From: Porphyridium purpureum
Lineage: Eukaryota
Direction of reading: 5' to 3'
Assembly (NCBI GenBank): GCA_008690995.1
Contig: VRMN01000005.1
Span: 930,001 to 994,000 of the forward strand
DNA: 64,000 bases
This document shows positions 1 through 64,000 of this stretch, piece by piece (position 1 is the stretch's first letter; each line of letters begins with the position of its first letter). The position numbers were made by a program, and so were the translations under genes. The notes below the pieces were generated by a model that was not told the origin of the DNA, searched no databases, and saw nothing but the letters and a program-made list of their open reading frames with translations.

Positions 1-9961: not shown

Positions 9962-12700
9962 CTAAGTTGTGGGGCCCCAAGTTACAGACTGGCTAGCCAC
10001 ATCGCCCGCACCGGCGGCTTCGGCTGCAACATGCTGCTCCGATGGTGACTCAAAACGAACACCCATTGATGCCATCTCTTCCGCAGTCACTTTGTCAAAT
10101 TCCTGGCCAGCAGGCCGTCCCTTCATAAATCGCATCAACTGCATCTCACCGTCCGGGTCCGGAATTTCGACCAGGTCTCCGTCTTGAAATTGGTCAGCTT
10201 GCGCCAAGATTTCGTCCATCGCTTGTTTCCGCTTTTCGGCATTTATGACGTACGCTTCAGGAACCACATCGGCCTGTGTTACCGGGTCATAATCGGGGTG
10301 CTCCTTGAACGCTTTGTTTCTTTCATGTAAATGCCGCAGAAGGTCAACGTGCTCGCGGTCAAAGTGCGGCGCCGTCGTCGCGAGCGCTCGCTTTTTGAAG
10401 TGCCGCTTAATCAAGAAATCTTGCTGCGCCTTGGGAGGCCATCTCACTAGCATGTGCGCAAAGTATGGGCCGTCCTTTTCCGTCTCCACGAAATAGTCGA
10501 TCATCCTGCTTTCCTCATGCAGAGCTTGAGCCAACGAGATCTTTCCTGTGATGAGCTTTGGAAAGTGCTTCTCCTCCATCAAAAAATAGTTCAGCAGTGC
10601 TTGAGTGAGCCTTGTAATGTCAGTGCGCAAGCGAGGCCCGCGCTCGGAAATCGGCAACAAATGAATCGTCGAACAGACAGTATCTTCCACATCGTCAAGC
10701 GCATCCAAAATTTTCTGCATAAATACACGGCTGTCTGAAAGCGGAAACAGTGTGTTTTCCAACGGGCAAATGTTTTCCTGAAACCAAGGCACGAAAATGT
10801 TCTGGTCGTATTCGATCCATCTCCGAATAAATGCCTCCGTGAGGATCCAATAATCCTGAAACGTTCTAACGTCCTCCGTATCGACGCTCGTGAAAAGCTG
10901 ATCGAGAATGGACAGGCCGTGGTACACGTCCTTCAGCTCACATCTGATCGCATTGTGAGGCAAAGCCAACAAATCCATGCCGTGCCCCATGACGCCGTAC
11001 GGTGCTTTCAACAAAGCGGGACCTGAAAAACTTTTCTGCTTCTGCCTCTTAATTTCCATAAATCGTTCCGAGTGACCACCCTGCATCGAGCCCTGGAGTG
11101 CATGCGCGCCACTTCCTGCTGATTGGCGGCTCTCCGTACGAGACAGTCCGTGACTAATTGTCTTGGAAAGGCCATGGCTCACGTTTCTCGAAATATCGTG
11201 GCTCTTGCCCTTCGACTTGTCCTGCGACTTGTCGTGGCTTCTTGTTCTGGACCTGTTTGCCTCGAATCCAACCTGGGCACCGCTCCCATTTCCGCTTCCC
11301 AAGTCATTCCACTGGCCGGCAGGGCGCATTGACGAAGTGATATCGGACTGCGATTTGTGACGAACAAACGACTTTTCCGGGGCGTCTTGAGGATTCGGGG
11401 CAACGCTCGTAAAAGACAGCTGCGTCGCTGACCCTTTCAGATCGGTCATGGAGCGCCTTGTACTAGGCGATGCCGAAGCGGAGGCTGCTTGGCGATCACC
11501 TGCTGCGTTCACCAGCCGGCTTGACCCAAACCGACCGCTGACCCCTGCCAGCCGCTGCGAACCCATGCGATCACGCTTCTCGAAGTATGCTTTGGCCTCG
11601 CCCTGCAAGCTCTCTTCGACAACTTCATTCTCCGGGTTCGGGTTGTCTGTCTTTGCACCGGACCGATCGATCAAACCCGGCATGAGAATTTTGCCGCCTT
11701 TGGCCCCGCTGCGTTCAACCGTGTACGCCATCGAGAATTCATCTTGGAACGCTTGCGCGTCTGGTATCGGCGCGGCCTTAACTTCACTATCAATACCAAG
11801 CTTGCGCATGTTCATTCTGAAGACACTCGGAACTTTCTTCATCGACTGGCCATCAAGGGGCATGTCGCCCAGCACAGACGAATCCGTTTCCCCGTCCACA
11901 TCCCCGCGGGGTTCAGCTACGCCCGCGGGAATACTTCCTCCGCCAAACAGCTGGCGCATGCTGCCGTGCGTTCCACCTGGTGTGGCTATGGTAGGCTCGT
12001 CAACAGACCTTGGCGCGGACGAGGTGGCTCCGAACAGGTTCCGCATGCTCGTGCGGGTCTCCGACGCGGCGCGTGGCCTGGGTTGCTCACGGGTCGGCCG
12101 CTGTTCACCGTCCTCTGAGTTTGCGTGCGACGCGCTTCTCCCTCCGTCAAGCGCCGCACGAAGATTACGAAAGCTGCCTTTGGAACCAGACATGGTTCGG
12201 GGTCCAGGTGAGGGAGCCGATGAGCCCACAAACGAGGGCTCTCTTTCCGCGCTCGCATTGGTCGACTTTGACTCGAATGATGCCATGATATTGCGGAAAC
12301 TGCCCTGCCTTCGCATACTCCCGCCCGTACTCGAGGTCGACCTCTCCCTGGGCCCCATGCCCGGTGTGACCGAGCCCGCGCTCGAGCCCATGCCGGGAGC
12401 GGCGCCTGATTCCCTGTCGCGCGAACGATCTGGCGCGTTCCCAGCAAAGAGCAGCGAGCCACTGCTGTGTTTCAACAGAGACTGCTCATGCGTGCCACCC
12501 GCATCCTCGCTTTGCATGGGCATTGGCCGCGACGCGCTGGGCGGCGCGGAGCCTTCTCTGGAGAAGAGCGCGCGCATGGATTTCTTGACCGACTTTTGGG
12601 ACGTGAGCGTGGGCTCATCCGAGGCCTGCTTCGAAAACAGCGCGCGCATGCTTTTGCCCGACCCCGCCATGGTCTTTGACGACGCCTTGCTATCCGCCAT
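9962..12700 (-). CDS. Hypothetical protein: long low-complexity N-terminus plus degenerate hemerythrin-like helical domain
   Basis: Long uninterrupted ORF with recurring 'SMRxLF' motifs in the N-terminal half. The C-terminal LALPHNAIRCEL...NIFVPW...YFLMEEKHFP follows hemerythrin/HHE spacing. The start is taken as ATG 12700 (MADSKA). Confidence 0.65.
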   Translation of the reverse strand: MADSKASSKTMAGSGKSMRALFSKQASDEPTLTSQKSVKKSMRALFSREGSAPPSASRPMPMQSEDAGGTHEQSLLKHSSGSLLFAGNAPDRSRDRESGAAPGMGSSAGSVTPGMGPRERSTSSTGGSMRRQGSFRNIMASFESKSTNASAEREPSFVGSSAPSPGPRTMSGSKGSFRNLRAALDGGRSASHANSEDGEQRPTREQPRPRAASETRTSMRNLFGATSSAPRSVDEPTIATPGGTHGSMRQLFGGGSIPAGVAEPRGDVDGETDSSVLGDMPLDGQSMKKVPSVFRMNMRKLGIDSEVKAAPIPDAQAFQDEFSMAYTVERSGAKGGKILMPGLIDRSGAKTDNPNPENEVVEESLQGEAKAYFEKRDRMGSQRLAGVSGRFGSSRLVNAAGDRQAASASASPSTRRSMTDLKGSATQLSFTSVAPNPQDAPEKSFVRHKSQSDITSSMRPAGQWNDLGSGNGSGAQVGFEANRSRTRSHDKSQDKSKGKSHDISRNVSHGLSKTISHGLSRTESRQSAGSGAHALQGSMQGGHSERFMEIKRQKQKSFSGPALLKAPYGVMGHGMDLLALPHNAIRCELKDVYHGLSILDQLFTSVDTEDVRTFQDYWILTEAFIRRWIEYDQNIFVPWFQENICPLENTLFPLSDSRVFMQKILDALDDVEDTVCSTIHLLPISERGPRLRTDITRLTQALLNYFLMEEKHFPKLITGKISLAQALHEESRMIDYFVETEKDGPYFAHMLVRWPPKAQQDFLIKRHFKKRALATTAPHFDREHVDLLRHLHERNKAFKEHPDYDPVTQADVVPEAYVINAEKRKQAMDEILAQADQFQDGDLVEIPDPDGEMQLMRFMKGRPAGQEFDKVTAEEMASMGVRFESPSEQHVAAEAAGAGDVASQSVTWGPTT

Positions 12701-12834
12701 GACTCCTCCCCCAAACCCGTGTCCCTCAATGCTACGCGCACCGCGGCTCTCCCCCACCCTCGCGACGCCGCACGCCGCACGAAATCCGCACAATCCACTA
12801 CAAACACTCTACCCTCCAAACCCACCACCGAGCC

Positions 12835-12837
<3 letters not shown>

Positions 12838-12872
<35 letters not shown>

Positions 12873-12931
12873 GTGTGCCGGTCTCTCTCTCTCTACAACC
12901 CTTTATATGTCCCTGCCTCTCTCTCTCTCTC
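12838..12931. repeat. (TG)n microsatellite (12838-12877) followed by two short (CT)n tracts
   Basis: Directly visible. It lies just upstream of the minus-strand gene starting at 12700. Confidence 0.95.
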
Positions 12932-13353
12932 CCTTCTCCGCTCCGCCTTCACCATAGCGCCACCTCCTTTTTTTCGACCGCCAAGTCACGTCTGCGCTCA
13001 CGCGCCGCACACGCAGCAGCGCCAGTGCGAATAATCACACGCGTTCTGGTGAGGTGTGTTTTCATGATTGCACGGTTTCGCGAGCGGTTTGGGAATTTGG
13101 GGGAGGATTTCGGGGAATGGCGTTGCGTGTGTAAAAATAGATTCCGTGCGTGCGCGCAGATTTGGCCGCGCAAATGTAGCGCGCCGCGCGCGGTTTCGCG
13201 ACGTGCGACACGCTTTCGCGTGAAAAGTGGCGCGCAAACTTGGTTGAATCCAGAACGTGCGGCGCACCGCGCGCGTGCTGAGGCGCGTGTGCTCGATGGC
13301 GCAACGGGCACGCGAGGTACAGTGAGATGGAATAGGGTACACCGCGGCTTGTT

Positions 13354-15639
13354 TCATGCGTTCGAGTTGTCGCAGCGGAGCGGGAGACGGCGCACGGGGA
13401 ACGAGCAGATCACGCCCACTTTGAACTGGAAGGCGTGGCGACGCGAGTGGTCTGCGGCCCGTGGCGGATCAGAAATGACGTTCAGACTGCCGCGGATAAG
13501 ATCCACCATCGCGCGCACCCTCGCGACATCGAATTCGTGCACGAGCCGGTCTGCCGCAGACTCGCACGTGCTCAGCAGCGCCACGCTCGCACGGCACGCG
13601 TTGGGGTTGCTCGCCACTTCGTCGTTCATGCTACTGTGGTCAACGACCATCTGGACCCGAGCGCCGGGAGACGTGGCGTGCAGCACAGCGTCGACGAGGA
13701 TCTCGACAACACCCCTCAGCACCGCCGCATCATTTCGCGAACACACGCACACCACCTGCCTGTCGCGCTCTAGACCAGAGGGCCGAGGCGCCGCTGCGAA
13801 TCCGTGCGCATACTCAAACACAATCATGCTTTCCAGAGCCAGCAGCTCGGCAGAATGTCTCACACTGGTGAAAACCTCAGTCAGCTCCACGCCGCCGCCA
13901 TCATAGCCTCCACCACGATGTGTGACGCCATCTAGACTCGTCTCGTCATCTCGCTCGGCCTGGCTACTGCTGTCACACGTCACGTCCACAACGCTGCTCA
14001 CGTCGGCGCTGCTCGAGCTGCGTCCACTCCTCCCTTGTGCGTCCAGTAACTCTCCATTCGCAGCGCCGACGCTGCGACCTTCCAACAGAAGCATGGACCT
14101 TCGCTTTCGAATAATATCCGCCGGATTATTTGCAGCTGGCAGCAGGGCTCTCCGATCCGAGTCCAGCGGCATCAGCACACTTTGGATACGCTCGCTCTGC
14201 ACGATAATATTCCGCGCCAGGTCACGACTGAGATCGTCCGGTGCGAGACGCCGCTCCAAGAGCTTACCAAAAGTCGTCAACGTGCCGAGCGGAGACCGCA
14301 CTTGTTGCAGCATGCGCGACAGGCCCTGGCGCAGCCGGTTCATGACGTCGTGCTCTTGCTCTCGTGCCAATTCATACGCGATCGTCTGGCGCTCCAGAAC
14401 GACGGCGCACGCGATGCTCTTTGCAATCGCCGCAAGGATTTGTCTCTTCCATGACGGCCACGAGCACGCAGAGTCTGCAACCCCATTTGATGCCACGCCC
14501 GCATTGGAGGCTCCTTCAAAGTTGACCGCTGAGCCTCGCCAATAAGCTTCATTGGTCACCACAAGGATACCAACTGGGAATCCACTCGCCGATACAAGAG
14601 GAATACACAACGCACCTTCACAGACATTAAACATCTCGTCGAGTTCTCTTCCTTCAAGAATCTTCATCGATGCTTTCACGAGGGCTGCGTTCAGCACGTC
14701 TTGAATGGTGTCATCGGTTTCAGCCTCTGCCTTCGTTCCTGCACCTTCCCCGGCATGGCTTGTATTTTCTCCAAAGACCGAGATTAAAGGTAAAAAGGAG
14801 TATTCTGAACCACTACTCCTCGCCTCATTGTCCGGTCCGTCCTGCGGGGGAAGCGCAAGCAGAGATATGGTGGCATGAAGCACGCCCGCGACGCAACGAG
14901 CAAGATACAGCTGCTCTGTGCATAGAGTTGTCAGCGACGGACTGGAACTGGTGGCGTGCACCACCACTTTTGCACCGGCGGGCGAGACAGGTTTTGCTTC
15001 CGATGTACGTGCGGGGGATGCGCTGCGAATCCGTTCCGATTCCCCATGGCCGGGATCTTTGTTCCGCGTCCTTGCGGAGCTTGGGATATCTGACGTTGTA
15101 CCTTCACTCGGTACGGCTTCTGTCGGTCTTGGACGAGGGCGTACGAGCCGCAGCGGGGTGGACGCCGCCGAAGAGGTCGAAGACGAGTTGTTCGCGGGCC
15201 TCGCAAGGCTGACCTGCGGTAATGTGGTGCGAACGTCTCGGCGTTCGTCATTCGCGTGCTCTCGCGAAGTCCCAATCACTTTTCGTGCCTTTGGCAGCTC
15301 TGCGCGCGCTCGTGAAACTGAATTTGCGTCTGCGACGATCTTGGCATGTCTTGCGGGCGTCGCCCGCCTGCGAAGCGAATTCGCGGCGCGCACGCTCTCG
15401 GCATCACCTCTATTTGCGTTTCCTGCATCACGAGACTCACGTGCGCGCATACACCATGCTCCTCGCGTAAGCCCTTTTATTTTCGGAGCCTGCCTCACCT
15501 CGCACACGGCCCAGCTCTTTGCGCAGAGCCCGCATGCACACCATTCACGTGCACTGCAGGTTCTCTTACACCCTACCAAACTACACGCCCGCACAAACGC
15601 CGTTGCGCGCACGTCTCTTCCAGTCGCCTCGCAATCCAT
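13354..15639 (-). CDS. CSK: Chloroplast sensor kinase (CSK/Hik2)-like protein with GAF and degenerate histidine-kinase domains
   Basis: Transit-peptide-like start (ATAFVRAC). GAF start SPSLTTLCTEQL and LCIPLV...GILVV. The DHp segment QQVRSPLGTLTTFGKLLERRL...DLARNIIVQSERI matches Hik2-type HQxRNPLTALRTFGKLLLKRL. Confidence 0.8.
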   Translation of the reverse strand: MDCEATGRDVRATAFVRACSLVGCKRTCSAREWCACGLCAKSWAVCEVRQAPKIKGLTRGAWCMRARESRDAGNANRGDAESVRAANSLRRRATPARHAKIVADANSVSRARAELPKARKVIGTSREHANDERRDVRTTLPQVSLARPANNSSSTSSAASTPLRLVRPRPRPTEAVPSEGTTSDIPSSARTRNKDPGHGESERIRSASPARTSEAKPVSPAGAKVVVHATSSSPSLTTLCTEQLYLARCVAGVLHATISLLALPPQDGPDNEARSSGSEYSFLPLISVFGENTSHAGEGAGTKAEAETDDTIQDVLNAALVKASMKILEGRELDEMFNVCEGALCIPLVSASGFPVGILVVTNEAYWRGSAVNFEGASNAGVASNGVADSACSWPSWKRQILAAIAKSIACAVVLERQTIAYELAREQEHDVMNRLRQGLSRMLQQVRSPLGTLTTFGKLLERRLAPDDLSRDLARNIIVQSERIQSVLMPLDSDRRALLPAANNPADIIRKRRSMLLLEGRSVGAANGELLDAQGRSGRSSSSADVSSVVDVTCDSSSQAERDDETSLDGVTHRGGGYDGGGVELTEVFTSVRHSAELLALESMIVFEYAHGFAAAPRPSGLERDRQVVCVCSRNDAAVLRGVVEILVDAVLHATSPGARVQMVVDHSSMNDEVASNPNACRASVALLSTCESAADRLVHEFDVARVRAMVDLIRGSLNVISDPPRAADHSRRHAFQFKVGVICSFPVRRLPLRCDNSNA

Positions 15640-16537
15640 CTCCGCAACGATTCCCGCCTGTCCTTCCGTCTCTCGCGCGTCTCTCCCCTGTCTCCCATCC
15701 TCCTTCCTCCGTCACCTCCATGCTGGTTCGCTCCAACCCGCATTCGACGGGCCAACTGTACACTACTGAACATCGTGGGTGATTTGGATAGTGTACAGTT
15801 GTCATCCACGTCGTTTCGAGAAAAACTGGCGGCACGCGTTGAGGATTGGGCCAGCCTGCGCCACAGGCATTTGCACGAACGGTAGACGTATGACATGCTC
15901 GACTGGCATTGTACCTACCCGTGACCTCAGGGACCACGCTCTGCGTCGAGCTTCATGCGCAGTATTTGTACCAAACTGCAGTTCTTCCAGGTTGTCGCTG
16001 CGGACCGATTTTGGCAGATCAAGAGTTGAACTATGGATCTACGCTTCCTCTCGGTTGTCGGGTGACCGTTCCTGCGCTCTCTGTGAATGTCAACGCCATA
16101 AACAGAGTTTTTATTCATTCATAGTCCCGATAGAATCACAAGACGCTGACTCTGAGTTGCGTACCATGAAAGGCATAACCACACCTGAGCGGCCGATTTG
16201 TTCTCGCTTCGGACCATTTTTTTTTTTGCATCCCGTCTCGTAGGTTTATCATTGAAGCTGTCCAGCACCTTGGCTGACAAGATCTTGGGTACCGTGGCCT
16301 GCCTGCCTGGCATTCCGTCAGCGTCGGCAACACAAGTGTACGTTTCCCTGTTCAATTTCTAGAATCATGGTCCCTTGTTCTTTGTGGCTGTGGGGGAGTT
16401 ACCACATCGAAATCAGACGCTCTGAGCAAATGGAGAGCACGTTGGCGTCCCAATCCCAAATACCATCTTTATCTACTTCGATTCCACCGCCGCTTATGCA
16501 ATCCTTGATCATCACGATGACGACCGGATACTGCAAG

Positions 16538-16554
16538 CAGCAGCAGCAACAGCA

Positions 16555-16591
<37 letters not shown>
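16538..16591. repeat. (CAG)n trinucleotide repeat, 18 units with two CAA interruptions
   Basis: Directly visible. It is not part of a convincing CDS. Confidence 0.95.
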
Positions 16592-16594
<3 letters not shown>

Positions 16595-16795
16595 GCGACG
16601 GCAAGCAGCAGCTGCCAGTCGGTAGCGCCAGCTTGGAGTTGACACGAGTTGCAGCTTCATGAACTGCTGACTGTACCGGCCAAGTGTACCTCATCTTTCA
16701 AAGGGGAAAAGCTGAATCGGGTGCGACACGAGGTTGGGGAGTAGCAGGTGTGGGGAAGGCGGAGGCGCGGTTGCGGAGGAGCAAGGGCCGGTGCA

Positions 16796-18811
16796 ATGGT
16801 GGGCGGGGGCAGCGGTACGGTGGTCGAGACCGTACGAGCGCAGACGGAGGGCACGGGGTCGCAGGGGCCGCCGGGATCGAGCGACGCAATGGCGACGTTG
16901 CGCACCAAGGGCTCGGCCGCCATGGAGCAGGTCATGGAGCAGGTGAATAAGGTGTCGTCGCAGGCGCAGGCGAGCTGGAGCGGGTTGGTCAGTCGGGCCG
17001 AGAGCTCCGTGCCGCGTGGAAATGCGGCCGCGGAGGAAGCGGCGCCGCGCGCGTATTCGCGTGTGTCGAGCGGTTCGGGCGCGAGCTCGGGCATGCCCGG
17101 CGCGGTGCCGCTCGCCCTGGCGGGTATTCTGGGCGCCGTGCTCGCGCTCATGGGTGCGTTTGTGCTCACGCATCTGTCGCAGAGATCGCGCGCACATGTT
17201 CCGGACTTTGTGGACGATGACATGCTGGGCTACGCCAAGCGCGGCCAAGCTGTTCGCACGTATGACCTCACCGATCTCTCCGTGATCGAGGAGTTTCCTA
17301 GCGTCTTGGACGCCGACGACTTTGACTACGCCACATTCCAGTCCAAGTGGGCGTTAGTGCAAAAGACCGCCATGCGCAATTGCTCCGTGATCAACACGCA
17401 CGCAAGGAGCAGGACGTATTTTTACAAGTCGGCAGCACAAAACCTGACGTTTGTGAGCACGACAGAGACGGCGGCTGTACGCATGTACCGATCCATGTTC
17501 CGCGACGTTCTGTACAAGCAGGCCACTGTCTTTCGAGATTTGATCTCGTACATGAGCATGATTGCGAACGTGCAATTCGACGCGCCGGTATTCTTCGCCA
17601 CGGTGCGCATCCATAGCTCGATTCTGAATCGCATTTACTTTGTCGATGCCGTCAGTATCATGGCTGGTAAGATCAAAAACTGCGTGGTGCGCGAACTGCT
17701 GGCCCTCGGCGCTCTTGAAGTTGAGGGCGTGAAAGTGCACGACAGTACGATTGACAAGGCCGTGCTGGAGGACGTGCGCCTGACCAACGTGCAAGTCTCG
17801 GACTCGGTGCTGACTGATCTGGTGTTTAAGGCGAACCTGTTTGTGCGCGAGCTTTCTCTCAAAGCAGTGTCGGTCAAGGGCGTGGACTTTGCCGCGTCCG
17901 TTGTGTTCCGCAAACTGAAGGTGCTCAGATCGACGCTGTCCGATCTGACCTTTTCCGAGTTTGTGCTTGGGGATCCGCTGAGCTTTGTGCAGAGCAAGGT
18001 GAGCGCCGTTTCCTTTGCGCGGGGCCTGTTTGCGCGCTCGCTTACGCTCACCGGGAGCTCGGTACGTTCGGTTGGGTTCGATGGTTCCATGACCGTGAGC
18101 TCTGCCCTACAAGTGTCGAAGAGTGAGGTGAGCGACATGACGTTTAGCGCTGATACTGTACTGCACACGGCAAAGTTGACCAAAACAGCCTTTTCTGACA
18201 TCACCTTTGACGGCGATGTATCAGTGGATCGCGCGACGTGGAGTGGGATCACGATGCAGGGCCTGAAGCTGGCGCGCTCGATGAAGATACGCGACGCGAA
18301 AATTTCTGGATCGAGCCTGAGCGGTGTTCAGTTCCTAGGTGACGCCGAATTGACAGGCTCGTTGAGCAAGGTGCGGCTCACTGATGTGAGCGTATCGTCG
18401 CGTTTAAAACTCACGCGCGCTTATCTTGAGGCGGTGCAGATTGATGGCTTGCGCGTATTGCCAGATGCGGTACTCGGTGCTGACCTGATCGTGGCGCGGA
18501 ACGTTGTGATCAGCAACTCGACAGTGGATGGCTTTGCCATTTTTGATGAAAGCCAGTTGAAGAGTGTCGAGTTTATCAACGTGGTGTTCAATGACATGGC
18601 GTCGTTTGAGGATGCTGTGCTGACGCAAGTGAAGTTTACAAATGTGATTTTCAAGGACTTGGCGATCTTTGAGGGCGCCACGTTGTCCAAGTGCACTTTC
18701 AAGAACGTCGTGTTCGAAAGGCCGGTCAAGTCGCGCAATGCCAAGCTGCGTAAGACCACTTTTGTGGATACAGTATTTCCAGAGGATGGCGGCTTCACAA
18801 AGGAGTTTTAG
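16796..18811 (+). CDS. Single-pass membrane protein with a long pentapeptide-repeat-like beta-helical domain
   Basis: One hydrophobic segment (LALAGILGAVLALMGAFVL) is followed by ~370 aa of repeats such as ASFEDAVLTQVKFTNVIF and AIFEGATLSKCTFKNVVF. The start (16796 or 16889) is uncertain. Confidence 0.75.
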   Translation: MVGGGSGTVVETVRAQTEGTGSQGPPGSSDAMATLRTKGSAAMEQVMEQVNKVSSQAQASWSGLVSRAESSVPRGNAAAEEAAPRAYSRVSSGSGASSGMPGAVPLALAGILGAVLALMGAFVLTHLSQRSRAHVPDFVDDDMLGYAKRGQAVRTYDLTDLSVIEEFPSVLDADDFDYATFQSKWALVQKTAMRNCSVINTHARSRTYFYKSAAQNLTFVSTTETAAVRMYRSMFRDVLYKQATVFRDLISYMSMIANVQFDAPVFFATVRIHSSILNRIYFVDAVSIMAGKIKNCVVRELLALGALEVEGVKVHDSTIDKAVLEDVRLTNVQVSDSVLTDLVFKANLFVRELSLKAVSVKGVDFAASVVFRKLKVLRSTLSDLTFSEFVLGDPLSFVQSKVSAVSFARGLFARSLTLTGSSVRSVGFDGSMTVSSALQVSKSEVSDMTFSADTVLHTAKLTKTAFSDITFDGDVSVDRATWSGITMQGLKLARSMKIRDAKISGSSLSGVQFLGDAELTGSLSKVRLTDVSVSSRLKLTRAYLEAVQIDGLRVLPDAVLGADLIVARNVVISNSTVDGFAIFDESQLKSVEFINVVFNDMASFEDAVLTQVKFTNVIFKDLAIFEGATLSKCTFKNVVFERPVKSRNAKLRKTTFVDTVFPEDGGFTKEF

Positions 18812-19152
18812 AATGACCGCCCCAGGTCGTGGAGAAAAGGCTATTGTGCAGTTGGTTGGTTTGTTTGTTTGTTTAATTCCTAGCTTCCTATTATTTTTTT
18901 CTTGTTCATCTGCTTCTTCTTCTCTCCCCGCCTGTTTATATCGCCGAGTGAAATGGTCCGCTCGCCGGCGCTCTCCATCGCCCAGCTCGTTTCTCGCTGC
19001 GAACCACTGCACGCCTGATAGTTATGAAACCCAGCTTGGTGCACAGACGTTCGGTCTGTGCGACTTGAAATGCTCCGTGAGGCCGTGGAAAAAAAGAAAG
19101 CTCGCGCGTGGACTGGCTGCGACTCTGCAGTGGTTTTGTCGCTCCCACACAG

Positions 19153-21390
19153 ATGGCGGCTGCGCGGCGCGCGGCTGTCACTTCGAATGATGTAGTGGCA
19201 GATCGATTCTTTGAGCTGGACGCGAGGTGCCTCCGCGTATTTTCGGACGCTTCGTCGGAGGACGCCGAGTTTATTGTGGAGCCTGGCGACTTTGTGCGTA
19301 TCACGGCCTGTGCCAACGCAGGGCCAGAGCCTTTTGTGGCACAGGTTTTTCGATTTGAACCACGTGGTGAGCGCATGCATGTTCGCTACGCATTCCGCGC
19401 AGACGAATGTCGCCACGTGCCTCCGTTCGCCACGGCGCATTGTGAGCTGCTCTTGTCGGACCACCTGGACATTCTTGACGTAAGCACTGTCAAGGATAAG
19501 GTGCACGTGGTGAGCTACCAGCGCTACTTGGCAGAGAAACAGACAACGCCGGCGAATGAGCCACTGTTCTTTATTCGACGCGCCTATTCCCAGTTCGACG
19601 GCGTGTTTGTGGACCTGGATGACGCGCAAGCCCAAATCGACGGATTCCACATCCTCACAGATGCAGGCGCAACGCACGCCGAGCCTTGGCGCGAAGGCGC
19701 AGGCGATGTCAACATCAGCGACTGGGAAAGCGACGGTGATGTACCGAGCGAGGAACAGCAGGACGATGACGACGAGGAGTTTGATGTGGACCAAATGCAA
19801 CGACAGGAAAGAAGGCAAGCATCACGCCGTGGCGCACGAGGCCCGAGAGCTGCGTCTATGCGGCTCAGTAACCAGTTTGTCCTGCCGAACACCCCTGCGC
19901 CAAACCATCAAAAGCATCGGGTGCTCCAGTGCCGCGAGCAGGAGAAGGAGCGTCTGCGTGAGTTTGTCCGGGGCGCGATCGGTGTGGTGGGCAAAAAGAG
20001 TGCAACCACCAACAACATCCCGCCGTCGCCATGCCTGTACATCTCAGGTGTGCCTGGCACGGGCAAAACTGCGACCTTGCATGAAGTCTTGCGTGAGTTT
20101 GAAAGTCAGCGCACGTCTGGCGCGTGCAACGCATTTCGGGTAGTTGAAATCAACGGAATGACGATTCCAAGACCCGAGCACGCGTACGTGATGATCTATC
20201 AAACGCTCCTCGGTGCGAATCACAGCAGCCGTAGCGCGGCGATCGATGTCAGCGCAGCCTTTGCCAAGGAAACGTTGTCGAAGCACTTTGCACGCTCCGC
20301 CAAGCGCGCACCTGCGGCGCAGAGAACGCGCTGCGACTCTATCATTGTGGTTCTGGACGAGATGGATGCGCTCGTGGCACGACGTGAAGATCTTTTGTAC
20401 AATGTAGTGAACTGGACGATTCAGCCACATTCGCACATGTCTGTGATCGGCATCGCGAATACAATGGACTTGCCTGAGCGTTTCTTGACGCGCATCGGTT
20501 CTCGATTCGGGCTGGCGCGGCTCACGTACCCACCGTACACCAAAGATCAGCTCACCCTCATTCTCGCTCAAGAGGTCGCGCAGATCTGTGCGCGGCTGTT
20601 GAGCGCGTCTGGTCTGCCGGACCACTCTTCGTTGGTCTTTGACTCTGCCTCCATCCAGCTGTGCGCGGGAAAGGTTGCTGTGATTAGTGGTGATGCTCGA
20701 CGCGCGTTTGAAATGTGTCGGGCCGCTGCTCGGCGAGCAGTGGATGAATGGTTCGAATCGGAATCGGCGGCGCCAACTCAAGCACTCGAACCTCGGCGTA
20801 AGCGTCCAAAGCGTGGCGCGGTTCAAAAAGCCGATGAACAGGACCGTCAAAGAACGGTGGAAATTCGCGTGATGCCAAGGCATGTGAACGAAGCGGCTGA
20901 AGCCGCAGCGCATGCCGGTCAGTTCGCCATCTTGCAGTCATTATCGCAGCTACAGCAGCTCACGCTGTGCGCTGCTGCGAGCCTCCAGCTCAAGGAAGGC
21001 CAATTTTCAGGCGGCGTGACGCTCCAGAGCCTTGAACACAAGTGCAGGCAAATCGCTTCTCGTACCTTCCTGCCAGCGCTGACCGGCGTTAAGGCAGCTG
21101 AAGCCAGTACTGCCTCGGCGACAGGGCTGCATCACTCTGAAAATGCCCACGAGAAGGTTGAGCGCGCCGAAATTTACGAGGCCATCGCGACGCTACTCGC
21201 CATGCGCATTCTCCTGCTCGACAACTCTAAGCACTACCACTACCACCACCGCGGCACGTCGGAGAATGCGGCTTCTGCCGAGTCGCGCGTCAGTCTCAAT
21301 GTCCAATTCGACGACGTGCTGTTTGCGCTCGGCATGAGCAACCCACTCGCGCTGTGGCTTTCATCACTGGTCACGGTGAGGCAGTCTTAA
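19153..21390 (+). CDS. ORC1: Origin recognition complex subunit 1
   Basis: N-terminal BAH-like region, then LQCREQE, Walker A CLYISGVPGTGKTAT, VEINGM, Walker B VVLDEMD, IGIANTMDLPER and SGDARRAFEMC. Confidence 0.92.
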   Translation: MAAARRAAVTSNDVVADRFFELDARCLRVFSDASSEDAEFIVEPGDFVRITACANAGPEPFVAQVFRFEPRGERMHVRYAFRADECRHVPPFATAHCELLLSDHLDILDVSTVKDKVHVVSYQRYLAEKQTTPANEPLFFIRRAYSQFDGVFVDLDDAQAQIDGFHILTDAGATHAEPWREGAGDVNISDWESDGDVPSEEQQDDDDEEFDVDQMQRQERRQASRRGARGPRAASMRLSNQFVLPNTPAPNHQKHRVLQCREQEKERLREFVRGAIGVVGKKSATTNNIPPSPCLYISGVPGTGKTATLHEVLREFESQRTSGACNAFRVVEINGMTIPRPEHAYVMIYQTLLGANHSSRSAAIDVSAAFAKETLSKHFARSAKRAPAAQRTRCDSIIVVLDEMDALVARREDLLYNVVNWTIQPHSHMSVIGIANTMDLPERFLTRIGSRFGLARLTYPPYTKDQLTLILAQEVAQICARLLSASGLPDHSSLVFDSASIQLCAGKVAVISGDARRAFEMCRAAARRAVDEWFESESAAPTQALEPRRKRPKRGAVQKADEQDRQRTVEIRVMPRHVNEAAEAAAHAGQFAILQSLSQLQQLTLCAAASLQLKEGQFSGGVTLQSLEHKCRQIASRTFLPALTGVKAAEASTASATGLHHSENAHEKVERAEIYEAIATLLAMRILLLDNSKHYHYHHRGTSENAASAESRVSLNVQFDDVLFALGMSNPLALWLSSLVTVRQS

Positions 21391-21498
21391 ACAACAAGAC
21401 TCGTCCACGAACTTTTGCGTCGGAATACTTTCTGTAATAAAGGGCCAAAGAACTCAACTTTTGCGTCGGCACGAGGCACAGAAGAACAGTGTTCCATC

Positions 21499-22575
21499 AT
21501 GGACGCGTCCGTGTGCTTCTGCGGTACCCCGTTGGTGGTAGCGCGGCAAACGCGGCAATGCCAAAGCTCGCGGGTTTGCGCGCGAAGCGCGGGTACGGCA
21601 CCGCGCATGCAGCTTACCGAAGTGCCGCCACCGGCAAACCGCAAGCGAGGCAGACCGAAGAAGCGGCCGTTTGGTTACGTCGAGCCGGATCGAGTCCGCA
21701 CAGGGATTGCCGAGGTGGGGCCCGTGGAGCGGCCGGTTACCGAGCGCTACTTGGTCGTGCCGGACTCTGAGTTTAGCTTTCGTGACAGAGACCCGTTGGA
21801 CCAAATGGGCCTGCCAGACAAGTCGTACGCGTCCGCGGTGTGGACGCAGAATGTTAACCATAACATGCTCTGGCAGACTCAGTTGTTTGCCGAGAGGCAG
21901 CAGGCCGTGCTGCTGATGGTGCACGGGTTTCACACCTCTGGCAAAAGCGAAGTAGTTCACAAGCTCAGTTCTGGCTTTGAGCCGGGAGGATTTGCGAGCC
22001 ATGCATGGAAGGAGCCAAGTGTGCGCGAGTCTGACTACAACTTTCTGTGGCGCTATCATAGGCGCGTGCCGCGCAAAGGTCACGTGGCACTGTGGGTACG
22101 CTCGTGGTACGAGGATGTCGCGACAGCGGTCCTCCAGGACCAAGTGTCTGCGCACGAGGCCGACAATCGAATGTATCAGATTATGGAGCTTGAGCACATG
22201 CTCTCCTTGCAAGGCATCAAGGTGGTGAAGCTTTACTTGCAGATCTCGGACGTAGTGGCGTTCCAGCGACTCGAAGAGACGACCGTCGTGCCGCGCGGCA
22301 TGTGGCGCGTGTCGCGGCGCGACTTTGAAGACAAGGCACGTTTTAATGAGTATATGAAGCGATGGGAACACGTGATCCGCACCACTAGCATGGATGCTGC
22401 GCCTTGGTACATTGTACCTTCGAGTATCAAATGGGTGCGAAACACAGTCGCATCGCAGATTCTTCGAGATACGTTTTCGTCGATGAACCCGCAGATTCCT
22501 CCCGAAAAGATAGCAAGTCTGCTTCAGACACAGCTCGAACCGCAGCGCGACACGCTGACCTTTCAAACGATGTGA
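21499..22575 (+). CDS. Polyphosphate kinase 2 (PPK2) family protein with a plastid-transit-peptide-like N-terminus
   Basis: GFHTSGKS, WKEPS, NFLWRYHRRVPRKGH, RSWYEDV, VVKLYLQIS and TSMDAAPWYIVPS..KWVRN follow bacterial class III-like PPK2. Confidence 0.85.
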   Translation: MDASVCFCGTPLVVARQTRQCQSSRVCARSAGTAPRMQLTEVPPPANRKRGRPKKRPFGYVEPDRVRTGIAEVGPVERPVTERYLVVPDSEFSFRDRDPLDQMGLPDKSYASAVWTQNVNHNMLWQTQLFAERQQAVLLMVHGFHTSGKSEVVHKLSSGFEPGGFASHAWKEPSVRESDYNFLWRYHRRVPRKGHVALWVRSWYEDVATAVLQDQVSAHEADNRMYQIMELEHMLSLQGIKVVKLYLQISDVVAFQRLEETTVVPRGMWRVSRRDFEDKARFNEYMKRWEHVIRTTSMDAAPWYIVPSSIKWVRNTVASQILRDTFSSMNPQIPPEKIASLLQTQLEPQRDTLTFQTM

Positions 22576-22690
22576 CAAAAACCCAAACCTGTAAACTCTT
22601 CGTCATCTGCACCAGTCTACTTTACATCTTGCCTTTAGGGACTCTTTCGCCGCGTGAGCTTTTATTATACTTTAAGAGCGTTCCACCTTT

Positions 22691-24340
<1,650 letters not shown>

Positions 24341-25985
24341 CTACATCACTCTCCACGCGCCGCCCCACACCCACACCACTACTCGACCAACATGCCCCTC
24401 CAACCGCGACAAACGCGCTCGCACCCATCGCTGCCTGCCTGTCTCGGTGCACCTCTCCTCCCTCCTCGCCCCTCACACACCGTGCCGACCTGCGCCACTC
24501 ACGTCCACCACCACGCAAGCGGCCACACTCCACCGCGCACATCCCCGACCACCAACCTCCCTCCACCTGCGAGATTGCATTCCGTGTACAGCGGACATTC
24601 ATTGGACGACGACACACAGCGTAAGACATGCCCGCGTCGACGTGCGTGACGCTTGGAACAGACGCTTGGCGCAGTGGCGCGCGGAATGTACCGTGTGGCA
24701 CGACGTCGTGCAAAGGTCGCGTCCCGTGCACGACGCGCTGGAACTGTGTGCCGCAGAGTTGCGCCCGGTTGGAACAGCGGTGGTGTTTGTCCGGCTCGCG
24801 TGAGTCTTGCCCGCGCTACGGTTTGTTGTGTGCGGCTGACCCGGCGTGTCGCAGTGAGGAGAAGATGTGGTGATAGCCGCGGGAAGGCAGCCCTCGGCTA
24901 GGAAGAGAAAGTATGATTGAAACAAAATTGGGAATGCGAATGTCACCGCGAAGGAAACGTTTCCATTTGAATGGGAACGGGAGCGAGCATGTATAAGAGA
25001 GGTCGCGTTTGTGACGAATCATTTCTCCTAGCGGACGCAGAGCCAGCGAATGTTGCGAGCTGTGTCGTCGAGTGGCTTTTCCTGCGACCTTCTTTTCTCT
25101 CATCCTTTGTTGCCTGCTGTGTCTGCAAATATGACATGGCCCGCTGGGTCAAGTAGGCCCCCGTCTGCTTTCCATGACCACAGCTCCTGCCCGGGAAAGC
25201 AAGGCGCAAAAAGAAGTGACACTGGAAGTCAGTCTGACTTTTTCTGATTTACAATTTTCTAGAGACCCTTGACTGTCAATACTCTCCAAAGCCTTCCAGT
25301 CCAGCCTTACCGGTCGACGGGCGAGTGCCTTTCTTTACCGGAAGATCAGCGTCCGCTTCAGTCAACAACTTTCTGATGGTCGCAGGCGCTGCCCATTCTT
25401 CGCGCTCGCGCTGTTGATCCGTTTAAACCTCTATTGAGAAAAATCATGTTCACCAAATGAACAGATTCCATTGATTTTGTCTTTCACGGCGCCCGTGCAG
25501 GCTCCCTCTCTTTCCCGCGAGCGTGTCTTTCCTCGATTCGCCGCGATCATGGTGGCCACCTTTCATCACCGGCGTCCGCCTTTTTCCTTGCGCCGGCCCG
25601 CCTGATTCCACGCACATGCGACCGGCACATTCGCATCTCGTCTATCAGAGCGACATCCACGGCGACTTTGCGAACATCGCACGGCGCCTTTGTGTGCACG
25701 TGTGCCTGGTGACTGCGCACCACGGCGCGCGCTCGCTCGCATCTTCCACGTGCACTGGGGCTACTGCTCAACTTCTCATCCGCAGCTCACCGATCGCGGA
25801 CCAGCGTAGCGCACGCTGTTCTCACGCGAGTTCATCTCCCACGCACCGCTTGAAATATCTTGTCGCGCGCACAGCAGATGGCTGAAATGGTTCGCAACGG
25901 TTTATGCCCGGGCATAACGGCTTGTGAACGTGAGGTCAGACGATACAGCGAGGAGGGCTGCGGTGGGAGACGGGCGTGCGCTGCG

Positions 25986-28469
25986 ATGAAGAAAGTATCC
26001 CTGTCTGCGGTGGAGCTAGCGGCTTTCCAGGCGCTGCAGCTGGAACGCTCGCCTGCGCACGGAGCCGCTGGAGCGGCTGGAGGAGGTGGAGGCGCAGGAG
26101 GCGGCGGTGCTGGCGGCGTGTCGTTCGCACAGGCGTACGCCAAGTATGTCGCCGAAGGGCAGGGCGTGATCGACCGAGATGCCGAGCTCAGGCCAGAGGC
26201 TAATCCGGCGTATCAGGAGCAGCGCTACTCCTCCGCAGACTGCGCGAGCAGCACGCCCGACGACGGCGATGACGAACAGACAGAGGACTCGTCATTGGTG
26301 CGTGCGCTTGAAAATATGTACAATGACCCCGTCCGGCGGGCGCAGTTGGAAAGGCAAAACAGTAAGCACAAGAATGTCACCGAAAAGAAGAAGAGTAGTC
26401 TAGCAAATGCGCAGCAGGTCCAGGATATGGTTTCTCCAGCGGACCAAAATGCACTACACCACGTTGCGTCGCTGAAAGAGGCGATCCCAGAGCTCGTACC
26501 GATGCTGAGCGCAAAGAGCCAGGGCACAGACGCTCAGGGCAAGGACGTGCTCAGTACTAAAGGACGCAGTAAGAGCTTGTATGCGCGCGCATCGATGAGC
26601 AAGTCGCGCAGCGCAGCGCAATTCAAAGTGCCAGATCAGGCGGCAGCACGTGAAAATGACGATGGCCTACAACGGCCCACGCTTACCATGGACCAATTAG
26701 CGGAACCCAATGAACATCCCCGGGCTCTCGAAAGCGCGGATGACAAGGAGCTGTTTGCTTCGGTTGCGACACGTCTGCTTGGCCAAGAGCCCAAGTGTAG
26801 CGTGCGTGCCGAGTTTCGCATGGAGAAGCGCGTGCCGTATGGCAGCGTGCTGGTTGTGGTAGGCAGCGCACCGGCTCTTGGCAGCTGGGACCGCTTCAAC
26901 GCGCTTAGGCTCAAGTGGCACGCGGACGATGTCTGGAGCCAAAGTGTGGATGTCGGCGTTGGCGAGGCGCGCGAGCTTGTGCTCGAATATAAGTACGTGA
27001 TCCGGCCCGCAAACGACAAGCAAGCGCTTGACAAGGAGACGTGGACATGGGAACCAGGGCCCAATCATGTCGTCTGTGTGGCGGACACTCTGTCAGGCAT
27101 TACGTGCCACGACAAGTGGGACATGGAGCGCAGAAGCTCTGTGAAGAAGGGCGTCTTGCTCGGCGCAAGCTCAGCAATGAGCCCCGCCGCGCTGTACAAG
27201 GACAACCCGGACCGCATCAACCCGTTTTCTCGCGAATCATCCACGGCCCTGCTCAGCAGACAGCCGTTCGAGAAGGGCACGGTGCGCTTCTCTGTGAACT
27301 ACAAGACATCATACGGTGACAACGTGTACGTGTGTGGCAGTGTGCCCGAACTGGGTCAGTGGAATAAGCAGAAAGCTAAGCGCATGCAGTTTGTGAAGGG
27401 ATCGACCGACACGTGGCGCCTAGATGTTGCCATTCCAGCGTCGACATTGCAGTTCGAGTACAAGTACTTTGTGTGGAAGGCACAAGGCGAGCGGCAGTGG
27501 GAGGTCGGTTTCAACACAAATCGACTGTGTATGCCATGGCTCAAGCAAGTGCGAGCGAATCAGAGCGACATGTCCGCTTCTTTATTGGATGCCGGGCGAA
27601 AGTTGTCATCCGAGGCAGGGAGCGCTGTGATGGCTTGCATGAATGATCGATGGGAATCGCACAAGGTTGTTTTCAGCATCTACTACCCGACAAAGCCCAA
27701 CGAGGCCATGTGCGTGACAGGCGATTTAGCTGAGATTGGCGGGTGGTTCATGCCAGGGCCCGTCGCGATGCATCTAGGAGAGCCGGAAATACTCGAGACG
27801 GACGTGATTGGACGGAAATGGTACCTTGAGATCTACTTGCCGTACACGACACGGAAGTTTGAGTATCGCTATGTGATCATGAACTCACTCGACGGGTCCG
27901 CGGTGTGGGAGCGCGAGCCAAATCGTCGCGCGGATCTCGATAGCCACGGGGTGACAATCAACTCGACCGTGCAGCTCAAAGATGTGAACTTTGTGGGTGG
28001 CATGCAGTTCGACTATGTACCCGACAATCTGTTTATCGGGCCCTATCCTCAATCTCGGGAGGACATTGCTCAGCTCAAGGAAGCAGGCGTGACTGCGGTG
28101 ATCAACACGCAGACCGATGAGGACTTTCGGCACCGCCAGATCGAATGGTCAAAGCTTGTCGCGTGGTATCAGGAGTTGGGCGTCCTCATCGTCCGCGTAC
28201 CCATCCAAGACTTTAATCGTGAAAGTTTGCGACAACACCTGCACGATGCGGCTACGAAGATGCGAGAGCTCATTGACGCCGGCCACCAGGTGTTTGTGCA
28301 CTGCACGGCGGGTATGGGTCGCGCACCAGCGGTGGCTGTCGCGTACTTGTGCTTCCAAAGAGGATGGCAATTGCAGCATGCTGTGGACCACGTCAAGTAC
28401 CACCGCACCGTTGCGGCGCCGAATGTCCCGTTGATTCAGGAGATGATCGACCAGCGCAACGGAAAATGA
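25986..28469 (+). CDS. Laforin-like glucan phosphatase: three CBM20 domains plus dual-specificity phosphatase
   Basis: Three CBM20 signatures (VVGSAPALGSW..EYKY..WEPGPN; VCGSVPELGQW..EYKY..WEVG; VTGDLAEIGGW..EYRY..WEREPN) precede the DSP motif VHCTAGMGRAP. The start could be 25878 or 25986. Confidence 0.9.
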   Translation: MKKVSLSAVELAAFQALQLERSPAHGAAGAAGGGGGAGGGGAGGVSFAQAYAKYVAEGQGVIDRDAELRPEANPAYQEQRYSSADCASSTPDDGDDEQTEDSSLVRALENMYNDPVRRAQLERQNSKHKNVTEKKKSSLANAQQVQDMVSPADQNALHHVASLKEAIPELVPMLSAKSQGTDAQGKDVLSTKGRSKSLYARASMSKSRSAAQFKVPDQAAARENDDGLQRPTLTMDQLAEPNEHPRALESADDKELFASVATRLLGQEPKCSVRAEFRMEKRVPYGSVLVVVGSAPALGSWDRFNALRLKWHADDVWSQSVDVGVGEARELVLEYKYVIRPANDKQALDKETWTWEPGPNHVVCVADTLSGITCHDKWDMERRSSVKKGVLLGASSAMSPAALYKDNPDRINPFSRESSTALLSRQPFEKGTVRFSVNYKTSYGDNVYVCGSVPELGQWNKQKAKRMQFVKGSTDTWRLDVAIPASTLQFEYKYFVWKAQGERQWEVGFNTNRLCMPWLKQVRANQSDMSASLLDAGRKLSSEAGSAVMACMNDRWESHKVVFSIYYPTKPNEAMCVTGDLAEIGGWFMPGPVAMHLGEPEILETDVIGRKWYLEIYLPYTTRKFEYRYVIMNSLDGSAVWEREPNRRADLDSHGVTINSTVQLKDVNFVGGMQFDYVPDNLFIGPYPQSREDIAQLKEAGVTAVINTQTDEDFRHRQIEWSKLVAWYQELGVLIVRVPIQDFNRESLRQHLHDAATKMRELIDAGHQVFVHCTAGMGRAPAVAVAYLCFQRGWQLQHAVDHVKYHRTVAAPNVPLIQEMIDQRNGK

Positions 28470-28644
28470 GCTTTGTGATGTTCCGCCCGTGAGATCAAGC
28501 AGATGTGGAGTGCCGCTGTGTATAATGAAGAAGGCCCATTGCGGTGCCAACGTGATGTGGCGTTGGAGCTGGCCAAGAACGGAGAGATGACATATAAAAT
28601 AATCCAAACGAAGAAGAATAGAGAATCTTTACACTTCAAGCTTG

Positions 28645-29577
28645 TCACTTTGCGTGGCTGGATAGGTGGTCTTTGATGCGATCCACAAACCTTCCAGCCT
28701 TGACGCTCAATTCTGTATCCGGCTCCTCATAATGTGCAATTGGCGTGAGGCACACATCGGCCGCGCGCTGCTCGAGCCTTTTCAAGCGCTCAACATTGGT
28801 GCTATCGGCCATAACGCGCTCCCACACCGCCACGCTGCCATCAACTACCGAAAGAAAGGTCGTCGTTCCCGGTTTGGTTTCGAGCCGATACACGCCCTTG
28901 ATGTCCAGCTGCGAATTCGCGAAAAGCTCGCGATGCCACGGGTAAACCTCGTCCTGCATGTAAGCCTCGATATCTTGGGGGCTCGACGCGGAGCGAACCG
29001 ACAGCATGAAACCTAATCTTGTCGCTCCGCGCTTCCTTGCCTGCGCAAGGCACTCATTGAACGCCGTGAGTGTGCCCGAAACTGGCGTTGACATGTCGGG
29101 AATCGCCGCGGTGTGCTCGTTGTTCACGGCTTCCTGAAGTTGCGGAACCCTGGTCGTCTGCCTCTGTCCCAGCAAGCGAAGCAGCTGTTGCACAGAGTCG
29201 CCCTCCGCACTATCGCTGGTATTCCAGTGCGCAGCGGACTTGGCCTCGTAAATCTTGCGCGTCGTGTAATCGGTCACCTTGCTTGTGCCAAATGCGTGCT
29301 GGTCGTGGACAATCAGCATGTAGCTCGAGTCCAACTCGTCGATCATGTCTGCCAGCGCCGCAATGTCTTCCGCGCGCGCCTCAAACAGCGCGAGCCCGCC
29401 GATGCTGTTGCCGCGCGGCCCTGGCGTGGGTTCCACGAACCGCGCAAACCAGAGACACACGCCCTTTACTGTGCGCCCAAGTAGCACGTGAACGCCTTTA
29501 ATATCCTGTACGCCGGCCGACACGCCGACCAGCGCCAGCGACCGCGCATTGGACTCAGCGCCGCTGCCGCTGTCCAT
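28645..29577 (-). CDS. Hypothetical protein, possibly with degenerate BLUF-like (ferredoxin-fold) domains
   Basis: 310-aa ORF that fills the gap between two known genes. The similarity to BLUF is weak and pattern-level only (see findings). Confidence 0.6.
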   Translation of the reverse strand: MDSGSGAESNARSLALVGVSAGVQDIKGVHVLLGRTVKGVCLWFARFVEPTPGPRGNSIGGLALFEARAEDIAALADMIDELDSSYMLIVHDQHAFGTSKVTDYTTRKIYEAKSAAHWNTSDSAEGDSVQQLLRLLGQRQTTRVPQLQEAVNNEHTAAIPDMSTPVSGTLTAFNECLAQARKRGATRLGFMLSVRSASSPQDIEAYMQDEVYPWHRELFANSQLDIKGVYRLETKPGTTTFLSVVDGSVAVWERVMADSTNVERLKRLEQRAADVCLTPIAHYEEPDTELSVKAGRFVDRIKDHLSSHAK

Positions 29578-29730
29578 CAAACGTTCACTGCTGCCAAACT
29601 CTGCCCGCACGCGGGATTGTTGTCCGCCACATGCACCGGCCAGTGGCGGCGACAGTTGGAGATGTGCACGGCCGTGATGATGGGTGGCTTGCTGAAGGTG
29701 TGGTCGCCAACTGCGTGAGTCCGGTTGTGG

Positions 29731-31638
29731 ATGCGGCGAGCCACCGTGTGTCGTAAGGCTCTGTTAGTGCTGCGTTCTAGACGATCCCGATCGAGGCGCG
29801 TTGATGCTGGTAGTGGGTGGGCAGGCGGGGCAAGGACCATGTCTGGATCGGTGCGAGACGCTCGAGCCGCGGACGGGAAAGAGTATGTCGAAATTCGAGA
29901 AGGACGTGCGGTGGCACGGTATCCTAAAGGTGAGGTGTTTTATAACCCAGTTCAGGTAGTGAACCGAGACTTGAGTGTTTTGGTGTTACGGCACTACACC
30001 GCCATGCGAGCGGCCGAGGAGGCGCGTCCCTTGTCGTCGCCAGAGGGACTTTCCTGCCTCGAGGCTCTGGCGGCATCTGGATTGCGCTCCGTTAGGTACG
30101 CGAAGGAAGTGCCGCGACTGCAGCGCATAGTGGTAAATGATGTGGACGAAAGCGCAGTGCAGGCAATCCGCGCAAATTTGGACCTGAACGGGCTGCACGA
30201 CGGCGAGCGCGTACGGATAAGCCATGCGGACGCAAACGAAGCCGCCAGACTCGGTGTTTCTAGTAGTATTAGTTCGGGCCCGTTTGAACCTTTCGACATA
30301 ATCGACCTCGATCCGTACGGCTCGTGCGCGCCCTTTCTGGCTTCTGCCGTCCGATACGTGTCGCGCGGTGGTCTCCTTTGTGTCACGTCTACGGACAAGC
30401 CCGTGCTTTGTGGTAACAACATTGGAACGGCTTTTGTGCGATACGGTGGCATTGCGGCCAAAGGTGCGACATGCCACGAGACGGCAGTGCGGCTGGTCAT
30501 GTACGCGCTCCAGATGGAGGCCGTCAAGCTGGGCCGCGTCGTCGAGCCGCTGCTTTGCGTTTCGATCGATTTCTATGTGCGCTGCTTTGTGCGCGTGCGT
30601 GAGAGCAAACGTGACGCACAACGCATTCCGCTGCGGTGCGGGTTGGTGTACACGTGCGTCACGTGCAACACCTCACACGTGCAACCCATGGCGAGCGAAA
30701 CTGCCGGTCCAGACAACGAATCTGCAGACACCGAGAAACTCCTTCCCATTAAGAGTTCTCGCAGCGTGTTGCCAGGCCCCGTGTGCGACCAGTGCGGATC
30801 ACCATTCCGCATGACGGGTCCCATGTGGACCGGCGCTTTGTTCGACCGCGATTTTGTGACCGGGCTGTTGAACCGATTGCACCGTACTGACGCTGCTGGC
30901 GACAAAGCTGACGTTGATGACAATGAGAGCGATGCACATCTCAACGAAGCGCTGGGTGCAAGGTCACGCGTCGCTGCATTGCTGGGTGTTGTGCTCGATG
31001 AGCTCGACCATGTTGCCCTTTTCCATACGATGGACAATTTTGGCCGCACCCTCAGGATGCGCAACATTCCGATGAAGCGTATGCGCGCCGCGCTCGCGTC
31101 GCTCGGCTACCGCACGTCACCATCACACACGGCGCCGACCGGTTTCAAGACTGACGCGCCACCGTCTGTGGTGTGGGACGTGGTGCGCCTACACGCTGAG
31201 CAGCATCCACCAGAAAAGAAGCCCGAAAGTGGCAGCGCCGCCGAGATCATTCTCAGTAAGCAAGTATCTGATCATGTACGGGACAAGGTCGACTTTGCGT
31301 TCGTCCCCTCATGTGCGCCTCCAGCTGCTTCGGGTGCTTCAACTCACAGTCTTGCGCAAGTTCAGCCGGGAGAGGAGACTGGTGCGGCGACGCCCGCGAC
31401 GCGTGAAGTCGCAGTCAGTGGCCAGCCGCGCGGAAGCAAGAAACGCGCGCGCTTTTTGCCAAACCCGGAGAAAAACTGGGGTCCAAAAAAGGCAGCACGC
31501 GGTTCCGGGCCCCGACCGGCGGCAGCAGGAGCAAACGCTCATCCGTTCCCCTCCTCGACGTCAAATGTCGAGCAGCGCTTGGGAGATCAACCAAGCCAGC
31601 AATCGTCTTGGCTCGCATCATCATGTCGAACACAATAA
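29731..31638 (+). CDS. TRM1: tRNA (guanine26-N2)-dimethyltransferase
   Basis: VFYNPVQVVNRDLSV, LEALAASGLRSVRY, DIIDLDPYGS, GGLLCVTSTD, SIDFYVR, GPMW and SHT..GFKTDAP. In-frame ATGs at 29731 and 29839. Confidence 0.95.
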   Translation: MRRATVCRKALLVLRSRRSRSRRVDAGSGWAGGARTMSGSVRDARAADGKEYVEIREGRAVARYPKGEVFYNPVQVVNRDLSVLVLRHYTAMRAAEEARPLSSPEGLSCLEALAASGLRSVRYAKEVPRLQRIVVNDVDESAVQAIRANLDLNGLHDGERVRISHADANEAARLGVSSSISSGPFEPFDIIDLDPYGSCAPFLASAVRYVSRGGLLCVTSTDKPVLCGNNIGTAFVRYGGIAAKGATCHETAVRLVMYALQMEAVKLGRVVEPLLCVSIDFYVRCFVRVRESKRDAQRIPLRCGLVYTCVTCNTSHVQPMASETAGPDNESADTEKLLPIKSSRSVLPGPVCDQCGSPFRMTGPMWTGALFDRDFVTGLLNRLHRTDAAGDKADVDDNESDAHLNEALGARSRVAALLGVVLDELDHVALFHTMDNFGRTLRMRNIPMKRMRAALASLGYRTSPSHTAPTGFKTDAPPSVVWDVVRLHAEQHPPEKKPESGSAAEIILSKQVSDHVRDKVDFAFVPSCAPPAASGASTHSLAQVQPGEETGAATPATREVAVSGQPRGSKKRARFLPNPEKNWGPKKAARGSGPRPAAAGANAHPFPSSTSNVEQRLGDQPSQQSSWLASSCRTQ

Positions 31639-31713
31639 AAGGATCCAATACCTGCAAGGCGCAGGGCATGTTCACGAACGTTCGGTACTTTCGCGGCATA
31701 GGACGCGAACGAC

Positions 31714-33633
31714 ATGGACGACGCGCTGCGCGAGCGCAATCCGCTGCACGGCTTCTTTTGCAATGAGCGCATTTTGCGCGTGGTGGCTTGTGTGCCTGCG
31801 CCACGCCACGCGCACTTGCTGCACGACTTTAAAGCGTTCGTGGACGCTGCGCTGATCACAGACGTGCATGAGGCGCGCGCCGAATTTCTGCATTTGGCAG
31901 AGTGGCTTGAGCGACTGGAGCGACTCGAGGCAGGAGCGGGAGAAGAAGCGATTATCGGGGCCCCATCAGACTCAATTGATGCACTGAGCGGCGCGCTGGA
32001 CGATGCGCTCGATCGCCATCTTGAGTTGGGCGCATTGAGGCTGCACGCGCCGCCGCCGCTGGATCGACACGAACTTGAGGTGCAACGCGGTCCCGGTACT
32101 GACTGGGTGGCACGATTGGTACCGCAGCAAGATTCAACGACAAAACGTGCTTGGGTCGTGCGCTTGGATGAGATCTGGGACGAGCTGCGCCGCGTCACGG
32201 TGCCAGGTGACGCCACTCGCTCGTCGCTCATTGAACTACCTCATGCCTTCAGTGTGCCTGGTGGACGCTTCCAGGAAGCGTACTACTGGGATTCGTATTG
32301 GGTAGTGAAGGGCTTGCTCATTTGTCGCCGCTTCGGCTGCGCAGAGCGCATTGTGCGTAACTTTTTGTTCCTCGTTCAGCATTTTGGCTTTGTGCCCAAC
32401 GGAAACCGTCTGTACTATCTAAACAGGTCGCAGCCGCCGCTGCTCACACTCATGGTTGCAGAAATCGTGCATGCACTGGATGCCGATGGTCAAGTCGAGC
32501 GTGCTCTGGGGCTAGCCTCGGAGAGTGTTCCGCTGCTCCTGCGGGAGCATCAATTCTGGCGAACGCACAGAGCAGTCGACACGTATCCGCCTCTGAGCCA
32601 ATACAGGGTACCGACGGAATGTCCTCGCCCAGAGTCGTTTCGTGACGACTGGACCTCGGGAAGCGCATTTGCCCGCACAAGTGCGTCGGAAGTGACACCT
32701 TCGGATCAGCAGCGGCGGCTGTACACAGACTTGGCGTCAGCCGCGGAAAGCGGCATGGACTTTACGTCACGCTGGATGGCGCTCGGTGCGGATCCAGACG
32801 CAACGCTGCGTAAAATTACGGACGACCAGATGAACCGCGACCATAAGCAGGCGCTGACGCGCACCACAACTTTGGTTCCAGTATGCCTCAATTCGATTCT
32901 GGTCAAGGTTGAGCGGGGCATTGCGTCGCTGTGTCGATGGATGCTTCACAAGCAAGAGATGCACGTACAGCAGCAAATGGGTGCTGAGCTCAATCTGAAC
33001 CTTGCCGGGGTTGCAGAAGAGATGGATCTGCTGGCGGCTTCGAGGCAAGACGCCATGAATGCACTGCTGTGGGATGCATCTGCCTGCACCTGGTTTGACT
33101 TTGATTTGGAAAGGAAGACGCGCGTGACAGAGTTGGGGCCTACCGCCGCAAGTTTCATGCCCCTTTGGGCAGGCTGCCTCGGCCCTGATCCTGACGACGC
33201 CGTGGCCGTCGAAAAGATAATTTCTGCACTAGAGAAGAGCGGCCTTGTCCGTGAAGGTGGCGTGGCGACGACACTTGTATGCACGAACGAGCAGTGGGAC
33301 TTTCCGAATGCGTGGCCGCCGGTTCAAGACATCATCGTGGAGGGCCTGGAGACCGTGGCTACCCGGCACGCTTCAACGCGCGCGCGAAAGCTGGCTGAGC
33401 GCATCGCGCTGAGTGTGCTTGGCACCGCTTACGCGGGCTGGCAGGCGACTGGATTCATGTACGAAAAGTATGACGCCACGCACACAGACGGAAAAGGTGG
33501 TGGCGGCGGCGAATATGAATCTGCACAGACCGGTTTTGGGTGGACCAATGGCACTGTGCTGTGTCTGATTGCGAAGTATGGCGCACAGTGGACTCCTTGC
33601 GCTAGCACTGCTACCAATGTCCCGTCTCCTTGA
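31714..33633 (+). CDS. Alpha,alpha-trehalase (GH37)
   Basis: VPGGRFQEAYYWDSY, PNGNRLYYLNRSQPP, PRPESFRDD, SAAESGMDFTSRW, QWDFPNAWPP and GGGGEY...GFGWTNG. Confidence 0.95.
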   Translation: MDDALRERNPLHGFFCNERILRVVACVPAPRHAHLLHDFKAFVDAALITDVHEARAEFLHLAEWLERLERLEAGAGEEAIIGAPSDSIDALSGALDDALDRHLELGALRLHAPPPLDRHELEVQRGPGTDWVARLVPQQDSTTKRAWVVRLDEIWDELRRVTVPGDATRSSLIELPHAFSVPGGRFQEAYYWDSYWVVKGLLICRRFGCAERIVRNFLFLVQHFGFVPNGNRLYYLNRSQPPLLTLMVAEIVHALDADGQVERALGLASESVPLLLREHQFWRTHRAVDTYPPLSQYRVPTECPRPESFRDDWTSGSAFARTSASEVTPSDQQRRLYTDLASAAESGMDFTSRWMALGADPDATLRKITDDQMNRDHKQALTRTTTLVPVCLNSILVKVERGIASLCRWMLHKQEMHVQQQMGAELNLNLAGVAEEMDLLAASRQDAMNALLWDASACTWFDFDLERKTRVTELGPTAASFMPLWAGCLGPDPDDAVAVEKIISALEKSGLVREGGVATTLVCTNEQWDFPNAWPPVQDIIVEGLETVATRHASTRARKLAERIALSVLGTAYAGWQATGFMYEKYDATHTDGKGGGGGEYESAQTGFGWTNGTVLCLIAKYGAQWTPCASTATNVPSP

Positions 33634-33760
33634 ACCTGAGAAACAGACTAGATGTTCGTTCCCGCAAAGTAGAAAAGGTTTTTTAAAAAAATTGGCACCG
33701 CAGTTTATGCTTTTGACAGCGTCGAGGCGGGGTGTTGGCGAGTTGGAGTGCACGAACCGG

Positions 33761-34138
33761 ATGGACAAGTATTCACGTTCGCGCAAAGCGGTGCGCGCGC
33801 CACCGGCAGTGGTAGACGGCCAACTTTCCAGTAAGCACGGCTCGGCAGATGCGCACGCGTCGGTGCGGGCGGTTGCGCAAGAGCCGCGGCCGCGCGAGGC
33901 ACAGGGGGAAGATGACGAAGAGGAACGCCACCGGCTGCGCATGTTTGACCTGGATCCTCACTATGGGCCCTTTGTGGGCGTGAGTCGCATGGAGCGCTGG
34001 AAGCGCGCCAAGACGTTCGGACTAGAGCCGCCTGACGACGTGCTCCGAATCATCGAGCGAGGACAATACCATGACGTTGCCGACATGATGGGCCAAAATC
34101 TACAGGCGACCAACAAGCGCGCTAAGAAAACCGGCTGA
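33761..34138 (+). CDS. POLD4: DNA polymerase delta subunit 4 (p12/Cdm1)
   Basis: LRMFDLDPHYGPFVGVSRMERWKRAKTFGLEPP matches the family signature LRxFDLxxxYGPCxGxxRLxRWxRAxxLGLxPP. Confidence 0.88.
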   Translation: MDKYSRSRKAVRAPPAVVDGQLSSKHGSADAHASVRAVAQEPRPREAQGEDDEEERHRLRMFDLDPHYGPFVGVSRMERWKRAKTFGLEPPDDVLRIIERGQYHDVADMMGQNLQATNKRAKKTG

Positions 34139-34729
34139 TATGTATAACACATCCTGTGATAAAAGCAACCCCGCTCTTCCTTGCTCATATTTCTATCAAA
34201 GATGGGCATAGACGGTCCAGAAAGACGCCTCTCAAAATGTTATGGCAGGCAGACTTTTCATTCCATTACGTCTGGCCAAGTGATGCTCGCCCTGCTCGGT
34301 TCTGTGCGAGACGGCGCGCGTTCCAGGCGCTACTTATTACAATAGAAGATGTCGTACCGAACGTCCGCCAGTTCAGTGCTTGCAAATATCGAGCAGCATA
34401 CAGAGTGGCTAGGTACACATCCGTGCGCAACGCAACAGACGTCACTCTCAAGTCTGATTTCCTCCAAATTCCTTGCCACACAGCTCGGTGACGACCACGG
34501 CATGAGCTTCTGGGAAAGGTTCGAAGGGTGATTAATGGAGCAGAACGCAATGGTCGTGAAGGTGTGAAGGCTGGGCGTAGATGGGGCCTTGTATTATTTG
34601 AAATCAACGATCAACATCTTCGCAGCAAAAACAAAACAGATAAAAGGTAGAGAGAACATGAAATAACGCGCGGCCTTGCAGAAAGGGGCGCGTGTGCCAA
34701 CGCACGTTGTCAAGGAAAACGCTGCGCGT

Positions 34730-35437
34730 CTACTCATTCGCGCGGCCCAGATACTCGTTCGAAATGGTATCGACCTTGATCTTCTCACCCACTACGATAA
34801 ATAGAGGCACCTTGACCACCGCGCCTGTGATGAGGGTCGCGGGTTTGGAACCGCCTTGCACCGTGTTTCCCTGCACGCCCGGCTCGGTCTCTGCGACTTC
34901 GAGCACCATGGTCTTTGGAATATCCACGCTGAGCACAGTGCCTCCGAAGCTGAGCACATCACAGTCCAGACCCTCATAGATGTACTTGGCGGTATCCTCG
35001 CCAATCTGGTCCATCGTGAGTCGCTCCTCTTCATAGGTGTCCATGTTCATGAAGCAAAAGACATCACCGTCCTTGTAGGTGTGCTGCATGACCACCTTGT
35101 CGAGTTGCGCCTGATTGACGGACTCTCCCGCTCGAAAGGTCTTCTCGACGGTGCCTCCATAGGAGAGATTCTTCAGCTTGGAGCGCACGAACGCGGCGCC
35201 CTTGCCTGGCTTGACATGCAAGAACGAGATGACCTTGTACACCGAGCCGTCCATCTCAATGCTCATGCCGGGCCGGATATCATTACTCGACAACATGCGC
35301 ACCGGCGCCGCTGAGGCGCGCCGCCTCGGTGCGCGCGGCGCCGCCACCGCGCGTCCGCGGCAGACCGCGGCCTTCCACGCGCATCTGGAGCTCGTGGCCC
35401 CTCCCGCAGCCACGCCACTCCCAACAAACCCGATCAT
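34730..35437 (-). CDS. efp: Plastid-targeted translation elongation factor P
   Basis: Transit peptide MIGFVG...PVRM, then SSNDIRPG, HVKPGKGAAFVRSKLKN, EKTFRAGE and PGVQGNTVQGGSKPATL...VPLFI. Confidence 0.96.
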   Translation of the reverse strand: MIGFVGSGVAAGGATSSRCAWKAAVCRGRAVAAPRAPRRRASAAPVRMLSSNDIRPGMSIEMDGSVYKVISFLHVKPGKGAAFVRSKLKNLSYGGTVEKTFRAGESVNQAQLDKVVMQHTYKDGDVFCFMNMDTYEEERLTMDQIGEDTAKYIYEGLDCDVLSFGGTVLSVDIPKTMVLEVAETEPGVQGNTVQGGSKPATLITGAVVKVPLFIVVGEKIKVDTISNEYLGRANE

Positions 35438-36719
35438 ATCCCCGCGCGACGCCGGCGTACCGCTCCACTTCCCACGCACCAACCTCTGTCCACTCGAACC
35501 CACGCCCCTCACCGTCACCACCGCCACCGCCCTCCCCCCCGTCACGGCGCGATATCTCCCGCAGCGCAAACGCCGCCGGTCCAGTGCGTCACACGACTGA
35601 ACCGCGCACGCGCGGGTGTGTGCTCGGTGGATCGGGCGATCGCATGGCAATGCGGCGGCGAGCCGGGCGGCCGCGCACGAGTCGGTAGCCCGCGCAGAGA
35701 CGCCGCGCACCATGCGGAGCGCGGCGTGTGGTTGTTCTTCTGTCGCACGCGGATCGGTCTGAGCCAATCGAACGAATCGACGGTAAGCGCGACGCACTTG
35801 CGCGTGGTGCCGGCGCGGGTGGAACATCGAGACTGGCGGCAAGGATGTGGCGTGGGTGCCGTCTTCCAGAATGAGATTGGTGTGTCGCCGTGACGTGGGG
35901 AGAGGTCACAGTTTCATGGACGCAGAGGAACGGCATTCTTGTTTGTTTTTGAGATACGAATTGTTGGGTTTCCCCCTGGCGCGCTTGGCGATAAGAGACG
36001 GCGCAACTTGCCACCACTCGCAGAGATGGAGTAAAGAGGAAGCGGAATTTGAGCAGACAGAGGTTGTCTATCCTGTGCTCGGAGAAGGAGAGGCGTGAGA
36101 TGAGTCTAATGCGGGCTAGAGCAAGGGTGACAGACAGCCCTGCAATATTTTCTGCTGACTGTTCGTGCGGGGGCGGTCCCCCAACGATCTCGTGTCGACG
36201 ACCAATCACACGATCACGCCGCAGCATGGATGGATGAGCAAGTGCAAGACCTCCCACAGCCTCAGCTGTCGCGATGAACAGTCCACATTGAGGGAATTCT
36301 AGTGGGATTCGCCACGATTCCGTTGTTGAAATGCGTGTAGCCGCCGTCAACAAATTGTGACTGAACATGTCGATCGTATCCTGCAGACTAGGCTCGTCGA
36401 GACACATGCAAGAACCAATGATTCTTCGTTTGGGTGCGAGAATCTTGGCCTTCAGGACTCACCTGAGTCTTGTGGCAATGCTTGCGCATCGCGGCGGAAG
36501 GGCAGGGATGAATGAGGCAGACCAGCACGTATCTTTGCTGGTCAAACAATCGTGCCGGACGGCACAAAATTCACACCCGCACATCGCTAGCAAGGCAGAT
36601 ATAAAGAGTTTGGTCTGCTCGGCGCTTGGCGCTTGACGTTTGGGATTGGTGCTCACACATACAAAAGTCGCGCCTTTATCTTCCATTTCCAGCGCGCGAA
36701 CACTATTGACATATTTTGA

Positions 36720-37576
36720 TCCACCGATTCTTCGCCTCCTCTTGTCACCTCTCCGCGGCCTTGCGGCACCACTCGACCACCGCGCGCTTGTTCTTGGGCA
36801 GACCACCCAACGCGTTGTCGAGCTCAGGGTCCAAATTCCACCGCACCTCGTGCGCCTCCTTGCTGCGCGGCCTTGCGGAACCGCTCGGCCGTCGTGTGCT
36901 GAGTCTCGCGCATACAGCCCAGCCCCTGTTGATACACGGAACCCATTCGACACTGCGAGAAGGCGATTGCCACCTGCGCCGCCTTATGGTGTCAAAACCA
37001 TGCTTCCCTGTCATTATTGTTTGTGAACTCCTCGATCTGACCTCGTCGCTGCGAGCCTACTGCGTGGCGGCGCGCTTGCCGCGCTTGGGCCTCTAACGCT
37101 TACAGGCATTCGGATCCGGCCAAACTGCCGAGTTTCACGGCCTTGACATACCACACCTTGGCGAGCTTCCTGTTCTGCGAGACTCCTCGCCCAGAGTGGT
37201 GGCAGCGGCCAAACTCAATCATGGCGTCTACGTATTCTTTCTCAGCAGCTGCGCGCACCTAAACCGCGCCATGCTCCAAGTGCTGGCTCATGCCGAGCGT
37301 ACCGTCGAGCAAAATCTTGCCAAGCCGGAAACGGCCTTCGACGGTAACTGCTTCTGCAGATTGCTTAATGCAATCGTACGCATTCGTCATGTTCCCCGCT
37401 TGCTCCAACTCTTCTGTGAAACAGAGCCGTTCATCAACACTCAGCACTTGCACGTGCACAGGCCGGTATCCACTAGGCCCCGCAAGGCTGCCTTTAGCGC
37501 TTGATGGTGCGGCTCCTGACCGACCACCAGATGCCACCGTGACCTTTGAAATTTTTCCTGTAAACACACGAACCAC
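36720..37576 (-). pseudogene. Sel1-like repeat protein pseudogene
   Basis: Manual translation gives AYDCIKQSAEA..RFRLGKILLDG...V*VRAAAEKEYVDAMIEFGRCHHSGRGVSQNRKLAKVWYVKAVKLG...*, then CRMGSVYQQGLG..RFRKAAQQG and GLPKNKRAVVEWCRKAAER*. It contains several stops and a frameshift. Confidence 0.8.
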
Positions 37577-38383
37577 ACAGGAATTGCCCGAGCTACGCGA
37601 TGGTCATCATTGGCGCTTGCTTGTGGCCTCGGTTTGTATAGTAAATCGTGGTGGTTTTGATATTAAAGGTAGCGAGGCTTCGGTCATTTTAGCATAGTAA
37701 ATTGCCTTTCATTTGCTCATGAAAAAGGATAATTCACTGCGAAAAGAACGAACTCAGGAGTGTGACTCATTTTTATTTCATAGAAACGTGCTTTGGTATA
37801 AGAAAGTGAGCGAGTGAAAATGGGACAAAAGCGCTTGTGTTTGTGATGCATTGCATCGCGATCCCGAGGGAACAGCTCGTGAGCACCGAGTGACGCTGAG
37901 CGATTTGGTGCTCGCACTTATCAAGATGAGGTCGGGGCGGCGAAGAAGGTCTGGTTTAGGTTCGACGTACGGTGCTGCGGAGGGCGGGCCGGCGGGCAGG
38001 CGGTGGACTGCGGGGAGTGAGTAGTGGCGGTGTCGGGCGCAAGCATATGCGTATGTACGCGAAGTGCTCCACTGAATTCGCTCCCTTCTGCGGAAGTCTT
38101 TAGATACTGAAAGTTCCCACGCCGTAAACGCACGCTCGGCGATCTGGCAGCCGAGGCATTGAGCAGTTCGTTGAAAGCTCGAAGGCATGTAGGGTTGGGA
38201 AGAAACATATGCTGCGTTGTGTTTGTGCTTAAAGTCCCAGCGTCGTGTCTGATGCCTCAGTGAAGACTGCACAATCTCGGGCGCCAAGCACGCTTCGGGG
38301 CGAGGTCAGACACTAAGCGCACTCGTCGGTCCCAAAGGCCGTTTGTTACGTTCAGTGGTGCTTGCAGACTGGGAACGGAGCGC

Positions 38384-38424
38384 GCTCGCCCAGCTCGCAC
38401 AGCTCGCCCAGCTCGCCCAGCTCG
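38384..38424. repeat. 9-bp tandem repeat GCTCGCCCA, about 4.5 copies
   Basis: Directly visible. Confidence 0.85.
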
Positions 38425-38645
38425 TGCACACTGCGCAGTGCCGGTAGAATGTCCGATCTGGCCGCGCACCGCTCGTTGTACGAGAGCGACCGGCGGGCCG
38501 TCTCAGCGCGATCCATGACGCCGGCTCCGTTGCTAAATCATTTACTTTTGTAATCCGTGCAATTCTTTTCGCGTCGTATTTCTCGAAGGCCTCACTGAGC
38601 GCCCCGCGCGCAAGAATGCTTCAACTTTGCAAGACTGGAGTGTGC

Positions 38646-40667
38646 CTAATACAAATCGCGATTACGCACGAACGAGCGAAACTGATTCAGGACAAGACCG
38701 GGGCGATGCGTGCGCTTGTGCGAGATACGATTGTTAACCTCGCCTTCGAGGTACTTGACGATGGTCAGGTTGATGACGTCAAATACATAATCATCGAAGC
38801 GGATCCACCCACAGTCGGCAAGCTCGGCTTCAACAAAAATCGGACCCGTCATGATCTGGCCGGACGGAAATTCTCGGACAATGGAGTGTTCGTCGGCAAG
38901 GTCACGTCCTCGGTCGGTGATCGACCAAAATTGCTTGATTCCTTTGCCATGAAAGCAATTCACAAAATTTGACATGTTCGTGATCCTGATCCGGCCGCGA
39001 AGTAGCCCCGCCGACAGCGTCCGAATTCCCATACTATCCTCAAGAAGCGTGATGAGAATCAATATTGCGGTCAATAGCGTCACCACGTTAATTACGTGCG
39101 TCGTCCAATCTGAGTTTCCGAATATCGTCGTAAGGACGCTCACGACGATGGCGAAAGTCCACATGCTCATCGCAACAGAGCGCGTCAACCAGTCGGCGGC
39201 ATAAAGTTTGTCATGATGAACCACTATCGCACGACTTCTGAAAGGTTCGATTTTGATGGTGTTAGTGTATGACGTGTCAAGTAACACTACACTGTCCCAC
39301 ACTCGAATGCGATAAGTAAACTCGTCACCATCATGCATTGGTACATTGCGAAACACGGGTCTAAGCGCAACCAACACCAGCATGTTGCTCAACATAAGTG
39401 CAATCAACAGAGGAAATCCGACCTTTTCGGCTGCGGCGATCGCTGCAGGATTGTACGTACGAAAGGGCCACATAAAGTCTCTTAGCATCCCGTCAATGTT
39501 GGAGGGCTTGTTGTTCTCGGATATCAGTGATGCCAACTCTTGTACCTCCTCATCATCAGGATCAACAAAATCCAATACCAACGCAAGAGATTCGTTCTTC
39601 CATGAGTGCCAAAGAGCTTTGAGCATTTGCAAAGTTGTCTCATTGACCTCACCGCTGATTAGAAAGGGCGCTAGCGCTTTGAACAGTGCATTGTCCAGTC
39701 GTATAATACGACTGTTTCCATAATGCGACCGAAGTGCTGTACCTGAACCGATCAGATTCGTCATCGTGCCACTGACCTTGCTTTTTCTTTGGTCCCTTTG
39801 TGGGACGAAAGTCGGCAAGCTCTTGTCGTTCTCTACATCGAGTACATTCAGCACCTTTGCACGCGGCTCGAGGTCATGGTCCATCCCGAGCTTGTAGTCA
39901 CTTCGTTTCATGCCTCCGTGATTCCCGCCTGGCAACGGATAAAACTTGATCACGTCCTTTTGCCTGAAGTCTGCGATAGCCAACTCGAGTTCGAAGATTT
40001 CTTTTTCGTGCGCTTTCAGAACGGCCCTCGGCGGTCGCACAGAAAAACCATTGGCAAGTGAGTCTGGGTTTAGATCCTCCACACAGCCGACGCCAACTTT
40101 GTCGATTAAACTCATGATCCTCTTTGCAATACTCAGAAATCTGAACATGCGCCGAGTATGCTCGGGCGTCTCGGACAAGAAAAGAAACTTCAGGGATGAG
40201 CGATTGCTTCGACCTTGATGAGGAAGTAGTTGGTTGCCACGACATTCTGGACCATCAGCCGCGCCGGTTTGCAAATTACCGGGTCCTGCTGGTGCTGCAT
40301 CATGACATTGCTCATGATTGAGACACTGGACTGCTGATTCTTCGAACTCAAGTCTTCCTTGGCTGATCGACTCGGCTCGACGAATAAGATCGCGTCGTTC
40401 AAGATATTTCTCATATTTGGGGCAGTTGCATACGTTTCCGGCTCGGCGAAAGAAACGGGCAAAGACATGGCGAGGCTGCGCACTGGCGGCAGCGCACCGG
40501 TACTCGTTCAAATCATGATCAATATCACCCACTACCATGTCTAGCGAGCTTTCGGACGAAACCGAGCCGTTCTCTATGTCACTCATATAATGTCCCTCGA
40601 CTTCCAAGTTGATGCGCTCTCCATCCTCTTCACTAGCCTCGTAGCTAGAGGAGGATCCGGGAAACAT
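38646..40667 (-). CDS. Hypothetical membrane protein of unknown family (about three TM segments in the C-terminal half)
   Basis: Uninterrupted ORF of over 670 aa with hydrophobic segments FPLLIALMLSNMLVLVAL, MWTFAIVVSVLTTIF and VINVVTLLTAILILITLL. The start is taken as ATG 40667. Confidence 0.7.
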   Translation of the reverse strand: MFPGSSSSYEASEEDGERINLEVEGHYMSDIENGSVSSESSLDMVVGDIDHDLNEYRCAAASAQPRHVFARFFRRAGNVCNCPKYEKYLERRDLIRRAESISQGRLEFEESAVQCLNHEQCHDAAPAGPGNLQTGAADGPECRGNQLLPHQGRSNRSSLKFLFLSETPEHTRRMFRFLSIAKRIMSLIDKVGVGCVEDLNPDSLANGFSVRPPRAVLKAHEKEIFELELAIADFRQKDVIKFYPLPGGNHGGMKRSDYKLGMDHDLEPRAKVLNVLDVENDKSLPTFVPQRDQRKSKVSGTMTNLIGSGTALRSHYGNSRIIRLDNALFKALAPFLISGEVNETTLQMLKALWHSWKNESLALVLDFVDPDDEEVQELASLISENNKPSNIDGMLRDFMWPFRTYNPAAIAAAEKVGFPLLIALMLSNMLVLVALRPVFRNVPMHDGDEFTYRIRVWDSVVLLDTSYTNTIKIEPFRSRAIVVHHDKLYAADWLTRSVAMSMWTFAIVVSVLTTIFGNSDWTTHVINVVTLLTAILILITLLEDSMGIRTLSAGLLRGRIRITNMSNFVNCFHGKGIKQFWSITDRGRDLADEHSIVREFPSGQIMTGPIFVEAELADCGWIRFDDYVFDVINLTIVKYLEGEVNNRISHKRTHRPGLVLNQFRSFVRNRDLY

Positions 40668-41519
40668 TCTTGAGAAAACCTTTAACCGCTCCGTCCGTGG
40701 GTCCGGAAGAAGACCCACGAAGTGAAAACCTTCGTCGACTGTGGCAAGTGACACACGCGCGTTCGCAAGAGGGTGCAAAGCGGAACGCAGTGCTTAAATG
40801 CGCTTCACCGACTGCCCGCCACCCTCCTTCGCAACAAGACCACAGTGCTCTTCTTATTGTCAGCAATGAGCTTGCGTGCAAGCTCGAGTGGAACCTTCGC
40901 GACGTTTTCCATGATGAACCAAGCGGAGCGTAGTTAAAAGATTAACGAATTTTTTTCCTCTTAACATGGTGCAAGTTTCTTTCGATGAGACGCTTTGTTG
41001 CGGGCGCTACGATTAACGGCCCGGCGAATGCATCTTAGAAAACGAGAACTATTCAGCAAACCCAGAAGAAGACAGCACACGCGTGCGTCAGAGTCTCTCA
41101 CGCAGTTCTTCCCATTACATCCCGCCAGGATCAAGCACAAAATATTCTCTCACCCACAGTGCCGAGCGCCCTTGGTGGCCGGACTCCGCAACGCCACACC
41201 ATGCATTTTGTGCACTCACGCAGCCACGTCTTACGTCTGCAACGTTTTTCTGAAGGATTTGCACGTTTTTTGCACGCAAATTGGGGCCGATGCACACTAG
41301 GGTTGCATCGGTAAATGCAGAATGCATTGCATTTTTGAATGCCGCTGTGTCCGGTCGATGGTAGTCGGACGCATCTGCCGTTAAAACTACGTGAAAAGTC
41401 CGTCCACTTTATGAGCAGACCTGCCCTGAGAATGCATCGAATCTCGCGGCTTTGGCGGAGAGGCGTTTTTACTTGGTTTGTGCAGTGTGGATCGCGTCGA
41501 GGGTGTGATGGCACAGCGT

Positions 41520-42345
41520 CAACGTGCCGACTTGGAGCGGTACGTCGACCGGTTGCGGCGCGGTAACTCGACAGAGTGAAGAGCTGGTCGTGTCGCCCTT
41601 GGACGCGGGGCGTGTGTACTGGGTATACGCCAGGCATGCTGCATCGGCGAGTCACATGCAGAAAAATATCATCGTGGTAGACTGCTGTTGTTGGTGGGGT
41701 CATGCAGTGCTCACACTCGCTCACGCGCATCCGGAGGGGTACCTGACTGTTATGGACGTGAATTGCCTTGCGCTTGAAATTGCTGCGCAACGCGCACACC
41801 AAGCATAACTAGAAAATGTCTGGGCATAGACTGGAAATGCTGTTGATATTCAATGTCACAATGGCCTCGCTGTCGGTCTGAATGCGTGTGGAACGGCATC
41901 TGATGCCGCCGTAGGCCCTGAACCTGTGCGCGCCTTTTATGGCTGTAACACCACTGGAAAATGTATTTCGCGGAGAGCAGAATTACTGGCATTATATCCG
42001 CACAGCCGAAATCATCCATTCTGCCGTGACAACGCGAGCGAGTGAGCGATTGTTAATTCTGGCGCGGAGCTCGTAGAAATGACGGTGAATCACAATGCGC
42101 GTTTATCAACTCTTTTCCGGAGCACCTGTCAGCAGAACCTGTTGCTGATCTGGCTCGACCCGCTGACTTTGAGACACGCATGGTGGGTGAAGATGTGCGT
42201 TGATGTCGGCGGAGGATGGCGAGAACGTTGCTCGAGCTTGAACGCTGTTTCGCGGTATAACAAAGCGGATACTGTACGTCCCTGCTCAAACTTGGGCCCG
42301 CCTTGCGCCTCCTTCGAAAAGGTCAAACTGTTGACTGGCCTCGAA
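41520..42345 (+). pseudogene. GSTCD-type (Methyltransf_32-like) SAM-methyltransferase pseudogene
   Basis: IVVDCCCWWGHAVLTLAHAHP...MDVN..ALEIAAQRAHQA*LENVWA*...LAVGLNACGTASD resembles IVDFCSGGGH...VALHACGxATD. In-frame stops lie at 41806 and 41827. The downstream LARPAD...LLELER...SGY also fits. Confidence 0.7.
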
Positions 42346-44572
42346 AAACGACCCTGACGCTAATACTAGCAACGACTATGACGCCAAGACGTGTGCGTGC
42401 TGCCAAAGTGAGCACATGCTGTGAGTCTGATTTGCCCATGGAGCATAACTATGAGCAGGCGAGAAAAGTGCTAAACATGGCTCGTAGTCCGCACAAGTCG
42501 CCAATCGGCCTCCGTGCCCGGTGCACCGCGCAGGCTCTCTGCCTTTGCCGGAGATTCGTTCAAGCAAACGAATGGAGCACCGTTTACTTCTATCCCTTAA
42601 GCCAAAAACCTCTGCCTCGATCTCTCTTGAGGATGGGGTGGGTTGTCGAATTCCAACAAGGCAATGGTACAATCGTAGCTTGCAGGCCAAGACGCAGGAA
42701 CTGAGGAATCGCTCGCCACGCAGAGGGCGCCTGTTGATATGCTGAAAAGGTAAAGTATGTACACCAAGAATGCGCGACTGCTGTGACCACATGACCACAC
42801 GCCAAGCGCTGAAAGTGCAGCGGTGGCGATCGCCAGAGGCCAGCAGAGACAACAGCATAGTGGTTTTAAGGGCACAGGGTTGGAGACGGCTCAGAGTGCA
42901 GCGCGCATGACGCGCGTCAAGTACCCATTGGGTCCGCCGGGAGTTAAGGTGGTAGAGGATTGTTTGGAAGCACTAGCCCTGACCTGGACGACATCCAAGC
43001 GGAAGTGTTCGTGAGGCGAGGCGGTATACTGCTAGGCAGTTTTGTGGACGTGCGTGTCGGCGACGAGTCAGAGGTGGAGGCGGTAAAAGTTGTCAAGATG
43101 CGGCGTCCGGACAACGAGCTCGAATTCGAGCAGAGGTGGAACGCAGCACTCGAACTTTGTTTGGACAAGCTGAGGCAGAGTCTCGATACCACTTCACGCG
43201 ATGCTTTCTTCTCCATGGCCACACGCGCACAGAAAAGCAAGTTTGGCTTTTCAGCGCCGCCGTTTTCGAGCCAAGGTTATTTCAAGAAAACTGTGGCCAC
43301 GCCGGCGTCGCCTTTCGACACACGTGTGTCCATTGTCATGCCGTTGCCGAAAACGCATGGCTCGGACTCCCCACAAGACGGCAATGGTCCTGATTGACCT
43401 ACGTTCGGGGCTCACTTGACCAAAGAGTCAAGCCAGCCTTCAGTTTCTAGCCCCGTAGCCGGGTCTCCGGTCCAGGCGTCAGTGCACTACACGCTGTAAC
43501 CTTTGCTTTGGAATGCTGTGGGTCGCTGACATGCCAAGTAGCTTGCGGCTGCGAGATTACGGCGAAGAAGAGAAGGTGATGCTTGACCCAGATAGATTAC
43601 ACGCACGCCGTCTTTGGGGATCAAACTGGCAAGAAGACGTGCTTACAAAGCGACACGTACATAGCCATACCTGCTTAAGCCGGTGGCCTATGAAAGTTTG
43701 TCAGACAAATTTGTTGATTCTGATTTGACAGATATTACGGCCGTACTCGAGTGTGATTATAAGATCGCTCCATATGCTTATTTGTACACCGTTCGTTAAG
43801 TTTGTGCTGCAGGAAAGCAACGCGAGGAAGGCGTAGGTGAGGAGTCGTGTGGGAGTTTAATGTCGTCGGCTCGTGCGCTTCCGGAAATAGCTACAGAGAC
43901 CGGGGAGCGAGATGCGACATAAAACAAGGACAGTAACCCAGATGTGGCGCATCCGGAGCGCACGGAAGCGTGCAAGATGAAACCTGTGCCGCGTGGGTGC
44001 AGCAATTTGCAGGTGTTCCCATTTGCATTTTTCTCGAAGCTGCGGAGGTTGATACGGAGTAATCCTTGGATGACTCTCTGGACGGCCGATCCACGGAATG
44101 TGGAAAGATGGGCGGCACTGGGACCGTCCTGCGTGCTTATGAGCCTGAGGTCGATGAAGTGATTCTGACTGACGTTGAAAAAGGAGGGCGGCTCGGTGAG
44201 CTAGGAAGGCGAACCGCTGCTTTCTGTCGAAGTGACTCCCTATTCTTCCATGTGACCCGGCCAGGGCGCCAAGAGTGGCAGTTGAATCAGAGTCAGCCGG
44301 TACTATCGTCGCTCCTGACATACCGACTGCCGCCGCTACCTTGACTTCTGAATCGAGCCCCCTTCACGGGCTTCTGGTCGACTCCGCCTAAAGCCATGAC
44401 TGGTGAAGAGAATGAGTTTGCCGACGTGGGAGGAAGCACACCGGCATCTGAAAAAGGACGGCACTACGGTAGCACTGGAGACGGCAAGAGCGTCACCTTT
44501 ACAGACGCTATTGAGAAGCGCACATGTCGTTATGGGTACCTAGATGGGTGAAGAGAGTGCGGTTCTCGCGGC

Positions 44573-45230
44573 TTACATTGTGCGGCCGGCAGGTGAGGCG
44601 TACGACGACGTGACTCCCGAGGCATCTTCTTGCGGGCAGATCGCGGTGAAAGAGACGGCACGTCGGGCATGATCTGAAGAACTGTAATCGGAGTTTCGTT
44701 CGAGGGCGCCTTGTTTAAGAGCTTGAGCTACAGGCTCCTGCGTGTTCGTATCCCCTAAGATATAATTCGCTGCCTTGTGTCCCAGCAGCGGGCTCATCAG
44801 TGACAGCTCTTCGTGTTGCGTAATTGCAACCCTCCTTGAAAGGTTCCAAGCGCACGTTTACAAGAAGTACACGCTCCTCTAGATTCAATTGCAACGCAAG
44901 CCCAAACCCATATTCGAAGCCTGCTTGCTCTGGAAGCTGCAGCTTGACGAACTGATCGGACGGCCCAACGAGAGCCTCTTCGGACTCCATTCGAATACAT
45001 GTCACATTGTGCGCATGATGACTAACAACTGATGCGTCTCCTGCGCGATACTTGTCCACATGGCATCCAGCTCCGCCATTCGGAACCTCTTGCAGGTTTA
45101 CACAGTCTGCCGGATGCGCATGTATGAGTGTAGCAAGGTGTGCATTAGAGTCAGCAGCGTTCCATCCCAGTGGTGTTTGTGCAGACCGCTGGAACCCGGC
45201 CACGTTGTACGATAGCATGCGCAGATTGAG
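44573..45230 (-). pseudogene. Endonuclease/exonuclease/phosphatase (EEP, TDP2-like) pseudogene
   Basis: LSYNV, DCVNLQEV and LLVNVRLEP (His lost) are in one frame; ILGDTN is in another, indicating a frameshift near 44800. The C-terminus is decayed. Confidence 0.7.
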
Positions 45231-46320
45231 GAGCCCTCTGGTGTGCTCCGCTTGCGCTCTGAGAAGCTAGCGGATTGGCGGCGTTTGTTTGGCACCTTTC
45301 GAATCACTCGCGCGACACCCAGATCTCCTCTCGGCATCACGACCAGTGACAGACTCGCAGAACGATAATTGTGAAGTCATAAACACGGGCGCTGCGGTAA
45401 CGTGTCAAGCGCGACCCAGCAAGCCGTTTTTCGCGTTCGGAGCTCTAGCTGCACGGATGCGTCGAGGGGAATTACCGCCAGTCCGCAACACAGATTTCAG
45501 GGTCGCTGTGACACCGAAAGCGGACGTATACCTAGCACCCGCGTGAGCATCCAGAGATATGCAGCCACAGCCCCATGACAGCCCAAGCGCGCCAAGCACA
45601 CGCTCCCCAATTCAAGGCACCAAAGCTGTGCGCTGCAAAGATCTGCGCACAGTGTTAAACAGCGCGAGTCCGTGCATTAAATAAGATCTGACGTATAGCG
45701 TTCTGTGATTGAAGTGTACTCAACTTCCAACGGATTAACTATTCTTCTTTCTTCAATTCACACGGCCGCTCGCGACCTGTCAAAACGGCGCCGTTCAACT
45801 ACACCCGTGCTTGCTCATTTCACGCGCGCAGACTGGCGACGCGCTGTACCTCGCTGCCCGAAAATCGCGAAACGGCGCTGCTGTGATAAATTTCAGACGA
45901 AGTCCCCTCGAAACACGCGGCGCCGCGAAGAATAGGCACTTTGCGTGCGTGCAGAAAGCGCGCCGTTGCGACCTGCTTTGGAAGAGAGAAAAACGCAGGA
46001 GGGAATAAAATTTGCTTTCGATTACATATCAGGAATGAGCAAGTGACTAGTGAGACGCGCAGCTGTTTTTCCGGACAGCGTGTCGCCTGTCACGCAAGCT
46101 GTGGATTTGTGAGGTATCTCTCGTGGCACAGAACTGTGATTCTGTCTGCGTGGGCTATCTTGCATCCGCATTGACGGACACATCGGGACGCGCACATATC
46201 CAAATCAAGGCAGCGATGAATATATAAAGTCCTCGCCGGCCGCGTCGGCGTGTTCACGTCTAAGTGCTGGTGAATGGCATAGGTGGGTCGAAAGAGGGGG
46301 AGAGCAGATCGCCGCAGAGG

Positions 46321-49300
46321 ATGGTGGGCACTAAAGGAAGGATGTATGTGGCTTGGCTGGCGTTGCTGTTTGTGGTGGGTGCGACGTGCGTGGCAGCAGT
46401 TCCATCGGTAGCCATTGACCGCAGTATTCTGGGCGTGCAGAGGGCGGAAGAGTGTTCTTCGACAAATGAGCTCCGGAGGAACGCGCCGCAGTGCAATGAT
46501 AAGGATGTGGTGTTCTCGAGCTCCACGGGCTGGGCACCGTCGGCCGGCGGGTGTGCGAGCTCGGCCGTGACGCGCGTGGAGGTGCCCGGGCTCGTGCAGG
46601 TCGACTATCCCGCGGGATGCGCGATGACCGTGAAGGCGGATGTGGGCGTCTCGGGCACTAACCAGTGCGAGGGCTTTTTGATGGTACTTGAAGCATTCCT
46701 TGAGCAGCAAGTGCCATTCTTGGCTCGAGTGAAAGATCTAGGTCTCGTGGATATTACGACGGACTTGTTGCAAGGCCCAGAGGATGTACTTCTCGGCCGC
46801 GAGCTGCGAGCGAGGGGTGACGGTGCGTCAAATTGCGACAAGCTTCCACTGGATGACGACGAAGTGTATTACTTTGCTGACCTGACATTTACCAATGAGC
46901 TGCAGCTGGATTTCCCAGTGCTCGAAAAACTTCCGCCAGTCGTGCGCAATCTCGTGGATGCGCAGAACAGTGGGGGAAGCGTGGGCGAGGTTATTCCTGG
47001 CGAAGCAACCGAATTCGCGGGAGAGCGCGTCTGTATTGCAACGTCGGTGTGCGGAGGATGGGATGACGGCTTTGCGTTACACATTGATCGACAAGGCAAA
47101 ATTGCAGAGGTTTTGACGATCCCACTTTTTCCGCCTTTCCTCACCTTCAAGCCGCTCGGAATCGCGTACTCGTTTAAAGGCCGCTTTGGACAAGAGTCGG
47201 AAACAAGGTACTGGTCAGGACGCTCCAATTTCGTGGTTTTGCTTCCGAACGTCAATTTTTGGATTCGTGGACGCATCCTAGGCGGTTTAGAGTTCTTCGA
47301 CGACAGTCAGTCGGGTTTTACGGTTGGTGCGGAATTAATGGTCGAATTGGCTTTGGACCGTGAGAGTCTTTTGGCGGAAACCGTGGAAGGAACAAGCATG
47401 ACCATTACCACGTACCGTGGTGGAGATGAAGTGTACAAGTTCGAGCTGCCCAGTCCAAAGAGCGGCATTTTCTTGCGGCACACTGAGCCAGCACAAGATG
47501 AGTGCAGCCCGCGGGGCGTGTTTGCAACATTGGATTCTGGAGGGTTTAATTTCAAGATGGGCGGCTCCGGAGGCGTGCTTAAAGACATGCTGGGAGACCA
47601 GACGCTGGCAGTCACGCAGGATTTTGCCGTGCTTTGGGACGATAGGAACCTGAGGGCGTTTTCCTGGAGACTGTCGCTCACGTGCAAGATATTCAATGCG
47701 CTCGACATTAATGGTAATATCTTATTGGAAATTCTCAATCCGGACGAGATCCAGTTGCGTACCTCAAGCGATTTGAGTGGGTGTGGCACTTCGCCTGCGT
47801 TAGAAGGTTACGATGATCCGTTCAAGCAGAAGATTGCGGCGGCATTCGGCTCAACAGGCGCAATCTTGTTCAGCGTTGGCACTACTGACACATGCCTTGA
47901 CCTGAAAGCGCTATCACTTTTATCTTTGAAGGTGGAAAGTTGCGGTTTCTTCTATGCAATTGGATTTGGTGGTGACTTTTTGACGCGCATTGCGGCGCGC
48001 ATAACGGTTGCCAGCCTGGCGAGCGTGGCGGGGGTTCTGGAGTTGGGCTTCGGTGCTCAGAGTGGCCGTGTGAGCGGTTCGGTTGACCTCGCCGTCATCG
48101 TTCTGGGCTTGCCTGCCACAGCTGAAATATCTGTGGATGGTCAATTGACTGATCCGTGGACGGCTTGGAACTGGCAGATCAATATGCCGAATATTCCTTT
48201 GAAGAAGCTTGTGCCAGAAGAAATCGTCGATGCCGTGGATCGGGCTGGCGAATCAGTGAAGGAGGAGAAGGACAACCTTTTTAATTATCTTGCTGACAGA
48301 GAGGAGTCCTTCCGGAAAGGTGCGGAGGCCTTTGTAGGCGCAATCGGTGAAATTGCTGAGTGTTCAGTGGAGCTTGTGGAATCCTTTTTTGAATTACGTC
48401 AGCCGCAATGCAATCTCGACAACTTTGAGAGCCTGTGGAAGCAACTCTTTGAGGTGAATCCTGAGAATCTCGAAGCATACTTTGCAGACAAGTTCAAGTC
48501 AGTCCTCAAGACGGGTTGTGAGTGGGTAAAGAATTTGATCCCGAGTTCTCGCGAAATACTCTCCCCTCCCGTGGAGATTGGACGGGATGAGTTTGGATGT
48601 CGACAATGGGAAGTGTATGAGTATGTTGATACGTGCGACAAGTTCCTGGCCATTTTAAGCGGAGGACTGTCTTGCCTTTATAGGGGGAAACCGTGCAAGG
48701 AGGTGATTCGGATTGATAAGGATCCCGCATGCGGTGAAGACCATGCACTAAAATACAAGAACGCGGAAGACATGTACGAGCAAATGAAGGACGCCCAGTT
48801 GAATTTGGCAAGTTTCGAAGCGACGGCGGCCAAGGACTTGGAATTTTTCGGTCTGTCTCCAGAAGAAAAGCTAAAGATTATCGAGGAAAACACAGATTGT
48901 GAGTACACAAGTGCAAAAGTCGGTGCCAACAATCAGATTACAGTGCAAGTGGAGTGCAAGACGGTCAGATTTATTTCCAGGACCGAGCTTGTCGAAGTTT
49001 CTTTCTCACGAACAGACATAGTGGACGCGACAAATGATGCAACGCTGCGGGCTTCGGAAGAGCGCATCGTGACCAAAACCAACATGGAGGCGGCGGCCAA
49101 ATTCAGCGGGGAGTTTTACAACCCAGTTCCGCCGTTGGAAGAACCGCGGGAGAAAGTGCAGCCTGTTCTGGAGCGACCGCGAGATATCGAGGTGCCGTGT
49201 ACCAGTTCGCTTGCGCGAGTGACAACGCGCGTGGCTGTGGTTGATGTGGAATGCCAAGGCGGCAATCCGATCGGTGCCACAGATGAACTCCTCGAAGATG

Positions 49301-50496
49301 ATGGCTGCGGAGAAGAGAAGATCAGGCGCACATTCAGGTACACGGATGCGTGCGGGCAGGTAGCGGACCCGGTGCAAATGATTATCACCAAGAAAGCCGT
49401 GGGAGTGTCTGCACCAGAACGTATCGCTCCACAAATGTTTGCTTGTGAAGAGCCAGTGGCTGATGGGTACAATGCGCCGGCGACAATATTTGACCTCAAT
49501 TCGGTGAACGCACCATGCTCGGATGATCTAAGTGTGTCATATTCCGACTCGGATATTCGATTTGTTTGCTCTGGACAAGGGATCAAGGGTTGGAACGTAC
49601 CGCGCTTGTACACCATCGAGGATGAGTGCGACCAAACAGATACGACTAATCAGCTTGTGGTTCGCACAGACTACGATGAGCCTGAGTGGGTGAGCGTACC
49701 GAAAATTCAAATTGTGTCGTGTCGAGCTGATATAAGCACCGCGTCGCTCGGGCTGCCGATGGCGGAAGACAACTGCGATCCTTTGGAGGTCACGGCATCC
49801 TTGCTCACGTACAATGATGACGATCGTATGCAGCCGCCTTGTCCGATTGGATTTTACCGGGCGTTTGAAGTGGCTGATCGCGTGTGTAACGCAAATCAGG
49901 CGGTGCAGCGCATTGAAGCGTTCCGGTTCGAGTTCCGTCGTGATGTGATCAGCGCCAAGGCACCTAAGGCGAGTGATGTGCACCAAAGGTATCCGCAAGC
50001 TTTCTACGATGCAACCTCGCTCCTGCCAACGTTTACGGTAGAAAAAATCAAGAAGGGCAAGCCGAGCCTGCAGATCTTCCGCCTCGAAGGTGTGTATGAT
50101 GCGGTTTTGAACGAACCGAGCATGACATGCAACTTTACGTTCGAAGGACTAACGTCGGCGGAGCAGGAGCAGCAGGCATTGAGTGTGGACTTTTTGAACG
50201 TGGATGACAATGTTGATTTGGGCGTGGCGGGTCTTGGAGATGGAGTGGGTCGGTGGGACGCGCTACCGTACGAAGGCATCAGCTGGCCGGATGCACTTCA
50301 GTTGATTGGAGAAGGTGGACGGACGTATTTGCGCGTCAAGCTCTTCCCCGCCGAGTTCGCCGTGCTGCACGAGTATATCGGTCAGTACTCATATGATCGC
50401 GGCGGCATGATGGTGCGTGCCCCAACCATTTGTGTCTCGCAAGCAAACGTCACTTACGAAGACTACATTGCGTTCACCCTGGTGACGGTGCTCTAG
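46321..50496 (+). CDS. Large secreted protein with three Cys-containing HYR-like repeats
   Basis: Signal peptide MYVAWLALLFVVGATCVAA (ATG 46321 or 46342). Repeats include C..IRRTFRYTDACGQ, C..VPRLYTIEDECDQ..Q.V..D..EP and AEDNC..C..YRAFEVAD. A TATATAAA lies at about 46220. Confidence 0.8.
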   Translation: MVGTKGRMYVAWLALLFVVGATCVAAVPSVAIDRSILGVQRAEECSSTNELRRNAPQCNDKDVVFSSSTGWAPSAGGCASSAVTRVEVPGLVQVDYPAGCAMTVKADVGVSGTNQCEGFLMVLEAFLEQQVPFLARVKDLGLVDITTDLLQGPEDVLLGRELRARGDGASNCDKLPLDDDEVYYFADLTFTNELQLDFPVLEKLPPVVRNLVDAQNSGGSVGEVIPGEATEFAGERVCIATSVCGGWDDGFALHIDRQGKIAEVLTIPLFPPFLTFKPLGIAYSFKGRFGQESETRYWSGRSNFVVLLPNVNFWIRGRILGGLEFFDDSQSGFTVGAELMVELALDRESLLAETVEGTSMTITTYRGGDEVYKFELPSPKSGIFLRHTEPAQDECSPRGVFATLDSGGFNFKMGGSGGVLKDMLGDQTLAVTQDFAVLWDDRNLRAFSWRLSLTCKIFNALDINGNILLEILNPDEIQLRTSSDLSGCGTSPALEGYDDPFKQKIAAAFGSTGAILFSVGTTDTCLDLKALSLLSLKVESCGFFYAIGFGGDFLTRIAARITVASLASVAGVLELGFGAQSGRVSGSVDLAVIVLGLPATAEISVDGQLTDPWTAWNWQINMPNIPLKKLVPEEIVDAVDRAGESVKEEKDNLFNYLADREESFRKGAEAFVGAIGEIAECSVELVESFFELRQPQCNLDNFESLWKQLFEVNPENLEAYFADKFKSVLKTGCEWVKNLIPSSREILSPPVEIGRDEFGCRQWEVYEYVDTCDKFLAILSGGLSCLYRGKPCKEVIRIDKDPACGEDHALKYKNAEDMYEQMKDAQLNLASFEATAAKDLEFFGLSPEEKLKIIEENTDCEYTSAKVGANNQITVQVECKTVRFISRTELVEVSFSRTDIVDATNDATLRASEERIVTKTNMEAAAKFSGEFYNPVPPLEEPREKVQPVLERPRDIEVPCTSSLARVTTRVAVVDVECQGGNPIGATDELLEDDGCGEEKIRRTFRYTDACGQVADPVQMIITKKAVGVSAPERIAPQMFACEEPVADGYNAPATIFDLNSVNAPCSDDLSVSYSDSDIRFVCSGQGIKGWNVPRLYTIEDECDQTDTTNQLVVRTDYDEPEWVSVPKIQIVSCRADISTASLGLPMAEDNCDPLEVTASLLTYNDDDRMQPPCPIGFYRAFEVADRVCNANQAVQRIEAFRFEFRRDVISAKAPKASDVHQRYPQAFYDATSLLPTFTVEKIKKGKPSLQIFRLEGVYDAVLNEPSMTCNFTFEGLTSAEQEQQALSVDFLNVDDNVDLGVAGLGDGVGRWDALPYEGISWPDALQLIGEGGRTYLRVKLFPAEFAVLHEYIGQYSYDRGGMMVRAPTICVSQANVTYEDYIAFTLVTVL

Positions 50497-51199
50497 GCGG
50501 GATGGTTTGCAGAGCCATCCAGTCGCTGTCCAGCATGGTTTGGTTTATAAGAAGTATGAGATTTTTGGAGCTTGAAACTGTGTGTGTTTTTTGCAGCACT
50601 TTATTATGCAGTCCCAGTTCGGTACTCCGCACCCGCGCTCTGGGATGAGCCGAAATGGGATGTCCAAGTGCTTTTGTCTTGCTGACATCTAGCGTCGTGT
50701 TTTTTCGTCCTTTTTTTTTTTTCCTGCTGGTAAAATATAAAACTTGCGTGACTTTAAAGCGAGGATGTCTCGCCTCGTGCACTTATATCGTAGACAGGCG
50801 CCGAATCTTTTCCTCTAGCCATCTGGCAGCGGATATCTACGTATAATAATGCATCAATTTGAAGAGCGAGCTCAACGCGTTACCAGCTATGGCCAAGCGC
50901 TAAGCGCGTCCGGTTCTGGCTGGGCGGCGTCCAAGGGTAGCGATCTGCGGATGGCGCATCCGGGCGCGTGTATTCTAGAGCGGTCGTCCCCGTAGCTTGT
51001 GCGCGCCGTTCATTTATCAGTGTGGACGTCGGGGGCACGCTTTGAGCTCGGCCTGCCCGCATCGGGTCGTGCAATCGAAAGAAGAAAGGCGCTTACGATC
51101 CTGAGCGAGACTGTGCTGCGCCTTGTTCAGCAAAGCTTTTTGTAGCTTAGCTTGGAGCAGGAGAATGACCATCAGACCAGGCGTCAGTACAGCGCGCTG

Positions 51200-52457
51200 G
51201 CCGCGCATGAGCATGTGATCTGTGCGGAAGATCAAGCCGCCCTGCGAGGCATGCTGGAACCGGCTGGCCTGGTGGCTTTCGTTCCAGATGGCGCCATCTT
51301 GCTGCGACTGCATGGAGCGAGTGAGCTTCCGATGCCTTCAGCGTCTGCGCTCCCGTTTTCCTCGCCAGACGCGCTGCGCGTCAGCATGACGCTGCCGAGC
51401 GGCAAGACGCTGACTGGTATGGGCATTCGAAAGGGAGTGAATCTTATTGTCGGAGGCGGCTTTCACGGAAAGTCGACACTCTTGCAGGCGATCGAGTTAG
51501 GCGTATATGACCATGTGCCCGGCGATGGGCGAGAGTTTGCCTCGTGCCTGGCTTTTGCGTCCAAAGGCACACTCAAGATGGTCGCGCGGTGACGACGCTC
51601 GACATCTCGCCGTTCATTTCAAAGCTGCCATTCGAGCGTGCCACAAATGGCTTTTCGACTGCCGACGCATCTGGCAGTACGAGCCAAGCGGCGAACATCA
51701 CCGAGGCGCTGGAAATGGGATGTGATCTGCTTATCTTTGATGAGGACACATACGCGACCAACTTTATGTATCTGGATGCGGTCATGTCGGCGCTCGTGGG
51801 CAAGCACAAAAAGCCAATCACGCCCTTTTTGGAACGTGTCCGCGTGCTCGACGAATAGCACGGGATCTCGAGCCTTTTGGTGGTGGGCAGCTGCGGTGCG
51901 TTCTTTGATGTTGCTGATACCATGATCGTGATGGAGACTGCTACAAAGCGTACGATGTCTCAGACGAAGCGAAAAGGATTTCGTGTACCCAAGGTCGCGG
52001 TGGCGCGCAGCAGGTGAGCACGGCCGTGCTGGACAATGACGCGGAGCTGTCGGCCTCGCTGGGTTCGGACAGGAAGATCCACTTGCGCTCGCTGGCACCC
52101 GCCGGCGGTAGCAAGGTGTATGTGCGTGACATGGGGCGAATCCAGTATGGCTCGGAGGAGTTTGCGATCAACCTTCGCGCGCTCGAGCAGCTCGTTGAAT
52201 TGGGACAGACGCGCTTGATTGCGGACGCCATGCACTATGTGGAGATGGTGAGCAAGCAGACCGCGCCGGTGCAAGACATGAAGAAGCTGGCTGTGCGTGT
52301 CGAGGCTGCGCTGGACGCGAAGGGTCTGGACGCCGTGGCTCCGAGCGGATGGAAAGGTATTGGCTACTACTCACGGCCGCGCCCCATCGAGCTCGCGGCC
52401 GCGATCAACCGGTGGCGGCTTTTGAAAGTGTCCATCGACGCGTCCGCGAAGGACTAG
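51200..52457 (+). pseudogene. ABC_ATPase (PF09818-type / MRB1590-like) pseudogene, 5'-truncated
   Basis: EDQAALR...GLVAFV, GMGIRKGVNLIVGGGFHGKSTLL, DHVPGDGREF, frameshift, DGR..DISPFI, STADASGSTSQAANI, DEDT.ATNFM, in-frame TAG at 51856, a second frameshift, then RPRPIELAAAINR. Confidence 0.88.
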
Positions 52458-53627
52458 ACTGTGCTTCGAAGCATGTGAATATGAAAGGCATTTGAAAAGG
52501 TGAGAGTGCAAGGGTCTCTACTTCCGCCACGCTGCTTGCATGTGGCAAACCAAGATGCACCATGTGTTCTTCGGGCTGACCACCGAGGACCTTACGCGAA
52601 ACGTGACTAGTGCCTCGTTTGGGACATGGTAGCCACCGCGCACGAGCGGTTCCGCTCGCGCCATGCGCACGTCGCCTGTCAAACCATCTTGTCGCTCACA
52701 AGTGTACCCCCTTCGCTAGCCCACCCCGATTTTCTACACGCGCGAATCCGCGCCGCGCTGGCACGGGTTACTCTAGGGTTACTCTGAAATCGCTTTACAT
52801 TATAAATCTAACTTTAAATTCTCGCACGCTTGATGATGACAAGCGCACGAGCTCGGATGACACAACCCTTCTCAGATGACCGAACCCCAGCAACACGACG
52901 CACACAGCACAGAGAACACAACCACACGACGCACACAACACAGACGACGAATACCCGGGGCGTGGAAAATCCAACGTATAGGGCCTCTACTATTGCCCTT
53001 CGCGTCGGCACAGACAGCACCGGTCTCGACAGGGGCAGGGTGTCGTAACGGACAAAGCCGCCGTCTGCCTTCGGTGCTCTTGGAGCACCGAAACCCCCCA
53101 GACACGATGTGCTGCTGGCTCTGCTACACAGGCTCAGCAAAAGGCCCCACGCCTTCCGACGACCACGCCCAGGCACCCGACACCAAAGAACAACTCTTCC
53201 TTTATTCTCTGTTTCCTGCTCCCTTGCCTCTACTTCTTCCGCTCTCTAGAAATCCGGGGAACCGCACGGGCCCGCGCCCATTATATACCCCGCCGTCCTT
53301 GCTGTCCTTGACGCGGAAGGGAGAAATTATTTCTCCCAAAAGGCTGGGCTTTCTTCCGTTCGTTCCACGGAACGAAGCCACAGCCAGCCACGTCAGCAAG
53401 CGGCTCAATGGGTGCTGGCCGGCCGCCAAGCGGCTCCTGCTTCCCTCGGACACGCGACTTCGGCTCCTCGGGGCGAAAGACAACAATGCACAAACCAGAG
53501 GTACAGGGTAAAAAACCACGCGGGCGAAAAAGCCCCTGTACCTCAAACAATTCCGAGACGCCGGGTTACTCTGGTTACGATTTTACTGTCGGATCCTTAA
53601 CCTAAAGATAATCGCAAATCTAATGCA

Positions 53628-56600
53628 TTACCACTGTCCCGGAGCAGTGGCCAATGTCGAGAGACATGGTGTGGGCGCCAGGGAGCGGAGGCCCGAAGAG
53701 AGCCATTGCAGTCCCGCCACGGGGATGGCGGGTGCCGAATGCCGCAGAAGCACGGCCTCGGCTGCCGACCGGAAGACGGCCAAGGAAAGGGCCCGATGGA
53801 GAATCATCGAGGCTTGGCCGCGCCGCAGCTGCTTGGCCATCTGGAATGACCCCGCGAGCGAGGCCAGGAAAGGTCGGGCATCGTCGCCCAGGCGCCCAAA
53901 GATGTCCAGCACCAGCGGGCAAAACGAAGTCGGAGCCACCGCCGCAGAGTGAGCGGTGGCGCTGACTGCCGGCGGGCCCGGACGAGCCGACACGAGCGAA
54001 GTGTAGGCCGACAGCTTGGCCGCAGTCTTGATGCGAATGGCGGAGCCGGGCGTGCGCCGCGCACCTGCCTTGTCCGGCAGGACGACCGAGACGTCGACGC
54101 CGGTCGTGCCAATCAGTACGTCGTACGGCCGCCGAGCCGTGCTGGTGTCGCACACCGCGGGCTCGCGCACGGTCACCAGACCCGCCGCGTGGGCAAAGTC
54201 CCGGAGCGCTTCTGCCACGCGTTCGTGGCGCCCGTAGCGCGAGGGCCCGAACACACAAGCGAGCGCGTGCCGGCCCAGAGCGTCCAGGCGCTCGCCACAA
54301 ATGGCACCGGTCGTGGCCGAAATGGCCGGGCACCGAGTCTGCGAAGCAAACTGGGCCAAGCGCGTCGGGAGCCCGAGCATGTGGCGCACCGCTGCTTGCC
54401 ACACGTGCGGCCGCATCCGAGTCGCGTGACCTGCCAGAGGTGTAGCGCTCGGCATGCTCAGCCAAGCCAGCGCAAACGGAGCGGAAATGCCGTGCCTGCG
54501 GTGGAACTCCCACGTCGTGGTGCCTTGGTCAGAGAGCCAGTCTGTCTGCATTTTGCGGAAAAAGCGACGGCAACTCTGCGTCTGGGACGACAGGAGTGTT
54601 CCGGGAGGCGCATCGTCAGCGGCGACCGGCGCTGGGAGACAAGCCAGAGCCGCCTGGTCGCTGTGGAACCGAGCATCCCAGCGCACCAAAGTGGGTGGCA
54701 CCACATCATCGGGTACCTGGTCCAAGGCACGCGCGGCTGCACGGCTGCCTGCCGCGAACGCGAACGGAGCAACGTCGGTGAGCGCGGTCAGGCCGAGGCC
54801 CCCCATTGACAAGGGCAAGCGCCACTCGGGTCGGACGTCGGTGCCGTCGAGGCAGTCCGCCGGCGCAGTCCCGACTGTGCGTGCGACGCAGTGCCGCCAG
54901 CCTTCGTCAAAGGAAGCGAGCTCCGCACGGATCACATCGGCCGGCATGGTGCGCGTCAGGTGCGCGAGGCGGCGCGGGCCCACGCTGCCGCGGAGGAGGT
55001 GAAACGCCTCTTCGGAGCACGGCAACTCGGACACGGTGCGAGCCAGGTCGAGGACCTTGCGAGAGAGACGCGCGATGGGCGCCAGTGCACGGCCTGCACC
55101 GGTCGCGTCCAGGGGCACACCGAGAAGCTCCGCCTCGGACCACGAAGTGACGAGCAAGTCTTGCAGGCCGTCCGGCACATCGCTGCGCGTCATCGTGCCC
55201 GTCAAGATAAACTCGGTCTTTGCGCGATTGATCGCCAGGCCATGGGCCTGCGCGTCGTGCTCGAAGGCCAGAAGGAATGCAGCCAAGTGCGCTGGCGTGC
55301 CGACGACACAGCCGTCGTCCAAGTACCATACTTGGTGCACCTGCGGCGCCGAGAACTGGGCCAAGACGTTTTGCAGGACCAACGAAAACAAGAGCGGGCC
55401 AAGCGGGTCCCCTTGCTGCACGCCCCGAGCGCTGTACAGCATTTGGGTCCCGAGCCGAAGAGGAGAAGGTGTTGAGTAAGTTGACCGCACCAGCGGCCAC
55501 AACTCGGGAAAGCGCGCGTGCACCAAGCGAAGCAGCGTGTGGCGACTGACCGTGTTGAAAGCGTTCGCCAGGTCAATTTTCAGGGCCGCTACGGGCTCGG
55601 ACTGCGTTGGCTCGAGCACGGCCATGCGAGTACCCATGATGGCGGCCTCCAGGCCCGACTTGCGGCCTACGCCGAACTGCAGCGGAAGCAGGCTGTCCAC
55701 GGCAGCTTGGCCGAGGCAGCGGAGCGCAAGCTTGCCGAGCGCGCGACGAAGCACCTCACCCACCGCGATGGGTCGCACGCCGCCATCCTTCTTGCGCAAA
55801 GGAATAAGGCGGGCGTGGTTCCAGAGCGCTCCGGCCTGGCCCTCGAAGCCACGACGAACGAGCGCCTGCGACACTCGCAGCAGAGCCACTTGGACCTTGG
55901 AGCCGGCCACCTCGGTCTGAAGCGCTTGATGCAGCAGACTTGCCGACCAGCGGGACGGACCGCTCCCGCTGGTGTGGGGAATGGCGAGGATGAGCTGACG
56001 AATGTCGTCGCCCTCCCAAGGAACGTCGGCTGCGGATGTGGAGTCCTGACCAGGCCCGTGCGCGTCTTGGCGCTGTGAGCTGGTGTCGGCGGCTGACGGA
56101 TGCAGCGCGCGCAGCTTGGCAAGCACGTCATCAGTGACCTGATGAATGCCGCTGGACTCGAGAAGACGCGCGGCAGCCCCGATGTGGTGCGCGCGCATGT
56201 GCTTCTGAACCTGCTTTGCGAGCAGGTCTGGAGTCAGCGTACCCGTTGGCAAAGCAGCGTCTACCGGGACGGCCGAAACAAGCTCAGTGATGCTGTCCGC
56301 GCGCCACTTGTGGAGTCGGTCCACCAAGAAGGCCGCTCGTGCGCGGGACGGCTGTCGCCCGGGCGGCAGGCACAGAACCAATGTCGGGAACGTCCACAGC
56401 CGGCTCAGAGCGCGCACTTGCTCCAGTTCCGACGGCGCCCGCGCCAAGTCCTCCAGCATGGCTGCGAGCTCGAGCGCCACCGTGGCACTGAGCCGCTGCG
56501 GCACCCGCTTCCATGTTCTGACCTGCATTGCCAAAACCGCATCGACAAAACGGACGAGTGTATGGATGGAGGCGGCACCGAAAAACTCCGAGGGAGAGTT

Positions 56601-57599
56601 GCGGAGTTGCGCAAACACGTCGTCGAGCCCAGTCAGGTCATCTGCTGCGCGGTTGCGCCGGACAGCCAGCGTCTGGGCATGGGTGAGGCCCGAGCCACAA
56701 AGCACTGGGTCCAGGCATCGCGAGATGGCATGCGGGTGGTTCAGCGAGTTGACCTCGCAAATCTTGCCGCACGCTCGCTGGCCAACGCCCAGCGTGCGCA
56801 GAACCGCGGGCGGGACGGCGCGGACCTGCGCTGCAGAGTGGCGCGAGAAGTGGCGCACCTGCGAGGACCGAAGGTCGAGGCGAGTGTCACAGACTGGGCA
56901 CTTGGGCTTCGCGGTCGTACATGGTCCGCACTGACATGCCGAGTCAGCCTGGGTTCGTGGCACCGCCAGCCCGCATTTGTTTCTGCGCAGTTCCAGCGCG
57001 CCCCACACGTCCGCCGGTGGCATGATCGTGGGATGCTCGCGCCCCCAGTGGCGGCCGACGTGGGCCATGGAGCTGCTCGCAAACGGGCAACGCGGCTCCG
57101 GGCACGGATATTGCGGTGTCCGGGGCCGTGCTAGGCCGCCGCGACTCTGCGGCCGCTGTCCGTGGTCATCTGATGGCTGGCCTGCTCGCTCACGCTGGGG
57201 CAGCCAGTCATCCCCAGAGTCGGAGGTCGAGTAGGAGCTGTCGGTGGGCGACTCTGTATCGCCCAGGATCGGTGCACGGGAAAGCGTCGGACGCCGTCGC
57301 CGGAGTCCCGGCGCCATGATGGTTTCATTGCCCGTGCTCGGAGCGGGCCGACTTGGCGCGTCATTGGACGCGGAGGATGTCCGTTCGGCGCCAGTCTCGC
57401 GCACAGAAGTCAGACTGCCCCGTTGTCGGAGTGAGACTGCGGCATGCTCGGTGCGTACACCGACGTCCCCGCCGGCATCTGGAGTGTCCCAGGCCGCCCA
57501 GTCAGAGTCCGACTCGGACCCTGCCCGACCGGCTGCTTGCCGGTTCGGGGCATCCCCGAGAGTGGGTACAAACGTATCCTTACTCATCATGGTATTCAT
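53628..57599 (-). CDS. Retrotransposon ORF2: C2H2 fingers, reverse transcriptase, CCHC finger, REL endonuclease
   Basis: CPEPRC..H...H and CPVC..H..H; LIPLRKKDGGVRPIAVGEVLRR; DLANAFN; GVQQGDPLGPLLF; WYLDDG (55311-55328); LPLSMGGLG; C..CGERLDALGRHALAC...RHERV; RRPYD...VDVSVV...K; PLVLDIFG. Confidence 0.95.
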   Translation of the reverse strand: MNTMMSKDTFVPTLGDAPNRQAAGRAGSESDSDWAAWDTPDAGGDVGVRTEHAAVSLRQRGSLTSVRETGAERTSSASNDAPSRPAPSTGNETIMAPGLRRRRPTLSRAPILGDTESPTDSSYSTSDSGDDWLPQRERAGQPSDDHGQRPQSRGGLARPRTPQYPCPEPRCPFASSSMAHVGRHWGREHPTIMPPADVWGALELRRNKCGLAVPRTQADSACQCGPCTTAKPKCPVCDTRLDLRSSQVRHFSRHSAAQVRAVPPAVLRTLGVGQRACGKICEVNSLNHPHAISRCLDPVLCGSGLTHAQTLAVRRNRAADDLTGLDDVFAQLRNSPSEFFGAASIHTLVRFVDAVLAMQVRTWKRVPQRLSATVALELAAMLEDLARAPSELEQVRALSRLWTFPTLVLCLPPGRQPSRARAAFLVDRLHKWRADSITELVSAVPVDAALPTGTLTPDLLAKQVQKHMRAHHIGAAARLLESSGIHQVTDDVLAKLRALHPSAADTSSQRQDAHGPGQDSTSAADVPWEGDDIRQLILAIPHTSGSGPSRWSASLLHQALQTEVAGSKVQVALLRVSQALVRRGFEGQAGALWNHARLIPLRKKDGGVRPIAVGEVLRRALGKLALRCLGQAAVDSLLPLQFGVGRKSGLEAAIMGTRMAVLEPTQSEPVAALKIDLANAFNTVSRHTLLRLVHARFPELWPLVRSTYSTPSPLRLGTQMLYSARGVQQGDPLGPLLFSLVLQNVLAQFSAPQVHQVWYLDDGCVVGTPAHLAAFLLAFEHDAQAHGLAINRAKTEFILTGTMTRSDVPDGLQDLLVTSWSEAELLGVPLDATGAGRALAPIARLSRKVLDLARTVSELPCSEEAFHLLRGSVGPRRLAHLTRTMPADVIRAELASFDEGWRHCVARTVGTAPADCLDGTDVRPEWRLPLSMGGLGLTALTDVAPFAFAAGSRAAARALDQVPDDVVPPTLVRWDARFHSDQAALACLPAPVAADDAPPGTLLSSQTQSCRRFFRKMQTDWLSDQGTTTWEFHRRHGISAPFALAWLSMPSATPLAGHATRMRPHVWQAAVRHMLGLPTRLAQFASQTRCPAISATTGAICGERLDALGRHALACVFGPSRYGRHERVAEALRDFAHAAGLVTVREPAVCDTSTARRPYDVLIGTTGVDVSVVLPDKAGARRTPGSAIRIKTAAKLSAYTSLVSARPGPPAVSATAHSAAVAPTSFCPLVLDIFGRLGDDARPFLASLAGSFQMAKQLRRGQASMILHRALSLAVFRSAAEAVLLRHSAPAIPVAGLQWLSSGLRSLAPTPCLSTLATAPGQW

Positions 57600-59703
57600 G
57601 AGCCCCGGAGGGCTGTGCAGATGACGGCGACTGGCTCGTGCGCGCTGGCGCCGTGGCCTGGATGAATGCGCCCCAAATGGCGTCATCCACACGGGGGCAG
57701 CCCGCACTGACCCCCTCGCACCGACTGCGGTGCATGCTGAGGGCCTTGCTGGACGTGCCCAGCTTGAACACGCGACCGCACGGGTACGCCCCGATGCCCG
57801 CCTGCGCCAGGCGCGCGCGATCAAGAAATGCGCCCGCAGCCGCGTGGGCGTCATTCATGTGCGCAACAAGTGCCTCGGTGGTGGCGTGCACGGTGTGGCT
57901 GCTCGTGCCTGCTGCACAATCCGCAGCGGGACAGCGAAGAGCCTGGTCTGTGCGTGTCGGGTCACCAACAAACGCGTCAGGAGCATCCGAGTGTGCTGCT
58001 CCAGGCAAGCTGGCCAAGCTCCCTGCCGGTGCGGTGCCGCTGTAGTCGGCCACCAGCCGCGCGTCTGGATGCGGCGGAGCTTCGGCTGCAAGCGCGGCCT
58101 GCGGGGCGTCGACGTCGGGCCCGACCTGCCCGTCTGGTCCAGGTGGTGTCTGCTGCTGCGAATCCGTACCCGCCGCTGGCTGCACGAAAAGCGCGCGAGA
58201 CGCCCGGGGTGTCCCGTCACGGAGAGCCCCCGAAGGTCGCTTCGGGTTGTGCTCCGGGGAGCTTTTCTCTGGTGCACCGTGCTTTGCTGCCGGTGAGCGC
58301 TCTGGCGTGCGCACCACTGCGCAAGGTCCTGCGACGAACTGTGAGGCCGGTCCCGGAGGACTGTCAGGACAGAGCGGCATAGACGAGTCCGAGCAGAATG
58401 CGACGGAGCTGGTCGAGCTCTCCTCGTCGGAGTGACCCGACGTGGTCGCCGCTGGGCTTTCATTGTCACCCATATCCACCGGCAGTCCGCATGCCTCACG
58501 GTCGGTCATAGTACTCGCGGTGCCTGGTGATACCGGCGGTGGTTCAGCCACACTCGCCCCAGGCTGAAGGGGCACGTGTGTTTCTGGCACCAACTCGGCT
58601 GGACGTGCGGCGCTACCCGACGTGGTGGCGCGAACCTTTGCAGCTGGTGGCCCAGGCGTCGTGCGCTCCAGGGTCTTGCGCAGGCGGTGGAGAAGTCCCA
58701 GCACAGCCTGCTTGCTCTTGAAAGAGCGGGCGTCCAGCGCACCCACGCGGTCCGTGTGCGTATGGGCGTCACGTACGAGAGCCGTGCGGGCCTTCTCCGA
58801 CAGACTCTGGCCCCAGCGGGCCACGTCTACGCCAAGGCGCTGCATAAGCGCGGCCGTGCGGGTTGTCCCGTTCCAGAACGGGATGGTGTTCACATGTACT
58901 GCCCTCACTCTCGGCAGCATGTCCACCAGCACCTCGGCGTACCCGACCGGCACCAGCACCAGGAAGGATGGAGACGGCGCGCCCGGCAACGACAGGACCT
59001 CCACTGGAAGTTTGCCCTCCACCTGCCGGCGCGGAGAGCTCGAAGCCACCAGCGCCCGGATGCCTTTGCGCACGGAGCGCGGCTCTGCCGAGGTGTGGCA
59101 GCTTGTCAGGACAATCCACTCGAACGACTGCATCCCCAGTGCAGTCTGGGTCCATCCAGCGCCGTCACGGCTGCCAGACGCAGCCTTGAGGTTGCTGGCC
59201 CGCGGGGTTTGTGCAAGCGCTGCTACAGGTGCCCGGCCTGTGAGTGTGCGGCCCATGTGCCCATCACCCTGGCCGGTCGCAGGGACTGGCCCCGCTTGAG
59301 CGACTCGTGCCGCCCACGACAATGAGCCCGATGGCACTGAGACGGAGGGAAGCGCTGCGGGGATGCCGCCAGCCGCGCGTGCCACACTGCCGATCTCCAC
59401 TGCAGCGGCATCGGTGCACCCAAGAAATGGCGGCGCCACAGTCTTCGCGTCGTGCGGGCGCGCGGGGCCCCACGAACGCATCAGCTCGTCTGCTCGAGCG
59501 CGGGCAAGACCCAGGATCCCTTGCACCATGAAGTCGTCGCCGGACGCCCGGGCCAGCGACCTCACCTCCGCGTCGGCCGCCTCCAAGTCACGGAGCAGCG
59601 CCTTGACGCGCACCAAAACCGCCACCGTCGGATCGGCGTCCGCGACCACCTCGATCGCCACGCCGGTGTTCCGACCCAAACCATCGCCTGCTGGGTCCCC
59701 CAT
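57580..59703 (-). CDS. Retrotransposon ORF1 (Ala/Pro-rich, C-terminal C2H2-like fingers)
   Basis: ORF of over 700 aa directly upstream of, and overlapping, ORF2. It contains CPAADC...HMNDAH and PCG...MHRSRC. The first ATG is at 59703. Confidence 0.75.
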   Translation of the reverse strand: MGDPAGDGLGRNTGVAIEVVADADPTVAVLVRVKALLRDLEAADAEVRSLARASGDDFMVQGILGLARARADELMRSWGPARPHDAKTVAPPFLGCTDAAAVEIGSVARAAGGIPAALPSVSVPSGSLSWAARVAQAGPVPATGQGDGHMGRTLTGRAPVAALAQTPRASNLKAASGSRDGAGWTQTALGMQSFEWIVLTSCHTSAEPRSVRKGIRALVASSSPRRQVEGKLPVEVLSLPGAPSPSFLVLVPVGYAEVLVDMLPRVRAVHVNTIPFWNGTTRTAALMQRLGVDVARWGQSLSEKARTALVRDAHTHTDRVGALDARSFKSKQAVLGLLHRLRKTLERTTPGPPAAKVRATTSGSAARPAELVPETHVPLQPGASVAEPPPVSPGTASTMTDREACGLPVDMGDNESPAATTSGHSDEESSTSSVAFCSDSSMPLCPDSPPGPASQFVAGPCAVVRTPERSPAAKHGAPEKSSPEHNPKRPSGALRDGTPRASRALFVQPAAGTDSQQQTPPGPDGQVGPDVDAPQAALAAEAPPHPDARLVADYSGTAPAGSLASLPGAAHSDAPDAFVGDPTRTDQALRCPAADCAAGTSSHTVHATTEALVAHMNDAHAAAGAFLDRARLAQAGIGAYPCGRVFKLGTSSKALSMHRSRCEGVSAGCPRVDDAIWGAFIQATAPARTSQSPSSAQPSGAHEYHDE

Positions 59704-59954
59704 CGCTGCAAACACCGCGCCGCCGAGTCGCGCGTCCACCCCTGCATGGATCGCGGCGGCTCGCGCGCCCGGCTCCGATTCGCCTAATAGCAATTCGCGT
59801 TAGGGTTTCCTTTTCCTAGTGTAGCTCATTAATGGAAAGTGCATTGCCCAGTGTTTTCACAGGCAAATGTGGAGCCAGAGAAGAGCTACCCGCAGACATT
59901 TTCGCCTTTCTCAAACGCCTCCTACTTCGAGCCAGTCCTTCGATTTAATGGTTT

Positions 59955-60304
59955 TGAGGGGTAGTCACTATCTGCTATATTAGTGGTTTTCAAATGCTAC
60001 GGGGTGGTCACCATCTGCTACAAAAATTGCATTGAAATGCTTATGCAAAACTCAGTACAAATTTAGCTTTTTTCAGAAGGAAATTTCGTGGTAAAATCGT
60101 CTTGTTTGAGGGGGTAGTCACCAAACGTAAGGGGGTAGTCACCGTGTGAAAGCGTATGAAAGTATCTCATTTTCATAGAGACGTGTTGTATCTAAATGAT
60201 TGTTTCCTGAGGGGGTAGTCACCATATGCAAGTGTATAAAAATGCTCCAGTTACTTATACACATTCTGTACTTAAATGGCATCAATCTGAGGGGGTGGTC
60301 ACCA
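59955..60304 (+). repeat. Six direct copies of GGGG(G)TRGTCAC(C/T) in AT-rich DNA, partly as a diverged 80-bp tandem unit
   Basis: Copies start at 59958, 60001, 60110, 60131, 60211 and 60291. Confidence 0.92.
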
Positions 60305-60783
60305 AAAGGAAGCGTGTCTTTAGTTAAACAGGCGGCAACTACATGAGCGCATGGATTTTACCAGTGAAATCTAGCTTTCCAAAGTCAAATCATACAGCGA
60401 GGCCACTTTGCCACGAAAACTCGCCATGGCAAGCGCATATGCGGAACCCCCATGTTTACGATTTTTCCTGGTCAAAATGAGCGTTTTGGTACAGAAGCCT
60501 CTGGTTTCTATGTGGGGGAATTATTTTAGTAAGAGTAATTATCGTACTAAAACGATCGCATTTGACGGGTCGATGTTCATTTCAATGTCATCCCTACAGT
60601 GTTCGTGGGCAAGCCTTTAGCCGTGGAGTGTGAGCGAGGGTGGTCGTCGGGGTCGAGGCGGTCGAGGAGTGGTCTAGAGAAGTTTGAGGACGGGGCGGCG
60701 GGTTGTGGGCAATGGGCAGCAGCGTACCACAGTGTTTTTACTCATGAGGCAATCACACATGCAGAGTGGAGCTAGTGTCGGTT

Positions 60784-63700
60784 TTATATTTTCTGAAGGC
60801 TCCATTCATTCGCCATGAGCTTTGTCGCTCGCTTGTACAACTCGAAGCCTTCCCAGCTCACGAGTTCGCACAGCTTGTGTGTGTAGAAGATGGTCAACTC
60901 TTCTGCTCCACCAGATCCGAGAGTGCCCATCAAGGAGAAAGCTTTCCGATACACGGCTTCCATTCTGTGCTTTAAGGCGCTCGGAGCCTTTTCGCATTTC
61001 TTTTCGCACACTTCGGTGGGGGCCAGACAACGGAAACACATGCCTAAGTTTGGCGCGAGTCTTGGTCTGATGATATTTCCGGCCGACCGTTTGCTGCAGG
61101 AGACGTGGGCCGCTGCAGATGACCGTGAGTATCGAAACCCACAGTATGGGCAGGTGTTGGGAAACCTGTTCGGATTCTGGCATGTGCCAAGACATGTGAC
61201 ACCACTGCACCAGATGCATTTGTACATTGCAGTATTCCATGTCGCTCTTGCTTGTCTGATCGTCTGTAATTGCTCGCCCAGCGCGCGCGCTGGTGCAGAG
61301 CTAGCCAGTGGCGTCGCCTCGTGCTGCTGCGAGCTGGCCTGCGCGAGCAAGTGCAAAGTTGGTTGCTCCGGCACGTGCGAAGTGGGCTGCGCCATCACGT
61401 GCGAGCTTGGCGCTGCGACCGTGTGCGAGCTTGGCTGGGCCAGCATGTACGACGTCGGTTGCGCTATCATGCCCGAACTTGGTTCTGCAACCACGTGCGT
61501 ACTTGGCCGCACCATCTCGTGCAAGCTTGGCTGCGGCACCGTCACTGGGTTGGCTGTCTGAGTCACCATGGAGCGAGTGGTTAAAAGGTTGAGCACGCTG
61601 TGAACTTCGTGAGAGGATAAGTCAAGTGCACTCTCAACGAAGCGCCGTAGACCGGCTTTACTATGCCAAGGGTCGCGCTCAAAACCTGGAACCTGGCGAA
61701 TGCTCGGGCTGTCACGCTGGTCCAATGCGTTCTGGAAATTTCTGTCGAAGAAAAATTCGCAGTGGGCGTGCTCACCGTCGCGACCAACTCTGCCCCATGC
61801 TTGGACCACTTGGCTGAGCGAATGTGCTCCGCGCATCACGGCGCAGTACAAAACAGATTTGCAATTCAGAGATGAGCTCGCAGCGGATGTGCCAACGATT
61901 ACCCGCGCTTGCTGCAATGCCTCAGCGTCGAGAGCTTCACGTGCTGTCAGTTTGTAACATGCATCTGAGTAAGACTTTCTCATTTCGTCAAACCATGTGT
62001 CGGCTTCTGCATGAGTAGCACACATTATCAGTGCACGCCCACGACGAGCAAGCGCATTTTCCTGGATGGCGGCCGTAATCTGTTGAGTGCAGATTGCGCT
62101 CGTGCCAAACTCTGTCACGCTGATGTTCAATGATTCTCGAAGTGGTCGTGCACGCAAAAAGGAGTCGATGTTCACACCAAACTCTTTGGCAACGAACGCA
62201 GCAGCATCTTCACTTATCGTCGCACTGAGAAATACAAAGCAGGATTTCGTCAAAAGCGACGCGCTCAGCTTGACGGACATTGACTCGCGGAACGAGTTAT
62301 GTTCTAGTACGACGTGACTCTCGTCCACGACAACGAGTGCGATGCGTTCTGCAATGCGTCTAAGAGCTGCACGTTGTGATGCAAGTGCATCCATGCTGGT
62401 GACGACGAGGCCGCCATGCGAACGCTCGGTACATGAGTACAAGTCAACGGCTTCAATCCTTCTACTTCTTGCCTCCTGCAATGCAGCAAACATGGAAACG
62501 CGAAGCGGTACCAAAAGCAGAACAAAGGCACCTTGCAAGCGAACGACTTTCTCCATGCACAAGTATGATGCTGACTTACCACTTCCGCAAGGATACTGTA
62601 CGCAAACGTTCTTGTCCATCAGAATTTCGTTCAGCATTTCAAGCTGCTTCCTTGCTTGCGGGCTGGCGACGGAAGCGCTACCATATACATCACGGAGCAA
62701 TGTGTCTGGCGTCAAACCCGCCAGTGCGGCCCATTCTCCGAGCGAACGCTCTCTCGGATGCACGGAGCCCATCCGTGACGAAGCGTGAGTTTCCGCGCCA
62801 ATCAGTGCAAGCCATGCGTCGCGACATTCCACTGTGAATGCAAACCAGTCTTCGTCTTTTACTGAAGCCAGGTAGAATGCGGCGTCTGTCGCAAGCGAGT
62901 GACCTGCGCCGCGGATCTTGTACTTTTGCGCAGGTGTGTCTACGGGCTGTATCCCTTGCGGGGCGGCAATTCCTCGGAAAGCGTCAGCGTTGTCTCGTAC
63001 GCAATGCAAGTAAAGATTGCGCAAGTCCCGTAAGGTCATGGGCACGGCGCAGAACTGCCCAACAGCACATTCTACTTGTGCAATCCACTCCTCCGGATTA
63101 AGTGCTGCACAAGTCGTTCTGCTGGCGCAGGCCCCAAAGTTTCGAAAGTCAATGCTCTCAGGTACATTTTGCCCCTGATTTTGCTGGCCAAGTATCTCGT
63201 CAATATATGCACTCGCAATCCAATGCATGATAAGCAGCACTTCTGCGACTTCCTCAGTTGGAAGATGCTCAACAGTTTCAGTTGCAAGCGCGCGACCCAA
63301 TTTCTTCTCAACAACCTCGACAACTCTCACTACACGAGTATTTAAAACAGGTCTAAGTGAATTTCCAACACTTCGGCTAGCGAGAACAAAAGTTTCCATA
63401 CTTGACTTTCGCGGCGGGGCACACGCGGCAGAGAACGCAAGTAATGCAAAATTGCTCAGTGCGTTGAAATCGATGTTCTGGCGTCTGGCGCTCGCGAGCA
63501 GTTCCGCAGGCTGAGCTGCATGTCGTTCACTGCCATCGAGTATAATTTCACCGAGCATTGGCGCCGTTGTATTATGCTGCGACAATACCCGGACCGAAAA
63601 GTTATCGCGCGCTCCAAGAACTCGGGCAACCAAAGCTCGAGCGGCCGCTCTGGAGCCATTGTACAAATTACCAAAGACCTTTGCTTGCACCAGCACTTCC

Positions 63701-63984
63701 GTCTTTAAGTGCATCCAGGAACCATTGCCCATAGCTTTCCATGCCACGTACGTGGATGGCTCTTGCGCGCTTCTGAAGACGGAGTGCATCATGTACAGTA
63801 CTTGCACACAGGGAACGTCGGAAAGAATCGTGTCGTTTGAGGTTTGTATTTCCCGGTCTTTCTCTTTCACAATTAGCCTCACAACCCACGCAGCTCTCAA
63901 AACCCAGAGCTGCGTGGCTGACAACTCACTTATCGTTAAGGCACTGCGACTGGTCAAACACGTGCCGGACTGCGATCCAGACAT
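60784..63984 (-). CDS. RecQ-like SF2 helicase with N-terminal tyrosine-recombinase-like domain and C-terminal Cys-rich tail (telomere-linked-helicase-like); frame is open to the window edge
   Basis: Helicase motifs I YPCGSGKS, Ia LLLVPL, II VVDESH, III FLSAT, V VGTSAASSSLN and VI QAWGRVGRDG. Upstream: PPRKSS, LRDLRNL, AGHSLATDAAFY. No in-frame stop between 63984 and 64000. Confidence 0.85.
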   Translation of the reverse strand: MSGSQSGTCLTSRSALTISELSATQLWVLRAAWVVRLIVKEKDREIQTSNDTILSDVPCVQVLYMMHSVFRSAQEPSTYVAWKAMGNGSWMHLKTEVLVQAKVFGNLYNGSRAAARALVARVLGARDNFSVRVLSQHNTTAPMLGEIILDGSERHAAQPAELLASARRQNIDFNALSNFALLAFSAACAPPRKSSMETFVLASRSVGNSLRPVLNTRVVRVVEVVEKKLGRALATETVEHLPTEEVAEVLLIMHWIASAYIDEILGQQNQGQNVPESIDFRNFGACASRTTCAALNPEEWIAQVECAVGQFCAVPMTLRDLRNLYLHCVRDNADAFRGIAAPQGIQPVDTPAQKYKIRGAGHSLATDAAFYLASVKDEDWFAFTVECRDAWLALIGAETHASSRMGSVHPRERSLGEWAALAGLTPDTLLRDVYGSASVASPQARKQLEMLNEILMDKNVCVQYPCGSGKSASYLCMEKVVRLQGAFVLLLVPLRVSMFAALQEARSRRIEAVDLYSCTERSHGGLVVTSMDALASQRAALRRIAERIALVVVDESHVVLEHNSFRESMSVKLSASLLTKSCFVFLSATISEDAAAFVAKEFGVNIDSFLRARPLRESLNISVTEFGTSAICTQQITAAIQENALARRGRALIMCATHAEADTWFDEMRKSYSDACYKLTAREALDAEALQQARVIVGTSAASSSLNCKSVLYCAVMRGAHSLSQVVQAWGRVGRDGEHAHCEFFFDRNFQNALDQRDSPSIRQVPGFERDPWHSKAGLRRFVESALDLSSHEVHSVLNLLTTRSMVTQTANPVTVPQPSLHEMVRPSTHVVAEPSSGMIAQPTSYMLAQPSSHTVAAPSSHVMAQPTSHVPEQPTLHLLAQASSQQHEATPLASSAPARALGEQLQTIRQARATWNTAMYKCIWCSGVTCLGTCQNPNRFPNTCPYCGFRYSRSSAAAHVSCSKRSAGNIIRPRLAPNLGMCFRCLAPTEVCEKKCEKAPSALKHRMEAVYRKAFSLMGTLGSGGAEELTIFYTHKLCELVSWEGFELYKRATKLMANEWSLQKI
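61330..61540 (-). repeat. Coding 24-bp (8-aa) degenerate tandem repeat P-S/T-x-H-x-x-A-Q, about 8 copies, inside the helicase ORF
   Basis: PSLHEMVR PSTHVVAE PSSGMIAQ PTSYMLAQ PSSHTVAA PSSHVMAQ PTSHVPEQ PTLHLLAQ. Confidence 0.85.
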
Positions 63985-64000
63985 TTCGTCGTGGATACTT

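What the first reader, a model, noticed from the sequence alone, without database searches (positions are those of the whole stretch)
52765..64000. Helicase + helicase-associated repeats + telomere-oriented REL retroelement: a fungal-style subtelomere module
Seen: a TLH-like helicase, a short-motif array and a CRE-like element sit head-to-tail on the same strand. All the telomere-like motifs have their G-rich strand on + (GGGTTACTCT, TTAGGGTTT, GGGGGTAG). Known: Magnaporthe chromosome ends combine TLH genes, helicase-associated repeats and telomere-targeting MoTeR elements, and Cryptococcus Cnl1 (CRE-like) also inserts at telomeres. Inference: this window approaches a chromosome end to the right, or preserves an old one. 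The retroelement 5' end would then be distal, as with other telomeric retroelements, suggesting an undescribed chromosome-end system in this alga.
Basis: partly seen in the sequence, partly recalled or inferred. Interest (0 to 1): 0.78.

Follow-up and report, generated by a model that had tools for sequence, protein, structure and literature searches.

The report
Red algal chromosome-end mobile stack
In the red microalga Porphyridium, a retrotransposon, a likely fragment of a second one and a multi-copy helicase gene with a predicted DNA-cutting recombinase domain are stacked in one direction; relatives of these genes appear to crowd the ends of assembly contigs, and the 11-letter repeat at the retrotransposon's tail is likely this alga's telomere sequence, which we found reported nowhere.

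Summary
The parts are real; the organism is Porphyridium purpureum. Three REL families and two helicase families exist in the genome. By accession order, 6 of 8 REL models on the five largest contigs lie within 5 genes of a contig end, and 6 of 8 helicase models lie beside a REL model. The domain before the helicase has a tyrosine-recombinase fold with R-K-R-H-Y kept; this scan had noted that for TLH-type genes of fungi, diatoms and moss (seen after my own test). Best reading: a reshuffled subtelomere with the end to the right, and TTACTCTAGGG as candidate telomere repeat. Not shown: a terminal repeat array, the window's place on its contig, or a fixed three-part module; partners vary, and the helicase would point away from the end, unlike Magnaporthe.

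The parts
52765..52785 (+). 1.9 copies of the 11-mer GGGTTACTCTA (unit TTACTCTAGGG): candidate telomere repeat left as an interstitial remnant
52765..52810 (-). 46-nt stub: 3' end of another retroelement plus its 11-mer tail (like a MoTeR relic); other contigs go on past 52810 with different sequence
   Evidence: loose end at 52810 in X4, joint 54322->52765 in X3 (one contig, depth 2.1); relic definition; which family it belongs to is not known
52812..53563 (-). Very high-copy LTR-like piece: TATA at 53287, AATAAA at 53206, terminal hairpin, sharp edge at 52810-52812 with many unrelated flanks, one of which reads TGGTATCA (primer-binding-site type) right behind the edge; cut short at 53563, other copies run at least 55 nt further
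   Evidence: LTR reading is inference, termini are not TG...CA
53563..53578 (+). GGGTTACTCTGGTTAC: 11-mer remnant at the 3' end of the full retroelement, joined to the LTR at a GGGT microhomology; another contig carries at least 27 nt of the repeat here
53628..57854 (-). ORF2 of REL retroelement family A: C2H2 fingers, RT (about 55119-55796), CCHC + RHE..E..RPYD..D endonuclease (about 53985-54332); open, 1408 codons
57580..59799 (-). ORF1 of the retroelement (739 codons stop to stop, one C2H2-like finger at its end), overlapping ORF2 in another frame
   Evidence: no Pfam hit
59776..59808 (.). 5' junction of the retroelement; TTAGGGTTT at 59800-59808; other contigs join different sequence at 59783
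   Evidence: (X1 contig ends 59776; X3 loose end 59783)
59958..60302 (+). Six dispersed GGGGTRGTCAC motifs in AT-richer DNA 3' of the helicase stop; on one contig with the helicase 3' end at raised depth
   Evidence: X1 contig 59890-61428 depth 460 against 118
60784..64000 (-). TLH-type recombinase-helicase gene, family H1 (runs out of the window; model 1329 aa); RecQ-type core about 61774-62649; 24-nt coding repeat 61328-61533; Cys-rich tail
62740..63840 (-). Domain before the helicase with predicted tyrosine-recombinase fold; catalytic-type residues at codons 63411 (R), 63306 (K), 63021 (R), 62901 (H), 62874 (Y)

Best explanation
This is most likely the inner part of a P. purpureum subtelomere, with the chromosome end to the right, built from mobile elements that likely target an 11-nt telomere repeat, TTACTCTAGGG. 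Shown: order, strand, domains, shared 11-mer at two unrelated 3' ends, multi-copy state. Inferred history: a REL retroelement inserted in telomere repeats (stub at 52765); an LTR element inserted 46 nt into it; the chromosome was cut inside that LTR at a telomere-like GGGT seed, by breakage and healing or by the REL endonuclease; family A then inserted by target-primed reverse transcription, 5' end outward, leaving 1.5 repeat units; a recombinase-helicase block was joined at its 5' side. Inferred mechanism for the block: the tyrosine recombinase cuts and rejoins DNA and the RecQ motor unwinds it, so the block copies itself among ends as a selfish unit; the six-fold motif may be its binding site (untested). 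Parts are shuffled between ends rather than inherited as one module.
For: End placement by accession order: 6 of 8 REL models on contigs 1-5 within 5 gene numbers of a boundary, both first and last positions, P about 3e-11 under uniform placement; 17 of 33 models on contigs under 100 kb; 6 of 8 helicase models within 5 numbers of a REL model. Models P0133 and P0016 run across two families, so elements stand in tandem. Same 11-mer behind two unrelated 3' ends in the window, longer in an X3 contig, and its translation SNPRV appears in model P0004 just after a stretch shared with a family-C model (0 such 5-mers in 119,256 residues of other proteins). Polarity as in FoTeR/MoTeR. Galdieria candidate repeat is TTTATT(T)AGGG, 10-11 nt. 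Housekeeping genes stop near 36 kb, then orphans, a broken multi-copy gene and repeats. Recombinase: R/K/R/H/Y kept in 29/27/28/24/28 of 29 aligned proteins; GH..Y motif in 18 of 30 clade proteins against 0 of 19 controls; top 15 VIA rows all tyrosine recombinases or topoisomerase IB, best Xer Z 8.3, 169 residues, rmsd 3.6.
Against: Contig ends are not telomeres, and repeat arrays break assemblies anywhere; accession order as position order is an assumption. Two REL models (9395, 9403) lie inside contig 1. The window's place on its 1.0-Mb contig is unknown. Helicase direction is opposite to Magnaporthe TLH. The X3 joint rests on one contig of depth 2.1. A chance 5-mer of the repeat's other strand (SRVTL) lies inside family-C RT. 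Fold model has pLDDT 63.5, Foldseek gave nothing at E<=0.001, Z near 8 is borderline. No element ends or empty site for the helicase block were found. TRAP found no telomerase in three red algae, though with other primers.
Confidence: 0.68

Rival explanations
1. Internalised old end: the stack formed at a telomere but now lies inside the chromosome after fusion or end capture, like MoTeR relics.
For: Only 1.5-2 repeat units; stub looks like a relic; helicase lies distal to the retroelement; an internal pair of REL models exists on contig 1; the last model of the window's contig (P0133) may mark either end.
Against: Retroelement and helicase frames are open and near-identical to other copies; gene density falls steadily to the right; most family members are at contig ends.
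Confidence: 0.15
2. The 11-mer is a self-made 3' tail or a non-telomeric satellite (for example centromeric); elements nest in repeat islands at which the assembly simply breaks.
For: Many non-LTR elements carry short tandem tails (recalled); no terminal array seen; contig ends are enriched for any long repeat.
Against: Families only 39-49% identical share the repeat behind unrelated 3' ends; it holds the TAGGGTTA core with the polarity of telomeric elements; both ends of contig 2 and probably of contig 13 carry the families.
Confidence: 0.12
3. The helicase is a domesticated host gene for end maintenance, spread passively by subtelomeric recombination; its recombinase domain only binds DNA.
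For: S. pombe tlh genes help recovery from telomere crisis (as summarised there); Ndc10 shows that this fold can be domesticated (row 31; role recalled).
Against: All five catalytic-type residues are kept in both 27%-identical families and in relatives at 10-28% identity. This rival concerns the helicase only and is compatible with a subtelomeric place.
Confidence: 0.3

Closest known systems
Magnaporthe MoTeR1/2 and Fusarium FoTeR telomeric retrotransposons (PMC7367193, PMC12857005); Cryptococcus Cnl1; CRE/SLACS/CZAR group
   Same: C2H2 fingers + RT + CCHC/REL; 3' end followed by the C-rich strand of a TAACCC-containing repeat; telomere-like motif at the 5' side; truncated copies, tandem copies, relic-like stubs; LTR element inserted into them; neighbours of TLH genes.
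   Different: Two overlapping ORFs; 11-nt target; three coexisting families; spacing of CCHC and RPxD differs; no reference sequence was on hand for a tree.
Telomere-linked RecQ helicases (TLH) and TLH-containing regions of fungi and Monosiga (PMC1635262; bioRxiv 10.1101/2024.02.27.582403)
   Same: About 1300-1400 aa, conserved domain just before a divergent RecQ core, near-identical multiple copies, short repeated motifs beside the gene, end-of-contig placement, partner of REL elements.
   Different: Red alga; two families; gene would point away from the end and alternate with retroelements; window family's model lacks N-terminal C2H2 and OrsD; no telomere repeats shown on both sides; the domain is read here as a tyrosine recombinase.
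Tyrosine-recombinase DNA transposons (Crypton, Starship captains; PMC11162782) and Xer/Cre
   Same: Catalytic fold and R-K-R-H-Y residues.
   Different: Fused to a RecQ motor; no defined ends, direct repeats or mobility shown; that paper's main text has no 'helicase', 'RecQ' or 'telomer'.
Galdieria sulphuraria candidate telomere repeat TTTATT(T)AGGG (PMC3622300)
   Same: 10-11 nt, ends in TAGGG, red alga.
   Different: Holds CTC in the G-rich strand; seen here only as short remnants.

Membership tests
MoTeR/FoTeR-type telomeric REL retrotransposon | Non-LTR RT with N-terminal C2H2 fingers | tested here: met
   RVT_1 E 1e-19; C2H2 patterns; best PDB hits are R2 proteins, E 2e-7
MoTeR/FoTeR-type telomeric REL retrotransposon | C-terminal CCHC + RHD/N..E..R/KPD..D/E endonuclease | tested here: met
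   C-X10-C-X9-H-X3-C-X8-RHE-X19-E-X10-RPYD-X8-D against the pattern; core residues met, several spacings differ
MoTeR/FoTeR-type telomeric REL retrotransposon | 3' end followed by C-strand telomere repeats, 5' end towards the chromosome end | tested here: inconclusive
   C-rich 11-mer follows the 3' end, but that it is the telomere repeat is not shown
MoTeR/FoTeR-type telomeric REL retrotransposon | Intact copies confined to chromosome ends | tested here: inconclusive
   6 of 8 models on contigs 1-5 at contig ends, 2 internal; contig ends are a proxy
CRE clade | RT phylogeny with CRE1/2, SLACS, CZAR, Cnl1, MoTeR1 | not testable with these tools
   No named reference among the 120 listed of 186 homologues; Atlas clusters unnamed
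TLH (telomere-linked helicase) | Divergent RecQ core grouping apart from canonical RecQ | tested here: met
   FastTree, 141 of 152 rows: both Porphyridium families on a 56-row side (SH-like 98) with all 3 OrsD-bearing proteins, apart from RQC-type, RECQL4-type and bacterial RecQ; long branches; Atlas top hits are long fungal helicases, 0.97
TLH (telomere-linked helicase) | Conserved ~250-residue 'TLH domain' before the helicase | tested here: met
   HMM from 28 non-Porphyridium upstream regions hits P0142 (9e-7) and P0008 (5e-5), 19 controls E>=0.3; no named TLH protein was in the set, so identity with the published domain rests on position
TLH (telomere-linked helicase) | Two N-terminal C2H2 motifs (absent in U. 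maydis) | tested here: inconclusive
   C2H2-like motifs at the start of P0142; none in model P0008, whose start lies outside the window
TLH (telomere-linked helicase) | Multi-copy, near-identical, next to telomeres | tested here: inconclusive
   6 + 4 models, raised depth, contig-end proxy; telomeres not seen
Magnaporthe helicase-associated repeats (HAR) | Tandem unit repeats only in TLH regions, some with telomere motifs | tested here: not met
   Dispersed 11-nt motif, not tandem units; telomere likeness at chance level; co-amplified with the helicase, so helicase-associated only in the literal sense
Tyrosine recombinase superfamily | R-K-(H)-R-H/W-Y residues and catalytic fold | tested here: met
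   first His of HxxR is not conserved; Foldseek E>0.001
Tyrosine-recombinase DNA transposon | Defined ends, empty sites or circles | not testable with these tools
   5' part of the block lies outside the window; no genome
LTR of an LTR retrotransposon (52812-53563) | TATA, polyA signal, PBS behind the 3' end, TG...CA termini | tested here: inconclusive
   TATA, AATAAA and a TGGTATCA flank in X1 and X15 fit; the visible terminus ends in TTTAAAG, not CA

The most novel reading that the evidence does not exclude
P. purpureum ends are arrays of inward-pointing mobile units of two kinds, three REL retroelement families and two active tyrosine-recombinase-RecQ elements, all aimed at a new 11-nt telomere repeat, and these arrays extend or rebuild the ends themselves, partly replacing telomerase.
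Probability: 0.15. Interest if true: 0.9.

Novelty: new variant of a known kind. Interest (0 to 1): 0.66.

Why it matters
Telomeres of mesophilic red algae are an acknowledged gap. This gives a concrete probe and TRAP primer (TTACTCTAGGG) for a transformable model alga, extends the TLH + telomeric REL pairing from fungi to a red alga, and offers an intact, culturable recombinase-helicase gene with which to test what TLH proteins do, a question left open in the TLH papers read.

Tried and rejected
No own genome, so position and recurrence were read from accession order only. Pattern scans for the 21-nt repeat: 1 hit in metagenome contigs (L001, a degenerate AT-rich repeat with no other likeness to the window; chance), 0 in prokaryote and viral contigs. 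Rfam at E<=1 over 50.5-64 kb: one chance hit; no tRNA; so the 750-nt piece is no known structural RNA, although it folds better than 20 shuffles (z -6.8 and -4.9). A Sultan-like tandem subtelomeric satellite was considered for it and dropped because of many unrelated flanks and the PBS-type flank; no back-joint was listed. X15 (RNA by guess) shows the same depth ratio as DNA, so it is no evidence of transcription. Likeness of 37.3-38.1 kb to the array region: not significant. Alignment search for named TLH proteins looked only at 3468-5000 aa and found none, uninformative. IQ-TREE did not finish; FastTree used. Parts without cover in X4 and X9 were not taken as absence. Literature: no paper found that gives a Porphyridium telomere (searches; listings only); rotations of the 11-mer hit 20 unrelated papers by listing; 'tyrosine recombinase' occurs in none of the 15 listed papers with 4 of 6 TLH terms, a narrow test; Rehmeyer 2009 not held; TeloBase's database cannot be searched here, only its one supplement.
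Full report
Organism and setting. The helicase has a 97% identical relative named as Porphyridium purpureum; its cluster has 6 models on 5 contigs, and the one that matches the window letter for letter (P0008) lies on a 1,003,435-bp contig. The first 36 kb carry housekeeping genes (10 of 16 long ORFs scanned have Pfam hits such as CCT, an AAA+BAH protein, a flavin oxidoreductase, TRM1, trehalase, EF-P). After that come orphan ORFs, a 1410-aa protein with a HYR-like hit, a frameshifted ABC-ATPase/MRB1590 gene and then repeats.

Anatomy. All coding parts point left. (1) 52765-52810: two units of GGGTTACTCT(A/G) and about 24 nt of unrelated sequence; X4 contigs continue differently behind 52810, so this is the 3' stub of another element. 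(2) 52812-53563: single contigs here have depth 5285 and 7300 in run X2, against 17 for the retroelement end; the tool warns that summed depth is no copy number, but these single-contig values point to hundreds of copies in that run and far fewer in X4 and X9. The left edge is sharp, with many unrelated flanks; one flank seen in X1 and X15 reads TGGTATCA directly behind the edge on the minus strand. TATA (53287) and AATAAA (53206) lie in LTR order on that strand. LTR elements are 8% of this genome (PMC6811547, passages). I read it as an LTR whose outer end is replaced at a GGGT microhomology: other copies go on with GGGTACCTC where the window has GGGTTACTC. (3) 53563-59782: a REL retroelement with two overlapping ORFs; X1 holds it as one 6,206-bp contig without a difference, so the frame change is real, and model P0132 also needs a join there. 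(4) Six GGGGTRGTCAC motifs, on one X1 contig with the helicase 3' end at depth 460 against 118 for the neighbouring unique contig. (5) The helicase gene.

The 11-mer. It follows two unrelated 3' ends in the window. An X3 contig (depth 740) has at least 27 nt of it before 53563. One X3 contig of depth 2.1 joins a copy cut at 54322 through CTCTA to 52765, a head-to-tail junction that may be an error. Model P0004 holds SNPRV, a translation of the C strand, right after a stretch that it shares with a family-C model; no such 5-mer occurs in 119,256 residues of other proteins, but SRVTL from the other strand occurs by chance inside family-C RT. FoTeR 3' ends are followed by TAACCC repeats (PMC12857005, sections 16, 18, 19, 20 read) and MoTeRs have their 5' ends nearest the chromosome end (PMC7367193, passages and section 28). 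By that polarity the end is to the right. Red algal telomeres are mostly unknown; Galdieria's candidate is TTTATT(T)AGGG, and TRAP failed in three red algae with other primers (PMC3622300, passages and section 13; PMC7046594, passages). The genome paper has no 'telomer' in its text or 7 supplements. No long array was seen here, so the repeat remains a candidate.

Recurrence. The RT search listed 12 P. purpureum clusters in three families, 39-49% identical to the window's protein. A second helicase family, 27% identical, has four identical copies. For 33 named models (25 RT, 8 helicase; the three models shown without accession are left out) accession numbers run monotonically with contig number. 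Three contig boundaries are pinned by family members on both sides (4358|4359, 6269|6275, 7468|7471): 6 of 8 models on contigs 1-5 lie within 5 genes of an end, in first and in last places; 2 lie at about 75% of contig 1. Spans on contigs 8, 9 and 13 fit end positions at average gene density, which is softer. 17 of 33 lie on contigs under 100 kb (3 of these assigned by position). 6 of 8 helicases have an RT within 5 numbers; the other two are neighbours of each other. Partners vary: window-type helicases lie beside family C, family A beside the second helicase. Limits: position order is assumed, contig ends are a proxy, and the window's own place is unknown.

The helicase is a recombinase-helicase fusion. 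Its core groups with long fungal-type helicases rather than canonical RecQ (long branches). The region before the core is homologous across that group. In 29 proteins at 10-28% identity, R, K, R, H and Y are kept in 29, 27, 28, 24 and 28, and the window keeps all five. The AlphaFold2 model (pLDDT 63.5, pTM 0.65) has tyrosine recombinases or topoisomerase IB in all top 15 VIA rows, best archaeal Xer at Z 8.3; Foldseek ranks XerA and vaccinia topoisomerase first but not significantly. The Fusarium TLH preprint (parts 1-3 of 4 read) describes a ~250-residue TLH domain at this place, of unknown function, in fungi and a choanoflagellate; bioRxiv supplements are closed, and its alignment figure could not be seen. 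No named TLH protein was in my set; U. maydis subtelomeric repeats carry OrsD (PMC10532341, passages). After this test I found that the scan had noted the same fold in fungal, diatom and moss windows; those are AI notes, not independent support.

Differences from the fungal layout. In Magnaporthe the TLH 3' end lies up to about 5.5 kb from the telomere and faces it, and HARs are tandem units, some with telomere motifs (PMC1635262, passages). Here the gene would face inward and lie beyond the retroelement, and the motif is dispersed, with chance-level likeness to the 11-mer. In X1 the retroelement is one sequence at half the depth of the neighbouring contig (GC bias may add to this), while helicase and array are three to four times deeper, so the three parts are no fixed unit.

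Verdict. A real subtelomere-type stack, likely near an end on the right (0.68); TTACTCTAGGG is a new candidate telomere repeat; a TLH + telomeric REL pairing in a red alga, which my searches did not find in print; new variant of a known kind; interest 0.66.

Noticed in passing
window 52812-53563: LTR-like repeat at very high and run-dependent depth (hundreds of times the retroelement in X2, a few times to tens in X4/X9), strongly folding (z -6.8), with a non-canonical terminus ending TTTAAAG; some copies begin at 52980 beside long unique contigs.
   Followed up: partly
P0142 (KAA8490233, 0256, 1580, 2709): Second recombinase-helicase family, four identical copies, with N-terminal C2H2-like motifs; three sit within 2 gene numbers of a REL model.
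   Followed up: partly
window 51146-52457: Frameshifted ABC-ATPase/MRB1590-like gene with many variant contigs: a multi-copy, probably subtelomeric pseudogene family.
   Followed up: no
window 46264-50496: 1410-codon ORF with signal-peptide-like start and HYR-like Cys domain; no contig of X4 covers 46.7-50.7 kb (not proof of absence).
   Followed up: no
window 37609-37695: 29-aa match (62%, E 0.003) to the odd N-terminus of family-B models P0014/P0134; may be a relic of end-type sequence where gene density drops.
   Followed up: no
window 53572-59776 against P0129-P0132: Family A is one unbroken sequence in run X1, yet the public models hold five copies at about 97-99% identity and X3/X4 are deeper: copy number may change between cultures.
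   Followed up: partly
contig 1 models KAA8499395 and KAA8499403: Two REL families 8 genes apart inside the 5.7-Mb contig: a misjoin or a fused old end.
   Followed up: no
window 61328-61533: 24-nt coding repeat in the helicase varies by 0-4 extra units among near-identical copies.
   Followed up: no
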